The position numbers were made by a program, and so were the translations under genes. The notes beneath the pieces are model-generated. The model ran no database searches. It saw nothing but the letters and a program-made list of their open reading frames with translations, and was not told the DNA's origin. DNA of 64,000 bases. It comes from Cyanidioschyzon merolae. Lineage: Eukaryota. Positions 1-64,000 of this stretch are shown here, one piece after another. How positions within the stretch are numbered: position 1 is the first letter of the stretch; each line of letters opens with the position of its first letter. Location of the stretch: assembly GCA_000091205.1 (NCBI GenBank), contig AP006489.2; one strand, given 5' to 3'.

Positions 1-1187
1 GCGCCCGAGTCGACCGCCTCCTCGAAATCGACATCCGCGTAGTCGTCCTCGAATGCTTCAGCGTCTGCAGAAGCGCTTTGCTCGGCTGCGTTGCTGCTTG
101 TGGTAAGCGTCCCAGGCTCAAGGCGGCCCGGTGCTGGTCCAGAGTGCTCAGCCGACGACTTGAAACCAGTGTGCTCTGTGGTGCGGGAGGAGGCGTTACC
201 GAACCATGCAGGTTGTTCAGGTTGACCCTGCCGGTCCTTCGCCTGCACACCCGTCACGTGCTCCATATCCTTTGCAGAGGACCCGTTCTCCACAAGACCA
301 GTGACCTCGACCTCGATGTCCAGCTCGTGTGAACCCAAAAATGAGTCGGCTGCACGTTCGCTCTCGGTCAGCGCAGCCTCTTCCCGTCGTGGACGTTCTG
401 GTTGATGGGCAGCGATGAACGCACCAACTTGATCTTCGTCCATATCATCGAGCGGATGCTTGGGCGCTTCAACGACTAAACAAGCAGCGGCTGCGTCAAC
501 TAGCGGGCGCAACTCGACTTCCACGGCATGCCGTAGTTGTCGCAAGGCGGCCAGCTCCTGGGAACGATCCACCTCGCGGACGGTGCCAGCGCAGCGCACA
601 CCTCGTTGAACGAGCTGTGTGCACCGTAGTTCTCCAGTGCTTTCCTGTAACAGCGCAGGTACATCCAGCGCTGTATACGTCCGGTTACAGCGCTCGCAGA
701 CGTAGTTCCCGACTGCACCGTTCGAGTCCGTGGCTCCGGAAGCGTTTTCTCGCAAACGCTCCTCTAGAATCTCTTGCACTCGATGTACTCTGTATAAGGC
801 ATTATTCAGCACGTTCTGGTAGTCGACGTACCAGTACAGTAGTCGACGTTGCCGCACGAAAGGCGCCGCCCCGGGTCGTCGTCCCGGAAAGACGCGCTTA
901 TACACGCGTGGCTCGCAGCGCACCATGCCACGGTCGCGTAGCTGCCACAACAGACTACGGCATTGCTTTTGATTAGCGCGGAGAATGGGCAACAACTGAA
1001 ACTCGGTACAGTACCTGAGCCGTACCAGTTGATCGACCAGGACGACCGCTCGAGCAGGAAGAAAGGTTCGCGCGTACAAACGAATGAAACGCTCGTACTC
1101 TCGCGGCACCGCGGCGAAACGATGTTTCTGATTGGACACCGACTTGACACGCCCAGCACTCGGGTCTGCCGTACAGGTGGCTGTCAT
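1..1187 (-). CDS. Transcription initiation factor TFIIE alpha subunit (TFA1/GTF2E1-like). The N-terminus starts at the ATG at 1185-1187 and the C-terminus runs off the window start, so the CDS is partial.
   Basis: My manual minus-strand translation, in the frame whose codon top coordinates are congruent to 2 mod 3, begins MTATCTADPSAGRVKSVSNQKHRFAAVPREYERFIRLYARTFLPARAVVLVDQLVRLRYCTEFQLLPILRANQKQCRSLLWQLRDRGMVRCEPRV. It continues ...LLYWYVDYQNVLNNALYRVHRVQEILEERLRE...NYVCERCNRTYTALDVPALLQESTGELRC, then an acidic tail ...AFEDDYADVDFEE. That is the TFIIE-alpha winged helix, zinc ribbon and acidic C-terminal layout. The ORF track omits it because no stop occurs before position 1. A TGA at 1203-1205 closes the frame upstream. 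Confidence 0.75.
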   Translation of the reverse strand, partial: MTATCTADPSAGRVKSVSNQKHRFAAVPREYERFIRLYARTFLPARAVVLVDQLVRLRYCTEFQLLPILRANQKQCRSLLWQLRDRGMVRCEPRVYKRVFPGRRPGAAPFVRQRRLLYWYVDYQNVLNNALYRVHRVQEILEERLRENASGATDSNGAVGNYVCERCNRTYTALDVPALLQESTGELRCTQLVQRGVRCAGTVREVDRSQELAALRQLRHAVEVELRPLVDAAAACLVVEAPKHPLDDMDEDQVGAFIAAHQPERPRREEAALTESERAADSFLGSHELDIEVEVTGLVENGSSAKDMEHVTGVQAKDRQGQPEQPAWFGNASSRTTEHTGFKSSAEHSGPAPGRLEPGTLTTSSNAAEQSASADAEAFEDDYADVDFEEAVDSG

Positions 1188-3344
1188 CAGCGAGCTCGTC
1201 GTTCAAGTACGGGAAGCAGTGAAAGGTTTGACGTCCTGCAAAGGCGCTGGCGGCTTTTCCGTCTCGATCGAAAGCTTCGCATGATTTGATCCAAGAATAT
1301 CTATATGTATATTTAAGTCCATTTATCTGTACTATATGGTACATGGCCGCTAACAGGCGACGCATGACGCACTGCGCGCGCCGCTGGGGCAGGGACTTTG
1401 GGAGCGCCAAAGCATCCAGGGCTGCTTTGTTGCATCGAGACCAGTCTGTAGCACGTAGTCTGGCTTTGTTTGTTGCAGCGGCGCTAGTTTCTCAACAATG
1501 GCGAGGCACCAACTGGTTGCAGACACGCCCGCGAAGGACAACTGGCAAGTTCAGTGCTCATGCTACGCTCGATCGATACATGAATTTTGGGTATTCATGG
1601 AGCATTGAACTGCTCGCTACGTTCGTGCTTGAGGTATCTACGGATATTTTAGGTCCACATCCTGGACAGTCAAGGTACAGCCAGCAGCGTTTATGGATGC
1701 GTACATGCTGTTGGGATTGCTGGTCGTCATCTCTGGGTAGCTTCTTCAACGCTCCGCTGCTGCTATTCGTGAAATCATCAGAGTCAGGACGACTCACAAT
1801 GCCCACGAGCAAGGGATCAGCACATACCGGATACCAGTATCCGTACCAGACGTAGAGGCATCTATGTTTGTCGATTCCTTGTATATATTGTGCTCAAATC
1901 ATGAACTCTTGTTCAGGTTTTCGATCTATCCATTTCAAGGTAACTGATGGCGCCGCGATTCGCACCGCTGGATGGACGACGAAACAAACTCGTTTTCGTG
2001 CTTGACGAATTGTTCGCAAGCTCGTGCCCAAAGCTCACTGAACCTGTTGCGTCCAATTATGGTCTAATCCATTAGAAAGACCATTCCTCCTCTCATTGGG
2101 ACCACTGACGCAACAGCCTTCGACAACTGCATGATATCTCTCACGGGGTACGCGCTGAGAGGCTCCCGTCGCTTCTGTGTGCATAGAAAAGCGTCTCGTA
2201 CTCGAATTTCATTCACTGCAATAATCGCTTCAAAAGATAATTGCGTCGCCGCTTTGCACGAAAGGTGCTCAAATGGATCGAAATTTTCCGACTGGTTCTC
2301 GAGCCTAGATGCTGATTCTGGTACTTGATTCATCTTGATTGGCATCGCGTTCCGTAAATCCTTTTGTCGAATGGAATAGCGTGTGCGTTCGTGTCCAGCG
2401 GGCATCGCACTCGCGAAAGGGAGCTCTCAGCAGAGGCCCATCATTGCAGGATACGGTACAGAGCGTCCAAACACAGATAGGGGCATCGCGAGGAGCCCTC
2501 GGTATTCGTCAGGGGCATGCACCGAATGATGCAGCAAGCACTCATGTGGAGCATGGCGGTGCTCGGATGAGGAGCTACGCAGGACATGCGCAAATGCCTG
2601 ACCACAGCCAGGTATCCGTTTTGCGATGAGTGCACAAATGTTGCTCAAAGAGAACCTGGAACTGGTATACGAAGCGTAGCTAGCGACTCCAATACGTGTA
2701 TGCAATGCTTCAACAACGGCTGGAAACAGCGATATCGTGACTTGAACGCCGCTATGAAAATCTTTCGGCCGCAGGAAAAGGAGCTAGAGCAAAAAGTCCC
2801 TGACATTTAGTGCTCTGCACAAGAGAGGAAACCGGAGTAGTCGCAGGAAGTGCCCGCCAGACTTGTATTTATGGCACGCGTAAGAACCGAACAAGCGAGC
2901 ATGTGTGTCCGTGCCTGGTGACTTGCGCCATTGTAGCCTGACATGGGCCTATCTCCCCTCATTTTGTACTAGTAGCAGATGAGGCGTCTCGCTCTGACCA
3001 CAGGTGCTTAGAGCCACTAGCGTTGCATCGTAGGGTACATGCGTTGCGATCTGCCTGTCCATCTGTCTGGCTCGAGTCAACGATTTGCGTGCTGGAGCAA
3101 AAGCCGGAAACCCGCGAGATGGAACGAGAATGCGGACGGGATTCCAATGCTAGCCTGCTTGCCGTGGTTGTTCCCTCTCAACGGTGCCATACACAACCGC
3201 CTCCAATCAAAAAACGTCCAAGCATCCGCGACAATCGGTAGTACCTTCAATTCCCCAACGAATTCCAGGCGACGCGAGATACGTACGCATTCCGAGACTA
3301 CAGCGTTCGATGTGAATCGCCTTTCCAACGGGCTTGTGGCCGTT

Positions 3345-5180
3345 TCATTCTCGGCTTCGCTCTGCTCCGACCGCTGATTGTGGAGCCACATCTAACAGCT
3401 CGCACTGAATAAGGTCATGGTTCTGCAGTTGCAGGCTGGCCGGTGTGTCCCAGGCGAACACTTCACGACAGTGTGGATGGCGAGTAGCACCTGCCAGCAC
3501 CGGCGGTGAGCGATGGAGGTAACGAGCATCCCAGCGACGGTAGCGAGCCGCTGTCTGTTCGGGATCAAGGCCAAGTTCGGTCGATAAAAATCTTCTGAAC
3601 ATACGCTGGAGAGGTCGATTACTCCAGATACGATAGCTCTTATGCACGTCGCCGCAGAACATCCGAATCACCAGTGGTGAGCCTCGTTCGGTCTGTTCGC
3701 CTGCCGTGTTTTGCCGCGCAGCGGATTCACTGGTCAGCATCGACGTAGGAAGCGTCGGCAACCCCGGCAAGTACAATGCAGGCACTGCCGCAAGCTTTCC
3801 ATCTTCCATCCCTGGACCCGGCATGCCAGATTCATGACGATGATTCGATGGGACGCATTCCGCAGAGCCGCGAGGCTCCAGCTCCGTGATCGGAGGCAAG
3901 CGCTGAACGTTCGCGCGCTTCAGCACCTCGTTCGGTAGACTCAGCAAGCTCTCATCGTCGATATGAAGCGCGTGGCACATGAGTGTGAAACACTTCACGC
4001 AAGCACTTGAAACGTAAATCTGTGAGCTCGGCGTAATCGTGGCGTGGAATTGCAAGCAGTTCGTCCAGCTCTGGGTCTCACGCAGCAGATGATCCGGCAA
4101 GTTCACGTCTCGCAGTCGCTCCCGAAGCTCTTCAGCACCGTACCGGGATAGTGCGACATGCAGAGCCGGCAGCAGCGAGCGGGTCGCTCGATCGCCACAG
4201 GCGCACTCGGCTCGCTCGAGTTGTCGGACAGATCGCGGCGAGGATGCAAGGCTCTCTGCGGTTTGGTATCCCGCACCTGGTGCTTTGCATCTGAGCGCGT
4301 CCATGCAATCAGAGATATCGTAATGTTGAAGACGCTTTGATAGAGCGTAAGTATCTGGGTGCGAAGCTAACGCTTCGGGTGCCGACTTGGATGCTACCAG
4401 CGGGTATTCCGTTCGAGGCGTTTGGGAGGTTCCGTTCGGAAGGATCACAGATGAGGAACGGTACTTGTTGAGCTGCTGGAGTCTCTCGGATTTCGATACC
4501 AGCAACGGTTCCCTCATCGAAGGATTCTCTAGCTCCGGTACTTGTATTCCAGCAGCGCCCTCCCTCTCTGACCCCGCCAGTCGTTCAGCAGCACTGAGGA
4601 TGGACTCAGCCGCTACGGAAGGTGGCGTCACCGGCTCCAAACGAAGGTCTTCCGGGGTCGGAAGTGCTCCACGGCCCAGCGAGAGCCGGAGCAATCGCCA
4701 ATGACGATGCCTTAACGCCGAAAATAGAACCGGATCACAGTAGCTGCACACACCAACTGTGCGAAGCTGGGAAATTATTTCCAAGCGTTGTACCTCTGCT
4801 GGATGCAGCCATTTGTTCCTTCCGACTTCAAGCAATCGTCGACACGCCCGACAAACCGCACTCGTTGGTATGGGTGGCCAACGCAGGAGCGACCTCGGGT
4901 AGGCGCTCTCGTTCGCAGCCTCCGTCCACTCTGCCCGCCACGAGCAGCCAACGCACTGTCGCTCCACGTCAACCAGCGCATAGGCTACCTGCGCAGGCGA
5001 TAAAGCGGCTCCTGTGAGCCCGCTCTCTGAGCTCGTAGGCGGCGTAAGTTCAGCGCTCTCGTCGCGTGCGCGTCCCGGGTTCGCCTCGGGTCGCCGACCG
5101 GTTCGCTTCCCTGTCGCTGCAACGATGCGCTCTTGCGCAGCGCTGCAGTCCAGGGACATAGGCGGGCGTTCCAACCGCAC
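3345..5180 (-). CDS. Hypothetical 611-aa protein of no recognisable family, with several Cys pairs in the N-terminal region.
   Basis: A long uninterrupted ORF in GC-rich DNA; the opposite strand carries only short ORFs. N-terminal CVGC...CRAC...CSYC pairs are visible, and no family motif was recognised by eye. Confidence 0.4.
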   Translation of the reverse strand: MRLERPPMSLDCSAAQERIVAATGKRTGRRPEANPGRARDESAELTPPTSSESGLTGAALSPAQVAYALVDVERQCVGCSWRAEWTEAANESAYPRSLLRWPPIPTSAVCRACRRLLEVGRNKWLHPAEVQRLEIISQLRTVGVCSYCDPVLFSALRHRHWRLLRLSLGRGALPTPEDLRLEPVTPPSVAAESILSAAERLAGSEREGAAGIQVPELENPSMREPLLVSKSERLQQLNKYRSSSVILPNGTSQTPRTEYPLVASKSAPEALASHPDTYALSKRLQHYDISDCMDALRCKAPGAGYQTAESLASSPRSVRQLERAECACGDRATRSLLPALHVALSRYGAEELRERLRDVNLPDHLLRETQSWTNCLQFHATITPSSQIYVSSACVKCFTLMCHALHIDDESLLSLPNEVLKRANVQRLPPITELEPRGSAECVPSNHRHESGMPGPGMEDGKLAAVPALYLPGLPTLPTSMLTSESAARQNTAGEQTERGSPLVIRMFCGDVHKSYRIWSNRPLQRMFRRFLSTELGLDPEQTAARYRRWDARYLHRSPPVLAGATRHPHCREVFAWDTPASLQLQNHDLIQCELLDVAPQSAVGAERSRE

Positions 5181-5636
5181 GAGGCACGGAGCTTCAACGA
5201 AAGAAACTGCTCAATAACGGAAACGTACGATGATTGCACCACGGGTGACGAGATGAGCGTTGCCGCGAACACTCATTGGAGGAAAAAACGCTAGTCGATG
5301 CGCCAGCGACAGCGATCGGGAAGATACTGGACATTTAAGGACATTATGTACTGGGGCTGCTGCTGCGCGATCTGCTGCGCAATGAACGGCGAGGTTGGAC
5401 CACGTAATGCGCAGCTGCGGCAACAGCCGAGGTACCGCGACGGTGATGGGGACGATACTGGACATTTTAGATCATCACGAACAGGGGCTTTTGCTTTGCG
5501 ATCTGGTGCGGTACACGACTCGACGCGACACGAACCTGGTTCACAACCTACGCAGTCGCTGCCGCTAATCGAAGCGACGTGAGTGCAACATGTCGTACCA
5601 GAACTTCCACGAACCTTAGTAGACACCGGTGTATCC

Positions 5637-7235
5637 TTATGACTGACATATTCCGGAATCAGCTTCCGTAGATTCGCTTGAATAGACGCGAAACTTCAAA
5701 CCAAGTTCGCTCGCCCGCCGTCGCAAGCACCGCTCAAACCTTGACGGTGAGAGACCAAACACCCGGGACACATGCTCCGCAAACGACTGTTCCGGTGGGC
5801 ATGACGCTCTCTGACGCATTTCTGATAGTCCTAGGCCCTGGGCTGTGATCCGCCAGGGACAGCTGCCCCAGAGCGCCGTGGTGAGCCGTTGTCGATCAAC
5901 CGCTTTGAGGACTGCACGCACGCGCGGCTGCATACGCGTCGCTGGCGGGAGTCGCCGCATGCAGAGCACAATCTCACGCCAAACCTTGTCATCGTGCTGA
6001 TTAAGATGCGGCAAGGAGTCCGCAAACCAGCCATCAGAGACGCTTTGCTGAACAGATGCTATATCGTCGGCGACCTCGCCTGTCGGTGCTGGGGCATGAA
6101 TCCCCGTCGGTACGTTCTCGGCAAGCTCTATCAGACCTGCATCCACGTGTAGCGCAGTCGCTAGAACCGTATCAAGCGCGGCTTCAAGTTCCGTTCGCGG
6201 AGACCAGTCCCGTACCTGACGCTGTATGCACGCTTCGGTAGCCGCACCGGTTGTCGCCGATGACTGTGGGGAGCCCTCCGAGCAGCGTGCCGCCCAACGA
6301 TCGCGGAGCCAGCGCACGAGCGCTTCGGGTTGCTCAATCGGGATGTCTATTGCCAGACGACGTTCAGGTGCAGACCCGCTGCGAATATCTTCCGGAGCAA
6401 TATCCCAACTGACCAAGGTACGCTCGTCGCCGAGCTTCGCTACAAGTTGATGGGCTCTCGCCACCAGCCTGGGTCGATGCGTTCGATACTCATGGTCTTT
6501 GCAATGAATGTACGGCAGGAGCAGCTCACGCAGACGGCTCATCAGGCCTCGTTGCAACTGATCCAGAAAACACAATGAATGATAGGCGTTCAGGCTGGGA
6601 TCAGACGTTTCCGCTCTCGCCTCGACAATGCCCAGGAAGACCGCAGCCGTGAGGGTGCTCGCACCAATCCGAAGTTTCACCGCTCCAGAGCCGTTCGCAA
6701 ACGCACGTGTCACGTACTGGTGATGTCGGGCGAAACGACTCGTGAGAAGTGCATGGATCCAGTGACTGACATAGCGGAGCGCTACGGACCCTGCGGTCTG
6801 TCCTACAAGGTAGGCGATGGCCTCACCGATAGCACCAAATACGATGCTGAGGTTCATCAGCTCCGTGGTGTCAGGGCTCTGCAGGTCCGCAGCAATCGCT
6901 ACACCGAGTCGCCGTCGATCCCAGAGCCGAGCGCGTCGACGCGGGCTCGCCAGCTCCGGCGCTTCCTTTCGCTGTTTTCGTTGGGCGACTCGTGCCCTGT
7001 CAATCAGACTCTGACGGGTAAAATGAACACCTGAGTCGAAGACGTCGATGCCGGTTGTTTCGTAGCTTTGTTGAACGGCATTGCAAACAGCACAAACAGG
7101 ACGACCCTCGTCGTTCCAACGGAACCGACGAGCACCACACGACCCACACGAATAAATCATTCCAGAAGGCGGAAAGAGACCCCGCAGACGAGACACCCGC
7201 CGCAAGTGCAAAGCGCTCCGGCTCGAGGAACGCAC
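5637..7235 (-). CDS. RNA polymerase I core factor subunit, RRN7/TAF1B-like, with an N-terminal zinc ribbon (TFIIB-related).
   Basis: The N-terminus IYSCGSCGARRFRWNDEGRPVCAVCNAVQQSYETTGIDVFDSG has C-x2-C-x14-C-x2-C spacing followed by ..E.TG.D..., resembling the TAF1B/Rrn7 zinc ribbon. The rest of the 532 aa was not matched further. Confidence 0.35.
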   Translation of the reverse strand: MRSSSRSALHLRRVSRLRGLFPPSGMIYSCGSCGARRFRWNDEGRPVCAVCNAVQQSYETTGIDVFDSGVHFTRQSLIDRARVAQRKQRKEAPELASPRRRARLWDRRRLGVAIAADLQSPDTTELMNLSIVFGAIGEAIAYLVGQTAGSVALRYVSHWIHALLTSRFARHHQYVTRAFANGSGAVKLRIGASTLTAAVFLGIVEARAETSDPSLNAYHSLCFLDQLQRGLMSRLRELLLPYIHCKDHEYRTHRPRLVARAHQLVAKLGDERTLVSWDIAPEDIRSGSAPERRLAIDIPIEQPEALVRWLRDRWAARCSEGSPQSSATTGAATEACIQRQVRDWSPRTELEAALDTVLATALHVDAGLIELAENVPTGIHAPAPTGEVADDIASVQQSVSDGWFADSLPHLNQHDDKVWREIVLCMRRLPPATRMQPRVRAVLKAVDRQRLTTALWGSCPWRITAQGLGLSEMRQRASCPPEQSFAEHVSRVFGLSPSRFERCLRRRASELGLKFRVYSSESTEADSGICQS

Positions 7236-7590
7236 CTCGCTGGCGAAACCAGAGAGACAGTAGTGTCCGACCCCGGTGTCAAGCTTGGGCGCCTATGTTC
7301 AATACTAGAGGCTATGCACGACAAAATTCTGGCATCGAGCACTTTTCATCCGATGTTTCCGAACGACTTCATCTAGGGACCTTTGTAAGCCACCCGTGGC
7401 ACAACGCTGGAAACAAAGAACGACGCTGGAATCGTACGTTTGCCGCCGTGGCGCTAGACGAGCGCCTATCGAGCTGCACCTCGACGCCTGAGTTGTCAAA
7501 AGGCTTTCCATCACGCGACTTTCATCGCATAAAAGCAACCCAAGTGTCGTTTGGTGCACACAGCTCAATCAGGCTTCAACAAAGACGCTG

Positions 7591-8295
7591 ATGCTCTCTT
7601 GGCGGGCCATCACAGCCTCGTTTCCGCCTCCGGATGACTCGTGGAGCGGGCTCGCAATGCACTTGGACCGTTGTGAACAAGTGCGCCACCAGTTTCTCGA
7701 GCAGCGAACGACAAGTTCAGAGCGGCTGTTGTGGCCGCTTCATCGCATTCACTATGAGCAGAATCGATTGATTTACGAAAAGCGGTTCAGGGAGCGCACG
7801 TTGAGCAGAGCGACTTACGCTTACCTCGTGCGATACCGCATCGCTGACGGAGACCTGATCGCCAAGTGGCGCCGACGCGGTTACCGAGCGCTCTGCTCGC
7901 TCTGGGCGATATCACGGTGCACTGCGGCTCGCAGTCATGCCATCTGCCGAGTTCCGCTGCGAAAACGCCGCCTGAGCGAAGGTGCTCGTGCAGCCACGCC
8001 AGCATTGAGGCGTTTGTTCCACCCGTCGTCGGTGACCGGGTGTGTGACGTGCACCGATGACGACTGCGTCGACCCGCGAAGCAAGCAAGTACTCGGGCCT
8101 ATTTGGTTTGATGATGTACAGCCCGACTGGGAAGCGATGACACCGGCACAGCGGACAGCGACAGCTCGGAAGCTAGCCCGGAAGTCCGCGCTTTGGAGCA
8201 CCAGCGGCGACAATGCGCCTATTCCTGGAGTTTCGTCTCGGGGTGCTGGCTCTGGTGGCGACAGTGTTGCAAGTCGCCATGCGCAATATCGATAG
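7591..8295 (+). CDS. BUD31: Pre-mRNA splicing factor BUD31/G10 homolog, with an unusual C-terminal extension.
   Basis: PPPDDSW near the N-terminus matches PPDGWE. LLWPLHRIHYEQNRLIYEKRFRERTLSRATYAYLVRYRIADGDLIAKWRRRGYRALCSLWAISRCTAARSHAICRVP aligns with the G10 core [73 protein letters not shown]. The ORF continues about 90 aa beyond the expected G10 end. Confidence 0.65.
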   Translation: MLSWRAITASFPPPDDSWSGLAMHLDRCEQVRHQFLEQRTTSSERLLWPLHRIHYEQNRLIYEKRFRERTLSRATYAYLVRYRIADGDLIAKWRRRGYRALCSLWAISRCTAARSHAICRVPLRKRRLSEGARAATPALRRLFHPSSVTGCVTCTDDDCVDPRSKQVLGPIWFDDVQPDWEAMTPAQRTATARKLARKSALWSTSGDNAPIPGVSSRGAGSGGDSVASRHAQYR

Positions 8296-8649
8296 CCGTA
8301 GGCAGCCTGGGATGCAGTGAACGTGCCTCGAAAGTCGCTTTGCAAAATGATTCAGTGATCGCTCCGCACACTGCACTCGGGCGCAACGATGCTTCGTGTC
8401 GCGAGCTATGGACGCGACGCCGCAGTCCTACGTCGTGAACACGATGCCTCAGACGAAATAAAGCTTATGGATCTGGGTTCGGTACCGACAATGCAACTCG
8501 AGTACTTGATAGTCAGAAAGCCTTTCCGGAGATCAGATTCGGTATCGATCAACTTGGCATTTTGTCGGTATTGGAGCTGCCTGTATCGCAAAGTGTCGAT
8601 GAGGATGCGCGTTTCGTTCATGACGCATTCGGTATCGACATTCTGTGTT

Positions 8650-10032
8650 TTACATTATGGCAACATTATCAAGGGGATTTCGGGAAACTCGACAGGTCGA
8701 GGATCGGCGCCGAGTTCCTCGCGTACGCTCGCTCTGTTGGGGCGCTTGGGGCAGCGCTCGCTGCGAAGTGTGCGAACCTGGGCTCGGTCTAGTGGAACGC
8801 TGATCCGACTTGGCACTCGTATCCTGTACGAACTCGCAGTGAGCATGGTTCAGCACCGCGCCGTGCGGCACGGGGAGCGACCTCGGTCGCGAGTTGTGTG
8901 CATCCTGCTGGGGTTTCGGAAACGGCACCTGCACGGAGTGTGGCCGATGACGGATGAAAGCGTCACTGCTTGCAGTGGCGAGGATCCAACCTTCCCGCAT
9001 TTTTCGCAGGACGGCAAGTGCCCGGAGCACTTCCAGCTGTTCGCTTGCTTGATGACCCAGGAGCTCGACGGCTTCGGCATCACTGAGCGCTGTACGCCCT
9101 CGTTCGTGGAGTGCGCAGAACAGTTTTTCATACGCTTGGTTCAGCGCATCCAGGGATGTGACTCGACGACGTAATAACAGCGGTAAGCGTTGGAAAGCCG
9201 CCTTAGCGATGGGCACGAATCCATCCATCGACCATGAATCGGGGGTATCCGCTTCGGGCTGCATGGAAGGCGGCTCATACTTGTGTGCTGCGGATGTTTC
9301 ATGTGATGCAGACTCGAATGCATCGCTGGATTTGCTATTGTTGTCGGGTTGATCGTTCTCGTCGTTTCCATCGTTGAGTACGGTAACTGGACCCGTGTCA
9401 GCGGCATCAAATACGAGGCCAGCCTGAACCATGGCTAATGGAAGCGATTCAGTAGCGGCGTCTACAAGCGACAGGTCCGGCACCGTGAACGTACCCGTTC
9501 CTGCTCCAGAACAACTTATACCATTCTGTGGCGTCTCTCCGTCCAAGCGCTCCCAAATTCGAATCGACTGGGTCATGGCCGCTTGCCACTGTCGGTAGCT
9601 CGCTCCGAACTGAGAAAGCGGGTCGGCAAGCCGCTCGTCTAGGTTTGGTGCGCGCTCCGGCAGTATCCCCTCGTCTTCCAGCTCTCGGATAGCCTTTTGT
9701 ATTTCTTCGCGATTTTTGAATAAAATGGCTTGCGTAATAGATATTAGGTCGTGTTTGAGGGCCACTGTGCGCTCCCAGTGTGCACGGAGAGCGGGAAACG
9801 CGCGCTGCAGATCGTATAGCCTTTCGATCAGGCGCACGGGATCAGGGAGCGCACGATCCCCATCACGACGCAGGAGTTCTTGAGCGACTCGATGCTCTAG
9901 CAACGATACGTCTCTCTCTAGGCGTTCCCAGGCCGCGTGTAGAGCTTCGATAGCCTCCTCCATTCGAGGCGTCGTGGGCAACCCCAGCGCGCAGCTGCAG
10001 TGCAGAGGAATTTGAATCGGCGCTGTGATCAA
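8650..10032 (-). CDS. Hypothetical 460-aa protein. The N-terminal half is helical/coiled-coil-like and the C-terminal half is acidic and low-complexity.
   Basis: Protein-like composition (ELLRRDGDRALPDPVRLIERLYDLQRAFPALRAHWERTV...). The overlapping plus-strand ORF 8389..9174 is S/R-rich and looks like antisense noise. Confidence 0.35.
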   Translation of the reverse strand: MITAPIQIPLHCSCALGLPTTPRMEEAIEALHAAWERLERDVSLLEHRVAQELLRRDGDRALPDPVRLIERLYDLQRAFPALRAHWERTVALKHDLISITQAILFKNREEIQKAIRELEDEGILPERAPNLDERLADPLSQFGASYRQWQAAMTQSIRIWERLDGETPQNGISCSGAGTGTFTVPDLSLVDAATESLPLAMVQAGLVFDAADTGPVTVLNDGNDENDQPDNNSKSSDAFESASHETSAAHKYEPPSMQPEADTPDSWSMDGFVPIAKAAFQRLPLLLRRRVTSLDALNQAYEKLFCALHERGRTALSDAEAVELLGHQASEQLEVLRALAVLRKMREGWILATASSDAFIRHRPHSVQVPFPKPQQDAHNSRPRSLPVPHGAVLNHAHCEFVQDTSAKSDQRSTRPSPGSHTSQRALPQAPQQSERTRGTRRRSSTCRVSRNPLDNVAIM

Positions 10033-10621
10033 TGACTTTTTTAGGTACCACTTTTGTATCTATTGTTCCTACGGAGATAGGTTTGTCCGAGATGCCAAAG
10101 ATCGCTGGCCAGTGCTTCAAAGAATGACCTTTGAGATACCTCTATGGAACATATTGTACCTAAAGAGACAGGTTCATTTTCTATGCAAGAGGGCATTTGC
10201 CTCCACTTGGATCCATCGATTGCACGTAACGAGATCTCCTTTATGCTCCCAGGATCGATGCTACTCACCGGATAGCCGCGGGTACACCAACGTTTCTGCT
10301 TGAAAGAGTGCGGACGTCGTCTGCAGTACAGATGCTTCCGAGTTCAACAACATCCCGAAAAGCATTCCTTTAGAGAACTGGAGCATCGTCCAGCAGCCTC
10401 CGAGGCGTTAGGCATCACGCGAGCGCTCGCTGCGACCATCAACGCACACCATTGGACAGTGCACAATGCGACGCAGCTACCGCGGCGTCGTCTGCTGCGT
10501 GTGCCATGGATCATACCTCGTGCACGCTAGGTACGTTCGCACAGGGCGTCAGCTTCTCGCAAAGCGCGTACTGCTCCTGCATTCCGTGAATACGAGCGCT
10601 GCCTCAGCGCCATCCAGTGCG

Positions 10622-13600
10622 TTATCGCTGCGCTGTGCTTCCATCGTCGCTGACAGCCCGGTTGGAAGGTACGGTTTCCAGGTTCCCAGTGTCGGTGTCA
10701 CGCTGAGGATCGGGTTCTGTTTCGCGCAACAGAAAACGCACAAACTCGCGACCGAGCGATACGGCGTTCGAACGTGGCCATACGCGTCCGAGGGCTTGCG
10801 AACGTTCCGCCTCCGTACATTGGAGCATTCGCAGGAGCAGGTCCAGCGCTTCACGACGCTGGTTTGCTTTCTCGCTCAGCAGAAACACCAGCAGCAGCTG
10901 GCGGAGAAAAGGTCTGTCAACGGGTTCGTCAGCCGCTGTGCTTTCAATAACCTGATCGACATCCAAAAGCTCGGGAACAAGGGGCTCTTGCTGCTGCTGC
11001 TGCTGCTGCTGCGTATCTACGCTCCCGTCTCCCTGTTCGCCCAAAGCGAGGCGTTTTCCGCTTTCGGCATTGAAATAGACCGGGTGCTCGCTGGAGCTAT
11101 CCCCGAGGACAGGATCAATCAAAGGCCGGTATCGTTGCCTCAGCATCAGCATCTTCCACCAGTTCCGTTCCTGGGAGAGACGTGCAACTCGAGTCTGAGC
11201 CTCCTCGAGTGTCGCTCGGCATTCGGCCAATGTGTCGGTCAGCTGCGCGTTCTCCGCTCGGGCAGCCACGAGCTCTGCCTCTGTTTGTTCGAGGCGCGCA
11301 CGCAATGCAGACAACTCCGTATCTTTTTCCTGCAAAGCCAACTCGCTCCGCAGTAAACGACGCTCTATTTCGCTGAGCTGCGTGCGGTGCTGTTCTTGAT
11401 TGCGTGCCAGGGCGGCCTCGTGAGACTGCTGCATCGCCGTGAGCGCCGTCGTAAGTCGCCGTTCCCGTTCTTCAAACTCAAGCAGACGCTTCTCCAAGGA
11501 TGCCATGGACCGCTGCAGGTCCACCATCTTGGTGGACGCAGATGTCTCCGCACGGCGGCTCGCCTCCTGCTCCTCCTTGGCGATGCGCAACTGTTCGAGT
11601 GCTTGTTCGAGCGCCTCCTCCAGTGACTCTGTATTGGATTCCTGTTCTAAGCAGTGTTCACGAAGCTTCTCTACTTCAGTTTGTAGGAGGATGTACTCGG
11701 CGTGGAGTGCCTCATACCGCACAGCCCAGTGCTCAGCCTCTTTTTGAGCAGCTGCGTAACGCGCTGCGATACTTGCAATTTCGTCTTGATGACCGATAAC
11801 GCGCTCGCTTTCGTGTCCAGCACTCGGGCTAGTGCCGACATCCGAGCCCTGTACTCGCTCACTGGTGTGTGTTGCGGCCTCGACGCTTTCCTCGCGGGAC
11901 AGATGCTGTTCGGAGGCACCCGCTGGAGGTGATATCGCCCGATCGTCGGATTGTGCTGCAGTGGAGGCTGCTTCGAGACGCGGCCGCTGCGTTTCGGGAG
12001 CACTGCGCAGGTGCTCGGCGCTTGTCTCTGCGACGTAGGCGGCAGTCCGAAAAGCCATCTCGCTCTCAAAAGTGAGTCTGCTAGAGCCAGGGACGGAATG
12101 CAGTGTTCCATCCGCTGCTCGCCGACGCTCGGTGATCCATGCTGTGGAATCTTCAGCTGCTGCTAAGCGATCACAACTGCTCCCGCCAGATGCAATGGAC
12201 GCAACACCAGAGACTGGACTTTGGACGCGGGCCGAAGGCGTCGTTGAGCCTTGCCCCGGTGGTGACGAGACTCCCGGCGACTGCGGCACCTGCTCCCGGG
12301 TCATTGTTGAGTCCTCCAAACGATCCGATCCGCTATCATTGCCAAAAAACGGGCCAGCAACCGGAATACTGCTCTCTGGAAGCAGATAGGACAATTCCTC
12401 ATCAGCGCTGGCGAGCGATCCAGCCTGTAGATCAACGGTGCGCGCGTTCGAGGACGTTGCTGCAGCTGGCGACTCAACAGCAACTGAGGCACTTCCGATG
12501 CCTGGAAGCCGCACAGCAGCCACTGCGGCTGACGCCCTGTCTATCGCTGGGTCTAGAGCTGCTGCCGCTGCCGTTGGCGGTGTCATCGACCGGGTTTCAG
12601 GAGCGCGCAGCGCCTCGGGTTCGCTGGGCGAAGCGCTCGACAGCATCCTTGCATCCCGCGGAGACGAGCTCCCTGCTACCCGGGTGGATCCTTCCGAATG
12701 ACCTGCAGCGGTTTCCGTCGACATCACGGATGCAGATTCTCCTATCGCTGCAGTAATGTCTCGCGATCCCTCCGTGTCAAGCTGGGCTTCTTGCGCTTCA
12801 GATGCTGCGGCCGCCTCAGGTACCGTCGATGGTAAGGTGCTTGGGGTCAGGAGCGGCTCCTTCGATACCGCTGCTTGCGCCTCATGAACAGCCAATGGCG
12901 AAGGAGTATGGATTAAGGGCGGCTCATCCAGCACCGCTCCTGGTGACACCGGCGGCGTAGCGCTCTTTCGTGTGCCGGCTCCGGCTGCTGCAATCTTTAT
13001 TGCCAATGCTTCTCCAGTTTCGGGGGCGCTAGGTTCAGGTGGATGCTGATCGGATCCGCCATGTGCCCGACTGGACTTTGCAGAGCGAATTGGATCCGCG
13101 TGAGTACCTGTATGGAATACTTGCTCGCTGTCCATCATGGTAATCGAGTCAGTTGTCGGCATGCTCGCCTGCAGGGTCTCATCATGGCGGGCCAGGTCTG
13201 GATCGCCCTTGGCGGTGGCATCCGATATCGGCCGGTTCGCAAGCTGAGCCTGCCTCCTTGCAATCGTATTGGTTTCAGTCTGTTGTGGGCTGACGCTTTT
13301 CACAGAAGAACCTCCTTGCTCGAATGTATGTGTAGTTTCCGATGAGACAGGTGGTGCTTTTGAATCGAAATAGAACACATTGCCAGGCGCTTGCCCCTGC
13401 ACAGTAGATAGATGTGCGTGAATCGCCGCTGAACCTTGCGCTCGCTGAGCTGCCTCTTTGCATTCGAGCGGCATAAACCTCTCCATATCCGAGACAGCAT
13501 GCTCATCAGCTGGTTTCAACTTGAGCTGCACATCGGGATGTTTGCCTGGAGCAGTGCGATAACCACTAGAGTGGTCGATAGCGGCCTGTGCGTCGCCCTC

Positions 13601-14362
13601 AGGGCCTCGACTTTGCCATGCGGTTTCATTGTAGGGCGCTTGCCAAGCATCATCCGGTGAGGCACGATGTGCTACCTGCCCAGCTACCACGGACGACTTC
13701 AATGCAGCTCGTGGGCTCACTTGCCGCTCACTCACAGGTGTACCTGATGCGCGCTTCGTGGCCTGCAAGTCACTGGGCGGTGCATCTGCCAGACTTGCTC
13801 CGGCTGTCGCAGCGTTCGGACTTGCGTGGTCGGCGACCAGCGGTGCCTCGTCAGCGCTGCTTTTCACTGCCGACGCGCCCAGAGGTCGAGCACCAAGGAC
13901 ACGACGTTTTGGTCGCCGCAACGTGGACCCTGCGCCTTCTGGTTCCGCACTTACGGCCTTTGGAAGCTGGACAAGAGCCGGTACGATCGAAGCAGCTTGA
14001 CTCGAACCGTTCTCGTCGTCCGTGGTCGTAGCTGGCGATCGGTGCTCCCGCGGATACGTCTCTGTTTGCAGTTCCACTGGCCTTATGGGGTTCTTCGCTG
14101 GCTTGTTGGATCGAGTGAGGGCGTCACCCGCTCGAAGCGGTAGTACTACGCTACTCTGCAGAGAAGTTGCTTGCTTCATTGCTTTCGACACGGAAGCTTC
14201 CTCCGGGCTTTCCGTGTCATCCTCGTCTGCGACCTCGAGAGCTGCACGCGCATCCTCTAGTAACTCGCGAGCGGCTTCTGCGACCTTCTCGGCTCGTTTA
14301 CGTGCCTCAATGGCTCTGTTAAAAGCTTCCTGGCGGAGCGCTTGCCACATGAACAAGTGCAA
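10622..14362 (-). CDS. Golgin-like coiled-coil protein with a C-terminal GRIP domain, a long N-terminal disordered region and an internal polyQ tract.
   Basis: The central region is heptad-rich with E/L/R/Q (LQTEVEKLREHCLEQESNTESLEEALEQALEQLRIAKEEQ...). The C-terminal FLRQLLLVFLLSEKANQRREALDLLLRMLQCTEAERSQAL matches the GRIP consensus (golgin-97 YLRKVLFEYMMGRETKTMAKVITTVLKFPDDQTQKIL), with Phe at the usually conserved Tyr. The (GCT)8 tract at about 10988-11011 encodes Q8. Confidence 0.5.
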   Translation of the reverse strand: MHLFMWQALRQEAFNRAIEARKRAEKVAEAARELLEDARAALEVADEDDTESPEEASVSKAMKQATSLQSSVVLPLRAGDALTRSNKPAKNPIRPVELQTETYPREHRSPATTTDDENGSSQAASIVPALVQLPKAVSAEPEGAGSTLRRPKRRVLGARPLGASAVKSSADEAPLVADHASPNAATAGASLADAPPSDLQATKRASGTPVSERQVSPRAALKSSVVAGQVAHRASPDDAWQAPYNETAWQSRGPEGDAQAAIDHSSGYRTAPGKHPDVQLKLKPADEHAVSDMERFMPLECKEAAQRAQGSAAIHAHLSTVQGQAPGNVFYFDSKAPPVSSETTHTFEQGGSSVKSVSPQQTETNTIARRQAQLANRPISDATAKGDPDLARHDETLQASMPTTDSITMMDSEQVFHTGTHADPIRSAKSSRAHGGSDQHPPEPSAPETGEALAIKIAAAGAGTRKSATPPVSPGAVLDEPPLIHTPSPLAVHEAQAAVSKEPLLTPSTLPSTVPEAAAASEAQEAQLDTEGSRDITAAIGESASVMSTETAAGHSEGSTRVAGSSSPRDARMLSSASPSEPEALRAPETRSMTPPTAAAAALDPAIDRASAAVAAVRLPGIGSASVAVESPAAATSSNARTVDLQAGSLASADEELSYLLPESSIPVAGPFFGNDSGSDRLEDSTMTREQVPQSPGVSSPPGQGSTTPSARVQSPVSGVASIASGGSSCDRLAAAEDSTAWITERRRAADGTLHSVPGSSRLTFESEMAFRTAAYVAETSAEHLRSAPETQRPRLEAASTAAQSDDRAISPPAGASEQHLSREESVEAATHTSERVQGSDVGTSPSAGHESERVIGHQDEIASIAARYAAAQKEAEHWAVRYEALHAEYILLQTEVEKLREHCLEQESNTESLEEALEQALEQLRIAKEEQEASRRAETSASTKMVDLQRSMASLEKRLLEFEERERRLTTALTAMQQSHEAALARNQEQHRTQLSEIERRLLRSELALQEKDTELSALRARLEQTEAELVAARAENAQLTDTLAECRATLEEAQTRVARLSQERNWWKMLMLRQRYRPLIDPVLGDSSSEHPVYFNAESGKRLALGEQGDGSVDTQQQQQQQQEPLVPELLDVDQVIESTAADEPVDRPFLRQLLLVFLLSEKANQRREALDLLLRMLQCTEAERSQALGRVWPRSNAVSLGREFVRFLLRETEPDPQRDTDTGNLETVPSNRAVSDDGSTAQR

Positions 14363-14847
14363 GTCACTGATCCAAGCAAAGCCCGAATACGAAAACAGCG
14401 CTTGACAAGCAGCACAGCGTCAAGGACAAAAAATCGGGCGTTACTGGAATGGACGTCCCTCGAAAACGTCTGTGTGCTGGACTGCAGCAACGTTGACGTC
14501 GAGTCGCCGGACTGGGTATGCAACGTCCGTGAATGTTGACGAAGACTTCATCTGGTTGATCTTGATAGACGACGATCAGTAAAGGTCGCGCAATAACTAT
14601 TGGAAAGAAGCGCTCTGGAGTGACCACGAACCGAACCTCGCAGTACGAGTGACGGGTTTTACAGTTGCGCCAGACGCTATACTTTTGCTACTCGTTGAAG
14701 GCCTGCTAGCGGATGCGAAAGGCGTCAGACATCCACTGCTCCTGTCCAGTGTTCGAAGACGACCGTGAGACGCACTATTATGCCTCAGTGCGAGTTGCAT
14801 ACCGCCGCTGTAAGCGTTCTGCTGGCGAAAGCGTGCTCGTCGAAACC

Positions 14848-14857
14848 TGTTGATCGT

Positions 14858-14880
<23 letters not shown>
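14848..14880. repeat. (GAT)11 microsatellite.
   Basis: Directly visible as gatgatgat... x11. It creates the polyD, polyH and polyI pseudo-ORFs listed in the track. Confidence 0.95.
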
Positions 14881-14895
<15 letters not shown>

Positions 14896-15131
14896 GCTCC
14901 GTCGGGGTAGGCTCCACTCGTCGCACGACCAGCGACCCCTGGTGTGTGGAGCTGTTCCGTTGGACAAAAGCCCTGAGCGGAAAAAGAGGCAAGCGAGCAC
15001 AAGGCCTGGCAAAACTTCTTCGAACCTTGAGGTTGTACGCAGATATCAGATTAAAAAGGAGCAGTGAACTGCTCGCATTCGTTCTGCCCGTCAATATTTC
15101 AGCGAATTGTTCAAAAGCATAGCCTCGAAAC

Positions 15132-16317
15132 TCCCAATCCATCCATAAGCGCTTATGGATGCATACGTCGTTCGAGGACCCCTGGTCTTTTTTTCGGAGT
15201 GGTTCGCTCACCGCTTTGCTGCCGGCACTCGTTTCGATACAGGAATCGAGGTGGTTCACGACAACCTCGAATACATATTCGTGAATTGGCCTGTATCCTC
15301 ATCCAATGCGAACGTGCAAGCCGCTGCTCTTCTGCATTCCGGAGGTATCGCATGCCGGAATCACGCATTTTCATGCCCGGAATCTTTCTGTATCGAGGCA
15401 GCGAATAAGTGCAGAAAATTCCCACCTTTACATGGGCACGAAAAGCATTTCGTCTTCGCCTGCTAGCGAATTCTGCACTGGTTCATGGCGAGTCATCACT
15501 GAATGTGTCACGTCCAACAATCCGCTGCGTTCGAATGGCCAATGGCCCTCTCGTTGTGGTGAACGACGCACTGGCATTCGACAGCATCTTGATACGTCTC
15601 ACAGGATGTGCTCGCGGGGACTCGCGTCTTTTCCTTTTGCATTTCGAACGGTCTTCGACTTGGACGTTCTCTTCGCAGCAATCGCTTCTAGTGGAGCGTG
15701 CGTCATCGCGTCGCACGATACAAGCAATGGCCAGCTCGATAGATGTCGATCTGTTTTCTTTCCTGGATTTTCATCGCAGTATTTGTTCCATCACGAACAT
15801 TACCGAGTTCCACAAATACTTTATCGAATGGAACAGTGTGCACTTGCATTTGCAGCAGAGAGCGTACGTGCCGAGAGCATCATCTGCAAGTAGCCCGTGC
15901 GTATAGGGTACGGTATCGGGCACGCAAACCGAGACAGGTATAGACAATGCCCTTCTATACCCGTCAGTAACGTGTAACAATCGATGAAGCAAGCGCTCAC
16001 AATCGACAGCATGGCTCCCCGGAGTGGCAGCATGGTGTACGCGTGCGAACATTCGACCGCAGTCGGCTGGCACCGTCGCATACGGCAAACCTCTTTCGCA
16101 TACGCAGCAGATGAGCATACCAAGCGAAAAGTAGACCGCAACGCCGACCTACGCATCCAGTGCGTCCCCCGAAGCCGGAAGCAGCCAAATACTGACTCTA
16201 ATGTTGCCGGCAACATCCTTCACCAGCTGACAAAGAAGCCGGAAGGACCAGAGCGTCCAGCGTACTACACTCCAGAGGTAAAAGAGATGACTCTGAACCA
16301 GTCACAGAAAAAAAGCC
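15132..16317 (+). repeat. Direct repeat copy 1 (about 1186 bp), left flank of the nitrate-assimilation cluster.
   Basis: Near-identical to 27673-28857. The same ORFs appear in both copies (15064..15408 equals 27653..27949; 15306..15893 versus 27847..28434 differ at 3 of 195 aa). Boundaries were mapped by eye to tcccaatccatccataagcgc... through ...cacagaaaaaagcc. A 20-bp perfect palindrome ATCCATAAGCGCTTATGGAT sits at the 5' edge. Confidence 0.9.
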
Positions 16318-17584
16318 CGCAGAGGCTGGTGTTATTGACAATAGCCAGAGATGCCTTCGTTAAGCTGTACGCGGATATTGGCAAGGCTTTTCTTTCTCGT
16401 CATGACATTGTCACGTGTATACCATAATGTATTCCTTGCTACAAGCTTTGCGCAGCGCATTCGCGGAAGGTGCGCTTCGTTCCAGCGAAGAACGCACGAA
16501 TCGCACGGGAGTCCCGCAGAATTCCGAAAGCCGTCCCTAACCTCAGCACAGACATTCAGGTGCTCTGACGGCGCTGCAATGCACCATGTATCCCATTGAT
16601 GCCACCCGGTTCGGACTGGGGCGTGATCCCTCCCACGATTCACCTGGTGTAGTGCTTACCCCAGACGCTTGCTCTGGCGACGTGCAAGTGTCCCATGGAG
16701 GCGTGAACGCTCGTCACGGCCTTTACTGACATCGGCTCGCTGTCACAAGGACTGATGCGCTCTGCTTGGTGCTGTCCGGATCCAACAAGCAGATCCACTT
16801 TCTTAAAGACGTACGAGAGATGAATGCAGCGGGGCATTCAGAGAGGCACCAATATCACCGCTTGACGAGGCATCAGTCTGGACGCTGCCCCAGGGGATGC
16901 TACGTGCTGCCACACAGATTGCAGCGTAGGCGTCCATAGGCAGCGTCGCTTGCGAAGCGATCGATGTCGGGCATACATAAACGCTCGAGAGAAAAAAACA
17001 AATCGGTTCCCGCCATCTTCGCATGGAGCGGCGAGATGTCGTCAAGCAAAGTTCATGGAACGATTTTCCAGCCAACGTAACATCGATTACCAGCTCACGA
17101 ACCGAAAAGCGATCCTTGATATGCGCAAAGTTTGCCAAGAAGGTCAGGATGTATCTTGGCACACATTTCGGTGTATGTTGTTATGAAAAGGAAAATGTAT
17201 TTTCCTGCGCTTTTTAGTTATTTCCTCGTCACTTCGGAACATGGATATGTCGATTACGAATGCGTATGCACCCATAACCAATGAATGGCAAGACGCGTTG
17301 CAGAGAGAATCACCCGAACCCTGGAGAACCCAGGTGCACATGCCTGCGTCCAATCATCGGTCGACCGGGCACGTGCTGGATGCATTGCCCTCTCGATCGC
17401 GCTTGTACCGTCAGTTGCCTGAAGTCTATCTGATGCATGCTCCGAGGTGGCGAACCACCATCTCTTGCAGTGCATGGTGCAGCATGACGACTGCCTTGCA
17501 AAGTTAGCCGTACCACCGCATGCATATATCCTGCACATCCACATGTGCCACGTAGACTCATTCACGAAGCTCTATCTCGGATGC

Positions 17585-19291
17585 CTACGGCTTCTGAGCT
17601 GGATGCACGTCCGAAACGTGTTCCGCCTCAGGGCGTGTGCCACGATCAAGAGCACTTGTCGTTTCCACCGGTTCAATCGAGTCGCGCATGACGCTCTGCA
17701 GTGCGCCAGTATTCATGGGTTCGCCTATCGCTACGATCGGCGACATAGCCTTGTCGTCTGGCGGCTGCTCCGAGACACCAAGATCGTCCTTTTGGAGACT
17801 CAAGCGATTCAGCGCACGCAATTCTGCATCAGATATTCCAATGGTCGTCACTTTCACGGGGAGTGGCCAAAGCAACAGAAACGACAAGACTGAGATACCC
17901 AGCACGACAAAGGAGATTAGGCGAACCGCATCCGGATCGCTCATGTGGCTAAACACAAGACTGAGGGTGACGCCGCCAGTATTCCCGCCCGCACCAACGA
18001 TACCACCCACGGACCCGGTCGCGATCGGATCCACGAAGGGGACGATCGCGAAAACTGCGCCGCATGACGCCTGCGTGAAAAGGGAAAAAAGAATCAAAGT
18101 GGGTATTGCTGCACCGATGGTCGTCATCCGGGAGAAAACCAAGCAGAATACACCCTCGAGAACCAGGTTCGCGAACAACCAGAGCACACGTCCGCGCATG
18201 CTGTAGCGACGCGCAATCAGATCCGAGCCAATACCGCCAACAGCCCGCGCAAACAGGTTCATTAGTCCAAAGAGACCTGCCGCAACACCGGCTATCGATT
18301 GATCAAGGTTGAAGACTTTGTTGAAGTAAGTAGCCAGCACGTTATCCATGGTCAGCTCAACACCGAAAGAAGACGCATACAGGCAGAACAGCACATACGT
18401 TCGCGGATTTCTTGCTGCTCGCGCAAAAGCCTCGAGTGCTGAAATCGGGCGCAAGTTCCCGATTCGATAGAGATTCTTGTAGTCACCGTCTGGGCAGTCG
18501 TCGGAGAAGAAGAACAAGACCACGGCCCAGATCAGGGCCATGGTACCAGGGATCACCATCACGACTCGCCAGGCTTTTTCCTCGTCCAAACCGAAGACCT
18601 TCATCAAGTTATAGAACTGCGGCATAAGCGCATTGGTGGCGCCACCGCCCGCATTGCCCCATCCCGCTGCAACCGCATTCGCTGTTCCAATGATATTCCT
18701 CGAGAACATCAGCGCACACCAGTACTCAGTTACAACGAAGGTTGCACCAAGACCGCCGATGAAAAAACGTGCTGTGGCGAATGATGCAAAATTATACACC
18801 GTTCCGAACAGATACACCGGGATTGAGAACACCGCCAGCAGGAGCGCCTGAACACGTCGTGGCCCGAAGCGGTCCACCAGGGCACCAGTCACCATGCGCA
18901 TGAACACTGTACCTGAAAGCGCAATCGCATTCGAGTGCGCTTTGTTCGCTTTGGTCAAGTCCAATGCTTTGTCCGAGGAAATACTCGGTAAAAGCGCTGG
19001 TACCGCAAACCAACCGAAAAACGCGATGAAAAAGGATGACCATGCAAAGAAAAAGGCCCGCATATGCGGACGGTCGAAGCGCCACGGCTCCAGGCGCCTT
19101 GCCCGGTGTAGGGCATCGACTGGCAAACGGTACGAATACAGCGGAGCCGCCACCGACTCCACTTCAAGGTCTTTCCATTCTTTACTGTTCGGACGCGAAG
19201 GCCCCAGAGATGAGTCGAGGGTGTCGTCTCGGAGGAGGATCTCTTTCTCGTCCAACGCTGTAGGGACAGGTTGGCCAGCTCCCTCCGCCAT
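17585..19291 (-). CDS. NRT2: High-affinity nitrate/nitrite transporter, NNP family (NRT2), an MFS transporter.
   Basis: The NNP nitrate signature AAGWGNAGGG is present in GGATFVVTEYWCALMFSRNIIGTANAVAAGWGNAGGGATNALMPQ. About 12 hydrophobic segments with Gly-rich MFS motifs are visible, and the gene is adjacent and divergent to nitrate reductase. Confidence 0.88.
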   Translation of the reverse strand: MAEGAGQPVPTALDEKEILLRDDTLDSSLGPSRPNSKEWKDLEVESVAAPLYSYRLPVDALHRARRLEPWRFDRPHMRAFFFAWSSFFIAFFGWFAVPALLPSISSDKALDLTKANKAHSNAIALSGTVFMRMVTGALVDRFGPRRVQALLLAVFSIPVYLFGTVYNFASFATARFFIGGLGATFVVTEYWCALMFSRNIIGTANAVAAGWGNAGGGATNALMPQFYNLMKVFGLDEEKAWRVVMVIPGTMALIWAVVLFFFSDDCPDGDYKNLYRIGNLRPISALEAFARAARNPRTYVLFCLYASSFGVELTMDNVLATYFNKVFNLDQSIAGVAAGLFGLMNLFARAVGGIGSDLIARRYSMRGRVLWLFANLVLEGVFCLVFSRMTTIGAAIPTLILFSLFTQASCGAVFAIVPFVDPIATGSVGGIVGAGGNTGGVTLSLVFSHMSDPDAVRLISFVVLGISVLSFLLLWPLPVKVTTIGISDAELRALNRLSLQKDDLGVSEQPPDDKAMSPIVAIGEPMNTGALQSVMRDSIEPVETTSALDRGTRPEAEHVSDVHPAQKP

Positions 19292-20163
19292 GCCGGAGTG
19301 GTCAGGACAGCGGTTTTGTGCTCAACACTTAAGTACGTTATGTATGTCGGGGAAACGCACCAAGCGTCAACTCCCCTTCCGCTGACAAGTTGTGGCAGAC
19401 ACAAAGTGCCTCTCAACTGAATGCCAAACACGAATACAACGTGTGGCGCACGCATGCACCATCATGCGTGCATCGCCGTGCGCACGCATGCGATAGGTCG
19501 ATGGCGCGCGCGCGCGCGCCGCTGCAACCGAATCGTTGACCGTTGAACGAATACGGAGGCGTACGCCAACGCCAACAACGCATCACGCCCACACGTGCTG
19601 GACACACGATGCCGATCCCGAAATACGACGCCGCTACGCTCCTGGACGTGGCGCCAACGAACGGCTCAACAGATTCGTGACAGGAGCAACAAGAACAACA
19701 ACAGTGACATCGCGAACGTGTTTCCTAGTTCGCGTAAAAGGCAAACGTGCAGCTGTACACCAGCGTTAGAAACTGGTTGGTGAGTTTTGAGGGGCACTTT
19801 TGAGTTGCAAGCGTTTGGAGGGTTTTTTAGAATTGTGGAGTTTGCTAGTTGTTGGTTGTAGTTGCCGTTCACGGAGCTAGGGTGCGAACACGACTTGAGG
19901 GCGTGGGGTGCTCGCCAGCACTCCGTTGTCACCGTGAAAATTCTGCAAGACTGCTCGGACGTGTTTTATTAGCTCTGAGTTCTATCGTCTGTGCAATTGT
20001 GATTTTTTTTGTTAGTGAACAACGAAGAAGAAGGTGGAAAACGAGTCGAGCAATCTAGCCGAAACGTGTGACCTCGCTCTGGGACGCGAATCTTGTTCGC
20101 TGAAACGCCCTATCGTCGAAAGACTGGAACCAAGAAGAATTCAAACGAAGCTGAAGGCCGCGA
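19292..20163. promoter_or_regulatory. Divergent intergenic region between NRT2 and nitrate reductase, presumed to be a bidirectional promoter.
   Basis: 872 bp lie between two divergently oriented start codons. The region contains a (GC)9 tract at about 19497-19515 and T-rich tracts. No specific binding site could be established by eye. Confidence 0.35.
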
Positions 20164-23109
20164 TTGTATGCTCGCTCGTGTCGACTCTTCAGTCAGTACC
20201 CCAATTGTGGATACCTTGCAAGGTCTCGGGACTGTCTATTCACGTACCACACGATGCACACTGTACCGGAGGGCTGCAGCTCCCCGCGTGCCGATGAGCA
20301 GACTAAGCTGATGCGCCAACAACCGCATGAGAACGGCACCAAACCGGCGATATTGTCGGAAGCGAGCGCGCTGCTCGCTGCAATGAGGCACTGGGAGGAG
20401 CAGCTCGCGCAGCGCCAGCTCCCCATCGACAAGCGAGATCAAAACACACCCGACGACTGGGTGCCTCGTCATCAGGCGATGGTGCGTCTCACGGGGAGGC
20501 ACCCGTTCAATGCCGAGCCGCCACTATGTTTGCTAGATCAGGATCTCACGAGCCAGGAACTTCACTATGTACGGAACCATGGAGCAGTCCCGCATCTGAC
20601 CCTGGGCACGCACCGCATTCATATCAGTGGCCTGGTAGAACGTCCGGGCGCGTTTTCTGTAGAGGAACTGCTCGCGCTGGGGGAGCTCGTCACGATCCCT
20701 GTGACCCTCGTGTGCGCTGGCAACCGGCGCAAGGAACTCAATCAAATACGCCAAAGCATTGGTTTCCACTGGGGTGCAGGCGGCGCCTCCACGTCCTTCT
20801 GGACAGGGGTACGTTTGGCGGACGTCCTCCGTCACTGCCAAGTCTGTGAATCTCCGAAAGCCCGTTATGTATGCTTCACTGGTGCTGATGAGCCAGCGAA
20901 AGGTCCGTACGGTACTAGTATACCGCTCGCGATGGCGCTGGATCCGCACGCTGACGTACTCCTAGCGGTTGCTCAGAATGGAGCGCCTCTACATCCGGAC
21001 CATGGGTATCCTGTTCGACTTTTGGTGCCAGGATGGATTGGCGGGCGCATGGTCAAGTGGCTGTCCCATGTTGAGGTTTCAGACCGCGAATCGCAGAACC
21101 ATTACCATTTTTTTGATAATCGCATCATGCCCCCACACGTGGATAAGGAGCGCGCCGACTCGGAGAAATGGTGGTATCGCCCCGAGTACCTTTTCAACGA
21201 GCTGAATATCAACTCGGCGGTAGTGCGCCCGCTGCACGATGAATTGCTTCCGCTGCACCATGCGAGCGAGCAGCATTCCTATCGTATCGAAGGCTACGCC
21301 TACAGCGGCGGTGGCAGACCCGTCACGCGTGTGGAGATCACTTTCGATGACGGTCAGCTTTGGAATCTGTGCGAGCTGCGGCATCCTTTTGAGCCGAACG
21401 CAGCCGGACGGCAATGGGCCTGGAGTCGCTTCAGCTTCAATGCATCACTCGTGCATTTGCTGTGTTGCACCGAGTTTGCAGTCAGGGCCTGGGATAGCAG
21501 CAACAATACACAGCCGCATCGCTGGACCTGGAACGTCATGGGTATGGGCAATAATGCGTGGTACCGCGTGCGCGTCTCACCGGTACCCGATCCCGGCACC
21601 GGACGTATTTCGCTGCGTTTCGAGCATCCTACAGTGCCGGGGCCGACGGCTGGCGGCTGGATGGGTTCCAGTACTGTCCCAGGAGCGTCGCACTCGGGGC
21701 AGCAACCAGCTGTGCCTGCACCAGCAACAGAACATGCACTGCGAGACGCCCCGGAGGCGAAGCGCGACATCGCCCAAATGGCTGAGCGGGTGCAGATGCC
21801 ACCTGTGCCGAACGCAGTTGGCAGCACGGTGCATGGCTCCAATGTGTACCAACAAATGATGCGCAAAAAGACCGCGGAAAAGCTCCAGCAGGCGCAACAA
21901 CGCCTCTATACAAGCGCCCAAGTTGAGCGGCACCAGAGTGAGACCGATCTTTGGATCGTAGTGCGCGGTCGTGTCTACGACGTGACGCGCTATCTGAACG
22001 AGCACCCCGGTGGCAAGGCGGCGATCATGATGAATGCCGGACAGGATTGTACCGAAGACTTTGAGGCCATTCACTCCGAGAAAGCCTGGAAGTTGCTGGA
22101 TGACTTTTACATCGGAGAATTGGCTCCTGCTGGGTCATCCGCAGATGCGTCGCTCTCGTCGTCGCCTCATCTGGCGTATACGGACTCGTCGACGGATCTG
22201 CTGCGGGAGCAGTTCTCCAGAGACGCAGTCATTCACGCCGATGCCGCTGACGGCGCCTGTACCGAGAGTATCGATGGATGCCGCCCGGCATTAGACCCAA
22301 AGAAATGGAAGGACTTTGTGCTCGCCAGCAAGTCGTATATCACGAAGAACACGGTGCGACTGCGCTTTGCTCTACCTGATGTCAACCAAGTGCTGGGTCT
22401 GCCTACAGGGAATCATTTGCTCATTCGGGCGCGAATTGAGAACAAGAATGTCGCACGGGCGTACACACCGACGAGTCTCGGCCACGAAGCCGGCTTCTTC
22501 GAGCTTGTGATCAAAGTGTACCGCGCGGGCGCGCATCCTTCATACCCGTCTGGCGGGAAAATGTCGCAGTATCTGGAACTGCTTCGTATTGGAGACACGG
22601 TGCAGGTCAAGGGCCCACTTGGGCACTTTAGCTACGTCGGACTTGGCGCGTACATGTTACATGGACGAGCTGGAAGGGCGCGGCGGTTCGCTTTTCTTTG
22701 TGCAGGCAGTGGCATCACGCCAGCGTTCCAGGTGATGAAAGCAATCCAGGTTGAGCTTCAAGAGCATGCGAAACAGTCATCTACACCGTTTCTGGATGCT
22801 ATATACCTGGTCTACGCGAATCGAAACGAGGACGAGATTCTGCTCTTCCAGGAACTCGAAGCATGGCGCCAGTGCGATGCGCGCTTTCAGTTCTGCTACG
22901 TACTGAGTCAACCGTCGGAAGCCATTTCCAAAACGTTTCCGGAGGCTGTCGTTGGCCACGTGAATCAGGAGCTGCTGGCAGCCCGTCTACCGGGGCCACG
23001 TAGTGATCTTATTATCGGCATTTGTGGTCCAGCGGGATTTCAGGATGATGCGTGCATTCCGGCACTGAAAGCTCTGGGATATACTTCGGAACAGTTTTTT
23101 ACGTTCTAA
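20164..23109 (+). CDS. Assimilatory nitrate reductase [NAD(P)H] with Moco, dimerisation, cytochrome b5 and FAD/NAD domains. The true start may instead be the in-frame ATG at about 20251 (MHTVPEG...).
   Basis: The Moco Cys motif VTLVCAGNRRKELNQIRQSIGFHWGAGGASTSFWTGVRL is present. The b5 haem domain reads YLNEHPGGKAAIMMNAGQDCTEDFEAIHSEKAWKLL. The FAD motif RAYTPTS and the NAD motif CAGSGITP are present, and the canonical domain order is preserved in 981 aa. Confidence 0.95.
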   Translation: MYARSCRLFSQYPNCGYLARSRDCLFTYHTMHTVPEGCSSPRADEQTKLMRQQPHENGTKPAILSEASALLAAMRHWEEQLAQRQLPIDKRDQNTPDDWVPRHQAMVRLTGRHPFNAEPPLCLLDQDLTSQELHYVRNHGAVPHLTLGTHRIHISGLVERPGAFSVEELLALGELVTIPVTLVCAGNRRKELNQIRQSIGFHWGAGGASTSFWTGVRLADVLRHCQVCESPKARYVCFTGADEPAKGPYGTSIPLAMALDPHADVLLAVAQNGAPLHPDHGYPVRLLVPGWIGGRMVKWLSHVEVSDRESQNHYHFFDNRIMPPHVDKERADSEKWWYRPEYLFNELNINSAVVRPLHDELLPLHHASEQHSYRIEGYAYSGGGRPVTRVEITFDDGQLWNLCELRHPFEPNAAGRQWAWSRFSFNASLVHLLCCTEFAVRAWDSSNNTQPHRWTWNVMGMGNNAWYRVRVSPVPDPGTGRISLRFEHPTVPGPTAGGWMGSSTVPGASHSGQQPAVPAPATEHALRDAPEAKRDIAQMAERVQMPPVPNAVGSTVHGSNVYQQMMRKKTAEKLQQAQQRLYTSAQVERHQSETDLWIVVRGRVYDVTRYLNEHPGGKAAIMMNAGQDCTEDFEAIHSEKAWKLLDDFYIGELAPAGSSADASLSSSPHLAYTDSSTDLLREQFSRDAVIHADAADGACTESIDGCRPALDPKKWKDFVLASKSYITKNTVRLRFALPDVNQVLGLPTGNHLLIRARIENKNVARAYTPTSLGHEAGFFELVIKVYRAGAHPSYPSGGKMSQYLELLRIGDTVQVKGPLGHFSYVGLGAYMLHGRAGRARRFAFLCAGSGITPAFQVMKAIQVELQEHAKQSSTPFLDAIYLVYANRNEDEILLFQELEAWRQCDARFQFCYVLSQPSEAISKTFPEAVVGHVNQELLAARLPGPRSDLIIGICGPAGFQDDACIPALKALGYTSEQFFTF

Positions 23110-24342
23110 AGCCGTTTGTTTGCGATTTTTTTCTCCCAGTGATAAGCAGAAGACTTCGATGCAGTCTCGTCGCAGTGCTTGTCATACAAGCCAATACCGC
23201 GCTGCTCGCACCAGACGTGCACCCGCAACCTTCCTCTGAGTCTACGCAGTTCGCACGCTTTACCCCAAGGTGGAAAGCGCGTCAGCCAGCGCACCGGATT
23301 CGTGCATGCTGGCCATGCGATGCCATACGCAACGCGCCCGAGCCAATGAACAGCCGACGACCGCACTCGCTGCCCAGGCACGCGTTCCTCCGTGCCCCTG
23401 GACCGCTCAGCAGCACTGGCGCTCCAGGCGGGTCCCAGAGCTTCGAACGAGCACCTACGCCGCGACCGATGCCATACGAATTGTGCAAGAGGCGTGCACC
23501 TACCAAAGTGAATCTGTATTTCCTGGAAAGCGCACGACGGCCCCATGATGGGCCATACGCTTGAAGACCGCACAAAAAATTCGGAATCTCTGCGACGTCC
23601 TGATCTCTCTCTGACGCGAAGCGCCGGCATCGCACACCGCGGAACCCGGCAAATCGTGTGGCGGCGGTAGCGCCCGGCAGCGCATCGTCAAACCGGCGAT
23701 GATCAGCATATGGCATGCCAATCAGCGACAATAATGGATCATTTAGTTCCAAAAATTACAAACTTACCATCGCTCGGTAGATCGCCGAGTCGCATGTACA
23801 TTGCGGACGATGCGCAGCCGCCGTGCGTGCAGCGACCACCTGAACGGATGGCGCAGCTGATCGACTCGCGGTGACCCGCAGCGTTCGCCGTCTCAGATTC
23901 GGAACGGAAACGGATCGGATACCGATGGACTCGGGCGTCTCTATTGCCCAAAGCTTGCCTGCGCTGCGACCATATAGCGTCGCAGCAAGAAGCGAAAACT
24001 GAGCCTCATGGCACCGACCAAGTGCTGTGTCTTTCGCTGCTGCGCGCGAGCTGTGTTTGGGCGTAGCACTGCCTAGTGTCGGCGATTTGGCTATTCCCTG
24101 GTGCTAGCGCGCTGACACAAATGAGGTGCTCTGAATTTTTACGGTCACTGAAAAAGACGGCAGATAGCCCCTTGGTCGGCGCTTCGGTTTTAACAAGACT
24201 GCCAGGAGCCCGCGGCAACTCTGACATCAGCCTCTGCTATCGGTTCCCGCCTCATAGGCTGCACCCTTGAGGAATTCGTTCCAGCACGCACCCTGATCGC
24301 GTGCTTACCCGAGAATGCTGTTCATGGATTCGCCAGCAGCAG

Positions 24343-26403
24343 CTACGATACGGGCGCTGCCGGCACCCCATCCCAATAACGTTGCGCATACGCCTCGAGT
24401 TGCGCCTTCCCAACTCGATCGCAAAAGTCTCCAAAGGACTCGTCCGGCTCGCGTGCGCTTTTCCAGAATACAAACACCGGCTCCAGGACGCGCTCCACCT
24501 GATCGTCCGTCACCCGATCGATATACGGCCACGCGAGGCGCGTCTGCATCGGGCTCCCGCCCAGCCACACCTGATACGTACAATTCGGACCTGATCCGAC
24601 GAATCCCAACTCGGCCATGTACGGACGCGTGCACCCGTTCGGGCATCCAGTCATGCGCATCACGAACGATGCGTGCGGCGAGATGCCGACTTTGGACAGC
24701 AGCTCGCGCACGCGCTGCACGTAGCGCGGCATGACACGCTCCGCCTCCGTGATCGCCGGCGGACACAGCGGCAACGCTGGACACGCCATCGCGTCACGCA
24801 TCAGCGGATCCAGTGCGGATGCTGCCGTCTCGACGCCGAACGACGCCAGCAGCGTCTCGACGTCAGGGCGCGCTGTCGCTGGCACCTGCGTGATGAGAAG
24901 GTTCTGCTGCGGCGTACATACCAGGGGAAAGTTGAAGCGATCCGTTAGGGCACGGAGTGCTTTCTTCAGCTCGTCTTTGATCCGCCCGTTCTGTACGTAG
25001 AGGCCGAAAAACCAGCGTCCGTCTCCTTGCTCGCGCCAACCCAGATAATCCTGGAAAGTCCACGGCGGCATGGAGCGTATCGACTCTAGCGCACTGCCAC
25101 CACCCACCATATACGACTTGACGAGTTCGCGGAATCGATCGATGCCCAGCCGATGCACCAGGTACTTCATCCGGGCGTTCGTGCGAACTGCACGATTGCC
25201 GTGGTCCCGCTGGGCAGCCAAGATCGCTTTGAGTGTGTCGTACAGCGCCGCTGCCGGTACGTACCCCAGCGGATCGGCAGCACGCGCGAAGGTCTCCTCT
25301 TTGTTATGAGTGCGACCCATGCCGCCGCCGACGAGAATATTGGCACCTTCCAGTTGACCCTGCGCATCACAAAAAACGACGATTCCAATGTCGTGTGTGT
25401 AGATGTCGATAGAATTATCCCCGGGAACAGTGACACCAACTTTGAACTTGCGCGGAAGGTACAGCTTTCCGTAAAGCGGCTCGACGGAATCCTGCAGAAC
25501 CTGACCACGCCCGTTATCCTCCGTCATGAGTCGTCGAACTTCGTCCATGTCCAGCTCCTTCTTCCAGTACTCGATGCTGGCGGCAAGCTCCCCATCGAGC
25601 CACAGATCCGCAAACGCGTGCGACTGAATCGCGAACAGCTCTGCCACCATTCTGGCAACGTGTCGTGCCTGCGCATACGCGGCATCGACGAAGGGCGCCG
25701 GCGGCGCGATGACGTTGCGCGAGCAGTCGCCGCTCGCACCATACAGCCCGCCGCCCGCTCGCACGATGCTCTGGACGACGGTTTTCAGATTGGATTTATG
25801 GATGCCGTGGATTTGGAACGAAGAGCGCGTCGTGAGCCGCAGCGTCTTGTTCCCATAGGTTTCACTGATGTCGTCGAGTGTCGTATACAGCGAAGGCGGA
25901 CACTCGCCGGCGGGCATTTTCAGACGGAGCATGAACTGGTATTTCTTGAGCTCCCCGCGAACACGTTGATCTCGGTTATCTTGGAGATATCCGCCATGGA
26001 ACTTGATAAGTCCGATGCAGTCATCGGAGATGAAGATCTGGTCGTTGCCCAGTTCTTCCATTAATGGGTGACGAAGATAGTCCGAGTTCAGTTTCGGCAA
26101 CTCGTATGGATTTAGCTTGAGCTGGTCGAGTGTCCCGTCACGGATTGCTTCCTCGATATGCTTCCGCGTTGTGATCGGCACGACCGTATGCTTCTTCCGA
26201 GACTGTTCAGATGAGAGGTTTGCTATGATGTTCCGCCGGGCGGTTCGGCACTGCCGTTGGCGTCGTAGTCGGTCTCGCAACAGTACCTCGGTCAACGGAT
26301 AAACGCCCGGTGCTGCGGAACCGGTGGGTGCCAAACCTCTGCGAGCGCCGACTAGAGGTTTTGCGTACGTGACGAACATCATCAGAGTATACCGCACGCG
26401 CAA
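24343..26403 (-). CDS. Siroheme/[4Fe-4S] sulfite/nitrite reductase hemoprotein, ferredoxin type and CysI/SiR-like. By position it is the presumptive nitrite reductase of the cluster.
   Basis: [77 protein letters not shown] closely matches the siroheme-cluster region of E. coli CysI (CPLAMAEAERFLP...[33 protein letters not shown]) and plant SiR (PLCPLAITEAERGIP...[24 protein letters not shown]). There is no FAD/NAD(P)H domain in the 686 aa. The N-terminus is Arg-rich and presequence-like. Confidence 0.8.
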   Translation of the reverse strand: [686 protein letters not shown]

Positions 26404-27229
26404 CTATGTTGAAGGCGCTGCTCTGGCACGAGCTCGAATGGCCAGCAGAGCTTAAACGAAGTAAGGCAAAAGCCATCCTGAATTCATGCGTTCCTATCGA
26501 TCCCACGGGTGCGTGTTATCCAACGGATCACGGATCCGTTGAGCATCGCAGACCTGTCCAGTTAAGTCTATAGTTGGCTCGTTTTGAATCTCTTCGCAAA
26601 GGCGCGCAGCGTGCCCCACGCGCACACGTGCCGAAGATTCGTGCGATGCCGATCCGGCCTCATAGCGGACACGTGTCGCAAGGAAATGCCGTGCACGCAG
26701 CGTCCTTCCCATGGCCGTTATGTACAGTATGATTCATGTTAATTGTTTTAAGTGGACAAGTCTTGACACATGCCAGTGTTCTCCAACCGTGCGCTTCCTA
26801 TCAGCGCGCGGTGAAGCATCGCTCGATTCACCTACTTCCAAGTTCCATAACCCTTACCTCTTCTTGGATATACTAGCCGCTTCATACGTTCTATCGTTCG
26901 CCGCGTGCCTGCCCTGCTGCATCTGGAATAGCGATTATAGTGCCGGTGCGGTCGTAGCACGGTTACGGAACGGCGTTGCAGTTCCACAGAGGGCGTCGGC
27001 GCGAGAGTATACATGAATATCCACACACAGACGCCTCTCAGCTATTCTTGACCGGCCGACTTCTATCGGTTTCAGTTTCTGCTAGAACACTTCCAGCTTG
27101 AGAGGCTGCACCACAAAACTCGATCGCGACAGCTCCTCGGATGTCGTCTTCAACACTGCATATCGTCGGATATTGATAGCGGCGTCAAAGTCTCGGTTCA
27201 CGAATTCCGTCTGTTCATTGGCTCAGGTG

Positions 27230-27600
27230 GGACTCAACAAAGCAAGGATTCCTAGAACTCGCGCCTTCTGTGCAAGCAAGGCCTCGTCATCGCACCGTCG
27301 GGAAGCACCTGTTGACGCCAATCTCCCCTCTTGTTCTTCGTATTCTTTTTCACTTGCTCTTCTTCGCTCGATGGTATGCGAGAGGAGGATTGTTTTCGTT
27401 TTTCCTTTCGCGGCAGCCGGCGACAGCGGGCCCCCAGGATCCCTGCCGTCCACGCCCGTTCCTTTCCCTTGAATTTTATTTCTCCAAATGAAAGCACTTT
27501 GAGCACATCTGCTGTACGCTGCGAGAAAGTACTTGATGACATGCACCCGGGTCTGAAACACATTTGAGTTGAACGACGGTAAGATTCATATGCAACGCTA
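27230..27600 (-). mobile_element. Diverged fragment homologous to the 5' end and N-terminal K/R-rich region of the Fanzor-like element at 57.24-57.65 kb.
   Basis: DNA similarity of about 75% by eye between ...cccctcttgttcttcgtattctttttcacttgctcttcttcgctcgatggtatgcgagaggaggattgttttcgtttttcctttcgcggcagccggcgacagcgggcccccaggatcc... (27320-27450) and 57360-57470. The peptide similarity DPGGPLSPAAAKGKTKT versus DPGGPGSPAAREKKQKT holds in the same frame and orientation. It ends about 70 bp before direct repeat copy 2. Confidence 0.55.
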
Positions 27601-27672
27601 AATTTTTTGCACCGATCCCGCCTCAAGCTATTTCTTCCGAACGTTTCCTACGATGCACAGTATAATTATTAT

Positions 27673-28857
27673 TCCCAATCCATCCATAAGCGCTTACGGA
27701 TGCATACGTCGTTCGAGGACCCCTGGTCTTTTTTTCGGAGTGGTTCGCTCACCGCTTTGCTGCCGGCACTCGTTTCGATACAGGAATCGAGGTGGTTCAC
27801 GACAACCTCGAATACATATTCGTGAATTGGCCTGTATCCTCATCCAATGCGAACGTGCAAGCCGCTGCTCTTCTGCATTCCGGAGGTATCGCATGCCGGA
27901 ATCACGCATTTTCATGCCCGGAATCTTTCTGTATCGAGGCAGCGAATAAGTGCAGAAAATTCCCACCTTTACATGGGCACGAAAAGCATTTCGTCTTCGC
28001 CTGCTAGCGAATTCTGCACTGGTTCATGGCGAGTCATCACTGAATGTGTCACGTCCAACAATCCGCTGCGTTCGAATGGCCAATGGCCCTCTCGTTGTGG
28101 TGAACGACGCACTGGCATTCGCCAGCATCTTGATACGTCTCACAGGATGTGCTCGCGGGGACTCGCGACTTTTCCTTTTGCATTTCGAACGGTCTTGGAC
28201 TTGGACGTTCTCTTCGCAGCAATCGCTTCTAGTGGAGTGTGCGTCATCGCGTCGCACGATACAAGCAATGGCCAGCTCGATAGATGTCGATCTGTTTTCT
28301 TTCCTGGATTTTCATCGCAGTATTTGTTCCATCACGAACATTACCGAGTTCCACAAATACTTTATCGAATGGAACAGTGTGCACTTGCATTTGCAGCAGA
28401 GAGCGTACGTGCCGAGAGCATCATCTGCAAGTAGCCCGTGCGTATAGGGTACGGTATCGGGCACGCAAACCGAGACAGGTATAGACAATGCCCTTCTATA
28501 CCCGTCAGTAACGTGTAACAATCGATGAAGCAAGCGCTCACACTCGACAGCATGGCTCCCCGGAGTGGCAGCATGGTGTACGCGTGCGAACATTCGACCG
28601 CAGTCGGCTGGCACCGCCGCATACGGCAAACCTCTTTCGCATACGCAGCAGATGAGCATACCAAGCGAAAAGTAGACCGCAACGCCGACCTACGCATCCA
28701 GTGCGTCCCCCGAAGCCGGAAGCAGCCAAATACTGACTCTAATGTTGCCGGCAACATCCTTCACCAGCTGACAAAGAAGCCGGAAGGACCAGAGCGTCCA
28801 GCGTACTACACTCCAGAGGTAAAAGAGATGACTCTGAACCAGTCACAGAAAAAAGCC
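27673..28857 (+). repeat. Direct repeat copy 2 (about 1185 bp), right flank of the nitrate-assimilation cluster.
   Basis: About 99% identical to 15132-16317 (offset 12541 bp). The palindrome at its 5' edge carries one mismatch (ATCCATAAGCGCTTACGGAT). Confidence 0.9.
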
Positions 28858-29031
28858 TGAAAATCCTCATTATGAAAATAATGGGAAAAGATTCAAACTT
28901 TAGCGCGTATGCCCTTGTTCGCAAAATGAGCCCGCTCCATTTCGTACGAACACGGGTGTCCTAGCGTATCCGCGTCCCGATCGCCTCGATTCAAATCATA
29001 AATCCTACTTCATAAACCAGGTTACCTGCTT

Positions 29032-31440
29032 TCAAACAATAGGAGTCACTGTCGCGGCATTCGCCGTCTCTTTTGAAACAGCTGCCAAGTCGAGTGCCCG
29101 GTCTAGAGCCCGAACCAGGTCTGCTGCCCGATGGAGCGGCGTCTGCGCTGGAGCTACCAGCGCGTATACCGTGGTGCCCAGCGGTCGCAGGTAGATGCCA
29201 TGCTGCTGGCGAGCAATGCTCAGCACTCGCGTCTGACGGGCTGCAAGAAGCCGCTCGTCCGCCTGTTCAGCTGAGGTCAGCGGTGTGAGTTGCACAGCCA
29301 ACACGCTTCCAATCGCAGACACCGCACCAACACCAGGTTTGGTTGAGAGCGCTCTCACGGGTGCCAGCAACGCACCGTCGAACACGCGCGTCTCCGCGGA
29401 GGTTAGCCGCTCATAGATGGAGAGGGCTGCGTTCGCCGCTGCGCATCCCGCCGGATACGCAGAGTACGAGTGTCCGTGGAGGAGAGCGTCGGCTCGCTTT
29501 TCCCCCAAAAATGCAGTAAACACCTCCTCAGACGACAGGGTAACAGCCAACGGGAGCGCACCGCCGGTGAGCAACTTGCCATATGCGGCAATGTCGGGCT
29601 CACGATCGAGAATGCTGGCACCAGTGAGGGCGCCAAGCCGCCAGAAGGCCGTGAAAACCTCATCGAAAACGACCGGGATTGCCCGCTGCCGACAAGCATC
29701 GATCAGCGCTTGTTGATATACGACGTCGATGATACGCATGCCACCGGCGCCCTGTACCACTGGCTCGAGAACCAAAGCGCCCAGTGGCATCGATTCGTGT
29801 CGCGCTAGTTCCTCTGCAATGCTGCGGTGGTACTCGCGATATCGCTCGTGACGTCGTCGCTGGGCAGCAGCGTCCAAGCCTTGCGGTGCATCTGGCTGCC
29901 AGTCACCGTTCCAGATCGCACAGTATGGCGGTTTGAGGAAAAGGCCCCGGCCTCGATACCAGGGCGTTTGAAGCTGGTTAAAGGTGGACGACGGTGAGCA
30001 GTCCATGGCGCCCAGGGTGTCCCCGTGGTAGCTCCCCTCGAGGCCGACAATGCCGACATCCGAGGCGCGTGACAGGTCGAAGAGCCCTCGTTTCTGAGCG
30101 AGGCGAAATGCCATCTTCAGACCGATCTCCATCGCAGTACTCCCGTTATCCGAGAAGAAAACACGAGACGCCCAGCCATTCCCGACGCTGTTTAGGAGGC
30201 GCTTGCTGAGCAGCCAAGCTGGCTCGTGAACGCACTCGGGGAACATAACGTGGCCGTAGCGTCCCAGCGCATTCCCTATCGATCGGTTTAGCGTCGGGTG
30301 ACCGTGTCCGACTGACTGCGTCCACCAGGAGCCGCAGCCATCGAACCAACGCTCTTGAGTGAGCTCACTCGATGACGTTCTTTTCTGTGGACTCATTCCA
30401 GAGACGTCGCGCTTGACCGATTTGATAATCGTATAATCGTCGCCGTAAGCCGAGTCAATGAGCGTCGTCTGTGCTCGCTCCTCGGATGCAGACGGCATTC
30501 GCCGTGCCTGGTGTTGCGTGAAAGGCCACCACAGCACTTGGTCGCTCTCGCGAAGCATATCTTGCCAGCGTATCGCGCGACGACACCACCAGTGTCGGAG
30601 ATGCTCTATGAATCGTTGAGCAGTTTCGTCGACGGACACCAAGCCTTGTGCTGGCTGTGCTAGAGATGCCTGCGCATGCGCATCAAAGACTCGCAAATAA
30701 GGCTCCACAATGGGCGTCTCTTCTGGGTCCAGCTGAGCGCGGATAGCGGCAGCATTGCGATCAGCGCTCTCGAGTCCGGGGCCCATGCCGAATACAATGG
30801 CCGGGACATCATAACCACGGCTTCGCAAAGCTTCATATGCGGCGAGCGTCGTCGATATACCTCCTAGTCGTGCATCGCCAACAAGGACGCCAGGTAGCCG
30901 TACCGCGCGATAAAAGTCCGCCTGGAGCGTGCCGCTGGCGCTCACCGGAGACAACACACCACCCGCTGTTTCAACCATGAACAGCGAAAGCCCTGCGTTT
31001 TTTAGTGCATTCTCGATATGCTCCAACACCGTGGACGAGTCTAGTTCGGGAGATGCCAGACCTCCCGCGGGTCGCTGGAGCGACGCATGTGAGAACGGCT
31101 CCCCGGCAGTAGCAGCTGCTGCTGCCTCCTGTGGGGAACGCGCTAGCCTCCACGCGTACAGCGTCCGGCATGAAAAAGCGTGCTCTCTGGACACATATTC
31201 CAGAGCATTTTCTGGTTCGTTGATACGGGTATCCGTTCCCAGGGCTTGTCTGAATACGAATCGAGCGTCGTGATCGGAAGGAAACCCCGTCTGCAGCGGC
31301 TTGAGGTAAAGCAGTGCTCCCCTAGCTCGGTCGCTGTCTCGCAAGTGAGCTCGGGCGAGCGCTGCACAAACCAACGTCTTTCCAACGTTGGTATTCGCGC
31401 CCCATACCTGGAAAGCGAGCCCGTAAAAGTTTCGTTGCAT
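29032..31440 (-). CDS. BIO3-BIO1: Bifunctional biotin-biosynthesis enzyme: dethiobiotin synthetase (BioD) N-terminal domain fused to 7,8-diaminopelargonic acid aminotransferase (BioA), with BIO3-BIO1 architecture.
   Basis: The N-terminal P-loop reads AFQVWGANTNVGKTLVCAALARA, like the BioD GTDTEVGKT. The C-terminal class-III aminotransferase stretch HDEVFTAFWRLGALTGASILDREPDIAAYGKLLTGGALPLAVTLSSEEVF aligns with E. coli BioA [48 protein letters not shown], including the PLP lysine. Confidence 0.9.
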   Translation of the reverse strand: MQRNFYGLAFQVWGANTNVGKTLVCAALARAHLRDSDRARGALLYLKPLQTGFPSDHDARFVFRQALGTDTRINEPENALEYVSREHAFSCRTLYAWRLARSPQEAAAAATAGEPFSHASLQRPAGGLASPELDSSTVLEHIENALKNAGLSLFMVETAGGVLSPVSASGTLQADFYRAVRLPGVLVGDARLGGISTTLAAYEALRSRGYDVPAIVFGMGPGLESADRNAAAIRAQLDPEETPIVEPYLRVFDAHAQASLAQPAQGLVSVDETAQRFIEHLRHWWCRRAIRWQDMLRESDQVLWWPFTQHQARRMPSASEERAQTTLIDSAYGDDYTIIKSVKRDVSGMSPQKRTSSSELTQERWFDGCGSWWTQSVGHGHPTLNRSIGNALGRYGHVMFPECVHEPAWLLSKRLLNSVGNGWASRVFFSDNGSTAMEIGLKMAFRLAQKRGLFDLSRASDVGIVGLEGSYHGDTLGAMDCSPSSTFNQLQTPWYRGRGLFLKPPYCAIWNGDWQPDAPQGLDAAAQRRRHERYREYHRSIAEELARHESMPLGALVLEPVVQGAGGMRIIDVVYQQALIDACRQRAIPVVFDEVFTAFWRLGALTGASILDREPDIAAYGKLLTGGALPLAVTLSSEEVFTAFLGEKRADALLHGHSYSAYPAGCAAANAALSIYERLTSAETRVFDGALLAPVRALSTKPGVGAVSAIGSVLAVQLTPLTSAEQADERLLAARQTRVLSIARQQHGIYLRPLGTTVYALVAPAQTPLHRAADLVRALDRALDLAAVSKETANAATVTPIV

Positions 31441-33154
31441 CCGAGAAGCGTCCAGATCACTCAGACCGGCCGTCTGGACGGCTCTGTGGTGCGCCCGACC
31501 AAGCCTCGCAGCGCCTTGCTAGCAACCCGCCGCACGCAAAAGGAAGCCCTGTTAAAGACTACGAAAGGTCACCAGTTCTAGCTCTATCCAAGCGGGTCTG
31601 GAAACGGCTTGACCGGCCTCGGACGCAGGCGTCGCTAGACAAACGACGGTGCTGCTTCTACGGCTTCAGACTGCTCGGTTCGCAGGCGTCGCCGTCACCA
31701 GAGTCGCGGCGGTCGCCGCTGAGCCGAAGGCTTCTCTAGTGGTGGTTGCGCAAGAACCGTTTGGAAACGAGCTCCACTCGCTGACTGAGGTCACTTTCAA
31801 TGAAATGAACTTGAAGCTGTGTCCAGACTAGTGGGCGCAATCGAAGAAGAAAACATTCGAGGAAAGCGTTGATGCGCCTGTCCCGTGCATAAGACCGTAC
31901 CGGGAACTACCATAAGCTCTGGTGCACGTGTTCCTCTGCCCCAGGATCGATGCATCCAACGCCTGGCATCCACCAGTGCACGATGCGTATCGACATCCAG
32001 GGATTTGGTGCGAATGCTTGTCTGCTTTTCCAGGAAGCAACGGACTAGGGTGCTACCTTCAATGACGTACCTGCATTGCTAATACCGCATCGTTGGCACG
32101 CGCGAACATGTCAACCGGTGCGTCGGTGAAGGAGGCGAAACGTCCCATGGAGTGCGACCCGGCGAGCAAACACCGCCAGAGGACACGCGGTAGACGCAGC
32201 ATCGTAGGACACCGCGGGGGCAACAAGCTACGATCCCCCGAAGAGAAGCCTCGTTCATGTTTATGGAACGTATGGGTCCGGACACGACGACGATTGCAAC
32301 CGTGGGTGTCGATCATCGTCGAGGTCTCGCAGATTACCGCTTCATTGCATGGGCACGATACCCTAAAGCAAAAATTGCCGCAGGATTCGCGGTATGCTTT
32401 TGCAGCGGATGCAGAGGCTCGTGCTGGCTAGCAGTTGCTCGCTAGAAAGCAGCGAGCGTAGAGCTGGCCAACTATGCGCAAACTCGTGGGGATCAGCGGC
32501 CAGCTAGTATCCCATCGCACTCTAGTCCGTTGTATGTCTAGGGCTGCTAGCTGGAGCGCAACCCCAAGCGTCCGCTGCCTCCAGAGTCGCGCTGCTTCCC
32601 CAGTTCACGTCCAGTTGGCTAGAGGTACGTCATCTCCACGCCCGAACAGTAGTCTATCAGGTATCCCGAACCGGAACCTCGAACGAGCGCGTGACGTCAA
32701 CGGATGGAGTCCTTACTTCCGGGGGCCTCAATTTCGTACCATCATCCGATCCGTGAGCGCTCCATACGTGCGTGAAGCGCCAGTCCCAGACTTGGCAACT
32801 GCTAGTGCGCAACGCCCTTCACCTCCGCAAGTGTTACGTTGAGCCTGCATCCAACGCAAGTTACAGCTGCGGTTGGATGACCCTAAGCTTCAAAGCGTCC
32901 GAAAACGAGAAATTGCTCCACGACACCTGCTCTTTAGGGCGCTCGGCCTCAGGGCACCCGCTTCCCCGCCCAGAAACCGCAACCCCTCGAAATGCTGGCA
33001 AGTGCCCGCGCGATCCCAGCTTCACGAGGATCGCTCACTGATCTGCTGGGAAAGCGAAACATCGTACACTGTCGTGTTGCTAGGTTGTACTGGGTTTCAA
33101 AGCTGACCAGCACTCAGGGTCAGGCGAAGCAACGTTCGCATCAGTCGCTCATCA

Positions 33155-36100
33155 TTGTCAGCGTCATCCAAACGTGGTTCTAGAGCTCGTTGGTTACGAC
33201 GCTCTGGGAGGCGGCTGTGTCAGCACCGACCAGCCGAGCATACCATGTCGGTCGCGAAACGAAAACGAAGACCTGCTGTGCAGGAGCTTCACGGACATGT
33301 CGAAGGCTGGGACGGTCCCGAGTACGCATTCTTGCTGCCGGTAGGCGCTGCTGCGTGGCGTCTGCGTTTCGACGCATGGTCAGGTGCCCTGGCCGGCTCT
33401 ACCGTCGTGCCGGAGCGGGAGCCCGTGGAGGGTTCGGCTTTTCCGGCTCAGGCGGGCCGTCAGTTCTCAGTAGAGGGTTTCCTCACTAGCACGAGGAGGC
33501 TGTCAGTGCATACAGCGCCAAAATCGCAGGCAGAGGCGGAGGCGGACGTACAGCTGAGACCCTGCGACCCGCGCAAGCACCCCGACTCGTTGGGAACGGG
33601 ACATTGCAGGCTTCGCCTTCTTCCCGCGTTTCCGTCAGACGCGAATGATGCGAATGATGAACGAACATTGATCGTTTTGCATCTGAATAGGGCGATAACA
33701 GAAGCCTACCTTGTAGCCCAGTTTGGGCGCTACGGTCCCGTAGAGCAGGCGCTCGTGCATTGCGACGAGCGGGGCACCCCCATGGGATTTGCGAGCATCC
33801 GCATGAAGTCCAAAGACGCGTGCCGTCAAGCGCTTCGTGAAATGCACAACAAAATACTCATGGGCTCTCGAATACAAGTGTTTGTTGATCCAGGCGGAGA
33901 TACGGCTGCCGCTCGACGACGAGCGTTAATCGATAGAAGGAACCGCTGGGAGCAGGAGCAACGAGCACAACTGGAGAAGCATCGTCGGCCTGTTGAAGCA
34001 CAGGCGCTAGATGCAGCTGCCGGTGCTCGTGGCGTTCCCCACGCTAGCCAGCGACCTGCTGATCGATTGAGTTTGACGTCCGACCAGCAAGGCGCTAGTC
34101 CGGCGGCGAATGGCGCTAGAGCCGATACTCTTGGTGTACAGGGACCTGACGATCGACTGATTTTGGCGTCAGATCAGCAACGTACCAGCCCAGTAATGAC
34201 TGCAAGCAGCGCACAGCACGCTGCTGTGACTCGATATGCTTCACGAGACGAACGCGACCCTCGGCAACGAGCGACTTGCGCTGGGCGTCATGGTCTCGTA
34301 CGGAGCGTGCAAGCGTCTCTGGTGAATGACGCGAGTCGCCGTGCATTCGCTGACGCACCCGAACTGGATAGGGAGCGCCCAAATCACGCTGACAGGTCGG
34401 TTTCGGGTCTGGATGCGTACCGCTCAGCAACAGCACGAGGTACGATCGCCGGGAATGCCTCCCGTACTGAATCGGGGGTCAGCGTGGCCCGAACAGGGGC
34501 ACCAACCGCTGGTGGCAGCTTTTCCGAAGATGCCAGGGTCATTCAAGTGGCGGGCGTTCCGGTAAAGACGCCGAGATCCGTACTCATGTCGGCGTTTCGA
34601 CGATTCGGTAAGATTCTTCGGATCAAAGGATGTGCAGAGCCTGGGAAGCGCGATGCCAGCGAGTCAGCGGTAACGTCGACCGAAGCGGAATCGCAAACCC
34701 GTACGTTCCTCATGTACTTCAGAACGAGGGAGCAGGCGCTAGAAGCTGCAGCTCACATGGATCAGCACATGATCATGGGGAAGCGTGTTCGAGTCTCGTG
34801 TGTTGTCGACCAGGCAGTGGCGTCCGGTTCGCGTCCCGAAATTGGAAACGTCAGGGATGACGCTGTAGAGGGCGCAGGACATGCCCAGGGACTCTTGTCG
34901 AGAGCGTCGATGGGTGCAAATGGGCGACTGGTCCATTCGGGGGCATCTGGGCATCCATCTTGGAAGCGACTTTCAGAAAGAGGACGCAGCTGCACCAATG
35001 CGCCGTCAGGCGTTACCGAGGACGCTGCCGTACGGGGACGCGTCGCCGGAGACCGCACTTTATACAATGCAGCAAAGCCGGTCTGTCCGACAAACTTCTT
35101 GGTTTCCACTGAGATTCACGCGGTGCGTCTGAGCACGCTACCGTTCAATACACCGCACTATGAACTTAATGAGGCGTTGGCGAGCGCTCCCTGTTCTGTG
35201 CGAACTGTCGCTCGAGCGCCCTTCTGGTACGTCCTCTTCGCTGACGCCGCCGATTTGTATCGCTTTACACGTTGGCTTCGCAGTCGTAACCAGGAGCTGC
35301 TCGGTTGTAGCATTCTGTTCGAGGCTTGCCGGGTAACACTCGCAGAGGACGGCTCCGGAATCCACGAGGTGACGCTCATGAGGGCTGAGCGTTCCTTTGC
35401 GACGCGCCTGGAACTCCTGGATGCGATTGGCGACATCTTCGAAGGGCAAGTGCGTCATGCACTTCTGCGGGATCTGCATCGCGAGATTCTCGATAAGGTT
35501 GCACAACAAGTCATGGAGACGTTCGAGGCCCGCATGCGTGAAAAGCTCGCCCGTCAACGACTCGAATCCGGTGGCGACAAAGCAGCCAAACCTCCGCGAA
35601 TGGGATCCGTTTCGCTGGACGTACTACCCGAGCTGGCGATGAGGCAGCGTTCGCGACGTTCGCCGGGGTCCCAGCCAGGAGCACCCCCCGACCCGCAGTC
35701 AGCAGTCGAGAAGGGAGCGAGTGCCTCATCTGCGGTGGCAGAACTGGCCCGTTTATCATCGCGATCTTCACTCGATCGCGCTGCACACGACTCGCTCTCA
35801 GTATCGCTCTTGGAAGATGTGGCGCCCGACGAGGACCAGGTGTACCTGCAAAGAGTTTTAGAGTGCTGCTTCCAACCGACGGACGATGTGCCGCCTCAGC
35901 TGAGCGCTTCGATCGTCAGTACCCTGGACCAAGACAAAAGCGATATCGCTACGCGCTACCGCGAGCACTGGAGCCCGTATCTGGAAACCTTGTTCGATAC
36001 GCATGGAATATGTATCAAGCAGAAGCTGCAGGAACCAGAGCCGCCAGCAAACTCCACCGGCTGCGCGCGAACTGAAGGCTATGCGGCGTTTTCGCGTGAG

Positions 36101-36700
36101 CTCAAGGCATTCCGTTGGCGTCCGCCGAAACAAGTCATTATTCCGGCGGATGAGGCCCGGCGCTGGAGTGCCACCGGCAGCCTGCGTGGTACCCGCGTCG
36201 AGCAACGCCAGCTCCTCTCTGCGGTCAGTGATCGTGAACAGACCGTACTCTATCTGCAACAGCGCGAACGATTCCTGCGCTTCTACCGCTCTGGGATTCA
36301 TGGCTACGGCTTGTGGGCGCTCGAGGACATCCCCGCCGGTGACTACATCATTGAATACCGCGGGGAGCTGGTACGCTCTGCTGTGGCCGACCTACGCGAA
36401 CGTGCTTACCGCCAGCAGGGCATGGGCGACTCGTTCATGTTTCGTATCGACGCGGATACCGTTGTTGATGCAACCCACATTGGAAGCGTTGCCCGTTTCG
36501 TGAACCACAGCTGCGATCCGAACGCGATCGCCCGAATCGTGCAACTCGGTGGTGCATCCCATATTCTGTTTTACAGCAAGCGTTCGATCTGTGTGGGCGA
36601 GGAGATTACCTACGACTACAATTTTGATATTGAGGATGATGCCTCCGAGAAGGTACCATGTTTGTGTGGAGCACCCAATTGCCGTCAGTATTTGAACTGA
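33155..36700 (+). CDS. SET1: SET1/COMPASS-type histone H3K4 methyltransferase with an RRM, a long disordered linker, and SET plus post-SET domains.
   Basis: The RRM reads LIVLHLNRAITEAYLVAQFGRYGPVEQALVHCDERGTPMGFASIRMKSKDACRQALREMHNKILMGSRIQVFVD. The C-terminal SET domain reads GYGLWALEDIPAGDYIIEYRGELVRSAVADLRERAY...FRIDADTVVDATHIGSVARFVNHSCDPNAIARIVQLGGASHILFYSKRSICVGEEITYDYNF. The post-SET segment reads CLCGAPNCRQYLN. Confidence 0.85.
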   Translation: MSASSKRGSRARWLRRSGRRLCQHRPAEHTMSVAKRKRRPAVQELHGHVEGWDGPEYAFLLPVGAAAWRLRFDAWSGALAGSTVVPEREPVEGSAFPAQAGRQFSVEGFLTSTRRLSVHTAPKSQAEAEADVQLRPCDPRKHPDSLGTGHCRLRLLPAFPSDANDANDERTLIVLHLNRAITEAYLVAQFGRYGPVEQALVHCDERGTPMGFASIRMKSKDACRQALREMHNKILMGSRIQVFVDPGGDTAAARRRALIDRRNRWEQEQRAQLEKHRRPVEAQALDAAAGARGVPHASQRPADRLSLTSDQQGASPAANGARADTLGVQGPDDRLILASDQQRTSPVMTASSAQHAAVTRYASRDERDPRQRATCAGRHGLVRSVQASLVNDASRRAFADAPELDRERPNHADRSVSGLDAYRSATARGTIAGNASRTESGVSVARTGAPTAGGSFSEDARVIQVAGVPVKTPRSVLMSAFRRFGKILRIKGCAEPGKRDASESAVTSTEAESQTRTFLMYFRTREQALEAAAHMDQHMIMGKRVRVSCVVDQAVASGSRPEIGNVRDDAVEGAGHAQGLLSRASMGANGRLVHSGASGHPSWKRLSERGRSCTNAPSGVTEDAAVRGRVAGDRTLYNAAKPVCPTNFLVSTEIHAVRLSTLPFNTPHYELNEALASAPCSVRTVARAPFWYVLFADAADLYRFTRWLRSRNQELLGCSILFEACRVTLAEDGSGIHEVTLMRAERSFATRLELLDAIGDIFEGQVRHALLRDLHREILDKVAQQVMETFEARMREKLARQRLESGGDKAAKPPRMGSVSLDVLPELAMRQRSRRSPGSQPGAPPDPQSAVEKGASASSAVAELARLSSRSSLDRAAHDSLSVSLLEDVAPDEDQVYLQRVLECCFQPTDDVPPQLSASIVSTLDQDKSDIATRYREHWSPYLETLFDTHGICIKQKLQEPEPPANSTGCARTEGYAAFSRELKAFRWRPPKQVIIPADEARRWSATGSLRGTRVEQRQLLSAVSDREQTVLYLQQRERFLRFYRSGIHGYGLWALEDIPAGDYIIEYRGELVRSAVADLRERAYRQQGMGDSFMFRIDADTVVDATHIGSVARFVNHSCDPNAIARIVQLGGASHILFYSKRSICVGEEITYDYNFDIEDDASEKVPCLCGAPNCRQYLN

Positions 36701-37572
36701 GAACGACTGCGGGAGCTGCTCGGTGAACGACAGTTGAGCTGGAGCGACCAAGCGCGGCACACGCTCTTGCGAGAAACCGGTACCAGTTCTGAAACGCAGC
36801 ACTGCGGCAGGGGCCGCTCTACAAACGCTGCCTTGGGAACCGTCCAGGTGCTACAGGCGCTCGGGCTGCGACGCTCAGAGCTGTGTTTCTTCTCGAGCGT
36901 ACACAGCGCCTCTTACAGGAGCGATGCGCGTGTATCCTGGGGCACGGTACGCAGGCAGGGGTATTGCAAGCGTCCGGGGGCTCCCTGGATCCCAGCGCTT
37001 GCCATCGGCTGCGAGGCTATCCGGTATCACCAGAGCGCTGGAAATGGATCCGAGCTCCCCAGTGGCATCCGCGGAGCGACGTCCACGCGTGTTCAGCACC
37101 AGTCCAAGAGCGTGTACGCTTCAGTGCCTGGAGGAACTTGTAGAGCACGCCTACGCTACGGGACGCGGACGTTGCCTCCGTTCCGCTGGAAACGAAAGCT
37201 AGGATGCATCGAGCTTTGCTGGAGCGCCTGTGAACCGCCCGAGTCACTAACAATGAACGCGATGTGCCTATATCATTCGTTCCAAGTGAAACGCTTTCAT
37301 CTATGGCGTTCCCCGGGTGTGCAGCAGAACCCAGAATGAGCCGTTTGGCGCTCAGACTTGTCCTCGTGATGCCGAAGCTTGTTGCCAGCGCAGGTCTTAC
37401 GCCAGTCCCTTATCGAAGCGCTCTTCTAGTCCGAAGCGTCTCTACAAAACCTAGGAGAAACGTCCTGCTCCCAGTACACACACACACACACCATAAACCG
37501 CTTAGGCTGGTGCGGTACGGAGAGTACCGCCCGCAGCTGTTTCGTGGCATCCGCGTTCTCTATTGAAACGCG

Positions 37573-38166
37573 GTGAACCTCATGTGTTTGCGACACGTGC
37601 AGCGCGTTTCTCTCCTTCTGTTTCTCGGGTTTGCGGTACTTCTTGAGTTTGTGCCCAGTGAGGTGCACGGCTTCAGCTCCAACGACGTTCGAGCGAGACG
37701 CACTGTGTTTGTGGTCCACCCGCGCAGAGGCGGTACGCACCGTGTCTCGCTCGATACACCTCCGAACCCGGCAACGACGTGTACGTTTCGGTATGAGCAG
37801 GTGCAAGGTGCAACTCCGGAGACCTGGGAGCTTTTGATTTACGGAGATCGCACAGTAGGCGAGCTCGCTTGTCGAGCTCGGCGACTACCAGCGGCTCAAG
37901 CGACTGAACTTGGCGAGAACTTGGACGGTACCGGGATCGACTTAGCAGCCGAGCACGACTACGCTGCCCCGTCTTATCTGCTTTTCGAGGATATGCAGCT
38001 CGAACTTGGTGATAACGCGACGACAGTGATCGAAGCAGTGGCCTTCGACTCAAGCGGCGTACGGCTGGCGACCAGCGACCTCGTGTCGAGCGGTTCACAA
38101 CTGCGGACGCGTTCGGGGTTCATGGGAAATCTTCGAAGCGTGATGCTGAAGGCGCTACTTTACTGA
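37573..38166 (+). CDS. Hypothetical small protein with a predicted N-terminal signal peptide, possibly secreted.
   Basis: MNLMCLRHVQRVSLLLFLGFAVLLEFVPSEVHG contains a hydrophobic core and an AxA-like cleavage context. The remainder is not low-complexity and carries no RxLR or other known motif. Confidence 0.3.
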   Translation: MNLMCLRHVQRVSLLLFLGFAVLLEFVPSEVHGFSSNDVRARRTVFVVHPRRGGTHRVSLDTPPNPATTCTFRYEQVQGATPETWELLIYGDRTVGELACRARRLPAAQATELGENLDGTGIDLAAEHDYAAPSYLLFEDMQLELGDNATTVIEAVAFDSSGVRLATSDLVSSGSQLRTRSGFMGNLRSVMLKALLY

Positions 38167-38692
38167 CTCGATGCCTGGCGCTTACTGGTTTCGCTATCCT
38201 GCGCACATTGCGGGTGACTGCGGTGGAAGCGATGAGGTCTTAAGCGGAGATGTTGTGACCGCGCGACTGGCACAAGCGAGACAGAGAAGAAACCGGCGGC
38301 TTGATGTCCCGCACACACACCCCCCCGCCTGCTTGCATACAGTGGAACGATTGTTGGCAGGTATAGATGTAATGACGCGATATAGCAAGCATGCTTGTCT
38401 AGCGTGATGAGAGAAGCGCGCACATCGCTGACGCTGGTGCCACAAGCGCAGCTGCTGTCTACCTGTTTGAGGGTGTATGGCCAGGGGTCACGGATTGCGG
38501 GCATTGCCAAGCGCCGGGGTTGTTGCTGTGTGTATGTGTATGTGTGTGTGGTATACTTACAGGCCATGTCGTCTTGCACGTCGCGAGTCTGAAAGACTCA
38601 CGAGTTTTTGCTAGATAAAAGAGATGCTCTGGTGTACACTGGTTCATTATGGCGGTGCGCTGATAGATGCAGGCATCGCGTTATTCAACGTG

Positions 38693-40300
38693 CGATGACT
38701 TTTGAAGTACATGGAACGTATAGCCATGTTTGATTTTGTTTGTTTTTCTGGCAGGTATGCAACGAAAGGAATGCGTTTCGCAGACTGGGGAAAGGTCGGC
38801 AAGAGGCTCGATGGCGCCACTACTGGCTAGCGAAGAGAGGCCTTCGCATCAGAAGCAGCACAGAGTGCCTCCCTGGGGTCCGAGTGCACGAGCCACCTTT
38901 TGCGTCCGTTCGATATAGACCGCAAATATCAGACCAAGGCTCATGATCGCATCGTAGACTCTTCTGCATGGAGCTTTACGACCACCACCGTAGTGAGCAG
39001 CGGCAGATATCTGCGACCAATACGAAGCATTCGAGCAACACCGCAAAGCGCACTGGCGAGATACCTTGCTGTTAACCGAGAGGAAACGGGAAGACGTGTT
39101 TGCGAGGACGTCAAAGACCGGACGGAATATCAATCTGTATGCACATTGCGCAGCATCTGGACCAGCGTCTACCAAAGAGACTCATTCGCACCCGTTCAGC
39201 CCAGATGAAGACAACGTCTTCGCGATGGTGGTGTTCGTGCATCCCGAATCCAGGTGCATCGAAGCACTCGCCGTACCTGTAGATCAAGAGCACGGAGCCA
39301 GCGACCCAGGAAGAAACCAGATGAAGCTGCTCGATCTCCGGGGATTCTCTCTGGTAGGCAGCTGGGAATGATCGGCACCAGAGGGTATACCAGAAAATGG
39401 AATGCTGTTATCAGCACCAATCGCGACGCTCCGAGCTCTGCATCCAGCAGCGGGCGATGCTTGCGTCCGTTTCATTCAGAGCGTGCCAAAAACGTCCAAA
39501 CAGTTGATGCACGCGATACTCAGCGGGAATTCGGGACACCGCACCGGAGTCGCCGACAGTTTCGGCCGTATGGAGGCAACAAGCGCGCAAGTGTCGGGTT
39601 CTTCACTGATTTCGAACAGAAAATGACGAGAGGTTTGCGTCGTTTCGCGATAGCCTTCGGCGCTGGGCTTGAAGTTGCGCACACGCCCTGAACTCCTGCG
39701 CTCCGTCGACGAAAGCCGGCAGTGCGCACGGGAATCTGCGCTATACGATTCCCATCGGTGACTGAATCCCGGGCGACATCGATGCATCACGAGCGTGGGT
39801 GCTTGCTGCGACACGAATAGAAACAATCGTATGAAACAGCGTCGGATGCACGCCATGGTGTCCAGAAGGCTGAGCGGACGTCAGTTGGCGAGGCAATCGA
39901 AAAGCATTGCCCAGCTCGTGTGTGATGCCACCGGCTATCATGCACGCGAGCTCTCTCTCTCTCTGTGACGACTCGAACGCCTCCATTATTCACTGGGTAT
40001 GACCAGTGCTTCGAGAGCGTCCAGCGGCCTTGTGTCGAGCGAACGTTCCCGAAAATCGTTTCGTAATCAGCCTGGGCATCTTGCTGAAAAGCTGCAGCCT
40101 TGCGTCCAGAAACACAATGCATCAGTGACCAGGAGAACGCGCACTGGATGCTCACCCCGCAGGAACACACCGCTGTGCTTCGGGTGAGCAATCCATCAAG
40201 GCTGCAGCGACGTGCACCCATCCACCGGTAACGGTATTCCTCAACAGTATTTGAGCGATCATGGGGTTCCACGAATCAACTGTAGAGCGTATATCGCACA
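38693..40300 (+). repeat. Inverted-repeat arm A (about 1.6 kb).
   Basis: It is the reverse complement of 44945-46558 at about 99% identity. Mirrored ORF pairs are 39066..39371(+) with 45879..46184(-), 39476..39856(-) with 45394..45774(+), and 38900..39208(+) with 46042..46350(-). Boundaries were mapped by eye at cgatgacttttgaagtacatgg and tgcgatatacgc. A (CT)n/(GA)n indel near 39950/45290 shifts the frame between the two copies. Confidence 0.88.
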
Positions 40301-41161
40301 GCGGTTGCCGTATCTGCCTAGGTGCTCGAAGATACTTGCCCGCAGAAACGCTGCTTGGTTTCGCGACACCTGAATTCGACTGGTAGGCAGGGGCCTGCAA
40401 TGCGCCGCCATCGGGGATGGAGAAACAGTTGCTTCGGAAGCCGCTTTCTAACAGGCCGTTACAATCAGACAGCACCGGTTTGGGAACTCGCGTCGACGTC
40501 GGCAAGTCTGTACTGCCTCAATGCAGCGGCCTCGATAAAGCCGGCACTCAGTAAAATGCCGGTTCTACTGAGTTTCGATTTTATCGGCGAACCCTGTTCT
40601 GGGCATGGCTGTTGTAAAGGCATCTGCAGAAGCGGGAGTGCATACGTCCACAGCGGCTTCCGTTTTGCACATTGGGCCGTGTCTGATTGAATGCATCGAT
40701 CACCTCCCGTGAAAATTCCTTTGAGAAAAGACTACAACGGAGGCGCTTCCATCCATGCCGCCCTCTGGCGGCAACAGATCCGCCTAATCCCCATCGCAGG
40801 GTACCAGGTGCAGTACTGCGGACAAGTGATATCCGCGGAAGCGACACTCCAGCCGACATCAGCCGCCTGCATTGATCGAAGTGACCGCCGCTTCTCACTC
40901 GACCATGCACTGTGTGAGCATTCGAGAGCAGCACGCAATTCATCACATACTATGTTCGACAAAGCCTGCGGTGTGCATTTCGCCAGAGATGCCAAAGACA
41001 AAACCGTTGTCGATGGCGGCTGGCCGAACCAGTTCAAAAAAGCGTCTCCAGGCATCTCTGAAGTTGTACGTTATGGAGCTTCGGGCCGAGAATCCGCATG
41101 CACTGCTCAGCGGCACGCCGCAGAATGTCCCGACGAGAACGTGCCTACACCACACCAGCCT

Positions 41162-42046
41162 TCAAGATAGGATAGACTCATCTTCGTCGTCAAGGACGCG
41201 CAAACTGGCCACTTCTACGATTCCTTGTTGATTTGTTTCGCGCTGAACGATTTCCTCGATCTCTCGAAACGCCCCAGGATCCGCCTGCACCGTCCAGAGA
41301 AGGGCACCGCCAGGCAACCACTCTTCCGACTCGCTCTCTACTGCGGCGCTGCCATCTTTCATTCGTACCGAGTCCGAACGAGAGGAACTGTGTGTACCGT
41401 CAGTTTCGCCTTGCTGCAACGGCTCCAGCCGGGCCTTGACCGCTTTGGCATCCCGCTGACTCGGTACGTGAATACGTAGACGCAGTCGTGCGCGCTCGAG
41501 GTCTAGACCACTCTGGGCTCGTAAGAGCGGTATCACTTCGAGCGCTTGTGCTTTTGCTGGTCGATTCGGCTGCACGGCAAAGTGGATCTCGCGAAGCGCT
41601 TTCTCAATGAGCCCAACAGGGAGCGGTTTCTTGGTCTCGCGACTGATGGTTTTCGCCGCCACAACACTCGCAATTTCATGAAGCTTTCGAGTGCTCTGGT
41701 ACTGGCGCTCGCGGTCCGACACCTGCAAGTCGCCGTGGAGCAGAATCTGGAGCAGCACAGCGTGCCGATCCCTGGTGCCAAAACAGCGCTCGAGGTCTGC
41801 GTTTGCGGCTAGTTTTCCCTTGGACACGTTCTCAAACACGTCCTCTACCTGGATCACCTCGTCGAGATCGCGAACGTGCCCCTCACGGTACGCCATAACC
41901 ATGTTCGGGTAGCATGCGATTTCGAAACGCTTGCCTCCTTTGCGCATGCGCACAACGCTCACGTTTGTAAGCCGTTTCTGAGTCACTGGTTGGAACATGA
42001 TCACCCAGGAGAGGTTTCCTAGTTGTAAAATAGGTACACAGGCCAC
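41162..42046 (-). CDS. SBDS: Ribosome maturation protein SBDS (Shwachman-Bodian-Diamond syndrome protein homolog, SDO1).
   Basis: [58 protein letters not shown]...[16 protein letters not shown] aligns with human SBDS [59 protein letters not shown]...QILTKGEVQVSDKERH. Confidence 0.88.
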   Translation of the reverse strand: [294 protein letters not shown]

Positions 42047-43980
42047 GAGCTGGCCCAGAAGGACCCCTACGCTCGGAGTGAATCAAGCAAATACCTCCAC
42101 AAGCACGAACGCTCCTGCGAGTACCACCACGCTGAACACCAGTCGAGCAGGAGCGAGTGGGCGCGCGGCGTCCGCTGGCGACGTGTCCGTTTTCCGGTAA
42201 CGCCACCGCTGCAGCGCGCCGGTCAGAGGCGTCACGCTCCTGTGACGCCTTAGGGGCATGCAAACGGCCCTGACAGCGATAGGATCGGTACCCGCGAACT
42301 GGATGAGGCGATTCCTCCCATGATTTGTTTGCTGAAGGTAGCGCTTGCTTGCTCGTGCTCGATGGCATGCTACAGGGTGCATGCCAGATGGCGAATGATG
42401 TTCGGTTCATTGGTCGATGTGGATCGTCATGGACGAGATGAGACTAGGGAAGAGGAGGCGGCAGGATATCTGGCGATCCGCGGCGTCGCTTGTCCATCGA
42501 CGCGTAAGGCTCGTGTGCGGCGGCCGTTCGCTCTCGAAAATGGGCCATATGCTCCATCGGATATCCAGGTGCACGAAGGCTAGCGTATGCTATCTCTGCG
42601 GAAGCGCGTCCGAACATGAAGATCAATCATAATCCATCGCTGGTTGATACTTTGAGCGCTGCATACGCATCGGGACGCGCTGGAATTCGGGTACAGATGA
42701 CCACGCACGCGTCCGCTGTGCTGCTCGGTGAGCGGGCGGTTGCGTTCACCAAAGTGCAGCCACGAGATGAAACGAGGTCGACGAGACTGCTTGGAAGCTC
42801 TCAGGGTGTTGCGACAGGTCGCTTTGTGGGCTACTGCTACCCACTGGATGCGGCGGAGACTCAAACGCACTCGCATGATTGCTATGAGCATCGCAGGGAT
42901 GCCAGCGGGAATCACGAGGCATCTGTCGCTCAGAGAGCCCTCGATCACGAACAGGAATGGAGTGTTTCGAGTGCTGTACAGCGCAAGAGCGGACGCCAAG
43001 AATCAGAACCCTGGAGATGCATTCAGAAACGCGTGCCGGCTGGTGCCTATCCTTGGGAGGAAGATCCGGCGAATTGTGCATGTCCATACTGGGGCGTGCT
43101 GCGCCAAGTCCCGTATCGCGTACCGACAGGGTCACCTTCACTCGATCGCAAATTGGAGACTCGACCCCAGGATTCATCCTCACAACCGAGTTTCTCGAAT
43201 GCATCGCGCCGCGAAAGCAGGTCTGTGTCCGCTGACTGCTCGAGCACAACCTGACAGTAAAAAAACCGGCCTCGCGCCCGATAGACCACACCCCGAGCTG
43301 ACACCCACTCTAGCATTGCAAAGTTGCCCTGTGTACGTGCAGCACCAGCTCTAGAGGCGCTATTGTGAACGCGAATGGCAGACACGGCGCACGATGCCGT
43401 GTGCGCAATGACCACCAGCACCACCACCATCGACCAGCAGGATGGTAAATGGAACTCGCTCATCGTGCATGGATCAATGGACGTTTCCCGAAACGCCAAT
43501 CTCAACGACTACGTCGGGAATTCCCTGGTCCGCATAAACCTGCTATCAGTCAAAGCGAATGCTGCGGGGTACCAGCATCATCGCCACAGGCACCATTCCA
43601 GGTAGCGAGCACGCGATCGCGGCAGCATCGAGCGCCACGCGACGTGGCGGGAAATGCGACACGCAGCCCAGATGTGCGATGCGTGATTGGCGCGTTTGCG
43701 GCAGTGCTCACGCAGGCTATCACTAATAGCGTTTCCAGGCGCTCTTTTCGATTTGTGCCACTCACTGGTGCTGTTCGTTGTGACGCTGAGTTCACGCAAC
43801 ATCAGCTCAGCTCGCTTACTCGAGACTCGAATCTGGTTACTGACTGCTGCCCGATCGTTGAGGTGTTCGAGTCTCGGAGCTATTGGAACGAGAACATTCG
43901 GGTGCTGACCCACAGGGTCCCGTTCGAGCACTGCGCGCTGTGAACGGCGTTATAGAAACGCACGAGGCAAAGTGCTGCAT

Positions 43981-44604
43981 ATGGCGAGCGGCAAGCGTAA
44001 AGGACTATCCTTCGATGACAAGAAAACCCGTTTGTTGGAGCTGTTCAATGAGACTTGCGATTTTTACACGTTAAAGGAGCTGGAGAAAATCGCCCCGAAA
44101 CTGAAAGGAATCATCACCCAGTCCGTCAAAGATGTGTTACAGTCGCTCGTAGACGATGATCTGGTGAACTCGGATAAATGCGGTGTCCAGACCATTTACT
44201 GGTGTTTGCCCTCAGAAGCCGTTGCCAAGAGGCAACGTCGGCTTGATGCGCTGCAACAGCAGCTGGCGGAGAAACGCCAAAAACTGACAGCGCTACAGCG
44301 CCAGCTGGTCCAAGTCCAGGCGGGTCGCGAGGACAGCGTTGAGCGTACAGCCGTACTGGAGAGGCTTGCAGCTTGTGAAGCGGCCTGGCGTGAACGGCAA
44401 CGAACGCTCGAGTCCTACCTCGAGTGCGACCCTGATGTCCTGGCGCAGCGCGAAACCGAAACCAAGACCCTGATTGAACAGGCAAATCGTTGGACCGATA
44501 ATCTCTACGTCATTCGAAGCTACGTCCAACGAAATCTAGGAGTTGACCTCGACCTATTCGATCAGCAGTTTGAGCTTAAGCCTGCGCTGCAGTATTTGGA
44601 GTGA
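43981..44604 (+). CDS. MND1: Meiotic nuclear division protein 1 (MND1), the HOP2-MND1 recombination cofactor.
   Basis: [80 protein letters not shown] aligns with human MND1 [78 protein letters not shown], followed by a coiled coil. Confidence 0.88.
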   Translation: [207 protein letters not shown]

Positions 44605-44944
44605 ACACGCATGCACAGGGTGCGGTATACCGTGCCTGCGGCCAGCGCTCTACCTCTATGTGTGCGCTGAGCGTTGGGCGGTGCTGCGTTCGCAGGTCGT
44701 CGTTTTCGTGATATCCTAAGGCTTGCGATGCCTGTAGCGTTAATCGTGCGAAAGCGGATTCGTCACGGGAACTTGACCGAAAGTCGCCTGGTGCGTGCAC
44801 CGCAACAGCACTCGATCCCGATGCGAAAGATCCTATGCGGTCTGATTCCTTTGTTCGTGGTAAAGGGAAAGCACCGTCAGAGGCTTGGGCCGCTCACGCG
44901 CTGCTCCGAGGCAGCCTGCTGCCGTCGTGGTATCGACGGCAGGC

Positions 44945-46558
44945 TGCGGTGCGATATACGCACTACAGTTGATTCGTGGAACCCCATGATCGCTCAAATA
45001 CTGTTGAGGAATACCGTTACCGGTGGATGGGTGCACGTCGCTGCAGCCTTGATGGATTGCTCACCCGAAGCACAGCGGTGTGTTCCTGCGGGGTGAGCAT
45101 CCAGTGCGCGTTCTCCTGGTCACTGATGCATTGTGTTTCTGGACGCAAGTCTGCAGCTTTTCAGCAAGATGCCCAGGCTGATTACGAAACGATTTTCGGG
45201 AACGTTCGCTCGACACAAGGCCGCTGGACGCTCTCGAAGCACTGGTCATACCCAGTGAATAATGGAGGCGTTCGAGTCGTCACACAGAGAGAGAGAGAGC
45301 TCGCGTGCATGATAGCCGGTGGCATCACACACGAGCTGGGCAATGCTTTTCGATTGCCTCGCCAACTGACGTCCGCTCAGCCTTCTGGACACCATGGCGT
45401 GCATCCGACGCTGTTTCATACGATTGTTTCTATTCGTGTCGCAGCAAGCACCCACGCTCGTGATGCATCGATGTCGCCCGGGATTCAGTCACCGATGGGA
45501 ATCGTATAGCGCCGATTCCCGTGCGCACTGCCGGCTTTCGTCGACGGAGCGCAGGAGTTCAGGGCGTGTGCGCAACTTCAAGCCCAGCGCCGAAGGCTAT
45601 CGCGAAACGACGCAAACCTCTCGTCATTTTCTGTTCGAAATCAGTGAAGAACCCGACACTTGCGCGCTTGTTGCCTCCATACGGCCGAAACTGTCGGCGA
45701 CTCCGGTGCGGTGTCCCGAATTCCCGCTGAGTATCGCGTGCATCAACTGTTTGGGCGTTTTTGGCACGCTCTGAATGAAACGGACGCAAGCATCGCCCGC
45801 TGCTGGATGCAGAGCTCGGAGCGTCGCGATTGGTGCTGATAACAGCATTCCATTTTCTGGTATACCCTCTGGTGCCGATCATTCCCAGCTGCCTACCAGA
45901 GAGAATCCCCGGAGATCGAGCAGCTTCATCTGGTTTCTTCCTGGGTCGCTGGCTCCGTGCTCTTGATCTACAGGTACGGCGAGTGCTTCGATGCACCTGG
46001 ATTCGGGATGCACGAACACCACCATCGCGAAGACGTTGTCTTCATCTGGGCTGAACGGGTGCGAATGAGTCTCTTTGGTAGACGCTGGTCCAGATGCTGC
46101 GCAATGTGCATACAGATTGATATTCCGTCCGGTCTTTGACGTCCTCGCAAACACGTCTTCCCGTTTCCTCTCGGTTAACAGCAAGGTGTCTCGCCAGTGC
46201 GCTTTGCGGTGTTGCTCGAATGCTTCGTATTGGTCGCAGATATCTGCCGCTGCTCACTACGGTGGTGGTCGTAAAGCTCCATGCAGAAGAGTCTACGATG
46301 CGATCATGAGCCTTGGTCTGATATTTGCGGTCTCTATCGAACGGACGCAAAAGGTGGCTCGTGCACTCGGACCCCAGGGAGGCACTCTGTGCTGCTTCTG
46401 ATGCGAAGGCCTCTCTTCGCTAGCCAGTAGTGGCGCCATCGAGCCTCTTGGCGACCTTTCCCCAGTCTGCGAAACGCATTCCTTTCGTTGCATACCTGCC
46501 AGAAAAACAAACAAAATCAAACATGGCTATACGTTCCATGTACTTCAAAAAGTCATCG
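44945..46558 (-). repeat. Inverted-repeat arm B (about 1.6 kb).
   Basis: See arm A. It ends about 165 bp upstream of the TBCE start codon. Confidence 0.88.
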
Positions 46559-46721
46559 GACTGAAAAGAACCCAAAGCATGCCCCGAGCGACAGCCGCCA
46601 GGCACTGGACCCGCAACCTTGGCGTCCAGCAGGATGCACCAAGTCGCATACACCGGAGGCACTTCCTTTCGCAAACCCGACCCATTGGCGGTGTCGTTGG
46701 TACACGTCGCCCCGTACTCCT

Positions 46722-48434
46722 ATGCGCGTAGCGTATGGATCAGCCCGAGGTGACTTGCGCTGGCGTGGTCAACTCCCGGAAGTAGACGGTGGCAAGTACA
46801 CTTGGGTCGGCGTCGAGTGGGACCCCGGCCCCGACGCTGACAAGCACGGGCGCCACGACGGTACCTTTCGAGGCAAGCGCTACTTCTCGTGCGAGCGAAC
46901 ACCGGCACGTGCGAGCTTCGTGCGCGCAGACCAGGTACACTTTCCACAGTCTCTGGGTTACCTTCTTGACGCGTACCAAAAACCAGGGACGCAGACGCAA
47001 CCGGGCGATGTGTCAGGATCGACGGAGCAACCGGCTGCTGGCGTAGCTCCGCTAGTCTCCGCTTGTCTGGCACGATCATGTGTCGTCTGGAACCCAGCTG
47101 AATCGGCGTTGGTTGCTGAACGTCACGGGAAAAGTGTTCGGTACTTGGACATATCTTTTGGACTTATCGAGTACTACGAAGACGTCGCAGAAATCCTGCA
47201 GACTTTTCCGAGACTTGAAGAGCTGGACATTTCGGGAAATCGATTGCGACCCCGCAACTCAACTACGATTTCGCCAAATCATGCGCTCAGCTCTATTGCG
47301 TGGGTGTCTCAGTCACTGCGGATTCTACGCTGGAACTGCGCAGGTGTCGAGACTTCGATCGCGGCGCTCGCTCAACTCGTCCTTGGTTGCACGGTGCTCG
47401 AGGAGTTGCGCCTCCATGGGAATCATATTCGACTTGAAGTACGCAGTACGAACACGACCATACTGCCTCGATCACTTACGCGCCTCTACTTGGGAGCGAA
47501 TCATTTGGAATGTGTTGCTTGTCTGCCGTCGCCTGAGCTCGAATTACTAGACTTGAGCGAGAACCCTGCACTGGATCGCTTGGGAGCGCCAGCCTCTTCC
47601 ACAGAGTGCTTTGCGCCACGGCTCTCTTCGCTGAACTTGACGGATACCTCATTCGTTTGCCTCGAGTTTCTAGCGGATCCCAATCACTTTCCGCAACTAC
47701 GTAACTTGCGTCTCCGCCATCTTCCACGGGATCACATTATAGCCCGAATGCCGTATCTAGAAAAACTGAATGGTTCAGAGATCACTGCTGCTGAGCGGCG
47801 GGAAGCAGAGCTGCGATTTCTCGCCGACTGGTCAACTGCTGCACAGGACGCGTTTGCATCGTCGCCTCTCAAGCGCCGTGTGGAAGCGCTTTGTCGCCAG
47901 TACGGTGTGAAAGCAGAGGCGCCTCTTCCACTGCCGTCGCCTCTGCCACACATGGAACGGGGATACGTTCCAGTGGTACTCGGGCAGCTGCGCATGGACG
48001 CGCCAGTGCCGACGCGGATTCCTCTTGCATCCCTCTCGCAATGCCAGCAGCAGCAGCAGCAGCAGCAGCTACTGCTGCAAGTACCAGCGTCCACACCTTG
48101 GTGGCTAGCGGAACGCATCGCCTTCACACAGTTGTCCGGGATCCGGAATCAGCTGGTATCGCCTCCGTCCGATGATCGTCATCATGTCGTCGTGCATCTA
48201 GCGTATGCAACCGCACATGAGCTTGCTTTGCAACCTCAACCCGATTGGCTGACAACGCTAGAAGAGCTTGATTCAGCTGGAAAGAGCCCAGTTTATGTGC
48301 TGGTCCACATCGAAAGGAACAAGTCACATGTCAAATGCTGCGACTCGAAGAGCGCTGCATCCGCGGCTGACGGTCTAGACGCGAACGCACCAGCCACTGA
48401 GACGCCAAGCCAATCAGTGCCGCTTGAATCGTAA
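46722..48434 (+). CDS. TBCE: Tubulin-folding cofactor E (TBCE)-like protein with CAP-Gly and leucine-rich repeats, and an internal polyQ tract.
   Basis: The CAP-Gly stretch GGKYTWVGVEWDPGPDADKHGRHDGTFRGKRYFSC...ASFVRADQV matches TBCE [28 protein letters not shown]...GSFIRPNKV. Multiple LxxLxLxxN LRRs follow (LEELDISGNRL, LEELRLHGNHI, LELLDLSENP). The start was chosen at MRVAYGSARG because the upstream part of the 46488 ORF lies inside IR arm B and is non-homologous. (CAG)8 at about 48046-48070 encodes polyQ. Confidence 0.7.
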   Translation: MRVAYGSARGDLRWRGQLPEVDGGKYTWVGVEWDPGPDADKHGRHDGTFRGKRYFSCERTPARASFVRADQVHFPQSLGYLLDAYQKPGTQTQPGDVSGSTEQPAAGVAPLVSACLARSCVVWNPAESALVAERHGKSVRYLDISFGLIEYYEDVAEILQTFPRLEELDISGNRLRPRNSTTISPNHALSSIAWVSQSLRILRWNCAGVETSIAALAQLVLGCTVLEELRLHGNHIRLEVRSTNTTILPRSLTRLYLGANHLECVACLPSPELELLDLSENPALDRLGAPASSTECFAPRLSSLNLTDTSFVCLEFLADPNHFPQLRNLRLRHLPRDHIIARMPYLEKLNGSEITAAERREAELRFLADWSTAAQDAFASSPLKRRVEALCRQYGVKAEAPLPLPSPLPHMERGYVPVVLGQLRMDAPVPTRIPLASLSQCQQQQQQQQLLLQVPASTPWWLAERIAFTQLSGIRNQLVSPPSDDRHHVVVHLAYATAHELALQPQPDWLTTLEELDSAGKSPVYVLVHIERNKSHVKCCDSKSAASAADGLDANAPATETPSQSVPLES

Positions 48435-48681
48435 ACGATCACAAAAAGAAAGCGCTCCTCTAGGGTAGATTACGATGCAGCTATGCGCTTACATGTCTAT
48501 GGTTTCAGTCATCCATGCAAAACTGGGTCATGAGTAACATGGAATCGTGCACAAATGGTCGAACAAGTGGACGCCTCCCCTCATACAAATACACACACAC
48601 ATGCGAACGTTTACATGGGCACGGCTACCCATAGAGACACATACGCCTACACACCGCCACCTATGCCTGCTCGTCGAGATC

Positions 48682-51600
48682 CTATTGCGTCTCACCATTT
48701 GCCTGAGATGTGCTCACAAAATCGCTGCCCGACAGGATACCGAGTTGCTTGGCGATTTCCCGTAAACGCTCAATACACACCTTGTTTGTCTCATCGTGGA
48801 CATGGTAGCGCTCGAGAAACAACCGCACCTGGGACGCAGCAGATCGATCCGGAATCGTACGCAGCAGGAGATCGTCGTTCTCGAGCTCACGATCGTGACT
48901 CGAGCTTCGCTGCTGGCGTACCAACATAAGCGTTTCCGCCAGTGCGAGGTATGCCTCCGCAAGCGTGAACTGCTGTGGTGGCTGCGGCGCCGTCTGCTGG
49001 AGCCCAGCCCCGGCCGAAGCCATCTTTTTCGACCCGAACTGCGACGGACGTGTCGCTGTCTCGAGTGCTCGGATCGTCTTGCGACTGTACTCAAGCGCTT
49101 CCGCTAGATTGCCGTGCCTGGTTGCACAACGACGCAACGCGTCCCAAACGATCGGATCGCTGATACCTGTCGCTGCTACACTGCGTAACAGCGACTCAAG
49201 GGCGCTCATTTGACGCACCCTGACCGGGTCATCCACATGCACATCCTGGTCGGTAACCGAGGTTTCATCCAGAACGTCGCTCATGGCAGCGAGTATCGCT
49301 GCGAGAGCGGCGTGATCGTAGCCGTCGCGTCCGCGAAACTCGAGGAGCTTGCTCTGTGCTCGAAGTGCCAACGCCCATTCTTTGGCACCAGTGGCAGCGA
49401 TCAGGAGATTCTGCCATACCTGCCATGATTCAGGGCGTAAACGGGCCGCTTCTGCGAAACACTTGACAACGCGGTGTCGTTTGAGCATTGACGCTGGGTT
49501 ACCCGCTTCCTCGGCCATGGTCTGCCGCAGGAGAGCATGCCCTAGGTTGCTCCAGGCCTCGGCATGCTCGGGTTCGTACTGCACGGCGCTTGTGTAGGAC
49601 TCAGAGGCCCAGTCCCAGCGTCCAAGTTTCTGTGCACAAAAGCCACAAGCGAACCATATATCCTGGTGCAGGGGATTCACAGTCAGCGCTCGGCGAAAAT
49701 GTTCATAGGCACGCTGCCAGTCGCCACGGCGCATTGCCAGGCGTCCAAGTGAACGCTGGGCTCGTGCGTATCGCTCACCGCTGATTTGCCAGGCTTGGTT
49801 GTAGAGCGCCTCGGGGGTGCGATGTTCGTCCAGCGGGCGATCTCGTTCAGGCATCATGACCAACACATCGCCGAGCACACAGAGCAAACGCGGACTACGG
49901 TCACGGACGCGAAGCAGCTCTATGAGCATTTGGTAGGCTCGCGTCCAGTTGCCCATGAGTCGGTGGCAATCGACTGCGTGCTCCCACATCTCGAGTGATT
50001 GGAAAACGTCCAGTGCGGATTTCACCAAACCGAGACGACCGAGCATCCCGGCCCATTCGCGTTGCATCTGCCATCGTAGTGGATAGGCAGTAGCGAATGC
50101 GTACCAGAGGTGCTTCGTCAGTTCAGGTCGAGGTTGCGTGTCGTTGTAAAAGCGTTCCACAAGTTCCTCCATTTGCTCCATGACTCTTTCCTGAAATCGA
50201 GCACGATCTAGTTCGAGGCGAGTGCGCACGAGTAGCGCATATGCTCGAAGCAGGGCGTGCTCTGCCTGCGCTTCGGTTGATCGCTCGGTTGCCTCGATGA
50301 TGTACTCCACACAAGACCGAATGTTTTCCTTTGAGAGCGCAGTTGTGACCTGTTGTGAAGCATCAATGGCTACAAGTCCCGAAAGCAAGATACAATCTGT
50401 GACTGAGAGCGGATGTGGTGATACCTGCTCAGAGCCGACGCTCTCGATGCATACCGTATGGCCCAGGTACTCGTCGTCGCGCAGCGGTATTGCACGTGGC
50501 ATTCCCGCTGCATATGGAGACGAGTGAGCGTCTCGAACGACCACTGCCGCAGATTCGGTCTCCGGAGGTGCATCAGTCCCTTGATGATCATGTGCGGAAG
50601 CAGGCAACACCGCACGGCAACTCGAGTCCGGTATCATGACCGCTTGGCTACTGGGCACTGCACAGCTCGCTTTGCTTGCCGACTCGAGGCGAGGCTCGCT
50701 TCCGAACGAGCGTGCCTCTGCTGTCGTTCCGCAACATTCGAGAGTGGCACCCCGAGACGTTGCCCCAGATAGATCCAGGCTGCTCGCATTGTCGTGCTTC
50801 TCCTTGTTTTGGCAATCCGTTTCGCGACGATCAACCCTAGTCGCTGTTTCAGGCGGGACGGCATCCTCGTTACAATGGGTTCCACAGTGTCCGGTGGCAT
50901 GTTCAGCACAGCGCCTTCCGCCAGAAACCGGGTGCGTATCGGGTGCTGGAGTCCCATCGTGGCTTGTGGTGCTGATGCTGCTGCTGCGGTCGATACGCAC
51001 ACGCAACAACGCCATGGGGCGCTTCTGGTACCGCAGTCGAATGCCACGTTCGCCGCTGAAGCAGATGCGGGCACCTATCCTGCTCGCAGCATGCTCCAGA
51101 AACTCCCTCGCAACTTCTCCGAAGCTATAATAATGGTTCATCAGAGAGAACTCCATACTGGACAGGAAAGTTTCGGCGAGCGTTCCATCGAATGTCCATG
51201 AAGCGGTAACCTGCTGCATCCGGTAGCGAGGTCGGCTGAAAGGCGGCACCACAACCTGCACCTCAATCGTATTCGAGAGCGCTATAGCTTTCCCAATACT
51301 CAGGATCTGGTCCCGCAAAAGCGCAGATGGACCTGATAAACACTGTTGGTAGAGCCACAGTGCGCGAACATACCACCAGGCCTGATACGCTGAGGTCCAG
51401 TCCAGCTCAGCGAGGCACCGCGTCGCCTCCAGCAGGGCACAGGCAGGCGCGCACGCCGCTAGCCAGTCTTCGCCATCAACAGCGAGAGTGTCTCGTTCGG
51501 GCTCCTTCGTGGACCTGGTGACCCGAAGTGGCCAAGTGGCAGGAAGCGGCGGCCCCGTCCACTGATCACGCACGAACGCAAGTATCAAAGCTATGGCGCG

Positions 51601-51870
51601 TAGGTAGTGTGCCCAAAAGTGTGCGTTTGAAGCAGATTCCGCTACGAGTACCTGCTCTTGGGCGTTTACGAAACCTAGTGCGGTTTCAATGTCGCGGCGG
51701 ACAAGGTGCAAGGCCAAGTCTTCGAGATGCGGTGCAGTTTGGTCGCCGCCAATGTTCTCCGCTACAAGCCGGCGAAGATCCGCAGCCCCCAGGTCACGTG
51801 TATCCGCACCCGACCACAGCAGCTGCTCCAAAGCGGTCATGATCAATCGAGTTTGGCTGCCGAAGCGCAC
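48682..51870 (-). CDS. TPR-repeat protein, possibly TTC27-like.
   Basis: C-terminal tandem TPR-like units are visible (WQRAYEHFRRALTVNPLHQDIWFACGFCAQKLGRWDWASESYTSAVQYEPEHAEAWSNLGHALL). The 1062-aa ORF contains a Ser/Cys-rich low-complexity insertion. The TTC27 family assignment is tentative. Confidence 0.5.
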   Translation of the reverse strand: MRFGSQTRLIMTALEQLLWSGADTRDLGAADLRRLVAENIGGDQTAPHLEDLALHLVRRDIETALGFVNAQEQVLVAESASNAHFWAHYLRAIALILAFVRDQWTGPPLPATWPLRVTRSTKEPERDTLAVDGEDWLAACAPACALLEATRCLAELDWTSAYQAWWYVRALWLYQQCLSGPSALLRDQILSIGKAIALSNTIEVQVVVPPFSRPRYRMQQVTASWTFDGTLAETFLSSMEFSLMNHYYSFGEVAREFLEHAASRIGARICFSGERGIRLRYQKRPMALLRVRIDRSSSISTTSHDGTPAPDTHPVSGGRRCAEHATGHCGTHCNEDAVPPETATRVDRRETDCQNKEKHDNASSLDLSGATSRGATLECCGTTAEARSFGSEPRLESASKASCAVPSSQAVMIPDSSCRAVLPASAHDHQGTDAPPETESAAVVVRDAHSSPYAAGMPRAIPLRDDEYLGHTVCIESVGSEQVSPHPLSVTDCILLSGLVAIDASQQVTTALSKENIRSCVEYIIEATERSTEAQAEHALLRAYALLVRTRLELDRARFQERVMEQMEELVERFYNDTQPRPELTKHLWYAFATAYPLRWQMQREWAGMLGRLGLVKSALDVFQSLEMWEHAVDCHRLMGNWTRAYQMLIELLRVRDRSPRLLCVLGDVLVMMPERDRPLDEHRTPEALYNQAWQISGERYARAQRSLGRLAMRRGDWQRAYEHFRRALTVNPLHQDIWFACGFCAQKLGRWDWASESYTSAVQYEPEHAEAWSNLGHALLRQTMAEEAGNPASMLKRHRVVKCFAEAARLRPESWQVWQNLLIAATGAKEWALALRAQSKLLEFRGRDGYDHAALAAILAAMSDVLDETSVTDQDVHVDDPVRVRQMSALESLLRSVAATGISDPIVWDALRRCATRHGNLAEALEYSRKTIRALETATRPSQFGSKKMASAGAGLQQTAPQPPQQFTLAEAYLALAETLMLVRQQRSSSHDRELENDDLLLRTIPDRSAASQVRLFLERYHVHDETNKVCIERLREIAKQLGILSGSDFVSTSQANGETQ

Positions 51871-52203
51871 AGGAAGCTACCGTTACGGACAGCGAGGTGG
51901 AAGCTTGGCACGAACGCCGGCAGTGCACCGCCACGCGGCGTCCAGTCGCCAAGTTTCCACTAGGTTTCGACGTGCGGCCGTTCACTGGTAGCCAATCGTG
52001 GACGCACAAAAACAACAAGCGGCTGCTTCAGTGCGTGCTCGCTGGTCACTGACGTACTTCGAAAGGCACTGAAGACGGAATTGGCACTGGAAATGCTTGT
52101 TGTGAGTGCGAAGCGGTATCCCAGCGGCAACAGACCCGGTAGCAACGCGCCTGCGCATAGCAAGCCGGTCGCGAAGGCTGCCGTCGAGACTCCTGCAGGG
52201 TAG

Positions 52204-52450
52204 CTCTCGAGAGAGAGAGAGAGAGAGCAGGAGAGAGAGAGATGCTTTTGGGTACATGTCTGCAGTGCGTGTTGGTGAAAGGTAGCAGGCGTTTCACGTG
52301 GTAAGAGGCCTGTGTTCAGAGCTTCTCTGACGTACGCTTTGTTATACATTTGCGGTACGTACTGGTGAAAGGTAGCAGGCGTTTCATGTCGTAAGAGGCC
52401 CGTTTTCAGAGCTTCTCTGACGTACGCTTTGTTATACATTTGCGGAGCGG
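52204..52450. repeat. (GA)n tract at about 52204-52240, followed by a 2 x about 93-bp tandem repeat (52255-52450).
   Basis: The unit tggtgaaaggtagcaggcgtttca[c/t]gt[g/c]gtaagaggcc[t/c]gt[g/t]ttcagagcttctctgacgtacgctttgttatacatttgcgg occurs twice head-to-tail. The duplicated peptide MYNKAYVREAL in ORF 51960..52460 mirrors it. Confidence 0.85.
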
Positions 52451-53211
52451 ACCGCTTCAAGGCATGTCAAGTTACATAGAATGGGGCTCAGCATCAAAAA
52501 AAAGCGCTCCGTACGAATCAGAGCAAACTTCTGGTTTGATTCTCAGAATTCTTCAAGTACCTGGAGCAATTCGTAGTCGGAGGATCACGAGCGACATCTT
52601 CTTCCAGGGCGCATCGCCCTAGAAATCCGCGTACGGTGATGCTCCATGCCATCAACACAACACGGCTTGTGCAGGTAACAGGACAACGCTGCGCGGGTGC
52701 ATATCGGTTACAGCGTCTCGGGCAGCGAGCCAGGTTATGATCGGTATAGAGCGGGCCCGTAGGATCCCATGCACGTCCGCTGGATACGAGCGCAATACCG
52801 CATGTCACCATATACGACATGTTTGAGAGCAAGAACATATTGAATGCACGGCGACGTGTCTATTCAGTAGTGTTTCGACCCGAGGTTCCAACAGGGCCTC
52901 CTTGTAAATCTTCACATTTTCACCGCTACGATAACGCCGACCGCCGTTGAGCTACCAGAAAACAGAGTAGAGCATCCCATTTAGAGATCCAAATAACGCA
53001 GGATGTAAGCAAATGAGGCCTAGGCAATGCTACGTGAATGCTCGCTTCAGGAAACGCATCACGAGTGGATTCGCACCAGCTGAACGCTCTGACGAAGCGT
53101 TTCAAATCCTAAGCCACGTGCTTGCGCTTATTCCGCGTCCGGGCTGTGTCCGGGAACGTTTCAGAGAGGGTGGAGGGTTTTTGATGATGCCCAGGCACAA
53201 TACACCAGGTC

Positions 53212-54822
53212 ATGGAAACGAAAAACTGCGGCAAGCATTCGGATTATGAGAGCTCTGAGGAAGACTTTTTCGTTCTTAGTCGAGACGCTCCGGAACTGGA
53301 CGCGGACGTGCTTGCCGGCGAGTGCGAAGCTGTGGGCGCCTCCGACGATGACGCTATGTTTGCAGGACCCTCGTGGGAAGCCAAGACGACGCTTTCTGCA
53401 GCAGCTCGAGAGCGGAGACGACGCCGAAGCTGCCGCTTGTTGGGACGTTACGGGCCAACCTGGGCGGACTTGTCACCTGAACGCGGTAGTGCGTGTCCGA
53501 GCGTTCACGCCCGAATCGCAGCCGCAACCGCTTCAGTCGCGCCAGCGCAACCTGTAGACCGCAATGCACCAGCGGAAGATTCGTGTACGCCCCGTGGGAC
53601 AGCGCAATCAGAAGAAGAACGTGGAACTACGGACGAGTCCGGACGTCGAGTTTATCCGTCACCGGAGGCGAGTTTAGAGCAGTTGCTACGACGACGACGA
53701 CGACCGCTACGGACCGAGCCCGACGTCTGCTCGCAACTCGGTTCTGAACGCACCTCGCAGGCGAGTTTCGGACGAAACGCAGCGAGACCTATGAATGTTG
53801 GTGACAGCTCTAGCGACGAGGATGTCAAGCTCGTCGCAGAGTATCCAGCAGAGTCCGTAGAGCAGCAGTCACGAACAACATCGAATGAAAATCCACCGGT
53901 ATCGCAAGAGCCGATGATCACCGGCCTTTGTCGAGAAAGAGCGATGAACCGGAGAGGATCACAGAGCTCGGGATGCACGGGAACCAGTGGCAACCTGGTT
54001 TCTTCCGAGGAATCTGACGGACGTACACGGGATAAGCACGCGGAAAAGAGCCTGGTCCACCATCAAAACCACCAACAACAACAACAACAACACCAGGTTG
54101 ATATCGAGGCAGCGAGTCGCGATACAGGGCGCAAGACTGCCAGATCTCGACACAACAAATCCGGGGATCGTCGCACGGCCAAAAGCCTTCGCTCCAATCC
54201 AGAAGCCACTCGCCAGGAGACGGTACATGCACCGCTCAACCGACCTATTCCTATACGGATCATGATGCAAGGCATGGAAGAGCCAATGTATTTCACAGTT
54301 TTCCCGTACACCATACTGGATGAGATATTTGCCACATTTGCCCGGATGCACGGATTCGACTGGCACAACGATCCTCTGCATTTCTATCGGGAAGCCGACG
54401 CCACCCTCATATTGAGCGGTACGCGTACCATAGACTTGGCACTCCAAGCTGGCGAAACAATCCGAGCAGTTCTTCGTAGCGGTGAGCTATCGGCTCCCAT
54501 CCAACGGAACGCCTCTACTGCGGTGAATGCTCTTGCGTCATCCACGCGGCGCACGACGACCTCTGCGGGAACAGTAACATGGCTGCGGATTCGCTATAGC
54601 AGCACGGAAGCGCCTCGTTGCTACGCTTTTGCCATGCACGGCCCAGAGGCAGCTCCACTTGGTGTCCTATTCTCTCGCTTCTGCAAAGACGTCGGCATCT
54701 CCGAGAAACAAACACGATTTCTCGACCCCGACGGTGAGCCGCTCGACCCACAGAGCACAGCAGCCGAGGCGGGGCTTGAGCCAGACGACCTAATCGAGGC
54801 TCGCGTCCACAACGTTCCGTAA
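53212..54822 (+). CDS. Rad60/Esc2/NIP45-family-like protein, with a disordered acidic/Ser-rich N-terminal region and two C-terminal SUMO-like domains.
   Basis: Two beta-grasp-like segments near the C-terminus are PIRIMMQGMEEPMYFTVFPYTILDEIFATFARMHGFDWHNDPLHFYREADATL and TWLRIRYSSTEAPRCYAFAMHGPEAAPLGVLFSRFCKDVGISEKQTRFLDPDGEPLDPQSTAAEAGLEPDDLIEARV. The (CAA)n tract at about 54073-54090 encodes polyQ. Confidence 0.4.
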   Translation: METKNCGKHSDYESSEEDFFVLSRDAPELDADVLAGECEAVGASDDDAMFAGPSWEAKTTLSAAARERRRRRSCRLLGRYGPTWADLSPERGSACPSVHARIAAATASVAPAQPVDRNAPAEDSCTPRGTAQSEEERGTTDESGRRVYPSPEASLEQLLRRRRRPLRTEPDVCSQLGSERTSQASFGRNAARPMNVGDSSSDEDVKLVAEYPAESVEQQSRTTSNENPPVSQEPMITGLCRERAMNRRGSQSSGCTGTSGNLVSSEESDGRTRDKHAEKSLVHHQNHQQQQQQHQVDIEAASRDTGRKTARSRHNKSGDRRTAKSLRSNPEATRQETVHAPLNRPIPIRIMMQGMEEPMYFTVFPYTILDEIFATFARMHGFDWHNDPLHFYREADATLILSGTRTIDLALQAGETIRAVLRSGELSAPIQRNASTAVNALASSTRRTTTSAGTVTWLRIRYSSTEAPRCYAFAMHGPEAAPLGVLFSRFCKDVGISEKQTRFLDPDGEPLDPQSTAAEAGLEPDDLIEARVHNVP

Positions 54823-54852
54823 AGCTCGGCATCCGCAGCTTCCAGCTCGCTA

Positions 54853-55119
54853 TCACTGTACGGATGGAGCACCACCTGCCGCTGGCATGGGTTGGCCCTC
54901 CTGCAACAGCTCTCCAATACGCTGTACGGCGCCCATGTACTTGAAAACGCAGCGATCCACACAGACACCCTCACCAGTTTGCAACTCGCCGTCGTGATAC
55001 CGCGTCACGCACTTGCGGAAGCATGAATCCGTCATTTTTTGAAACAGGTCTGCGTAAAAGCTCATTTCCCTCCGAGCCAAGTCCACGGGGTTTACCCCTG
55101 CAGCAAGTGCACTAGCCAT
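54853..55119 (-). CDS. TIM10: Mitochondrial import inner membrane translocase subunit TIM10 (small Tim, twin Cx3C).
   Basis: The 88-aa MASALAAGVNPVDLARREMSFYADLFQKMTDSCFRKCVTRYHDGELQTGEGVCVDRCVFKYMGAVQRIGELLQE carries twin C-x3-C motifs and aligns with yeast Tim10 (NNCYKKC...[22 protein letters not shown]). It is the in-frame C-terminal part of track ORF 54853..55869. Confidence 0.75.
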   Translation of the reverse strand: MASALAAGVNPVDLARREMSFYADLFQKMTDSCFRKCVTRYHDGELQTGEGVCVDRCVFKYMGAVQRIGELLQEGQPMPAAGGAPSVQ

Positions 55120-55869
55120 TGACACAGCCAACAACAAACGCCTTTGAAAAGAAAAACGCTGCCGCCAGTGGTGCACAGTAGTGGCGGCGAACGCGCCCCG
55201 GACAAGCAGTCTCCAGCTGACGGGCAGACGCATCCCAGCCTTGCTGGGCAGGCCACCCACCACTGGTTTCAACTTTTTCTCATATAGTTGGACTTTGAGA
55301 GGTTGTCCAACAAAGTTCTCTCTTGTCTGCTGTGGAGGTCTTTTCTCAATCGCCGCGCATCTCCTTATATTGACGGCGGCGTTAAAGTCTCGGTTCACAA
55401 ACCGCATACGTTTCTTGCCGTCGTTGGTTGTACTTACGAATGCGAGTAGCCCTCGCACTTTTGTTCTCCTCTCCATTTGCACCTCCGGCAGCGGTCCGTA
55501 CTTTGCTATGTCTTCAGGACTCCCCTGGCGCTTTTCCATCTCGACCCTTTGAAGTGTACACTCCAGCTCATGGTGTGTATCGGACGTTCGGAACTCATCT
55601 ATCCGTATCGTAACAAAACGCCGTGCATTCTCCTTGTACGTTCTTGTCGTTGGAGCTGGCGGAGTCCCTTTGTGGGTCTTCCAGCGCCCCACTCCGTATG
55701 CTACTACGAGCCTCTGACTTTCAAGCTCTCTCAAGGCACTCAACTCATTGAAAAATTCGCGAACGCCCGCTGCTGACCACAATACGGATTCATACGCAAA
55801 CGAGCCCACCGGGGCTTTGTATACTCTTCCCACAGCGCCTCCCAAGGAGCAACATGAACATCCATGCAT
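55120..55869 (-). pseudogene. Fanzor/TnpB-like nuclease, C-terminal segment (RuvC-II Glu, a degenerate zinc-finger region, RuvC-III). It reads through in-frame into TIM10.
   Basis: RFVTIRIDEFRTSDTHHELECTLQRV has the E(x)TS motif of RuvC-II. The expected CxxC...CxxC zinc finger is missing. FVNRDFNAAVNIRRCAA is RuvC-III. No stop codon occurs before the TIM10 ATG. Confidence 0.55.
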
Positions 55870-57068
55870 TTCAGAAAAGCTTCAAAGTCCGCTGCGCGGC
55901 TCGTCACCTTGCTCATAGCTTCCAGGTGCTTCTTCAATCCAGCATTCTCTATCTCGATTTTCTTCCTTGCATTCATTATACCGGATTCTCGGTAGTATCT
56001 CGCTCTCGAGAACCTCAAACGACGCATGTCGTTCTGACGTAATTTACTGTGCGTACCGTATTCCGCACGCTGGGGTACTGCGATGGTTATGATATTTGTG
56101 TTTCCGGGGTCCGCGCCAACGACAAAGTCGTTATTCTCTACCTCTTGCGTCGCAGGATCCTCCTCTTTGTTTTCCTCATGCTTCGCCGCGCCAACGACAA
56201 GGTCGTTATCCTCTACCTCCTGCGTCGCAGGACCCGCCTTCTCCTTGTCTTCATCCTTCGTGACGGGCGCAGCCGAGGGAGGGACTGGCCGGGCTCTCTT
56301 CAACCGCCGATAGTGTATACACAAGGCTACTCCATCGGTTTCAATCATCAAAGTGAACAATTTTTGCTTGCTCACTCTCAAACGTTTAAAATTGAAGATA
56401 TTCTTCCAGTACGTCTCCCGGTTCTCGCCGGCGAAGTCCTCCCTGCTAACGTTGAACTCCGAACAGATCTCCTTCATGATGCCATGAAGGATTCCGGAGT
56501 CGATAGTCCCAAAATGTGACTTGATATTGGACAATGGGACCACGTTGAAGCGCTTCCCCATTAGGAAATCCTTCCGTCTCTCCCACTCTTCATTTGTCTC
56601 TTCACGCAGCATCACCGCTGCCTTGGCTTCGAGCTCTCGGTCCAGAAACACGAAATAGCACAGAATGAGGCGATCGTATCTTTCCTGATCTTTGCTCAAC
56701 TCTGATACCTTGTCTGTTGGATTCGGTAGCCCCAGTACCGCACGATGCTCTTGTATAACCGTACGGATCGCAGAAGCTTCATTCGTGCTCACTTTTGACG
56801 CCTTCTTGTCGACAAATTCGACCTCATCTTCACGCTTGCGATCTTTCATGATGCCATTGATAATCGTCCATTTTCCATTGCGAGAGATGCGCGGGTAGAG
56901 TGCAACCACGGCGCGTATCATGAAACGTTCGAGGTCCATTGTCAAATGGTTCTTCAGGTCCGTGAGGTACTTCTTCGCCCCGTAGGTGTACATATCCCGG
57001 TCACCCTTGTAGCGAGTACCCTCGAAGCTGTAAAAGGGGTGTTTTTCGTGGAGGGTATGCACTAGCAC
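55740..57068 (-). pseudogene. Fanzor/TnpB-like nuclease, N-terminal segment (WED/REC-like region plus RuvC-I), containing an internal 75-bp tandem duplication.
   Basis: ...[54 protein letters not shown] shows a 25-aa tandem repeat (DNA 56116-56190 and 56191-56265). The second copy carries the RuvC-I aspartate motif. The ORF terminates at 55740 out of frame with the downstream RuvC-II/III segment. Confidence 0.55.
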
Positions 57069-58614
57069 ATTTTCCCTCCGCGTGTTCCCTGCGCCAACCC
57101 TCAGGTGACGAATAAAGGTTGCCGAAAACTCCCTCTGGAATCTCGACTGTTTCCATGTGCGTCACATCGCGATACATCTCCCTCGCCAAATGCATCAGTC
57201 CTGACGACGCCCTGGCAATACGCTTGGAGTACGACTAGGCACGTTTTTTGATGGCGCCTCGCAACTTTTCCCTGTACGAATCCTTGATATGTCCAAGAAG
57301 ACCGGCTTTCACTACCATTTCGTCGTACAGGTGTCTTTCTTGCCGCCTTCGACGTAGGGCCTCCCCTCTTCGGTCCTTCTTATCTTCCTTTTTTTCCGGA
57401 CTCGGCACTGTTTTTTGTTTTTTTTCTCTGGCAGCCGGCGACCCTGGGCCTCCAGGATCGTCGACTTGCTTTTTCATAACTTTCCTTTTTTAGATTTTTT
57501 TGAAAAAGAACGTTCTTTGAACGCTTCTGTTATATACTGCGAAAAAACGCTTGAATACACTTGTTTGAGGTTTGAAACACAATTGAAATCAAAACTATAC
57601 TTGGATATGAAGCTCACGAAAATCTGACTTTTACAGCTGAACGACACGCAACTGATCAAGATCGCGTTTCCCTTCAACGGCGGCGGCATGCGCGTCGTGC
57701 CAGTTGACTACTGCCAGCTCTGCCAGATGCACTCACTGACCGCGATGCGTGCACCGCGCGAGACGCTACACGGATCGATGAAGGACACGTGTCCGACGTC
57801 GCATTAGCACATGCGTGTTCTCACCGACGCACTGCAGCGGAAATCAGGTGTCCTAGATCGGAAACTCACGTAGAGTGATCCCCTGCGCTAGGCTCTGTCG
57901 CTGGTGCCGAAACTACTGCCCATCGCCGTACTACCCTAGCATACAAGGGGATGCTGGGGCCTGGCACAAAACTCAGCGATGACTCCAGCACACGCGTAGC
58001 CATCGTAGCATCTTGCGCTTTTGTGGGTAAGGCATGCATCAACCTAGTCATTAGGAGTTTCGATAGTTGTATTTATCGTACACAAACTAGGTGTAGTCGT
58101 GTACCCGAGTACGAATAATATACGTTTATTCCCGATTCTTGTTATGCATGCCGCACGGACGCTGGAATGAGGAACAGATTTGAATTCTGCTTTTATCCGG
58201 CGTCATCGGCGGGCACTGATGACAGTTCAGTATATTGCCATGCTGCCGTCGTTGTCTAACTTATGGTGTCTGCTTCGTTCGAAGGATCCGGTGATCTTGG
58301 TAGAGGCATCGCACACATGTAGCGTGCATATGTAGCACCGCGTTCGACCGACGCATTTCGCCCGGAACGATCGAGGCACCAGCAGCACAAGGCGCTGCAC
58401 CGACCTGAAGGACGGGCGGAGAGGCCCGGCAAGAGTAAATATTGTATAAAGTAGCATATTTAGGAATCTATATGATCCATTTTGCATACGCTGCACGAAA
58501 CGCTTGTCGCACTTGCGAACGCTTTGCAAGCGCTATCCGACAGCGCGTTTCAAGGGCGAACGCGTGCGTCTCGACGTAAAACCCACTGTGTGGAGGCGCT
58601 AGGAGCGCTCTAGA

Positions 58615-60084
58615 ATGCAGTCGCTCGTTGGATCCACTGCAAATAGAGACCCGGATGGCGTGGCAGAAGAGGCGAGACCTGGACACGTTGGTTTCGATCC
58701 GCAGCGCCCCTCGTTCTGTCTACAAGGGGAACGCGAGAAAATCGACGCTGAACGGGCACGGGCTCTCTTCACACCGCTTCGAGATGCAAGCATCGCAACA
58801 ACCTCGGGAACAGAAGCTGATCCGAGCTTTGAACGAGTGTCGCTTTCGGGCAAGTCATTCGATGTAGAGGCGGCGGGCGTTGCTGCGGAGCATATTGCGC
58901 TGTTACGACCTGGTTCGGTGCGGTACCTACAACTGGCGGATGTGATTGCTGGCCAGTCCGAAATCGAGGCCCTGCAGGTGCTGGAGTTGCTCGCAGCAGC
59001 GTTCGCTGCTCATCAAGTGGTAGAGCTGGACCTCAGTGACAATGCACTGGGCGCTAAAGGTGTTCGAGCGTGCGCAGCGCTGTTCCAGCGCTCGGAACGG
59101 CTCGAAAGCCTGATCCTCTGTAACAACGGCCTCGCTGCAGACGCGATCAAGCTCATTGTGGACGCGTTGACGGGATCCGAAAAACGTGTATACCTCAAAA
59201 AACTACATCTCTTCAACAATCTATTGAAAGACGAGGGTGCCCTCGCTTTGGTGCCGCTTATCGAGCGAGCACCACTGTTGGAGGATTTCCGTTTCGCCTC
59301 GCTGCGGGTCTCTCGAGGCGGGAGCATTGCCGTGGCTGAAGCTCTGACCCGCGTAGCGCCAACGCTTAGACGCCTCGATATGACCGATAATGTTATCGGC
59401 AAGGACGGCGCGAAAGCGCTTGCCCAGCTCCTCGAACAACAGACGCACCTCGAGGAATTGTACCTGCGAGATTGCCTGCTCACCGATGCGGGTGCACGCT
59501 GTATTTTAGAGGCACTCATGCGACAGACGGAGCAACCGCGCCTTCGCGTACTGGACTTGTCAGGAAACGAGCTCATCGGCGCCGCAACTGGTTCACTGTT
59601 AGGCAAATTCCTTGAACATTGCGCCCCGACGCTAACACATCTGCGCCTCGACGAGAACGAACTGGGTGACGGGGGGGCACTTGCGATCGCCAATGCATTG
59701 GCCAGGGATCCGCAGCGTTTTCGACTCGTTGAACTCTCACTATATCTGAACGATATTGGCGGCCGCGCTGCTTTCATGCTCGTCCAGCGCTGTGTTCGGA
59801 TTGCAAGTATGTGCGTCTTGAATCTGAACGGGAATCGTCTGGGATGCATCGCGCTAGAGCACATAGAGCGACTGGTTGCTGGTACACCTCTTGCATCCAG
59901 TTTTGTGGATCTGGACGAAAACAATGAATCCGAGGACGAAGATGCCACCTCCGATATCTTCCAGCAACTCCGCATCGTGGAGGGATCAGACTCGGCCGAA
60001 GCCGAAGCCGAAGCCGACGCAATCACCGCACAGTTGCACGATCTGCAGGTCACCACAGCACCCAATGCCAGCGAGGCGTCGTGA
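58615..60084 (+). CDS. Ran GTPase-activating protein (RanGAP)-like protein with ribonuclease-inhibitor-type LRRs and an acidic C-terminal tail.
   Basis: Repeated 28-29-aa LRR_RI units are visible (LEELYLRDCLLTDAGARCILEALMRQ..PRLRVLDLSGNELIGAATGSLLGKFLEHCAPTLTHLRLDENELGDGGALAIANAL). The acidic tail DENNESEDEDATSD...AEAEAEAD follows. Confidence 0.55.
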   Translation: MQSLVGSTANRDPDGVAEEARPGHVGFDPQRPSFCLQGEREKIDAERARALFTPLRDASIATTSGTEADPSFERVSLSGKSFDVEAAGVAAEHIALLRPGSVRYLQLADVIAGQSEIEALQVLELLAAAFAAHQVVELDLSDNALGAKGVRACAALFQRSERLESLILCNNGLAADAIKLIVDALTGSEKRVYLKKLHLFNNLLKDEGALALVPLIERAPLLEDFRFASLRVSRGGSIAVAEALTRVAPTLRRLDMTDNVIGKDGAKALAQLLEQQTHLEELYLRDCLLTDAGARCILEALMRQTEQPRLRVLDLSGNELIGAATGSLLGKFLEHCAPTLTHLRLDENELGDGGALAIANALARDPQRFRLVELSLYLNDIGGRAAFMLVQRCVRIASMCVLNLNGNRLGCIALEHIERLVAGTPLASSFVDLDENNESEDEDATSDIFQQLRIVEGSDSAEAEAEADAITAQLHDLQVTTAPNASEAS

Positions 60085-60298
60085 TCCTGAAAACAAAGCG
60101 AACGAGTCAGCTATGAACTGAACGATACACCTGGAGCGCACTCCAGCATTTCGCTTTACATCCCTTCATGGTGCGGGTAACGCACCGCCAGCGACGGCGG
60201 TAGCTCAGTGCGAGCGCTGGCGCCTCGAATCCACGCGACTTCCAGAGAGGGAGAGGGCGCGCGCGATGCCGTACCCCTCGGCAACCAGAGCGTCCCGC

Positions 60299-62713
60299 TT
60301 ACCAGATAAAGTCGCCAAGTTGATGCCGCTGTCGATGATGGACGTGATATTCACGGATACCCGATTCGGTGCCGACCATCAGTGAGGACCCGTGTCGCGC
60401 GAATCCCAGACCAGCGATATGTTCCTCCTGCTCTTGCCACGGTGAGCCTCTTCTGCTCGCTTCGTCGGAACGACCCGCGCTTGAGAGGTTGATGGTCTGT
60501 ACTTGGTCGCCATAGGTTCTGGCACAGGCAATGTGTACGTATTTTTGATGCTCAGCAAAAACCAAAAGATCAACGTCGGCCTCTGCGGGGGAGAACTTCA
60601 CTGAGCGGCATGCACTACGGATCGGGAACAGCGACTGGGTATAGTAGCGGACCAGCGGCTTGTTGAGAAAACGTGTATCCCATACACAGCACGTGCCGTC
60701 CTGGCTTGCGACTGCAAACTGCCGACCCGATGGATGCCAGGCAGCAGAGATGCCGGCATCCAGGGCCTCGCGCAGGGTGGTATGAAGACGAAACCCACCC
60801 CCCGTGCTTGGCGATAAGGAGTCGAAGAGGAAAACCTCAGCGCTATCGCCCACAGCGAGCAGTCGCTTCGCGTCCGGTGAGACAGCTGTGTAGTTGATAT
60901 TTGTGGAACAGCGAATAACCTGGTCGGGTTCTAAGGTTCGTGCGCGGCGCTGTGATGCAAGCGTTGATGACGGTAATCCAGATGAAGCTGAATGTGCATC
61001 GTTTGTGGTGGACGCGACGTGACCTTCCCGCACGCGTTCCAGATCAAAGATTTTCACTGATTCATCGTTCGTTGATACCAGCAGGTATCGCGGAAGAGCG
61101 CCTGACCACGCTGTGGTCGGTGCGTCCCATGATGTTGCCTCCAGATACCAAGACTGCGTTCGTGCCGCGTCTGCCGGTGTCGGCGCCATGGTAAGCGCAT
61201 TGTTCACCACACCGGCTCGCAGCTCGCCACAGAGCAACGTTGTGCAGTGTACTGAATCCGTAACTTCTGCCGTCCGACCCAGATGCGGGCCCCAAAACCC
61301 GCTCTGTTCAACAGCCAAGTCGTACTGTTGGTATCCCCAACGATATGAACCCTCTAGCTCTCGAGTTATGTGAGCGGGTGTCCGCTCCACTCGGCGGTTG
61401 AGATATGAGTCGTCGTCGTCGTCGTCGGTTAGATTTTCCCCCTCTTGCGGGTATGCGTCTGGTGAGCCATCATGATCAGCTTGGATGCCCTCGCTTGCAA
61501 TGTGATTCAGGTGCCCAACTACCAGCTGACCACCTTGTCCGCCCACAGCAACGTACGGTTCCATGACGCATAGGCTTGTTGGCCAGAACGAATATTTTTG
61601 AAGTCTTTGCGAGCGGTAGCGCTTGTCTGTGGGAGCAGGCGACATCTCTCGCTCCGTTGGCATACTTGCCGATGGAGGACGCCTCAATGCAGATGGATGC
61701 GTGCTTGTTTCGAGTTGTCTACTCGAACGCTGCCAAGAATCTTGATTCAGCAAGGCGGTCGTGCGCCCAGAAGGCTCCAATCGAGGTCGCGGGTCCATCG
61801 CCTGCCGTGGATCTGCCGAGCGCCTTGATCGCGACCTTGCGGGCACCGTACGATAGTTATTCACTCCTGATTCTCTATCCTGGACAGATACAGGGCCAGT
61901 GCCGCCAACCCGAACGAGCCGAATACGAGTGTCTGCGCTAGGTGCTTCGCGGATCAATTGCGTAAGCATGCGCGCACTCTGCTCCAACTCCAAACGTAAA
62001 AGCTCATCGATCTGCGAACCCGCGAGCATCGTGGCGGCTTCGGCGCCAGTGAGTGGCATGAACAGCGGCAGAACACTCGCGTCTGGCTCGCTGTTCGCGC
62101 CTGCGGTGGAGCGTCGCGGACTGCGGTCACGTCGATCACTTGGAATCCTTCCCGCGGTGGCAGTACGCGTGGGCACGGGCAGGTATGCGGAGCTCACGTC
62201 GTTGTCGTCAGCATCGTCCCAGAGGTGAGATGCGTCATGAAACTCTGGCAGGTTGGCTCGCGCTGTCTCACCAGCATCTGCACGTCTCTGACGCTCTCGC
62301 AGTTCTCTCCGCAAAAGAAAAAGGTAGCGCTCACGAGCAAGGCTTTCGAGGGCATCGCGAACCCGGCTAGCTACACGTGCGCCAGCCGGGAGCGCCGCCG
62401 CTCGGACACTAGCTGTGTCTCCTTCTTGAGCTAGCGTGTGCCAGTACTTCAAGTCCAGCCGCCGAAGCGACCCCTCTGACACAAAGTACACAAACCGTCC
62501 CGTACCGAATGGATACGAAGGCACGTGAAGCAAGTCCCGCAGTTGCCAGTGCTGGATAGTACACGGCTCGTCGTAGAAGAGACAGGGCGAAACGGAAACA
62601 AAGTCAGCGGAGCTGTTAGCCGCGTTCTTGGTTACGACTCTCCAGACAGCACCAACTTCGGTCTCCGTCGGTGCCCCTGGAATCGTCATTGTACAACAAC
62701 CTCGCAGGCACAA
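60299..62713 (-). CDS. WD40-repeat protein of unassigned family, with an acidic D-rich insertion.
   Basis: The C-terminal half carries WD-like blades (GRQFAVASQDGTCCVWDTRFLNKPLVRY; AVSPDAKRLLAVGDSAEVFLFD). The N-terminal 350 aa is low-complexity. It is an 804-aa uninterrupted ORF. Confidence 0.45.
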   Translation of the reverse strand: MCLRGCCTMTIPGAPTETEVGAVWRVVTKNAANSSADFVSVSPCLFYDEPCTIQHWQLRDLLHVPSYPFGTGRFVYFVSEGSLRRLDLKYWHTLAQEGDTASVRAAALPAGARVASRVRDALESLARERYLFLLRRELRERQRRADAGETARANLPEFHDASHLWDDADDNDVSSAYLPVPTRTATAGRIPSDRRDRSPRRSTAGANSEPDASVLPLFMPLTGAEAATMLAGSQIDELLRLELEQSARMLTQLIREAPSADTRIRLVRVGGTGPVSVQDRESGVNNYRTVPARSRSRRSADPRQAMDPRPRLEPSGRTTALLNQDSWQRSSRQLETSTHPSALRRPPSASMPTEREMSPAPTDKRYRSQRLQKYSFWPTSLCVMEPYVAVGGQGGQLVVGHLNHIASEGIQADHDGSPDAYPQEGENLTDDDDDDSYLNRRVERTPAHITRELEGSYRWGYQQYDLAVEQSGFWGPHLGRTAEVTDSVHCTTLLCGELRAGVVNNALTMAPTPADAARTQSWYLEATSWDAPTTAWSGALPRYLLVSTNDESVKIFDLERVREGHVASTTNDAHSASSGLPSSTLASQRRARTLEPDQVIRCSTNINYTAVSPDAKRLLAVGDSAEVFLFDSLSPSTGGGFRLHTTLREALDAGISAAWHPSGRQFAVASQDGTCCVWDTRFLNKPLVRYYTQSLFPIRSACRSVKFSPAEADVDLLVFAEHQKYVHIACARTYGDQVQTINLSSAGRSDEASRRGSPWQEQEEHIAGLGFARHGSSLMVGTESGIREYHVHHRQRHQLGDFIW

Positions 62714-64000
62714 GAGTTACCAGCGAAAACAATGTAAACGCGTCACACTTGACGAGGCCCCAAGTAGCACGGCCTCCTCCGCAGACTCCGGAAGGCTAAA
62801 GCGCCTGCGCACAGCGCTGAAACACGAGCCGCGCACGCATCGCAGCGGCACGCATTGCACGCCTGCTGTCCTCGGCACGCATCGCAGCGGCCTGCGTGTA
62901 TCCTGGATTCTACGACATGCGTCTGCGCGATGCGTCATAGCACCCCAGAATAGGCTGAGACTGGCACGAATGGCGACGGATAGCGCATCCTATCGTGGTA
63001 AAGGCACGGCAACGAGAGGTACAGAGACTTGAAAGGCGAATGATCTGGGCGTTGGGCAGTATATTTTTTGCGCGTGCATGCTTGTGTGCGGCTTGACATG
63101 TACGCGTTGCGGGGGTCTTGGGCGCGCTCCGGCCTGCACTGGCTATCAGGTCCGAGCGCGGCAAATGGGAAACTGCCGGGGGAATATGCGTGGTGGTGCG
63201 GAACGATGGGCACGCTCTCGGGTGCTGATAACCATGGCGTCTGCGGGGATCACTGCTTTATGTCAGCGGTTCTGTGCGCCGAAACACCCGAGTGTTCCCG
63301 GTCTGCAGTGCGCATTCGTTCATGCGATGATACATGAGAATGTCGCATAATGCAGCACGATTGACGTTAATCATTTGAATAGCCAAAGCGTCCCGAGTCT
63401 ATGTATATGACGCTCCAGCGTTCGTGGTGCGTTCAGTCATGCGGTACCGTTCCAGTACCTTGCACCTGGAGCGAATCCAACGCCCTCTCTTCAAGCCGTT
63501 GAAGTGCTCGTTGGAAGTTGTTAGCGTTCTAGCAAAATACCCACACTGATGACGAAATCTGTCGAAATCACACCCTTGAAAACTTGCTCGATACGGATCC
63601 GTTGTGCGCTATGGAATCACGGAACATTTTCGAATGTTCATCGAGATGAAGTTTCGGTGCAGATAGTGCTTTCGTGTATTGTTTCTGGTAGAATTATACC
63701 ATAGCCAGCCGCTCATTTTCGATAGCCTCGCCACCTGACGTTCGGGTATCATACCACGCATTATCTCGTGCAACTGGCTCTGTTTTAGAAGCTTATACTC
63801 TACCAGTTTCAGCGTGCACCCGCGCTCATGGTGCGTGCATGACATGCCGAACAAATCTGTGGGGATCATAGAGCATCGATCATTGCAGTCAATGTATGCT
63901 TTCGCGGAACGAGCAGGCATGCAGGCCTTGCGCGCTACCGCAGGTCCAGCGTCGAGAGCTCCCTTCACCGAACGACGCGACATGTCGGTCGTTTCCTGTT

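What the first reader, a model, noticed from the sequence alone, without database searches (positions are those of the whole stretch)
15132..28857. Nitrate-assimilation gene cluster (NRT2-NR-siroheme reductase) precisely bracketed by 1.19-kb direct repeats of about 99% identity
The three genes needed to take up nitrate and reduce it lie as one block, with NRT2 and NR divergent and the reductase convergent. The block is flanked in intergenic DNA by two near-identical 1.19-kb direct repeats with an offset of 12541 bp. This structure allows loss of the whole pathway by a single unequal or intrachromosomal crossover. Its history is unresolved. One possibility is acquisition or mobilisation of the cluster as a unit, which would be relevant to the proposed horizontal transfers of NRT2-NR-NiR clusters between stramenopiles and fungi. 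Another is a recent local duplication. The repeats contain no recognisable coding sequence and do not have TG..CA LTR ends. Each begins with a 20-bp palindrome.
Basis: seen in the sequence. Interest (0 to 1): 0.8.

Follow-up and report, generated by a model that had tools for sequence, protein, structure and literature searches.

The report
Repeat-flanked nitrate gene cluster, naturally deleted

Summary
Window 15132-16317 and 27673-28857 are direct repeats (1186/1185 bp, 7 mismatches plus 1 indel, offset 12,541 bp). They bracket NRT (CMG018C), NR (CMG019C) and the sulfite-reductase-like nitrite reductase (CMG021C) of Cyanidioschyzon merolae 10D, chromosome 7.

The sister genus Cyanidiococcus has the same gene order (BioA-SiR-NR-NRT-CMG016C) and no repeats. 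The cluster is therefore ancestral at this site, not a mobile or horizontally acquired insert.

Twelve environmental assemblies about 99% identical to 10D carry BioA - one repeat - CMG016C, with exactly 12,541 bp missing. Twenty others carry the cluster. No sample showed both. Two of the deletion contigs are Logan non-branching k=31 paths, so they are not mis-joins through a repeat.

The two copies show signs of gene conversion. A third copy, about 57% identical, lies at 1599-2784 and indicates that the left copy is the older one.

Best explanation: non-allelic homologous recombination between the repeats deletes the pathway, and both alleles persist in nature. Direct-repeat pop-out has been shown experimentally in this alga. 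I found no published report of the polymorphism. It is a new member of a known kind and can be tested by PCR.

The parts
15132..16317 (+). Left direct repeat (1186 bp). It lies between the CMG016C ORF start (769 bp away) and the NRT stop (1267 bp away). It is probably the parental copy.
   Evidence: Homology with the old third copy (1599-2784) runs about 74 bp further left (15058-15131), which the right copy lacks.
27673..28857 (+). Right direct repeat (1185 bp). It lies 1290 bp upstream of the SiR-like NIR start and 174 bp downstream of the BioA stop. It is probably the derived partial duplicate.
   Evidence: It lies outside the 800-bp NIR promoter fragment, which is sufficient for regulation by nitrogen source (PMC4549557).
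16318..28857 (.). The 12,541-bp segment absent from the natural solo-repeat alleles. This is equivalent to 15132-27672, because the crossover point inside the repeat cannot be placed.
   Evidence: The solo contigs align to the window up to 16317 and from 27673 onward, and the two alignments overlap by exactly one repeat length.
17585..19291 (-). Nitrate/nitrite transporter, NRT (CMG018C, BAM79552), 568 aa.
   Evidence: Exact match to the C. merolae 10D protein. MFS_1 and NarK-family hits.
19292..20253 (.). Divergent NRT-NR intergenic region (shared promoter region).
   Evidence: Gene coordinates. The 800-bp upstream fragments of NR and NRT drive nitrate-dependent expression (PMC4549557).
20254..23109 (+). 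Nitrate reductase, NR (CMG019C, BAM79553), 951 aa.
   Evidence: Exact match. Oxidored_molyb, Mo-co_dimer, Cyt-b5, FAD_binding_6 and NAD_binding_1 domains.
24343..26382 (-). Ferredoxin sulfite-reductase-like enzyme used as nitrite reductase (CmSiRB/NIR, CMG021C, BAM79554), 679 aa.
   Evidence: Exact match. TIGR02042, 743 bits. The nitrite reductase role comes from the literature cited (Sekine 2009, Imamura 2010).
10622..14362 (-). Left flanking gene CMG016C (conserved hypothetical, ORF of 1246 aa). It is intact in the deletion alleles.
   Evidence: Gene order from the supplement of PMC11376382.
29032..31440 (-). Right flanking gene: bifunctional BioD-BioA (CMG023C, BAM79556), 802 aa. It is intact in the deletion alleles.
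1599..2784 (+). Ancient third member of the repeat family. It is about 57% identical and collinear with 15058-16239, and is non-coding.
   Evidence: It scores 165-183 bits, against at most 27 bits for shuffled or unrelated DNA. There is no codon periodicity, and the tblastx hits fall in mixed frames.
15141..15160 (.). 20-bp palindrome near the start of the repeat. It is perfect only in the 10D left copy.

Best explanation
The two 1.19-kb direct repeats are substrates for non-allelic homologous recombination. A crossover between them, either intrachromosomal 'pop-out' or unequal exchange, removes exactly 12,541 bp. That segment holds NRT, NR and the SiR-like nitrite reductase, which is the whole nitrate-assimilation pathway. 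One hybrid repeat is left between BioA and CMG016C.

The cluster itself is old at this site, because it is shared with Cyanidiococcus. The repeats arose later in the Cyanidioschyzon lineage, when 1186 bp of an older non-coding element next to CMG016C were copied to a site 174 bp downstream of BioA. Non-crossover recombination (gene conversion) has since kept the two copies about 99.3% alike. Crossover products, the deletion alleles, now persist alongside cluster-bearing alleles in natural hot-spring populations.

Shown here: the repeats, the ancestral synteny, the precise solo-repeat alleles, and their separation by sample.

Inferred: that recombination between the repeats was the cause; that cells with the deletion cannot use nitrate; and that loss is tolerated because these habitats supply mostly ammonium, which represses the cluster.
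For: 1. Repeat anatomy.

2. Organism and genes: exact matches to C. merolae 10D proteins on a 584,452-bp chromosome.

3. Ancestral synteny: in Cyanidiococcus yangmingshanensis JANCYV010000018.1 the order is SET - BioA - SiR - NR - NRT - CMG016C orthologue, collinear at nucleotide level. The intergenic spacers are 508 and 963 bp, with no flanking repeat and no R-like sequence.

4. Deletion alleles: 12 assemblies carry BioA - one repeat - CMG016C with both flanking genes intact (L007, L009, L012, L015, L017, L019, L020, L023, L025, L027, L028, L030).

5. Not mis-assembly:
- In cluster-bearing samples of the same JGI series, contigs break inside the repeats (11.1-11.8 kb cluster contigs; BioA contigs ending 12-76 bp into the repeat).
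- Logan contigs are non-branching k=31 paths in which every 31-mer occurs once per accession (PMC12424806).
- In cluster-bearing runs, Logan contigs start exactly 30 bp (k-1) inside the repeat end (L046, L048).
- In runs SRR29605740 and SRR29605866, Logan contigs pass both repeat boundaries without a branch (L023, L030).
- No sample yielded both a solo contig and a cluster contig: 12 solo assemblies against 20 cluster-bearing.

6. The copies do recombine. In haplotype Y1 (L001 = L002 in unique DNA), all 7 L/R substitutions lie in the last 300 bp and the first ~870 bp are identical. Site 15506 is C in both Y1 copies and T in all other copies. The L/R differences of 10D and of Y1 are almost entirely different sites.

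7. Solo alleles occur on both repeat haplotype families, and each family also has cluster-bearing members. They also occur on different flank haplotypes.

8. Pop-out between engineered direct repeats is an established marker-removal method in C. merolae 10D (PMC8504449; PMC13353863). The species is described as having high recombination rates between repeated promoters (PMC13062707).

9. Habitat nitrogen is mostly ammonium (PMC13200283), and ammonium switches these promoters off (PMC4549557).
Against: - No read-level data could be examined. Allele assignments rest on contigs, and sample metadata (site, habitat) are unknown to me.
- Some Logan runs may be the same libraries as JGI assemblies, so 12 assemblies may represent fewer than 12 independent samples.
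- One contig (L014) joins NRT - repeat - SiR. It comes from the same haplotype as L001 and L002, which show the normal structure. Some assemblers can therefore take a wrong path through this repeat. The three older JGI solo contigs (L012, L015, L017) have no independent Logan support.
- I could not check whether solo strains carry the cluster elsewhere in the genome.
- Too few copy-specific markers exist to show that solo repeats are left-copy/right-copy hybrids.
- Spontaneous deletion in strain 10D has not been observed.
- Support for gene conversion is modest: 3 lineage-type sites against 1 paralogue-type indel, plus the clustering of differences.
Confidence: 0.85

Rival explanations
1. The solo-repeat contigs are assembly artefacts. 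In a genome with the cluster, the de Bruijn graph allows the pairing BioA-R-CMG016C plus a separate R-cluster loop. No natural deletion would then exist.
For: L014 (NRT - repeat - SiR) shows that such an alternative path can be output for a haplotype that also yields the normal junctions. The repeat (1.19 kb) is longer than short-read inserts.
Against: - There are twelve solo contigs against one loop-type contig.
- Solo and cluster contigs never come from the same sample.
- Within one JGI project, contigs break at the repeat in the cluster samples but run 17-24 kb across it in the solo samples.
- Logan contigs are non-branching paths. They cross both boundaries in two runs, yet stop exactly k-1 bases into the repeat in cluster-bearing runs.
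Confidence: 0.04
2. The solo-repeat allele is the ancestral empty site. The cluster plus one repeat entered as a unit, by Campbell-type integration of a circle, by a mobile element, or by horizontal transfer.
For: The structure flank-R-cargo-R-flank is what single-crossover integration of a circle carrying R would give. A circle-type junction contig exists (L014).
Against: - Cyanidiococcus has the cluster at the same site, in the same order and orientation. Presence is therefore ancestral and absence derived.
- No integrase, transposase or reverse transcriptase is present.
- There are no TG..CA ends and no target-site duplication.
- L014 is most simply a wrong assembly path.
Confidence: 0.03
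3. The repeats are kept in two copies because the element itself has a function, such as a boundary or regulatory element, a replication origin or a non-coding RNA gene. The deletions would be an incidental cost. This does not exclude the best explanation.
For: - The element belongs to an older family. A third copy at 1599-2784 still aligns over about 1.1 kb with few gaps at about 57% identity.
- All three copies have the same orientation and lie in intergenic DNA between minus-strand genes.
- A second pair of 99.1%-identical repeats, 1.6 kb and inverted, flanks SBDS-Mnd1 10 kb away.
Against: - There is no Rfam hit, no conserved ORF and no codon periodicity.
- The element is absent from the syntenic Cyanidiococcus region.
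- The 800-bp NIR promoter works without it.
- Solo alleles with a single copy persist in nature.
- The palindrome is not conserved.
Confidence: 0.15

Closest known systems
Engineered direct-repeat 'pop-out' marker recycling in C. merolae (URA5.3 flanked by a duplicated URA terminator; CAT-HSVtk flanked by two UBQ terminators)
   Same: Same organism and same proposed mechanism. Intrachromosomal homologous recombination between two direct repeats removes everything between them and leaves one repeat (PMC8504449; PMC13353863).
   Different: Here the repeats are natural and 1.19 kb long. The cargo is a 11.4-kb native metabolic cluster. The products are found in wild populations rather than after counter-selection.
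Non-allelic homologous recombination deletions in general (solo-LTR formation; segmental-duplication-mediated copy-number variants)
   Same: Two long, highly identical direct repeats. The deletion allele keeps exactly one copy. There are signs of gene conversion between the copies.
   Different: The repeats are not LTRs: there are no TG..CA ends, no gag/pol genes and no target-site duplication. They are a partial duplicate of a non-coding intergenic element. (The comparison rests on general knowledge.)
Within-species presence/absence of nitrate-assimilation genes in picocyanobacteria (Prochlorococcus, Synechococcus), and metabolic-cluster polymorphisms such as the yeast GAL cluster
   Same: A complete, clustered and dispensable nutrient pathway is present in some members of a population and absent from others, plausibly tracking nutrient supply. 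(From my own knowledge; not tested here.)
   Different: This case is a eukaryotic red alga with a sexual cycle. The deletion has a defined repeat-mediated breakpoint. No pseudogenised intermediates were seen: the apparent 686-aa NR forms are contig-end truncations.
Known C. merolae nitrate-assimilation cluster CMG018C-CMG019C-CMG021C (Imamura 2010; Fujiwara 2015)
   Same: It is this locus. The genes, their regulation by nitrogen source and the SiR-like nitrite reductase are already described.
   Different: The papers I could search do not mention the flanking repeats or any natural allele lacking the cluster.
Fungal/oomycete NRT2-NR-NiR clusters proposed to move by horizontal transfer
   Same: The same three functions are clustered, with a divergent transporter-reductase pair.
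   Different: The lineage is different (Rhodophyta). The reductase is of the ferredoxin sulfite-reductase type, not NAD(P)H-NiR. The synteny is vertical, shared with the sister genus. Nothing suggests transfer.

Membership tests
NAHR / direct-repeat pop-out substrate | Two direct repeats, several hundred bp or longer, at high identity on one chromosome | tested here: met
   1186 bp, 99.3% identity, same strand, 12,541 bp apart.
NAHR / direct-repeat pop-out substrate | The deletion allele keeps exactly one repeat, with no other bases gained or lost at the junction | tested here: met
   In 12 contigs the left-flank and right-flank alignments overlap by exactly one repeat length.
NAHR / direct-repeat pop-out substrate | A reciprocal product (tandem duplication or excised circle) can be detected | tested here: inconclusive
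   One NRT-R-SiR junction contig exists (L014). It comes from a haplotype that also gives the normal junctions, and it crosses where the copies are identical. A wrong assembly path is the simpler reading.
NAHR / direct-repeat pop-out substrate | The host carries out recombination between direct repeats | not testable with these tools
   Reported experimentally for C. merolae 10D. Indirect support here comes from the gene-conversion pattern between the two copies.
LTR retrotransposon / solo LTR | TG...CA termini, target-site duplication, and internal gag/pol genes | tested here: not met
   The ends are TCCC...AGCC. The flanks GAAAC and TGAAA are not a duplication. The internal genes are NRT, NR and SiR only.
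Integrative mobile element / genomic island / giant cargo transposon | Encodes an integrase, transposase or tyrosine recombinase | tested here: not met
   No such Pfam domain in any ORF of at least 100 aa in or beside the block.
Integrative mobile element / genomic island / giant cargo transposon | Cargo is absent from the syntenic site of the nearest relatives | tested here: not met
   Cyanidiococcus has the cluster at the same site and in the same orientation.
High-copy dispersed repeat | Many near-identical copies at unrelated loci | tested here: not met
   An exact 22-mer from the centre of the unit hit 6 true metagenome contigs, all at this locus, plus 1 chance match. Only one other copy lies in the 64-kb window, and it is about 57% identical. 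A whole-genome search of 10D was not possible with these tools, so diverged copies elsewhere are not excluded.
Eukaryotic nitrate-assimilation cluster (NRT2 + NR + nitrite reductase) | NNP/NRT2-type transporter and five-domain eukaryotic nitrate reductase | tested here: met
   MFS_1 hit, and NarK family TIGR00886 at 283 bits (below its 311.7 cut-off). All five NR domains are present. Both are exact matches to the annotated C. merolae proteins.
Eukaryotic nitrate-assimilation cluster (NRT2 + NR + nitrite reductase) | Canonical Fd-NiR or NAD(P)H-NiR | tested here: not met
   The best model is ferredoxin sulfite reductase TIGR02042 (743 bits, above cut-off). Fd-NiR scores 123 bits against a cut-off of 594. 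Nitrite reduction by this SiR-like enzyme is known from the literature.

The most novel reading that the evidence does not exclude
The repeat pair turns the nitrate pathway into a reversible cassette of variable copy number. Besides deletions, tandem duplications or excised 12.5-kb circles (the L014-type NRT-R-SiR junction) would really occur and could re-integrate at a solo repeat. The presence/absence polymorphism would be held by balancing selection between ammonium-fed and nitrate-exposed microhabitats, having arisen by repeated independent deletions rather than once.
Probability: 0.15. Interest if true: 0.8.

Novelty: new member of a known kind. Interest (0 to 1): 0.6.

Why it matters
C. 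merolae 10D is a widely used model alga, and its nitrate-responsive promoters are standard tools.

- **Natural variation.** The result predicts that natural Cyanidioschyzon populations are polymorphic for the ability to use nitrate, through a clean one-step loss of transporter, nitrate reductase and nitrite reductase together. That would be a rare, mechanistically defined case of whole-pathway presence/absence in a free-living eukaryote with a minimal genome. It bears on the question raised in recent work of why these algae keep nitrate genes in ammonium-dominated springs.

- **Practical warning.** Stocks kept for years in ammonium medium are under no selection to keep the 12.5-kb block and could lose it by the same recombination.

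- **Testability.** The hypothesis can be tested directly with two PCRs, read mapping of public runs, or chlorate selection.

Tried and rejected
1. I concatenated six-frame pieces of 26383-29031 into one 3971-aa query to locate the annotated CMG022C. The search returned nothing, not even known ORFs, so that search was wasted.

2. Exact-sequence look-ups of 28 repeat or intergenic ORFs found none in NCBI annotation. The position of CMG022C between CMG021C and CMG023C remains unresolved.

3. The 195-aa repeat ORF is not a gene. It has no Pfam hit and its only homologue is the same ORF in metagenomes.

4. The A6/A7 run at the repeat end does not work as a marker separating solo alleles from mis-joins. 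It is A6 only in the right copy of 10D and L002. Cluster-bearing contigs of the Ga05047xx sample series have A7 next to BioA, as the solo alleles do.

5. The apparent truncated NR (686 aa) in some samples is not a pseudogene. Those contigs simply start inside the gene.

6. L016 is a chance 24-nt match in an unrelated contig.

7. A protein-coding origin for the repeat family is rejected. There is no codon periodicity and the tblastx hits fall in mixed frames on both strands.

8. I found no relation between the direct-repeat unit and the nearby inverted-repeat unit.

9. I could not link JGI or SRA sample numbers to published sites.
Full report
**What is there**

A self-comparison of the window finds one long direct repeat pair. 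Positions 15132-16317 match 27673-28857 over 1186 columns at 99.3% identity, with 7 mismatches and one 1-nt indel, at an offset of 12,541 bp. Similarity ends abruptly on both sides. This cannot be chance.

Three genes lie between the copies:
- An NRT2/NarK-type transporter at 17585-19291 (-).
- A five-domain nitrate reductase at 20254-23109 (+).
- A siroheme NIR_SIR enzyme at 24343-26382 (-).

All three, and the bifunctional BioD-BioA gene to the right (29032-31440), are exact matches to proteins of Cyanidioschyzon merolae strain 10D on a 584,452-bp chromosome. They are BAM79552/CMG018C, BAM79553/CMG019C, BAM79554/CMG021C and BAM79556. The window is therefore red-algal, not stramenopile or fungal.

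The reductase scores above the curated cut-off for ferredoxin sulfite reductase (TIGR02042, 743 bits) and far below the cut-off for ferredoxin nitrite reductase. This is the known SiR-like enzyme that C. merolae uses as its nitrite reductase (literature cited).

**The repeat unit**

No ORF in the unit has a Pfam hit above cut-off. The longest ORF (195 aa) has no homologue except itself in metagenomes. There is no Rfam family and no tRNA. No recombinase, transposase or reverse transcriptase is encoded in or next to the block. The ends are not TG..CA, and there is no target-site duplication.

It is perfect only in the left copy of 10D. The right copy and all environmental copies carry a C that breaks it, and the old third copy lacks its left half. 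It is unlikely to matter.

**Related sequences: two alleles in nature**

Look-ups of the window's proteins and their close variants returned metagenome and SRA-assembly contigs 99.2-99.7% identical to 10D. A scan for a 22-mer from the repeat centre returned further contigs, down to about 98.4% identical. This level of divergence fits the published 0.71% between 10D and the Yellowstone strain MS1. The contigs fall into two classes.

*Cluster-bearing (20 samples).* One contig spans the left repeat with both flanks (L001) and one spans the right repeat (L002). Most of the others are 11.1-11.8 kb cluster contigs that stop inside both repeats. In these samples the BioA-side contigs stop 12-76 bp into the repeat.

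*Solo-repeat (12 assemblies: L007, L009, L012, L015, L017, L019, L020, L023, L025, L027, L028, L030).* Each contig runs from BioA through one repeat straight into CMG016C. The two alignments to the window (up to 16317 and from 27673) overlap by exactly one repeat length. Precisely 12,541 bp are missing, and both flanking genes are intact. No sample gave both classes.

**Are the solo contigs artefacts?**

A genome with the cluster has a graph in which BioA-R-CMG016C plus a separate loop is an alternative pairing. One contig (L014) does join NRT-R-SiR. L014 is 100% identical in unique DNA to L001 and L002, which show the normal structure. In that haplotype the two copies are identical over their first ~870 bp. 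L014 is therefore most simply a wrong assembly path, and it shows that such errors can happen.

Four observations argue against that explanation for the solo contigs:
- There are twelve solo contigs against one loop contig.
- Classes are strictly separated by sample.
- Behaviour is consistent within one JGI series: contigs break at the repeat in the Ga05047xx samples and cross it in the Ga05065xx/66xx samples.
- Logan contigs give an independent test, and this is the strongest point. They are by construction non-branching paths of a k=31 graph, with every 31-mer unique per accession (PMC12424806). In cluster-bearing runs they begin exactly 30 bp (k-1) inside the repeat end (L046, L048). In runs SRR29605740 and SRR29605866 they cross both repeat boundaries without a branch (L023, L030).

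A pure cluster-bearing population cannot produce that result. I take the deletion allele as real. The three older JGI contigs (L012, L015, L017) have only indirect support.

**Which state is ancestral?**

The BioA orthologue of Cyanidiococcus yangmingshanensis (63% identity) lies in a collinear stretch: SET - BioA - SiR - NR - NRT - CMG016C orthologue. Gene orientations are the same, the intergenic spacers are short (508 and 963 bp), and there are no flanking repeats and no sequence resembling the unit.

The cluster at this site therefore predates the split of the two genera. The solo alleles are deletions, and the repeats are a Cyanidioschyzon novelty.

**Origin and maintenance of the repeats**

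A sensitive self-comparison found a third copy at 1599-2784. It is collinear with 15058-16239 at about 57% identity and scores 165-183 bits, against at most 27 bits for shuffled or unrelated DNA. It is non-coding: there is no codon periodicity and the tblastx frames are mixed.

Its homology continues about 74 bp to the left of the left copy's boundary and does not match the right copy's flank. The left copy therefore sits in an older element, and the right copy is a derived partial duplicate placed 174 bp downstream of BioA.

The two young copies show concerted evolution:
- In 10D they differ at 7 sites spread from 15156 to 16076.
- In haplotype Y1 (L001 + L002) they differ at 7 other sites, all within the last 300 bp. 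The chance that 7 sites fall in 290 of 1186 bp is about 5e-5.
- Only the A-run indel is a shared copy-specific difference.
- Site 15506 is C in both Y1 copies and T in all other copies.

This is modest evidence. It points to ongoing gene conversion, meaning that the copies do pair and recombine.

**How many deletions?**

Solo repeats fall into three haplogroups. The 15436A/16099T/16107A family contains the cluster-linked copies L003 and L039 together with solo groups A and B. The G/C/G family contains 10D, Y1 and solo group C. Flank haplotypes are also shared between solo and cluster-bearing contigs, and they are mosaic.

Either the deletion happened at least twice, or one deletion has recombined onto other backgrounds. 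The second option is possible because the species is sexual. I cannot separate these two readings.

**Mechanism and context**

Recombination between engineered direct repeats removes intervening DNA in C. merolae 10D and is used routinely to recycle markers. A review warns of high recombination between repeated promoters. The natural repeats are longer than those engineered ones.

The 800-bp NIR promoter that confers control by nitrogen source does not reach the right repeat. The repeat is therefore not needed for SiR regulation. The habitats supply mostly ammonium, which represses the cluster, with only occasional nitrate. Loss should usually cost nothing. That cells with the deletion cannot use nitrate is an inference from the gene content.

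**Known or new?**

The cluster and its regulation are well known. I found no mention of the flanking repeats or of natural alleles lacking the cluster in the searchable literature. Subscription papers, including the genome papers, could not be searched.

The mechanism is ordinary non-allelic homologous recombination. What is new is that it acts on a whole nutrient pathway in a model alga and that both alleles are found in nature. I rate it a new member of a known kind and of moderate-to-good interest, mainly because it is immediately testable and relevant to strain maintenance.

Noticed in passing
window 1599-2784 (+): An ancient third copy of the repeat unit. It is about 57% identical and collinear with 15058-16239, is non-coding, has the same orientation and lies in intergenic DNA. 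The unit therefore belongs to a low-copy family of unknown nature. The spacing between successive copies is 13.5 kb and 12.5 kb.
   Followed up: partly
window 38693-40311 and 44936-46558: A 1.62-kb inverted repeat pair (99.1% identical) brackets a 4.6-kb block holding SBDS (41162-42046, -) and Mnd1 (43972-44604, +). Gene order and orientation match Cyanidiococcus. Many environmental contigs break at the arms. The structure could allow inversion of the block.
   Followed up: partly
window 63523-64000: A copy of part of the inverted-repeat arm (matching 39615-40093), about 60% identical and cut by the window end. That unit therefore also has an old paralogue.
   Followed up: no
window 27028-27259 and 27393-27567, against 55225-55459 and 57412-57586: The 'unique' DNA between the SiR-like gene and the right repeat contains two patches 64-66% identical to intergenic DNA 28-30 kb away, in the same order and orientation. 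The BioA-SiR spacer (2.65 kb, against 0.5 kb in Cyanidiococcus) looks assembled from copies of other sequences.
   Followed up: partly
window about 27186-27204: Four Logan contigs from cluster-bearing runs end here (L040, L042, L046, L047). This implies a graph branch, caused by a repeated 31-mer or a polymorphism, that I did not explain.
   Followed up: no
between window 26383 and 29031: The annotation lists a gene CMG022C (hypothetical, 'unique to C. merolae', reported as the most up-regulated gene after E2F knockdown) between CMG021C and CMG023C. CMG017C and CMG020C are missing from the numbering. None of the ATG ORFs of at least 50 aa that I tested matched a deposited protein, so its position, possibly in the right repeat, is unresolved.
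   Followed up: partly
window 14857-14878: Strain 10D carries about 12-20 extra bases here compared with all environmental contigs. It is a variable indel in the CMG016C upstream region.
   Followed up: no
window 52248-52427, 56111-56260 and 5306-5510: Three short two-copy repeats: two tandem (90 nt and 75 nt units, 84% identical) and one of 74 nt spaced 131 bp apart (78% identical). The 75-nt pair lies inside the ORF at 55740-57068.
   Followed up: no
L001 (ERZ27249350), L002 (Ga0080006), L014 (Ga0209012): These three contigs are 100% identical in unique DNA. They probably represent one sample or strain assembled three times, so counts of 'samples' may overstate independence.
   Followed up: partly

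Follow-up and report, generated by a model that had tools for sequence, protein, structure and literature searches.

Phylogenetic and genomic placement of CmSiRB, the sulfite reductase-derived nitrite reductase in the nitrate-assimilation cluster of the red alga Cyanidioschyzon merolae

Introduction

Enzymes of several described groups can be compared with a siroheme reductase that is encoded beside nitrate-assimilation genes. The closest is CmSiRB of Cyanidioschyzon merolae 10D, also termed NIR (CMG021C), the primary reports of which are said to be those of Sekine et al. 2009 (Biochem J 423:91) and Imamura et al. 2010 (Plant Cell Physiol 51:707). In the passages of Sanz-Luque et al. (2015, PMC4620153) that summarise Sekine 2009, C. 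merolae is described as being without the nitrite reductase (NiR) gene NII1, and CmSiRB, one of two annotated sulfite reductase (SiR) genes, is said to encode "really a nitrite reductase", the NiR activity of the enzyme being high and its SiR activity very low. According to the same passages, CmSiRB maps between the genes for a nitrate transporter and nitrate reductase (NR), and its expression is high on nitrate and low on ammonium, whereas that of the second SiR gene, CmSiRA, is affected by neither nitrogen source (PMC4620153).

Fujiwara et al. (2015, PMC4549557) named CMG021C as NIR and used it under this name. The 800-bp region upstream of NIR was silent in ammonium and strongly active in nitrate medium, and the basal mRNA level was regained within 1 h of ammonium addition. 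The promoters of the transporter gene (NRT), NR, and NIR all behaved in this manner, with activity in nitrate, none in ammonium, and a shut-off at most 1 h after ammonium was supplied (PMC4549557). A typical NiR gene was not found in the complete C. merolae genome in a 2020 paper (PMC7076501), and a 2021 review handles CMG021C as the nitrite reductase. The SiR-like nitrite reductase CMG021C is already known, having been established experimentally in 2009-2010.

Other points of reference are the ferredoxin-dependent SiRs (Fd-SiRs) of plants and cyanobacteria, represented by maize SiR (PDB 5h8v) and the model TIGR02042; the NirA/NII nitrite reductases, such as those of spinach (2akj) and tobacco (3b0g); and the NirB/NiiA enzymes of the NRT2-NR-NiR clusters of fungi and oomycetes. 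Here, we analysed a window of 64,000 nucleotides of C. merolae DNA (contig AP006489.2 of assembly GCA_000091205.1), in which an earlier note had described, from the letters alone, a nitrate cluster whose third enzyme resembles SiR.

Results

Identification of the locus

The open reading frame (ORF) 24343..26403 pointed out in the earlier note was present on the minus strand, and its translation holds both of the siroheme and iron-sulfur cluster motifs (16 and 24 residues) that the note had quoted. The ORF was thus real, but its start lay 21 nt too far upstream. The listed frame of 686 aa opens with TTG, a product of mechanical ORF calling, and the annotated and experimentally used start is the ATG at 26382, which yields a protein of 679 aa. 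Read from this ATG, the protein matched at every one of its 679 residues (100% identity) the C. merolae 10D entry XP_005535840.1 (BAM79554.1), which is encoded on a record of 584,452 bp under the GenBank product name "sulfite reductase, ferredoxin dependent".

The primers tabulated by Fujiwara et al. (2015, PMC4549557) for NIR (CMG021C), NR (CMG019C), and NRT (CMG018C) were searched in the window. Exact matches at the predicted offsets were obtained for 10 of the 12 primers, including the qPCR primers NIR(1911)F and NIR(2000)R within CMG021C. The other two were located at the expected sites with small edits, which are probably errors in the extracted text of the table. The primer matches set the start codons of NIR, NR, and NRT at 26382, 20254, and 19291, respectively. 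From the complete protein identity and the primer matches, we concluded that the window is the C. merolae nitrate-assimilation locus and that the gene is CMG021C (CmSiRB, also NIR). It is the same gene as that described for strain 10D, with the same NRT and NR neighbours and no difference.

The coordinates of the features are summarised in Table 1. NRT, NR, and SiRB lie next to one another, in the manner of an NRT2-NR-NiR cluster, and the neighbours agreed with the earlier note, Pfam and NCBIfam identifying a five-domain NR and a NarK-family transporter. Among the remaining ORFs of 220 aa or more, none carried a nitrite-reductase domain, and neither tRNA genes nor Rfam matches were found in the window. 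The NRT protein gave no match in the PDB at 1e-5.

Table 1 Features of the nitrate-assimilation locus in the 64,000-nucleotide window.
Feature	Position	Strand	Basis and remarks
Nitrate/nitrite transporter CMG018C (NRT), NarK/NNP-family MFS	17585..19291	-	Pfam MFS_1; TIGR00886 NarK, 282.9 bits; exact matches of NRT(9)R, NRT(1501)F, and NRT(1571)R
Nitrate reductase CMG019C (NR)	20254..23109	+	Pfam Mo-co, dimerisation, cytochrome b5, FAD, and NAD domains; ATG 20254 set by NR(9)R; exact match of NR(2700)R
CMG021C (CmSiRB/NIR), coding sequence	24343..26382	-	679 aa, SiR family; the end at 24343 includes the stop codon; identity to XP_005535840.1, primers, and domain scores
Cluster/siroheme Cys534, Cys540, Cys580, and Cys584, with SiRB-specific Pro542	24631..24783	-	Alignment with E. 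coli CysI and maize SiR
Anion-binding Arg153, Arg222, Lys312, and Lys314, with SiRB-private Gly212, Ser217, and Ile252	25441..25926	-	Alignment
N-terminal extension (aa 1-86), probable plastid transit peptide	26125..26382	-	Precedes the homology to mature maize SiR; charge count
NIR promoter region used experimentally (-800 to -1)	26383..27182	-	Exact matches of NIR(-800)F (27157-27182) and NIR(9)R (26374-26398); behaviour from PMC4549557

The first 86 residues of the protein precede the region aligning with mature SiR and contain 17 Arg and Lys against 7 Asp and Glu. This basic extension is consistent with a plastid transit peptide, which it probably represents.

Placement in the Fd-SiR family

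Pfam analysis of the ORF indicated the domain pair NIR_SIR and NIR_SIR_ferr (PF01077/PF03460), in two stretches each, and no other domain. FAD and NAD(P)H domains were not found by Pfam in the 686-aa ORF, as the earlier note had stated, and the protein does not have the composition of NirB/NiiA. Among the NCBIfam models, the curated equivalog for ferredoxin-sulfite reductase (TIGR02042, "sir") was passed with 743.1 bits against a cut-off of 731.5. The model for ferredoxin-nitrite reductase (NF007125) was failed with 122.9 bits against a cut-off of 594, and the NirA family model (NF007126) with 110.8 bits against 523. In the PDB search, the best solved structure was the maize chloroplast Fd-SiR 5h8v, which was matched end-to-end with an E-value of 1.8e-174. 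E. coli CysI was matched at approximately 1e-94, and NirA-type structures of plants and mycobacteria at 1e-23 to 1e-27 over approximately 290 residues, with the plant enzymes near 1e-27.

Judged from the six-fold gap in bit scores and the approximately 147 orders of magnitude between the PDB E-values, membership in NirA is excluded at the level of the HMM and PDB scores; the tree described below covers Fd-SiRs and E. coli CysI. The assignment to the SiR clade rather than to NirA or NirB, made in the earlier note, was borne out by the HMM scores, the PDB matches, and a tree of SiR sequences, and the CysI and plant SiR motifs quoted there agreed with the alignments to E. coli CysI and maize SiR. 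By descent, CMG021C is a member of the Fd-SiR family; by function, going by the literature, it is not.

In the protein search, a 99%-identical cluster that includes XP_005535840.1 was followed by proteins of Cyanidiococcus yangmingshanensis (84%), Cyanidium caldarium (69%), and other red algae. The BLASTP identity to other Fd-SiRs among the matches listed was mostly 52-57%. An oomycete or fungal origin, which the NirB-type clusters might suggest, was rejected, as the best matches were those of Cyanidiales and other red algae.

Paralogues, phylogeny, and synteny

C. merolae has a separate SiR, as the earlier note had proposed to look for. This protein, CmSiRA (XP_005534858.1), has 731 aa and 61% identity to the window protein and is encoded on a record of 839,707 bp, presumed to be chromosome 10. 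Two SiR copies were also present in Cyanidium caldarium.

A tree was constructed by neighbour joining, a simple method, from 557 well-aligned columns of 33 sequences (32 Fd-SiRs, rooted with E. coli CysI) and bootstrapped 100 times. One clade with 100% bootstrap support, termed SiRB, comprised the window protein, two metagenomic sequences, and those copies of Cyanidiococcus and Cyanidium that are linked to the cluster. Its sister was a clade of Cyanidiales SiRA proteins including XP_005534858.1 (96% bootstrap), so that CmSiRA and its Cyanidium orthologue represent the sister paralogue of CmSiRB. Both clades were nested among the Fd-SiRs of red algae, and Galdieria phlegrea was placed outside both.

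The gene order SiRB-NR-NRT was also observed in Cyanidiococcus and Cyanidium, where the bordering BIO3-BIO1 and SET-domain genes are also the same. The maintenance of the linkage to NR and NRT across three genera argues for selection on the cluster. SiRA-type genes (the Cyanidium copy and that of the genome carrying P0144) have a different conserved neighbourhood, which consists of unrelated genes and includes no nitrate genes. The tree, the conserved synteny of SiRB, and the separate neighbourhood of SiRA together point to a single event of duplication and recruitment that took place before Cyanidioschyzon, Cyanidiococcus, and Cyanidium diverged.

Active-site residues and clade-private substitutions

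Arg153, Arg222, Lys312, and Lys314 of CmSiRB aligned with Arg83, Arg153, Lys215, and Lys217 of E. coli CysI, and all four anion-binding residues were unchanged. The second lysine of this anion pocket is an asparagine in plant NiR. Similarly, the four ligand residues were unchanged, with Cys534, Cys540, Cys580, and Cys584 corresponding to Cys434, Cys440, Cys479, and Cys483 of E. coli CysI.

The SiRB clade deviated at a few sites that are nearly invariant elsewhere, a single residue being present in at least 93% of 119 other Fd-SiRs. A122C/S, Q124G, and S131G are located in and around the KFHG motif, and S212G and C217S in the loop that runs up to Arg222, the equivalent of E. coli Arg153. P252L/I was a further private substitution, and L542P lies two residues past the cluster ligand Cys540. 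In the window protein, the variable sites read A122C and P252I. SiRA retains the consensus residues at the SiRB-private sites. We infer that these clade-private substitutions, which surround the active-site loop and the cluster motif, may have caused the shift in substrate.

Discussion

We consider with high confidence that CMG021C is a ferredoxin-dependent, probably plastid-targeted enzyme that was derived from SiR by a duplication in the non-Galdieria Cyanidiales, and that it now acts as the nitrite reductase of an alga without NirA and NirB, within a co-regulated NRT-NR-SiRB cluster, while CmSiRA remains the sulfite reductase. The gene identity, the family, the ligands and pocket, the paralogue tree, and the synteny come from the present analysis; the preference for nitrite, the regulation by nitrogen, and the absence of a canonical NiR are taken from the literature. 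In the proposed pathway, nitrate would enter the cell via NRT and would then be reduced by cytosolic NR. In the plastid, CmSiRB would convert the resulting nitrite to ammonium, a six-electron reduction that draws on reduced ferredoxin and the coupled [4Fe-4S]-siroheme centre. According to the literature, NRT, NR, and SiRB are induced together when nitrate replaces ammonium and shut off by ammonium. CmSiRA, the older paralogue on another chromosome, would keep the sulfite reductase role.

CmSiRB has the domain architecture, the four Cys ligands, the R/R/K/K pocket, and the full-length homology of plant and cyanobacterial Fd-SiRs, but differs from them in that its reported preference is for nitrite, with a very poor turnover of sulfite, and in that it is nitrogen-regulated, clustered with NR and NRT, and marked by clade-private substitutions. 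With NirA/NII it shares the reaction, the superfamily, the cofactors, the electron donor, and the place in the pathway downstream of NR. However, the relationship to NirA/NII is only distant, and CmSiRB, an SiR-branch enzyme recruited to this function, is an analogue of NirA rather than a member of it. As with NirB/NiiA of fungi and oomycetes, its gene is the third of a nitrate-assimilation cluster; unlike NirB/NiiA, CmSiRB is of the ferredoxin type, without FAD- or NAD(P)H-binding domains.

The earlier note had left two readings of the gene side by side, namely recruitment of an SiR-clade enzyme as the nitrite reductase of the cluster and a genuine sulfite reductase that is merely co-located with nitrate genes. 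In the latter case, CMG021C would be a second sulfite reductase and some other enzyme would reduce nitrite. The pass of the curated Fd-SiR equivalog model, the retention of all catalytic and ligand residues of SiR, and the GenBank name would agree with such a role, but the reported activities are the reverse of what it demands, very low with sulfite and high with nitrite in the summary of Sanz-Luque et al. (PMC4620153), and nitrate is reported to induce the gene and ammonium to repress it (the same summary and PMC4549557). Furthermore, no NiR gene is reported for the complete genome (PMC7076501), the separate SiRA paralogue exists for sulfite, and the linkage to NR and NRT is conserved in three genera. 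A second sulfite reductase is therefore very improbable. As far as they are summarised in PMC4620153, the published activity and regulation contradict mere co-location and lend their support to recruitment. The note also treated the question as open; by the same summary, the enzyme assay, the comparison of expression on nitrate and ammonium, and the search of the genome for NiR had already been published in 2009-2010.

CMG021C might also carry a material share of both nitrite and sulfite reduction in vivo, which would amount to subfunctionalisation rather than a clean switch. SiRs generally have some nitrite-reducing activity, and the residues of the anion pocket are unchanged in CMG021C. In the abstract of Sekine 2009, moreover, sulfite is reportedly described as tightly bound and as a competitive inhibitor of nitrite reduction. 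Against such a double role, the sulfite turnover is given as very low, and the expression of CMG021C is stated to track the nitrogen source while that of CmSiRA does not, both in the account of Sanz-Luque et al. (PMC4620153). We regard a dual function as extremely improbable and retain the interpretation of CMG021C as a nitrite reductase derived from SiR.

Nothing in the window exceeds the published picture of CMG021C, and the additions made here, that is, the tree, the synteny, and the private substitutions, are modest. The case is a textbook-style enzyme recruitment: in a red alga whose canonical NiR was lost or had never been present, a duplicated SiR was re-purposed and retained in the nitrate cluster. 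The clade-private substitutions provide a small set of candidate specificity determinants. As a tentative proposal, which we hold to be somewhat less probable than even, the substrate switch may go back to one duplication that preceded the divergence of Cyanidium, Cyanidiococcus, and Cyanidioschyzon but followed the separation of their lineage from Galdieria, with the SiRB-private Q124G, S131G, S212G, C217S, P252L/I, and L542P as its determinants. If true, these changes would constitute a minimal recipe for the conversion of SiR to NiR that leaves the canonical pocket residues untouched.

The locus also has a practical side, as the NIR promoter, which can be induced and repressed, has become a routine tool of C. 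merolae genetics. For genome scans, CMG021C offers a lesson: the substrate suggested by the equivalog HMM and by the GenBank name is wrong, and that suggested by the gene context is right.

By its sequence alone, CMG021C would be called a sulfite reductase, passing the equivalog SiR model and keeping the four anion-binding residues, including the second lysine.

Annotation of SiRB

The protein encoded by SiRB (CMG021C; 24343-26382 (-)) passed the equivalog cut-off of TIGR02042, the NCBIfam model for ferredoxin-dependent sulfite reductase (743 vs 731.5 bits), and its product name in GenBank is 'sulfite reductase, ferredoxin dependent'. Contrary to this name, the protein is assigned in the literature as a nitrite reductase. 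SiRB is a concrete pitfall for HMM-based annotation transfer.

Intergenic regions and published primers

The nitrate reductase gene NR (CMG019C) and the transporter gene NRT (CMG018C) have an intergenic region in common, and nearly all of it is covered by both of their published '-800' promoter fragments. This region is probably a bidirectional nitrogen-regulated promoter. In the published primer table (Fujiwara et al. 2015, PMC4549557), two primers, NR(-800)F (19452-19473) and NR(2631)F (22883-22904), differed from the genome by 2-3 edits, both at the expected sites. Since the other ten primers matched the genome exactly, these mismatches most likely stem from a typo in the table or from faulty PDF extraction rather than from strain variation.

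Between NR and SiRB, only overlapping ORFs of 92-174 aa were present; the longest pair, at 170 and 174 aa, had no match in a Pfam scan. The locus numbering goes from CMG019C directly to CMG021C; therefore, a small CMG020C may be annotated in this gap. In Cyanidium, the corresponding gap is only ~360 bp, compared with 1.2 kb in the window.

Features of the window and of the orthologous loci
Feature	Position	Strand	Remarks
NRT-NR divergent intergenic region	19292-20253		962 bp; between NRT (-) and NR (+), common to both
'-800' promoter-fragment primers, NRT / NR	20073-20091 / about 19452-19473
NR-SiRB gap	23110-24342		1.2 kb; between convergent stop codons
BIO3-BIO1-like ORF	29032-31440	(-)	802 aa; dethiobiotin-synthetase-like AAA_26 and class-III aminotransferase fusion; bifunctional BIO3-BIO1 style
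Mechanical ORF	54853-55869	(-)	338 aa; Tim10/DDP zinc-finger domain at residues 267-324 only
Apparently defective orthologue gene models	L001 (Cyanidiococcus) 10001-15344; L002 (Cyanidium) 10001-11677

Other ORFs and orthologous gene models

The BIO3-BIO1-like fusion ORF, which adjoins SiRB syntenically in both Cyanidium and Cyanidiococcus, looks ordinary. The mechanical ORF listed for the small Tim protein probably far exceeds the true gene in length. In the regions 3345-7235 and 10622-14362 (-), there were long ORFs with no Pfam domain, three in all (611, 532, and 1246 aa); the positional counterpart of the 1246-aa ORF in Cyanidiococcus encodes a 1212-aa product, also with no Pfam match.

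The SiRB models of Cyanidiococcus (557 aa) and Cyanidium (558 aa) lacked the N-terminal extension, and the Cyanidium gene model did not reach the C-terminus of the SiR model. In addition, the Cyanidiococcus NR was broken in two (556 and 162 aa), and no Mo-co binding domain was called in either product. These odd gene models are probably annotation artefacts.

What the first reader, a model, noticed from the sequence alone, without database searches (positions are those of the whole stretch)
27230..27672. A second, diverged copy of the Fanzor-element 5' region lies about 70 bp inside the right direct repeat of the nitrate island
About 350 bp at 27230-27600 are homologous (about 75% by eye) to 57240-57650. 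The homology covers the K/R-rich N-terminal peptide (DPGGPLSPAAAKGKTKT versus DPGGPGSPAAREKKQKT) and the AT-rich terminus. The fragment is truncated and sits between the reductase gene and direct repeat copy 2. This links a mobile-element family to the boundary of the repeat-bracketed nitrate cluster. It suggests transposon activity, or transposon-mediated rearrangement, helped shape the island.
Basis: seen in the sequence. Interest (0 to 1): 0.6.

Follow-up and report, generated by a model that had tools for sequence, protein, structure and literature searches.

The report
Decayed mini Fanzor transposon near nitrite reductase

Summary
The similarity is real, but smaller and different from what was described. 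Window 27393-27567 matches 57412-57586 at 67% identity (local score 49; shuffles 13.6±1.6).

So 27007-27573 on the minus strand is not a truncated 5' fragment. It is a 567-bp copy keeping both a 5' part and a 3' part, with about 1.77 kb deleted between them (Fanzor codons ~45-634).

The window is C. merolae 10D: its nitrite reductase is 100% identical to XP_005535840.1. The element belongs to the published Fanzor1 family CMe-1A (Bao & Jurka 2013). Against that consensus, the copy matches positions 794-1038 and 2809-3083.

Six other unique copies at different loci share the same deletion junction, so this is a propagated non-autonomous subfamily. All are decayed.

The copy lies between a TE-N2_CMe-like fragment (26809-27005) and a 1.27-kb dispersed repeat (27579-28857). 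That repeat contains "direct repeat 2".

Cyanidiococcus has the same gene order without any of these repeats. The transposons arrived in the spacers; nothing here shows they built the cluster. Interest is low.

The parts
27305..27573 (-). 5' part of the short element ('A'). It matches CMe-1A consensus ~794-1038: about 110 bp upstream of the Fanzor start codon, with the TATA-like motif mutated, plus the first ~44 codons. These codons include the K/R-rich DPGGPLSPAAAKGKTKT stretch. There is no ATG.
   Evidence: 75% identity to the consensus over 794-968; continuation to ~27305 scores 18 versus 9.4±1.5, with 0 of 500 shuffles reaching it. Translation.
27028..27298 (-). 3' part of the short element. 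It matches CMe-1A consensus 2809-3083: Fanzor codons ~635-700, including the RuvC-III remnant FVNRDFDAAINIRR and one in-frame stop, plus about 85 nt of the conserved region downstream of the ORF.
   Evidence: versus 55225-55459, score 55 versus 12.5±1.1; 69% over 271 positions; tblastn to residues 640-728, 51% identity, E=8e-18.
27007..27027 (-). Short tail specific to the short subfamily. It does not match the last 86 bp of the CMe-1A consensus (3084-3169).
   Evidence: Alignments. The boundary is good to about ±10 bp.
26809..27005 (+). TE-N2_CMe-like fragment matching CMe-1A consensus 60-255 at 74% identity. It is inverted relative to A and abuts A's 3' end. Family alignments suggest it may extend to about 26740.
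27579..28857 (+). Copy of a dispersed ~1.27-kb non-coding repeat family ('R1'). Its part 27673-28857 is 'direct repeat copy 2'. Its left end lies 6 bp from A's 5' end.
15046..16317 (+). The other R1 copy. 15132-16317 is 'direct repeat copy 1', 99.3% identical to copy 2. Its first ~86 bp are only ~53% identical to the matching stretch of the other copy.
55139..57744 (-). The longer reference copy ('B'). It matches CMe-1A consensus 648-3169 at 85% identity and lacks the TE-N2_CMe part (1-647). The Fanzor gene is a pseudogene: a TAG at codon 80, a 2-bp deletion near 57119, a 1-bp deletion near 55755, and an extra in-frame 75-bp repeat unit near 56262.

Best explanation
Window 27007-27573 (minus strand) is a decayed copy of a non-autonomous, internally deleted derivative of the C. 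merolae Fanzor1 transposon family CMe-1A.

Shown:
- It consists of two pieces of the parent element joined at about 27298/27305. One piece is the region upstream of the Fanzor start plus about 44 N-terminal codons. The other is the last ~100 codons plus about 85 nt of the conserved stretch downstream of the ORF.
- About 1.77 kb encoding almost the whole nuclease is missing.
- The same junction occurs in six other unique copies at unrelated loci.
- The copy has no start codon and carries an in-frame stop. It is about 25-33% diverged from the family consensus. None of the short copies keeps an ORF.
- It lies in a spacer that in Cyanidiococcus is 720 bp and repeat-free, but here is 2.87 kb. That spacer holds three repeat pieces: the TE-N2-like fragment, A, and R1.

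Inferred:
- The deletion happened once, and the short form was then copied to new sites. This is the usual way short derivatives of DNA transposons arise, using in trans whatever machinery moves the full-length elements. That transposase is unknown for this family.
- The copy is now inert.
- Its position next to 'direct repeat 2' reflects accumulation of mobile DNA in a tolerant intergenic spacer. It does not indicate a role in assembling the nitrate cluster.
For: - Two collinear blocks are significantly similar to the longer copy in the window and to the published CMe-1A consensus.
- tblastn of the CMe-1 protein hits 27285-27022 at E=8e-18.
- BLASTN of A alone aligns without a break across the junction (480-570 bp, 67-68% identity) with L080, L043, L060, L054, L023/L022 and L019. 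A multiple alignment shows no large gap at the junction.
- A profile of the short family maps to full-length elements as two blocks: profile 3-289 to the 5' region and 303-554 to the 3' region.
- The short copies have no conserved ORF.
- Organism: the NiR ORF is 100% identical to C. merolae 10D XP_005535840.1.
- Family: Bao & Jurka 2013 (PMC3627910) describe CMe-1A as ~150 copies, a 3169-bp consensus, no TIRs and undetermined TSDs.
- Lineage-specific insertion: the Cyanidiococcus locus L084 is collinear but lacks A, R1 and the TE-N2 fragment.
Against: - A, and the short subfamily as seen in the alignments, lack both ends of the published consensus (1-793 and 3084-3169). The sequences needed in cis for mobility are therefore unknown, and the short copies may derive from a different, unsampled Fanzor subfamily.
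- No TIRs or TSDs could be defined, and no empty site was found, so transposition of the short form is inferred from dispersed copies only.
- The six other copies come from hot-spring metagenome contigs, not from the 10D genome itself. The same samples do hold contigs 99.5% identical to the window.
- Boundaries are good to about ±10 bp.
Confidence: 0.85

Rival explanations
1. One reading: a truncated 5' fragment of the Fanzor element, whose presence at the repeat boundary reflects transposon-mediated rearrangement that helped build the repeat-bracketed nitrate 'island'.
For: The copy is adjacent to direct repeat 2. The spacer is full of mobile-element fragments.
Against: - The 3' block is present, so this is not a 5' truncation.
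- The gene order of the cluster and its flanks is the same in Cyanidiococcus without any of the repeats.
- The direct repeats are copies of a dispersed non-coding family.
- Each repeat copy has a ~90-bp R1-family extension that is only ~53% identical between the two copies. This fits gene conversion between two old insertions better than a duplication that created the island.
Confidence: 0.05
2. A one-off local event: a full-length CMe-1A copy inserted here and later lost its middle by deletion in place, so it is not a member of a propagated short family.
For: Internal deletions of resident transposons are common. A is very diverged.
Against: Six other unique copies at different loci share the junction and the subfamily-specific 3' tail. 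A is closer in architecture to them than to any full-length copy.
Confidence: 0.05
3. A retained functional element. Either it is a guide-RNA-only Fanzor derivative, with the region upstream of the start codon (TATA-like motif) driving the 3' non-coding RNA for use by Fanzor protein supplied in trans. Or it is co-opted regulatory DNA about 0.6-1.2 kb upstream of the nitrite reductase start.
For: - The short family keeps exactly the upstream region and the start of the conserved 3' non-coding stretch.
- In full-length relatives this stretch stays conserved although stop-codon positions differ.
- Fanzor guide RNAs are known to extend downstream of the ORF into the right end (PMC10530073).
- The element is retained in strains 99.5% identical to the window.
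Against: - The TATA-like motif is mutated in A (alignment).
- A lacks the last 86 nt of the consensus, where a guide would be expected to adjoin.
- There is no covariation support for a conserved RNA fold: RNAalifold energy is -0.28 kcal/mol, and paired cells are 74.2% versus 74.0% in shuffles.
- There are no Rfam matches.
- All short copies are about 30% diverged from each other.
- The only strains available for comparison are too close to show constraint.
Confidence: 0.05
4. Chance or low-complexity similarity with no homology.
For: The region has T-rich and K/R-coding low-complexity stretches.
Against: Scores lie 20 or more standard deviations above shuffles for both blocks. There are independent matches to the published consensus and protein.
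Confidence: 0.01

Closest known systems
CMe-1A, the Fanzor1-carrying transposable element family of Cyanidioschyzon merolae (Bao & Jurka 2013, Mobile DNA 4:12; consensus in their Additional file 2)
   Same: Same organism. The longer copy B is 85% identical to consensus 648-3169. A matches consensus 794-1038 and 2809-3083 at 69-75%. The N-terminal DPGGP...K/R-rich peptide and the C-terminal NRDFNAAINIRR motif are the same.
   Different: A lacks consensus 1-793, 1039-2808 and 3084-3169. It has a ~20-bp tail of its own, shared with other short copies. It encodes nothing. It is more diverged (~70%) than the ~80% typical of the family.
TE-N2_CMe (635-bp non-autonomous element equal to the 5' 635 bp of CMe-1A; ~70 copies; Bao & Jurka 2013)
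   Same: It is another short relative of the same composite consensus. A fragment of it (consensus 60-255) lies directly next to A at 26809-27005.
   Different: TE-N2_CMe corresponds only to consensus 1-635 and contains no Fanzor-gene sequence. A contains only sequence from the Fanzor unit (from position 794 onward). The two are different short elements, and here they lie in opposite orientation.
Internal-deletion derivatives of DNA transposons (for example Ds from Ac, mPing from Ping, and MITE-like families)
   Same: A single internal deletion removes the coding region. The short form occurs as multiple dispersed copies and has no coding capacity.
   Different: No terminal inverted repeats or target-site duplications could be found. 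The short copies do not carry the termini of the published full-length consensus. The mobilising enzyme is unknown.
Bacterial non-autonomous IS200/IS605 derivatives that keep the element ends and the TnpB guide RNA region (PATE-like elements)
   Same: Loss of the nuclease gene with retention of part of the 3' region, where TnpB and Fanzor guide RNAs are encoded.
   Different: There is no evidence here of a transcribed or structured RNA. The 3' terminal part next to the would-be guide is missing. The organism is a eukaryote.

Membership tests
CMe-1A transposable element family (C. merolae) | Nucleotide similarity to the published 3169-bp consensus | tested here: met
   A: consensus 794-968 (75%), ~975-1038, and 2809-3083 (69%). 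B: consensus 648-3169 (85%).
CMe-1A transposable element family (C. merolae) | Carries the consensus termini (start of the TE-N2_CMe part; last ~86 bp ending ...TTTTGAAAGGCG) | tested here: not met
   A lacks consensus 1-793 and 3084-3169. B has the 3' end (55139 = consensus 3169) but lacks 1-647.
CMe-1A transposable element family (C. merolae) | Host genome is C. merolae | tested here: met
   The NiR ORF is 100% identical (679/679) to XP_005535840.1 of strain 10D.
Fanzor1 / TnpB-like RNA-guided nuclease gene | Intact ORF with the RuvC D-E-D motifs (GxDPG, DEF/YRTS, NRDxNAAxNI) | tested here: not met
   A keeps only FVNRDFDAAINIRR and has a stop. B has all three motifs ([30 protein letters not shown]), but its ORF has one stop and two frameshifts. 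Intact relatives exist elsewhere (P0001, 752 aa).
Fanzor1 / TnpB-like RNA-guided nuclease gene | Recognisable as TnpB/Cas12f-like by profile or by structure | tested here: inconclusive
   - Pfam gives only a sub-threshold Cas12f1-like_TNB match (E~0.1-0.2).
- The precomputed annotation is PF26935 DUF8286.
- There are no PDB sequence matches.
- The AlphaFold model has pLDDT 39, too poor for a fold search.
- The Fanzor1 assignment therefore rests on Bao & Jurka 2013.
Fanzor1 / TnpB-like RNA-guided nuclease gene | Conserved, structured guide RNA region at and beyond the 3' end of the ORF | tested here: inconclusive
   - Sequence conservation continues about 170 nt past the variable stop codons.
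- RNAalifold finds almost nothing.
- One sequence folds at z=-1.86.
- Covariation does not exceed shuffles.
Fanzor1 / TnpB-like RNA-guided nuclease gene | RNA-guided DNA cleavage | not testable with these tools
   This needs biochemistry.
Non-autonomous internal-deletion (MITE-like) derivative | Several dispersed copies share one deletion junction | tested here: met
   Six unique non-window copies align without a break across the junction. The profile maps to full-length elements as two blocks.
Non-autonomous internal-deletion (MITE-like) derivative | No coding capacity | tested here: met
   No shared ORF among the eight short copies.
Non-autonomous internal-deletion (MITE-like) derivative | Defined termini (TIRs) and target-site duplications | tested here: inconclusive
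   None are visible in the alignments of the ends. The family is published as lacking TIRs, with TSDs undetermined.

The most novel reading that the evidence does not exclude
The short subfamily could be a 'nuclease-less' Fanzor derivative that still matters. It keeps the region upstream of the Fanzor start codon fused to the start of the conserved 3' non-coding region. Such elements might once have expressed a guide-like RNA that used Fanzor protein supplied in trans. Alternatively, this copy may now contribute regulatory sequence 0.6-1.2 kb upstream of the nitrogen-regulated nitrite reductase gene.
Probability: 0.07. Interest if true: 0.5.

Novelty: new member of a known kind. Interest (0 to 1): 0.2.

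Why it matters
It matters little on its own.

It corrects the picture of this locus in three ways:
- The nitrate assimilation cluster of C. merolae is an old, syntenic gene cluster whose spacers later collected mobile DNA. It is not an island assembled or bracketed by transposition.
- The 'Fanzor element' used as the reference copy is itself a pseudogene.
- The CMe-1A family has a previously undescribed (as far as the 2013 description goes) internally deleted short subfamily. Its existence says which parts of the element survive without the nuclease gene.

This could help anyone trying to define the still unknown ends, mobility mechanism and guide RNA of this red-algal Fanzor family. It may also matter to anyone engineering the NiR promoter region in this model alga.

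Tried and rejected
- RNA structure of the 3' region. RNAalifold on 33 unique full-length copies gave essentially no consensus structure. A structure taken from one intact copy showed no covariation above shuffles. I therefore make no guide-RNA claim.
- Rfam scan of the whole window: no match.
- Bacterial-type promoter and terminator scan of 26400-27900: at chance level, and not relevant to a eukaryote.
- Sequence search of the intact relative and of the family profile against PDB: nothing. NCBIfam: nothing.
- AlphaFold2 on a 14-sequence alignment gave mean pLDDT 39, so I did not run a fold search.
- Is 27573-27672 the displaced other half of the TE-N2-like element, which would make A a clean insertion with definable ends? 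There was no similarity. That stretch belongs to the R1 repeat instead.
- Do the short copies keep a mini-ORF (N-terminus fused in frame to C-terminus)? A is in frame across the junction but has a stop and no ATG. The others are not conserved.
- Exact-sequence look-ups of the window's BioDA ORF and of the 10D NiR protein in the contig index found nothing. The organism was identified through the protein cluster instead.
- The ORFs inside the 1.19-kb direct repeat have no Pfam match and are broken in other family copies, so it is not a gene.

Full report
**Observation check**

I compared the two regions directly. BLASTN with short words finds a 50-nt core (27393-27441 versus 57412-57459, 82% identity, E=4e-6) plus collinear weaker pieces. 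A Smith-Waterman alignment gives 27393-27567 versus 57412-57586: 116 of 173 positions identical (67%), score 49. 300 dinucleotide-preserving shuffles scored 13.6±1.6, with a maximum of 20. The similarity is therefore real. It is shorter and weaker than the "350 bp at 75%" in the finding. Both quoted peptides are present on the minus strand.

A self-comparison of the window showed that 27170-27201 also matches 55367-55398. Extended, this becomes 27028-27259 versus 55225-55459: 66% identity, score 55, against 12.5±1.1 for shuffles. On the minus strand this block encodes ...KARVLGILALLSPT*ANEQTEFVNRDFDAAINIRR.... That is the C-terminal RuvC-III region of the Fanzor protein.

The locus therefore holds both a 5' and a 3' part of the element, with the middle missing. 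The stretch 27568-27700 has no similarity to the Fanzor element.

**Organism and family**

The nitrite/sulfite-reductase-like ORF (24343-26403, minus strand) is 100% identical (679/679) to XP_005535840.1 of Cyanidioschyzon merolae 10D. The window thus covers the known nitrate-assimilation cluster of this alga:
- a transporter at 17585-19291;
- nitrate reductase at 20164-23109;
- the nitrite reductase-like gene (Pfam assignments).

Bao & Jurka (2013, PMC3627910) described one Fanzor1 family in this genome, CMe-1A. It has about 150 copies roughly 80% identical to a 3169-bp consensus, no TIRs, and undetermined TSDs. They also described a 635-bp relative, TE-N2_CMe, equal to the first 635 bp of that consensus. 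Their supplementary file holds the consensus sequence, and I aligned it to the window.

**The longer copy (B)**

Window 57744-55139 matches consensus 648-3169 at 85% identity, ending exactly at the consensus 3' end. It lacks the TE-N2_CMe part.

Its Fanzor gene is dead. It has a TAG at codon 80, a 2-bp deletion near 57119 and a 1-bp deletion near 55755. It also has an extra in-frame 75-bp repeat unit. This agrees with the three reading frames seen.

**The flagged copy (A)**

Against the consensus, A aligns as follows:
- 27573-27393 matches consensus 794-968 (75%).
- The match continues weakly to about 27305 (consensus ~975-1038; score 18 versus 9.4±1.5; 0 of 500 shuffles reached it).
- 27298-27028 matches consensus 2809-3083 (69%).
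- tblastn of the CMe-1 protein hits 27285-27022 (residues 640-728, 51% identity, E=8e-18).

The junction is therefore at about 27305|27298. About 1.77 kb is missing (codons ~45-634 of 734). A also lacks consensus 1-793 and 3084-3169.

The "AT-rich terminus" of the finding corresponds to consensus 794-905, the stretch just upstream of the start codon. In the consensus this stretch carries GGTTTATAGCAG; in A the motif is mutated. It is not a transposon end.

In A, the N-terminal and C-terminal pieces are in one reading frame. However, there is no ATG, and there is a stop.

**A is one copy of a short subfamily**

I searched for relatives of the reconstructed Fanzor protein. It has 37 relatives, nearly all from JGI hot-spring metagenomes, including an intact 752-aa protein. 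I fetched 80 loci around such genes, about 1 Mb in total.

BLASTN of A alone against these loci aligns without a break over 480-570 bp (67-68% identity), across the junction. The matching places are L080 7939-8477, L043 6232-6760, L060 19702-20237, L054 3118-3603, L023 8811-8344 (L022 is a duplicate of it) and L019 14488-14970. The multiple alignment has no large gap at the junction, and the flanks are unrelated.

A profile of these short copies maps onto full-length elements as two separate blocks. Profile positions 3-289 map to the 5' region, up to the codons for YDEMVV. Positions 303-554 map to the 3' region, starting at the codons for ERRAKV.

The most economical reading is one deletion followed by spread of the short form. 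No further junction-spanning copies turned up in the 1 Mb. None of the short copies keeps an ORF. After ...GGAGGCGTCTG, the short copies share a tail of their own in place of the last 86 bp of the full-length consensus.

**Neighbours of A**

Directly 3' of A, window 26809-27005 (plus strand) matches consensus 60-255 at 74%. This is a TE-N2_CMe-like fragment in the opposite orientation to A.

Directly 5' of A, from 27579, begins a copy of a dispersed ~1.27-kb repeat family that I call R1:
- The 1186-bp "direct repeat" (15132-16317 and 27673-28857, 99.3% identical) has about 55 matches of ~1.13-1.19 kb at ~57-58% identity in the fetched loci.
- A third copy lies in the window at 1599-2846.
- Its ORFs are not conserved and have no Pfam match, so it is non-coding.

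Both flanking copies extend about 90 bp further left (15046-15131 and 27579-27672). Each extension matches the same part of other family members. Yet the two extensions are only ~53% identical to each other. This pattern suggests two old R1 insertions whose main body was later homogenised by gene conversion. That is an inference.

**Did transposons shape the cluster?**

The orthologous locus of Cyanidiococcus yangmingshanensis (L084; NiR 84% identical) has the same order: SET/RRM gene, BioDA aminotransferase, NiR, NR, transporter, large neighbouring gene. Sensitive BLASTN finds only the genes there. It finds no R1, no A and no TE-N2 fragment.

The BioDA-NiR spacer is about 720 bp in Cyanidiococcus, against about 2.87 kb in the window. 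A metagenome contig 99.5% identical to the window carries A and the repeats.

The cluster and its flanks therefore predate the repeats, which are lineage-specific additions to the spacers. Nothing points to a role for the Fanzor element in building or moving the cluster.

**Function**

Fanzor guide RNAs are encoded at and beyond the 3' end of the ORF (PMC10530073). In full-length relatives, nucleotide conservation does continue about 170 nt past stop codons that sit at different positions.

I could not show a conserved RNA fold:
- RNAalifold gave -0.28 kcal/mol.
- One copy folds at z=-1.86.
- Pair covariation equals the shuffled controls.
- Rfam has nothing.

A keeps only the first ~85 nt of this region. 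I conclude that A is an inert fossil. A residual regulatory or RNA role is possible but unsupported.

**Is the protein a Fanzor?**

Independent checks here were weak:
- Pfam gives only a sub-threshold Cas12f1-like_TNB match.
- There are no PDB or NCBIfam matches.
- The structure model is unusable, with pLDDT 39.

The three RuvC motifs are visible in the alignment. The Fanzor1 assignment comes from the 2013 paper.

**Verdict**

The finding is a real but mis-described observation of an ordinary object: a decayed, internally deleted member of a published transposon family in a well-studied genome. The only mildly new point is that this short form is a propagated subfamily distinct from TE-N2_CMe.

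Noticed in passing
window 15046-16317, 27579-28857, 1599-2846: The 1.19-kb 'direct repeats' around the nitrate cluster belong to a dispersed ~1.27-kb non-coding repeat family, with about 55 matches in 1 Mb of related contigs and a third copy in the window. The two flanking copies are 99.3% identical over 1186 bp, but only ~53% identical in their first ~90 bp. This suggests gene conversion between two old insertions.
   Followed up: partly
window 55139-57744: The reference 'Fanzor element' is a pseudogene, with a TAG at codon 80 and two frameshifts. It lacks the TE-N2_CMe part of the published consensus, so the Fanzor unit (consensus 648-3169) can occur without it. It ends less than 100 bp upstream of a Tim10-family gene.
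   Followed up: yes
window 56111-56260 and relatives P0001, P0007, P0008, P0018: Just before the RuvC-I GADPG motif, the Fanzor protein has a 25-residue acidic tandem repeat (…[23 protein letters not shown]…). Its copy number differs among family members, from 1 to about 5 units.
   Followed up: no
window 39356-39811 (+), 45439-45894 (-), 63573-63986 (-): There are three more decayed pieces of a second, distant Fanzor-like family: 29-35% identity to CMe-1 residues ~470-700, with DNA relatives in the fetched loci. Two of them lie in the arms of a 1.62-kb, 99% inverted repeat (38693-40311 / 44936-46558) that brackets the SBDS and Mnd1 genes.
   Followed up: partly
window 26809-27005 and 43230-43564; loci L013, L025, L031, L076, L056, L016, L065 and others: TE-N2_CMe-like sequence recurs next to Fanzor units in several arrangements: directly upstream in the same orientation, about 0.7 kb upstream inverted, or, as here, abutting the 3' end inverted. 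Consensus position ~255 is a recurrent breakpoint. This may reflect an insertion preference or nested insertions.
   Followed up: partly
relatives aligned in A2/A3 (e.g. L003 12259 region, B 55300-55139): Stop codons of intact family members fall at different places (after ...NFIG, or 60 or more residues later). The underlying ~170 nt stay as conserved as the coding sequence. This is consistent with a non-protein function for the 3' tail, but no RNA covariation was detected.
   Followed up: yes
window 52248-52427 and 5306-5510: A 90-bp tandem duplication (84-90% identical) lies at 52248-52427. A 74-bp repeat spaced 131 bp apart lies at 5306-5510. Neither was examined.
   Followed up: no

What the first reader, a model, noticed from the sequence alone, without database searches (positions are those of the whole stretch)
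38693..46558. About 1.6-kb inverted repeats (about 99% identical) enclose SBDS and MND1, forming a potentially invertible 4.6-kb segment
Arm A (38693-40300) and arm B (44945-46558) are reverse complements of each other. They flank exactly two conserved genes, the ribosome-maturation factor SBDS and the meiotic recombination cofactor MND1. The arms carry no recognisable coding sequence. One arm has a (CT)n microsatellite indel. Arm B ends about 165 bp upstream of TBCE. Recombination between the arms would flip SBDS and MND1 relative to their neighbours. The near-identity implies recent duplication or ongoing gene conversion. The arms could alternatively be the two TIRs of a large composite element that captured host genes.
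Basis: seen in the sequence. Interest (0 to 1): 0.65.

Follow-up and report, generated by a model that had tools for sequence, protein, structure and literature searches.

The report
Young inverted repeat bracketing SBDS–MND1
In the red alga Cyanidioschyzon merolae, two nearly identical 1.6-kb stretches of non-coding DNA sit in opposite orientation on either side of an anciently linked gene pair (SBDS, MND1); this probably lets ordinary recombination flip the pair, but it is not a transposon, it shows no sign of being a switch, and the flipping itself is not proven.

Summary
The arms are 38693-40302 and 44946-46558 (1610 and 1613 nt). They are reverse complements that differ by 8 substitutions, a 1-nt T indel and a 2-nt GT indel. 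The window is Cyanidioschyzon merolae 10D. Independent metagenome assemblies confirm all four arm/unique junctions, so the repeat is not an artefact.

The arms are non-coding: no Pfam hit, no codon signal, and neutral-looking polymorphism. They have no target-site duplication and no third copy was seen. They are absent from Cyanidiococcus, an unnamed relative and Cyanidium. All three keep the order SET–UPF0556–SBDS(−)–MND1(+)–TBCE–TPR. So the genes are in their ancestral place and orientation, and the composite-transposon idea fails.

Best reading: a young, species-specific inverted duplication of non-coding DNA that is a passive substrate for homologous recombination, through gene conversion and flipping. 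Six contigs show the 10D linkage and five the flipped linkage. However, these are short-read assemblies that collapsed the arms, so inversion polymorphism is plausible but unproven.

In passing, a 1.18-kb direct repeat pair in the same window flanks the nitrate-assimilation cluster. That cluster is deleted in most Yellowstone contigs, which shows that young repeats here coincide with real structural polymorphism.

The parts
38693..40302 (.). Arm A of the inverted repeat (1610 nt, non-coding). The outer end lies 526 nt downstream of the UPF0556/MYDGF stop. The inner end lies 859 nt downstream of the SBDS stop.
   Evidence: Repeat and alignment. No Pfam hit in six frames. No codon signal. Neutral SNP pattern, 25 SNP/kb.
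44946..46558 (.). Arm B of the inverted repeat (1613 nt), the reverse complement of arm A. The inner end lies 341 nt downstream of the MND1 stop. The outer end lies 172 nt upstream of the TBCE-like ATG.
40303..44945 (.). Unique 4643-nt segment between the arms, which would be flipped by arm-arm crossover. It holds SBDS and MND1 as a divergent pair, with a 1982-nt non-coding spacer between their start codons.
41162..41998 (-). SBDS/SDO1 ribosome-maturation gene (CMG027C, BAM79558), 278 aa.
   Evidence: Pfam SBDS_N, domain II and C. Exact match to C. merolae 10D. SNPs 8 synonymous to 2 non-synonymous.
43981..44604 (+). MND1 meiotic recombination cofactor gene (CMG028C, BAM79559), 207 aa.
   Evidence: Pfam Mnd1 and LZ3wCH. 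Exact match. SNPs 4 synonymous to 0 non-synonymous.
37582..38166 (+). Left-flank gene, UPF0556/MYDGF-like (CMX038C). It marks the left unique flank used for linkage calls.
   Evidence: Gene table of PMC13353863.
46731..48434 (+). Right-flank gene, tubulin-folding cofactor E-like with CAP-Gly and LRR domains (CMG030C, BAM79560). It marks the right unique flank.

Best explanation
The arms are a young inverted duplication of about 1.6 kb of non-coding DNA, specific to the C. merolae lineage. It arose on either side of the ancestral, divergently transcribed SBDS-MND1 pair. It encodes nothing and has no dedicated machinery.

It works only as a passive substrate for the cell's general homologous recombination. 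Non-crossover events (gene conversion) keep the two arms alike. A crossover between the arms flips the 4.6-kb SBDS-MND1 block without creating any new junction sequence and without disrupting any gene.

Shown: the repeat, its non-coding and unconstrained nature, its absence from related genera, the ancestral orientation in 10D, and the absence of transposon hallmarks.

Inferred: that conversion and flipping actually happen. I put about 0.6 on both orientations existing in natural populations.
For: - **Repeat geometry and identity:**
- **Non-coding:** no Pfam hit in six frames. A codon model that recovers UPF0556, SBDS and MND1 gives nothing in the arms. All 15 arm ORFs have a synonymous fraction of 0-0.36, apart from a single-SNP ORF, and the arms carry 25 SNP/kb, like other intergenic DNA. 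SBDS shows 8:2 and MND1 4:0 at 6-12 SNP/kb.
- **Lineage-specific:** Cyanidiococcus (L033), an unnamed relative (L034/L035) and Cyanidium (L036) have the same gene order and orientation but no inverted repeat longer than 68 nt. Only their coding sequences align to the region.
- **Arm divergence:** 0.50% in substitutions, at or below strain divergence of 0.57-0.71%. Only sites within 7-17 nt of the arm ends track their unique flanks across populations (with exceptions in L020, and in L012 at 40300), and several 10D arm differences are private to 10D.
- **Recombination between repeats in this organism and region:**
  - Marker excision by intrachromosomal recombination between direct repeats has been demonstrated in 10D (PMC13353863 section 11).
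  - About 10 kb to the left of arm A, a 1.18-kb, 99.4% direct repeat pair flanks a 12.5-kb unit that is missing, with one repeat copy left, in 9 of 10 Yellowstone contigs.
- **Both linkages across the arms exist in assemblies.**
  - 10D type: L013, L014, L021, L026, L007, L037.
  - Flipped type, including both reciprocal junctions: L008-L011 (left flank-arm-MND1) and L020 (right flank-arm-SBDS).
Against: - The linkage evidence is weak. The JGI assemblies are Illumina short-read.
- Each assembly contains the mid-arm only once. About 25 further contigs stop inside or at the arms.
- Crossing contigs carry arm SNPs as mosaics unrelated to their flanks. A roughly 50:50 split is what arbitrary traversal of a collapsed repeat would give.
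- L026 even has a 131-nt internal duplication in its arm, which suggests misassembly there.
- Recency alone could explain the identity, without any conversion.
- The donor site of the duplication could not be identified, because intergenic DNA of the relatives is unalignable.
- Both spacers look about 1.6 kb longer than in Cyanidiococcus, which fits an insertion at both sides equally well.
Confidence: 0.75

Rival explanations
1. Origin variant: the inverted duplication was created together with an inversion, by staggered breaks at one breakpoint followed by fill-in. This model was proposed for Drosophila inversions flanked by inverted duplications (from my own knowledge). The flipped form would then be the primary product, and the 10D arrangement would be a secondary re-inversion by arm-arm recombination.
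For: - The structure, an inverted duplication of breakpoint-adjacent non-coding DNA at both ends of a short segment, is what that model produces.
- Contigs with the flipped linkage and its reciprocal junction exist (L008-L011, L020).
- Without arm A, the UPF0556-SBDS spacer (1385 nt) matches the relatives (1296 and 1426 nt). With arm B, the MND1-TBCE spacer (2126 nt) is nearer to the unnamed relative (1647 nt). So arm B could be the original copy.
Against: - The finished 10D genome has the ancestral orientation, so the model needs two events.
- The flipped contigs are not reliable.
- A templated, inverted insertion during break repair gives the 10D structure in one step.
Confidence: 0.12
2. 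The arms are two copies of a non-autonomous mobile element inserted in opposite orientation on either side of the gene pair, or the terminal repeats of a composite element that carries SBDS and MND1.
For: Relative to Cyanidiococcus, both intergenic spacers are about 1.6 kb longer in C. merolae. Minus the arms they are 1385 and 513 nt, against 1296 and 546 nt. Both arms therefore look like added DNA.
Against: - There is no target-site duplication around the pair or around either arm, and the arms have no terminal inverted repeats of their own.
- No transposase or reverse-transcriptase similarity was found.
- Every contig recovered with arm ORFs or an invariant arm 34-mer belongs to this one locus. 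There were no matches in viral contigs.
- The genome has only about 0.7% transposons, all non-LTR or bacterial-transposase-like (PMC1955436).
- SBDS-MND1 occupy the same syntenic slot in three genera without the repeat, so they were not captured and moved.
Confidence: 0.05
3. A programmed or selectively maintained invertible switch, functionally like the flip-flop mating-type switching of some yeasts. Flipping would change expression of SBDS and/or the meiotic gene MND1 through long-range position effects.
For: - The segment contains a meiosis gene in an alga whose sexual cycle was only recently found (PMC13353863).
- SBDS and MND1 are both modestly higher (2.1-fold and 1.4-fold) in haploid MS1 Ha3 than in 10D or diploid MS1, whereas the TBCE-like flank gene (CMG030C) stays flat and the other neighbours vary in other patterns.
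Against: - Because the arms are identical, a flip leaves at least 1.6 kb of cis-context on each side of every gene unchanged. The flip moves no promoter relative to its gene.
- No recombinase gene is nearby.
- The arms evolve neutrally and are absent from related sexual genera.
- The mating-type region is on another chromosome, between CMK076C and CMK078C.
- Expression differences of 2-fold or less are common in that table.
Confidence: 0.03
4. Assembly artefact in the reference, such as a misjoined or falsely duplicated repeat.
For: None was found. The only general concern is that repeats are error-prone in assemblies.
Against: - The reference is a finished Sanger/BAC telomere-to-telomere assembly.
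- The left flank|arm, arm|SBDS-side, MND1-side|arm and arm|right flank junctions are each reproduced in several to many independent assemblies from different samples and assemblers.
- The two arms carry distinct boundary-proximal variants that track their flanks across populations, apart from exceptions in L020 and L012.
Confidence: 0.01

Closest known systems
Inversions mediated by inverted low-copy repeats through non-allelic homologous recombination, for example the human Xq28 FLNA-EMD segment flanked by about 11-kb inverted repeats (from my own knowledge)
   Same: Two highly identical inverted copies bracket a short unique segment with a few intact genes. A crossover between the copies flips the segment without new junctions or gene disruption. 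The copies are prone to concerted evolution.
   Different: The arms here are much shorter (1.6 kb) and the spacer is only 4.6 kb, in a very repeat-poor 16.5-Mb algal genome. The existence of both orientations is not yet demonstrated with long-range data.
Flip-flop isomerisation across the large inverted repeat of plastid genomes (from my own knowledge)
   Same: General homologous recombination between inverted copies gives two isomers and keeps the copies near-identical.
   Different: This locus is nuclear and single-copy per haploid genome. The arms are non-coding, with 0.5% divergence rather than identity. Equimolar isomers have not been shown.
Inversion-based mating-type switching in methylotrophic yeasts (Ogataea, Komagataella), where inverted repeats flank the invertible region (from my own knowledge)
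   Same: A nuclear segment flanked by kb-scale inverted repeats that flips by homologous recombination.
   Different: In those yeasts the flip moves MAT genes into or out of silencing chromatin, so it has a phenotype. Here no position-dependent silencing is known, the mating-type region lies elsewhere, and the arms look neutral.
Drosophila-type inversions with inverted duplications at their breakpoints, explained by the staggered-break model (from my own knowledge)
   Same: Inverted duplication of non-coding breakpoint-adjacent DNA at both ends of a segment.
   Different: In 10D the enclosed segment is in the ancestral orientation, not inverted.
Composite or TIR-bounded DNA transposons
   Same: Long inverted terminal sequences enclose cargo genes.
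   Different: There is no target-site duplication, no transposase and no other copies. The cargo is in its ancestral syntenic position.

Membership tests
Inverted low-copy repeat pair mediating recombination-driven inversion | Two copies in inverted orientation, highly identical over at least several hundred bp | tested here: met
   1610 and 1613 nt, 99.3% identical, reverse-complementary.
Inverted low-copy repeat pair mediating recombination-driven inversion | Both orientations of the enclosed segment occur among individuals, with breakpoints inside the repeats | tested here: inconclusive
   There are 6 contigs with the 10D linkage and 5 with the flipped linkage, including both reciprocal junctions. 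The assemblies are short-read and collapsed the arms, and the SNPs are unphased.
Inverted low-copy repeat pair mediating recombination-driven inversion | The host performs homologous recombination between repeats of this size | tested here: met
   Excision between direct repeats has been shown experimentally in 10D (PMC13353863). Nearby, a 12.5-kb unit lying between 1.18-kb direct repeats is missing from 9 of 10 natural contigs, with one repeat copy left.
Inverted low-copy repeat pair mediating recombination-driven inversion | Concerted evolution of the copies (paralogues no more diverged than orthologues) | tested here: inconclusive
   The arms differ by 0.50%, against strain divergence of 0.57-0.71% genome-wide and about 1% in flanking non-coding DNA. 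No core site is arm-specific across populations, but the metagenome arms are collapsed consensus sequences.
Composite / TIR-bounded transposon | Target-site duplication flanking the element | tested here: not met
   The left flank ends ...CAACGTG and the right flank starts GACTGAA... No duplication is present, and none surrounds the individual arms either.
Composite / TIR-bounded transposon | Transposase, or a remnant of one, within the element or arms | tested here: not met
   No Pfam hit at E up to 1 in six frames of the arm. The only coding genes inside are SBDS and MND1.
Composite / TIR-bounded transposon | Multiple copies or evidence of mobility; cargo not in its ancestral position | tested here: not met
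   All contigs carrying arm sequence come from this locus. Synteny of the cargo is conserved in three genera without the repeat. The full 10D genome could not be searched.
Site-specific or programmed invertible switch | A dedicated recombinase, or a promoter or gene whose expression depends on orientation | tested here: not met
   No recombinase domain was found in the region. A flip leaves the cis-context of all genes unchanged for at least 1.6 kb (sequence geometry). A long-range position effect is not testable here.
Staggered-break inversion with breakpoint duplications | The enclosed segment is inverted relative to the ancestral arrangement | tested here: not met
   10D has SBDS(−)/MND1(+) between UPF0556(+) and TBCE(+), exactly as in Cyanidiococcus and the unnamed relative and, apart from the absent TBCE, in Cyanidium.

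The most novel reading that the evidence does not exclude
The inverted repeat is not just tolerated but used. The SBDS-MND1 block would flip at appreciable frequency in natural, sexually reproducing C. merolae. Orientation would matter, either by changing expression of the meiotic gene MND1 or of SBDS through chromatin or replication context, or by locally suppressing meiotic crossing-over in heterokaryotypes. That would make it a nuclear flip-flop switch in a red alga.
Probability: 0.04. Interest if true: 0.7.

Novelty: new member of a known kind. Interest (0 to 1): 0.33.

Why it matters
C. merolae 10D is a widely used minimal-genome model, described as having the simplest nuclear genome of any free-living eukaryote, with almost no repeats. 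A 1.6-kb inverted duplicate around two essential or meiotic genes is therefore a concrete, previously undescribed structural feature.

It matters in practice for three reasons. It is a likely recombination hotspot. It will confound short-read assembly, read mapping and gene targeting at CMG027C and CMG028C. It is also a simple natural substrate for measuring mitotic and meiotic ectopic recombination, now that the sexual cycle is accessible.

Together with the neighbouring direct-repeat pair that flanks the nitrate-assimilation cluster, it suggests that young kb-scale duplicates contribute to structural variation in this streamlined genome. It does not point to a new kind of genetic element.

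Tried and rejected
1. **Trypanosomatid-like polycistronic origin.** Rejected: genes alternate strands, and the organism was identified as C. merolae 10D.
2. **RNA genes in the arms.** No tRNA and no Rfam family at gathering score.
3. **Hidden or frameshifted gene or transposase in the arms.** Pfam on six frames was negative, the codon model was negative, and the SNP pattern is neutral.
4. **Homologue search with concatenated arm ORFs.**
   - `search for homologous proteins` returned nothing. Its candidate list saturated and it did not recover even the identical metagenome ORFs, so I treat this as uninformative.
5. **Phasing arm SNPs to prove real crossovers in the flipped contigs.** This failed. 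Core sites are mosaics in all contigs, which shows instead that the arms were collapsed by the assemblers.
6. **Comparing sister-sample contigs for clonal identity.** The populations are polymorphic at 0.3-1%, so no clean inference was possible.
7. **Viral or mobile origin.** Two invariant arm k-mers have no match in viral contigs.
8. **Published inversion between 10D and MS1 Ha3.** It is on chromosomes 3/19, not this locus.
9. **Gene IDs CMG026 and CMG029.** These numbers fall where the arms lie. I could not find them in any text, so they remain an unverified lead.
10. **Expression differences of SBDS and MND1 between strains.** They are 2-fold or less and not interpretable.
11. **Hybrid structure of the single direct-repeat copy in the deletion alleles.** The pattern is mosaic, with no clean crossover point.

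Full report
**1. Observation**

The inverted repeat is real. The repeat finder reports two collinear inverted pairs, 38700-39967/45283-46550 and 39951-40302/44946-45297. Together they form one repeat broken only by a 2-nt indel. BLAST and global alignment give arm A as 38693-40302 (1610 nt) and arm B as 44946-46558 (1613 nt).

The arms differ by 8 substitutions, at 38799, 38916, 39062, 39495, 39737, 40098, 40286 and 40300. They also differ by a 1-nt T indel at 38699 and a 2-nt indel at 39963, giving 99.3% identity. The indel is one GT unit next to a (CT)7 run, not a CT unit. The unique segment between the arms is 4643 nt. A self-comparison of the window finds only one other long repeat, an unrelated direct pair.

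**2. Organism and genes**

Exact protein look-ups identify the window as Cyanidioschyzon merolae 10D, on a 584,452-bp chromosome. SBDS is BAM79558 and MND1 is BAM79559.

| Gene | Window coordinates | Strand | 10D ID |
|---|---|---|---|
| SET/RRM protein | 33155-36700 | + | CMG025C |
| UPF0556/MYDGF-like | 37582-38166 | + | CMX038C |
| SBDS | 41162-41998 | − | CMG027C |
| MND1 | 43981-44604 | + | CMG028C |
| CAP-Gly+LRR tubulin cofactor E-like | 46731-48434 | + | CMG030C |
| TPR protein | 48682-51870 | − | CMG031C |

Pfam confirms these identities, and the IDs come from the published 10D gene table. Arm B ends 172 nt upstream of the TBCE-like ATG. The reference is a Sanger/BAC-finished telomere-to-telomere genome with only about 0.7% transposons. 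The paper describing it does not mention this repeat.

**3. What the arms contain**

- There are no tRNA or Rfam matches.
- There is no Pfam match in any of six frames at E up to 1.
- A codon-usage model trained on 14 genes of this window recovers UPF0556, SBDS and MND1 sharply. It gives no signal anywhere in 38.1-41.2 kb, 42.0-44.0 kb or 44.6-47.7 kb.
- Natural polymorphism from about 30 related contigs gives the best test:
  - Real genes carry 6-12 SNP/kb with excess synonymous change (SBDS 8:2, MND1 4:0).
  - The arms carry 25-26 SNP/kb, like other intergenic DNA (21-41/kb).
  - Among the 15 arm ORFs of at least 60 aa, the synonymous fraction is 0-0.36, about the neutral expectation. The two highest values, 1.0 and 0.5, rest on one and two SNPs.

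The arms are therefore unconstrained non-coding DNA. They have no internal structure of note and no terminal inverted repeats of their own. No target-site duplication surrounds the pair or either arm.

**4. Other copies**

Look-ups with a mid-arm ORF that gene callers routinely call returned 8 contigs, all from this locus. Two arm k-mers have no match in viral contigs. I could not search the complete 10D genome. A homologue search with concatenated arm ORFs returned nothing but was technically uninformative.

**5. Evolutionary context**

MND1 homologues led to long contigs of three relatives:

- Cyanidiococcus yangmingshanensis (71% identical MND1).
- An unnamed relative (67%).
- Cyanidium caldarium (56%).

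The first two have SET(+)-UPF0556(+)-SBDS(−)-MND1(+)-TBCE(+)-TPR(−), the same order and orientation as 10D. Cyanidium has the same arrangement but without TBCE.

None of the three has an inverted repeat longer than 68 nt in the region, and only coding sequence aligns to the C. merolae locus. Three conclusions follow:

- The gene pair is in its ancestral position, so it was not captured by a mobile element.
- The 10D orientation is the ancestral one.
- The repeat is a novelty of the C. merolae lineage.

Minus the arms, the two C. merolae spacers (1385 and 513 nt) resemble those of Cyanidiococcus (1296 and 546 nt). The unnamed relative has 1426 and 1647 nt. The donor side of the duplication therefore cannot be decided.

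**6. Does the segment invert?**

An arm-arm crossover creates no new junction, so only linkage over more than 1.6 kb can show it. Public assemblies of about 99%-identical natural populations contain both linkages:

- 10D type, UPF0556 flank-arm-SBDS: L013, L014, L021, L026.
- 10D type, TBCE flank-arm-MND1: L007, L037.
- Flipped type, UPF0556 flank-arm-MND1: L008-L011.
- Flipped type, TBCE flank-arm-SBDS (the reciprocal junction): L020.

This looked like direct proof at first, but it does not hold up:

- The JGI Yellowstone assemblies are Illumina short-read.
- Each assembly contains the mid-arm once only.
- About 25 other contigs stop at or inside the arms.
- At the sites where 10D's arms differ, only those within 7-17 nt of an arm end mostly follow their unique flank; L020, and L012 at 40300, are exceptions. 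All core sites are mosaics unrelated to either flank.
- One crossing contig (L026) has an internal 131-nt duplication.

The arms were therefore collapsed by the assemblers. A 6:5 split is what arbitrary traversal would give, and it is equally what a common polymorphism would give. The verdict is plausible but unproven.

Two things raise the prior. First, intrachromosomal recombination between short direct repeats has been demonstrated experimentally in 10D (PMC13353863). Second, the side finding in section 9 shows structural polymorphism at a repeat pair in this same region.

**7. Age and homogenisation**

The arms differ by 0.50% in substitutions. Genome-wide divergence is 0.71% between 10D and Yellowstone MS1, and 0.57-0.59% between the two MS1 haplotypes. 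Flanking non-coding DNA differs by about 0.4-2.8% between 10D and the contigs.

The sampled populations that reach the arms all carry the repeat, so the duplication predates their divergence. Without exchange, the paralogues should be at least as diverged as the orthologues, and they are not more diverged. Several 10D arm differences are private to 10D. This fits either gene conversion or a duplication just before the species' coalescence. The data cannot separate the two.

**8. Comparison with known systems**

Functionally this is an inverted low-copy repeat pair of the kind that mediates recombination-driven inversions. Examples are the human Xq28 FLNA-EMD segment, plastid flip-flop isomers and yeast flip-flop MAT loci (from my own knowledge).

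- It fails every test for a transposon.
- It shows no feature of a programmed switch. There is no recombinase, orientation does not change any gene's cis-context within 1.6 kb, and the arms evolve neutrally.
- The mating-type region lies between CMK076C and CMK078C, on another chromosome.
- The only inversion published between 10D and MS1 Ha3 is on chromosomes 3/19, seen on whole-genome dot plots. A 4.6-kb flip would be invisible at that scale.
- The staggered-break origin model would need a second re-inversion, because 10D has the ancestral orientation.

**9. Side finding**

The same window holds a 1182-nt direct repeat, at 15132-16313 and 27673-28854, 99.4% identical and non-coding-looking. 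Between the copies lie four genes (gene table):

- An MFS nitrate-transporter-type gene, 17585-19291 (−).
- Nitrate reductase, 20164-23109 (+).
- A nitrite/sulfite reductase, 24343-26403 (−).
- A fourth annotated gene, CMG022C (hypothetical protein).

They correspond to CMG018C, CMG019C, CMG021C and CMG022C. In published RNA-seq, exactly these four genes have zero reads in Yellowstone MS1 (diploid and haploid) but are expressed in 10D. The genes on either side are expressed in all samples.

Nine of ten Yellowstone contigs (L042, L043, L045-L051) have one repeat copy joining window position about 28.85 kb directly to about 15.13 kb. They therefore lack the 12.5-kb unit. L044 keeps it. This call is robust to assembly problems because the deletion allele has a single repeat copy. 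Cyanidium has the NiR/SiR gene next to the same aminotransferase, so presence is probably ancestral and the deletion derived. Neither paper I read mentions this.

**10. Verdict**

This is a real, young, species-specific inverted duplication of junk-like DNA around an ancestral gene pair. It is a new example of a well-known kind of structure, and flipping is likely but unproven. Interest is modest. Its main value is practical, for a model organism, and as one of two recombination-prone repeat pairs in this window. The other pair coincides with a natural loss of nitrate assimilation genes.

Noticed in passing
window 15132-16313 and 27673-28854 (with 17585-26403 between); loci L042-L051: A 1182-nt direct repeat pair (99.4% identical, non-coding-looking) flanks the nitrate-assimilation cluster: an MFS nitrate transporter, nitrate reductase, NiR/SiR and CMG022C. 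Nine of ten Yellowstone contigs have a single repeat copy and lack the whole 12.5-kb unit, while L044 keeps it. Published RNA-seq shows zero reads for exactly CMG018C, CMG019C, CMG021C and CMG022C in strain MS1. This is probably a natural deletion by recombination between the direct repeats, and it is not mentioned in the papers I read.
   Followed up: yes
window 44920-44946 (MND1-side inner boundary of arm B); L007, L009-L012, L015, L016: Most natural contigs carry an extra 26-29 nt (AGAACGTATGGGCGCTTCTTCAGC...) between arm B's inner end and the MND1-side unique DNA. It is absent in 10D and in L008. It is an indel polymorphism exactly at the repeat boundary.
   Followed up: partly
L026 (JGI 3300053675), arm positions 211-341: This contig has a 131-nt tandem duplication inside its arm copy. 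It is probably a local misassembly, and it warns that arm-crossing contigs in this sample series are unreliable.
   Followed up: partly
window 52248-52445: About 90-nt tandem repeats (2.1 copies, 84-92% identical) lie in the intergenic DNA right of the TPR gene. They are also present in related contigs (L007, L041).
   Followed up: no
10D gene numbering around window 38.7-40.3 kb and 44.9-46.6 kb: In the published protein table the locus IDs run CMG025C, (CMX038C), CMG027C, CMG028C, CMG030C. The unused numbers CMG026 and CMG029 fall exactly where arm A and arm B lie. They may have been non-protein 'transcript' features in the original annotation. I could not verify this.
   Followed up: partly
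L036 (Cyanidium caldarium) 10618-11132; L033, L034: Synteny SET-UPF0556-SBDS-MND1-(TBCE)-TPR is conserved across Cyanidioschyzon, Cyanidiococcus and Cyanidium, but Cyanidium lacks the TBCE-like gene at this position. The SBDS-MND1 divergent spacer grows from 335 nt in Cyanidium to 1982 nt in C. merolae.
   Followed up: no
window 47.9-48.0 kb (TBCE-like ORF) and 38527-38550: There is a polyglutamine run (Q8) in the C-terminal part of the TBCE-like protein, and a (TG)12 microsatellite 143 nt left of arm A.
   Followed up: no

Follow-up and report, generated by a model that had tools for sequence, protein, structure and literature searches.

The minus strand between a leucine-rich-repeat gene (ATG at 58615, plus strand) and TIM10 (ATG at 55119, minus strand) carries RuvC nuclease motifs in a coding sequence that opens directly into TIM10, and the locus raises the question of what this sequence is and whether it still works. 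The window (the whole 64,000-nucleotide stretch of DNA that was analysed) contains a nitrate reductase ORF identical at 951 of 951 positions to that of Cyanidioschyzon merolae 10D (BAM79553.1). A ferredoxin-type nitrite or sulfite reductase likewise points to an alga and not to an oomycete. A first-pass annotation had proposed a degenerate eukaryotic TnpB-like (Fanzor) element, either decaying or intron-containing. Our analysis indicates, with a probability of about 90%, that this is an old copy, now inactivated, from the CMe-1A Fanzor1 family of C. merolae. The positions of its parts are given in Table 1.

Table 1. Positions of the element, its parts and the adjoining host gene in the window.
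Feature	Position	Strand	Basis or remark
Repeated DNA including 5' module (~3.27 kb)	55123-58390	minus	BLASTN and copy alignment
5' module (~640 bp)	57749..58390	minus	BLASTN against 80 related loci
Core element	~57748 to ~55123-55135	minus	Alignment of copies
Core 5' leader with promoter region, conserved	57478..57748	minus	Alignment of 44 distinct copies
TATA-like box TATATAA	57536-57530	minus	~55 nt before ORF ATG at 57477
Fanzor1 ORF, first 80 codons	57235..57477	minus	Closed by in-frame TAG 57237-57235
N-terminal coding continuation, unchanged frame	57117..57234	minus	Three-frame translation, alignment with P0001/P0011/P0027; ends at 1-nt frameshift
Central coding segment (REC/WED and first RuvC part)	55756..57116	minus	Contains RuvC-I 56123-56079
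75-bp (25-aa) repeat, 2.0 copies, 84% matches	56111-56260	minus	Tandem Repeats Finder
RuvC-I motif	56123-56079	minus	GADPG with catalytic Asp codon 56111-56109
T5 run with one base missing	55751..55755	minus	Splits RuvC-I from RuvC-II and RuvC-III
C-terminal coding segment (RuvC-II and RuvC-III)	55201..55755	minus	NUC region without CCCC zinc finger
RuvC-II motif (IDEFRTS)	55602-55582	minus	
RuvC-III motif (RDFNAAVNI)	55392-55366	minus	
Former stop position, now CGG	55198..55200	minus	Alignment with L002 and 57 copies
Conserved non-coding 3' tail	55123..55197	minus	Homology ends between 55135 and 55123
TIM10, host gene outside element (88 codons and stop)	54853..55119	minus	Pfam zf-Tim10_DDP, E 7.9e-17

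The three RuvC motifs were all located on the minus strand in the canonical order that had been claimed for them. The catalytic residues D484, E656 and D725 (P0001 numbering) are nearly invariant (columns at least 90% conserved among 90 relatives), and the window copy retains the Asp-Glu-Asp triad in the order I, II, III. The profile check that had been suggested for TnpB and Fanzor failed with curated models. When the window ORFs were scanned against Pfam and NCBIfam, no TnpB model scored above threshold, the NCBIfam result being empty; Cas12f1-like_TNB was found at the right position with E values of 0.002-0.3, scoring 11.7-18.5 bits where the cut-off is 26.3, and the sole Pfam assignment of family members was DUF8286. 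Neither phmmer with the repaired protein nor a 30-sequence family profile gave a match to PDB sequences. In contrast, a profile of 90 relatives matched the Fanzor1 proteins of Parasitella (PpFz1, E 7.9e-20), Spizellomyces (SpuFz1, E 1.5e-12, profile positions 262-612) and Guillardia (GtFz1, E 4.5e-7), with matches that run from WED/REC through RuvC-III. The AF2 model of the intact paralogue P0001 (69% identical, and not the window pseudogene itself) reached a pLDDT of 83.3 and a pTM of 0.81 when built on the 90-sequence alignment; a 31-sequence alignment gave a pLDDT of 35. The best seven Foldseek matches of this model in the PDB were all Fanzor1 (E 6e-16 to 9e-13; target-normalised TM 0.50-0.74, SpuFz best), and Cas12 and Fanzor2 chains ranked after them (E > 5e-3). 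Profile and fold together bear out the proposed Fanzor identity, specifically as Fanzor1.

This family is already known. CMe-1A was described in C. merolae in 2013 as ~150 copies of ~3 kb with ~80% identity, some of them still intact, lacking TIRs and recognisable TSDs and having TE-N2_CMe as their 5' 635 bp (Bao & Jurka 2013, Mob DNA 4:12; PMC3627910). The element in the window agrees with that description in species, in length (~3 kb), in the likeness of its copies (~80%) and in having no TIRs and no recognisable TSDs, as well as in its single Fanzor1 ORF and in a 5' part of ~635-640 bp that doubles as an independent repeat. It differs from the intact CMe-1A copies in being a pseudogene. The name CMe-1A, as opposed to that of a sister family, fits by species and matching description rather than by alignment to a consensus.

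Searching for further copies, as had been advised, returned 335 related stretches in metagenome contigs and defined the termini of the element. DNA identity of the copies to one of them (L002) was 81-84%, and the central coding segment was 65% identical to P0001 by tblastn. An element had been placed at 55120-57650; this span does hold the motif-bearing element, but its 5' limit falls short, as the repeated DNA reaches ~58390. The core common to the copies starts at ~57748 (..GCATCGCG.TCG..) when 44 distinct ones are aligned, and conservation continues to the ATG. The homology of the 5' module, compared by BLASTN against 80 related loci, extends to 58383-58389 in two loci (L008/L009), to 58204 in three (L055/L058/L082) and to 58191 in two more (L061/L062). 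This module is a separable repeat that is found elsewhere. It is probably TE-N2_CMe, with which it was compared by description; unlike the published 5' part, it is fused to only a subset of the Fanzor cores here, and the remaining copies have upstream modules of at least three other types. No terminal inverted repeats were found when the two element ends were compared. Members of the family lie immediately upstream of co-oriented genes more often than expected (16 of 27, against 16%).

Two features that had been taken as signs of decay are present but belong to the clade. One is the missing CxxC..CxxC zinc finger. None lies between RuvC-II and RuvC-III of the window copy, and the finding does not indicate decay because two CxxC motifs in that interval were seen in 0 of 100 relatives carrying both RuvC motifs. 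The window reads TSDTHHELECTLQRVEMEKRQ.. with a single Cys in this region, the family consensus is TSYTHHELGCTLQRVEMEKCQ, and a conserved HH-x3-C-x9-C stretch of the CMe family occupies the place of the finger. The absence is a clade trait, a departure from the classical motif in which the fold is kept. The Fanzor motif of Bao & Jurka, D-X-[TS][TS]-X-X-[C4]-X-RD, includes a C4 zinc finger (PMC3627910), and the NUC-domain CCCC zinc finger is reported to be conserved in SpuFz1 and ISDra2 TnpB (Fanzor paper). A feature treated as a TnpB/Fanzor hallmark is missing from a Fanzor1 clade of very large size (1501 clusters at 50% identity, E <= 0.001). The other feature is the 75-bp tandem duplication at RuvC-I. 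The repeat pair directly precedes RuvC-I and finishes at the catalytic Asp codon; the 25-aa unit occurs in 1 to ~7 copies across family members, and the region corresponds to P0001 residues 378-469, where the AF2 model has a pLDDT below 50. With its copy number variable and its structure disordered in the model, the repeat is likewise a clade trait and not a mark of decay.

The reading frame itself is where the copy has decayed. An in-frame TAG (57237-57235) replaces an Asp of the paralogues (KKRVDSYSK) and a 1-nt frameshift lies near 57117, adjoining a TTT; both are upstream lesions beyond those that the first-pass annotation had listed. The split of the motifs over two frames, which it had noticed, was confirmed: the long ORFs at 55740-57068 and 54853-55869 overlap at 55740-55869, and a single missing T accounts for it. 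At the T5 run the window reads AAT TTT TCA ATG AGT TGA against ..FANFFNELSAL.. in the paralogue, and one added T restores the intact-paralogue reading (..AFANFFNELSAL..). The TAG stop of the family is also lost; in the alignment with L002 it is CGG here (GTCTAGGGCG against GTCCGGGGCG). With its nonsense codon, its two single-base frameshifts and its lost stop, the window copy is a pseudogene, unable to make the nuclease.

Several other readings of these data were weighed. Were the three motifs to have arisen by chance in some unrelated repeat whose function is unknown, Pfam would be expected to offer nothing beyond DUF8286 for family members and the TnpB models of Pfam and NCBIfam would stay under threshold, as they do; yet profile-to-PDB matches down to E 8e-20 that span WED/REC through RuvC-III, and a Fanzor1 fold match over the whole length, leave chance a negligible probability. 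A working Fanzor gene with a spliceosomal intron between its two frames is formally possible given the 130-nt overlap of the ORFs (55740-55869). The protein, however, is colinear with intact paralogues over the junction with nothing extra, a single T restores the frame, and the TAG and the second frameshift are also present upstream. Introns are moreover very rare in C. merolae, and we consider a spliced gene extremely improbable; of the two options originally offered, decay holds and the intron does not. The frameshifts might instead be assembly or homopolymer sequencing errors in a gene that is truly intact, and their positions, one within a T5 run and the other beside a TTT, are of the kind that would fit. 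This too is very improbable. The TAG is a substitution and no indel, the family stop codon is mutated as well, and L001 (98.6% identical, 2893 bp), a metagenome contig from an independent assembly, has the TAG and both frameshifts.

The relation to TIM10 raised a further alternative. The element does abut the TIM10 5' end as had been claimed, the distance from the end of the 3' tail to the TIM10 ATG being 3-15 nt, and the C-terminal frame does continue stop-free into that ATG. A domesticated chimera, in which TIM10 has gained an N-terminal extension from Fanzor RuvC-II/III (the 338-aa ORF at 54853-55869), could be read from the absence of a stop codon between 55869 and the end of TIM10 and from the 126-326-aa 'TIM10' proteins that gene callers give at this locus on metagenome contigs. 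We find it very unlikely. The reference annotation is an 88-aa protein, of which the TIM10 protein in the window is an exact match (BAM79563.1 / XP_005535849.1); the Tim10 domain occupies ORF residues 267-324, as in a normal small Tim protein made from the internal ATG, and the 338-aa ORF opens with 38 codons of element sequence read out of frame. That ~26 codons should stay open and in frame after the lost stop has a chance of ~0.1 by rough estimate, which is unremarkable. The frame runs on into TIM10 because the family's TAG stop has been lost, and the read-through is an accident with no apparent function. A pseudogene copy of CMe-1A ending 3-15 nt before the ATG does mean that the TIM10 5' UTR, and probably its promoter, lies inside the element 3' end; the promoter role is one that we infer from this position.

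The 3' tail occupies the position in which an omega-RNA had been expected, and this is indeed the TIM10 upstream region. The non-coding tail (~65-75 nt) shows about the same conservation as the coding part (37-57 copies) and contains two hairpins, one GGCG..CGCC and one terminal (55158-55139). Among the copies in alignment A7, the pair 172-179 is C-G in 19 and G-C in 10, and the pair 215-221 changes from G-C to U-A. Paired cells made up 87% of the tail alignment, compared to 31-55% with partners slid. Folding gave z = -2.84 for L002 and z = -1.41 for the window copy. The structure prediction that had been called for thus recovered hairpins, but the covariation score was marginal over shuffles (0.153 against 0.142, reached by 14 of 500 shuffles), and no Rfam family matched 54800-58700 at E <= 1. 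The single-sequence fold proposed a long closing stem (AGUAGUGG/CCACUACU), which was rejected, as an A-C mismatch would arise there in about half of the copies; the variation at this stem is tolerated by the RNAalifold pairing. With modest covariation support, the tail is put forward as a candidate for an omega-RNA scaffold or for a transposon end.

As a dead copy of a family catalogued in 2013, with a TIM10 fusion that is an artefact of the lost stop, the locus itself carries little weight. It is of use for annotation, where naive ORF callers yield N-terminally extended TIM10 proteins here and where Pfam offers the label DUF8286 only, though the family is Fanzor1. At the level of the family, interest lies in elements that sit preferentially right before co-oriented genes, the genome being otherwise poor in transposons. 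A broader and more speculative reading is that this large Fanzor1 clade without a CCCC finger is placed non-randomly in C. merolae, with its 3' end before co-oriented genes and a tail (putative omega-RNA scaffold or internal promoter) reading into the gene start, so that copies including the one at TIM10 may be retained as promoter or 5' UTR, or the family may target gene 5' ends. We hold this to be unlikely as a whole.

Intact members of the family encode a ~750-aa protein that has the fold of Fanzor1 and the Asp-Glu-Asp triad of RuvC but no CCCC zinc finger, and homology would lead one to expect RNA-guided DNA endonucleases. Their guide RNA would start in the conserved hairpin-bearing 3' end and read into flanking DNA. 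RNA-guided DNA cleavage by intact copies is thus an expectation from homology to characterised relatives.

Among structurally characterised nucleases, the closest likeness in fold is to SpuFz1 (8GKH, 9CEU-9CEZ), with which the family shares its fold over the whole length (target-normalised TM 0.73-0.74, E down to 6e-16). The same Asp-Glu-Asp order is found in SpuFz1, PpFz1 (9CF0-9CF3) and GtFz1 (9CER-9CET), and all three have in common with the family the motifs (V/I)DE(F/Y)(R/K)TS and RDxNAAxN and a C-terminal RPxxxxR tail, while identity to them is only 13-15%. Unlike SpuFz1, with its CCCC zinc finger, the CMe family has HH-x3-C-x9-C instead of a finger, and it differs from all three in the insertion, ahead of RuvC-I, of a 25-aa tandem repeat that is variable and disordered. 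Prokaryotic TnpB (IS200/IS605, IS607) and Cas12f belong with it to the RuvC-based nuclease superfamily and share the RDxNAA motif; in contrast to these, the element protein is about twice as long, has no TnpA partner and no zinc finger, and resides in a eukaryotic host.

On the minus strand, a single long coding region runs in pieces from ~57750 to 55120. As listed in the table below, the opening piece is closed by a nonsense codon, and two missing bases then shift the frame. The third piece carries RuvC-II and RuvC-III and stays open past RuvC-III into the TIM10 ATG at 55119, and the family stop codon, TAG in the related metagenomic locus L002 and in many other copies, is CGG here. The premature TAG, the two 1-base frameshifts and the missing family stop make the window copy a pseudogene. 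L001, a related locus on an independently assembled metagenome contig (2893 bp, flanking DNA included), is 98.6% identical to the window copy and shows the identical TAG and both frameshifts, so the lesions are real and common to related strains. Every feature described in the first-pass annotation was found to be present, although the TAG and the upstream frameshift had been overlooked. An intron, suggested there as a possible cause of the frame split at 55740-55869, was ruled out: across this stretch the window copy aligns colinearly with intact paralogues, and adding a single T mends the frame, giving ..AFANFFNELSAL..

Coordinates of the lesions, motifs and modules of the window copy and of the nitrate-assimilation genes
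Feature	Position	Strand	Remarks
Extra 5' module, ~640 bp	57749-58390		carried by a subset of copies only
Opening ORF piece (ATG 57477, 80 codons), ended by TAG	57237-57235	minus	
Continuation past TAG, frame unchanged, until 1 base is missing	~57117	minus	
Next frame	~57117 to 55753	minus	holds 75-bp x 2 tandem repeat and RuvC-I motif
75-bp x 2 tandem repeat	56111-56260	minus	84% matches
RuvC-I motif	56123-56079	minus	directly after the tandem repeat
T5 run, another base missing (downstream frameshift)	55755-55751	minus	
RuvC-II, IDEFRTS	55602-55582	minus	third piece
RuvC-III, RDFNAAVNI	55392-55366	minus	third piece
CGG replacing the family stop codon	55200-55198	minus	L002 has TAG, as do many other copies
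Nitrate-assimilation gene cluster	17585-26403		
MFS nitrate transporter	17585-19291		
Nitrate reductase	20164-23109		ORF 951/951 identical to C. merolae 10D BAM79553.1
Ferredoxin-type nitrite or sulfite reductase	24343-26403		

The proposed likeness to TnpB and Fanzor held, by a route other than the standard models. In Pfam and NCBIfam scans nothing appeared beyond a Cas12f1-like_TNB match on RDFNAAVNI that stayed below threshold (E 0.3), and neither a phmmer search of PDB sequences with the frame-repaired protein nor a profile of 30 close relatives found a match. These 30 proteins (50-99% identity) all come from JGI metagenomes and have only the Pfam name DUF8286 (PF26935). An exhaustive profile search reached 1501 clusters (50% identity) at E ≤ 0.001, mostly 580-710-aa proteins whose match covers the RuvC half. 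A profile built from 90 of these relatives (A6) matched the solved Fanzor1 proteins of Parasitella parasitica (E 7.9e-20), Spizellomyces punctatus (E 1.5e-12, profile positions 262-612 aligned) and Guillardia theta (E 4.5e-7). Given A6, AlphaFold2 modelled P0001, an intact paralogue of 752 aa that shares 69% identity with the repaired window protein, at pLDDT 83.3 and pTM 0.81, disorder being confined to the repeat region, residues 378-469. In a Foldseek search of the PDB, the best seven matches of this model were all Fanzor1 chains (E 6e-16 to 9e-13; target-normalised TM to SpuFz 0.73-0.74), followed by Cas12 and Fanzor2 chains at E above 5e-3. All three RuvC residues (Asp of RuvC-I, Glu of RuvC-II, Asp of RuvC-III) are intact in the window copy and reach at least 90% conservation among the 90 relatives. 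The element family belongs to Fanzor1.

For C. merolae, Bao & Jurka (2013, PMC3627910) described a single Fanzor1 family, CMe-1A, with ~150 copies each ~80% identical to a consensus of ~3 kb, no TIRs and TSDs that could not be determined. Its 5'-most 635 bp share 95% identity with TE-N2_CMe, an element in its own right. The search for additional copies, recommended in the first-pass annotation, yielded 335 related stretches in Cyanidioschyzon-containing metagenomes; DNA identity to L002 was 81-84%, the core common to all copies extends from ~57748 to ~55123-55135, and no inverted terminal repeats were found at the element ends. Copies without the 5' module of the window copy carry at least three different upstream modules instead. 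The same core is joined, at the same junction (~57748), to at least four unrelated, individually repeated modules (that of the window; those of L005, L020, L029 and others), and module class does not track with 3'-hairpin subfamily. This mixing points to recombination between elements or to modules having been captured repeatedly. Copy number, identity, modules and the lack of TIRs fit the description of CMe-1A; we infer the family name from the species and this published description. The finding is an already catalogued element, correctly recognised: a dead CMe-1A-type Fanzor1 copy.

Consistent with the earlier claim, no stop precedes the TIM10 ATG in the C-terminal frame, and the element does abut the 5' end of TIM10, ending 3-15 nt before the ATG. 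The downstream gene matches Pfam zf-Tim10_DDP (E 7.9e-17), and its 88-aa product, the version in the reference annotation, is an exact match to C. merolae 10D BAM79563.1, encoded on the 584,452-bp contig that also carries the nitrate reductase match BAM79553.1. The run-on arises because the family stop codon was lost; the next ~26 codons are by chance stop-free and in frame, with a probability that we estimate at roughly 0.1. The read-through is an accident. Because of the lost stop, prokaryotic gene callers output 126-326-aa 'TIM10' proteins from metagenome contigs; such overlong calls (54853-55869, minus, in the window) are an annotation artefact that has spread as 'import inner membrane translocase subunit TIM10'.

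At 16 of 27 independent loci, window included, a same-strand ORF of 150 aa or more, beginning with ATG, starts within 120 nt of the element 3' end, compared to 15.8% for positions drawn at random from these flanks (binomial P = 3e-7; between 1e-3 and 2e-8 under other thresholds), so the TIM10 arrangement appears typical of the family. At L048 a ribosomal-protein L37a-like gene lies 38 nt downstream, and eleven further loci, including L021, L024, L030 and L031, have ORFs of 300-930 aa at 17-67 nt. This bias was not found in Bao & Jurka (2013, PMC3627910).

The family stop codon is followed by some 65-75 nt of non-coding sequence whose conservation is about that of the ORF. It drops off past ..GGCGTT(T/G).., so that the window copy of the element would end somewhere from 55135 to 55123. 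The right flank, proposed earlier as a place to look for structure, does contain hairpins with some compensatory pairs. At one pair of a GGCG..CGCC hairpin, 19 copies have C-G and 10 have G-C; a terminal hairpin comes in two versions that differ by subfamily, CGTTCGA-CTT-TCGAACG and CGTTTTTC-TTTT-GAAAGACG, and one of its pairs changes from G-C to U-A in two copies. Paired cells amount to 87%, versus 31-55% with partners slid, and 24 cells are changed on both sides, versus 14.2 ± 2.7 in shuffles. The covariation score was marginal (0.153 versus 0.142 in shuffles, reached by 14 of 500) for a structure derived from these very sequences, and the folding z-score was -2.84 for the intact-like copy L002 and -1.41 for the window copy. 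An Rfam scan gave no match. These features fit an omega-RNA scaffold or a transposon end but are proof of neither. Any omega-RNA produced by the window copy would have as its guide the opening bases of the TIM10 transcript region.

Other relics lie in the window. An inverted repeat (38693-40311, plus; 44936-46558, minus) has 1.62-kb arms, 99.1% identical and ~4.6 kb apart, each containing a Fanzor1-like relic that is heavily decayed and interrupted by in-frame stops (tblastn E ~1e-9 to P0001). At 63573-63959 (minus) lies a degenerate Fanzor1 relic with a stop, which shares 35% identity with P0001 across RuvC-II/III; another, at 27028-27441 (minus), is a short remnant with an internal deletion that retains FVNRDFDAAINIR. 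The nitrate-assimilation genes are the known C. merolae chromosome 7 cluster.

Two features that had been read as decay, the 75-bp duplication and the missing CxxC..CxxC finger, are present as described, yet neither marks decay. The duplication is a variable-number 25-aa repeat (1 to ~7 copies per family member) in the linker left disordered by the P0001 model. Two CxxC motifs between RuvC-II and RuvC-III occur in 0 of 100 relatives having both RuvC motifs, and their absence is a property of the clade, which comprises the 1501 clusters. In this region the CMe family consensus reads VDEFRTSYTHHELGCTLQRVEMEKCQ...RGLLALVSTT and the wider clade VDEFRTSk...VRGLLWCxST; the CMe family keeps HH-x3-C-x9-C where the CCCC zinc finger of TnpB/Fanzor would be. 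The window locus itself is of little interest; the zinc-finger-less clade and the gene-proximal placement alone might repay more work. Unlike this clade, SpuFz1 and ISDra2 TnpB have a conserved CCCC finger, according to the Fanzor paper, and PpFz1 has CxxC...C-x4-C at the position aligned by the A6 profile match.
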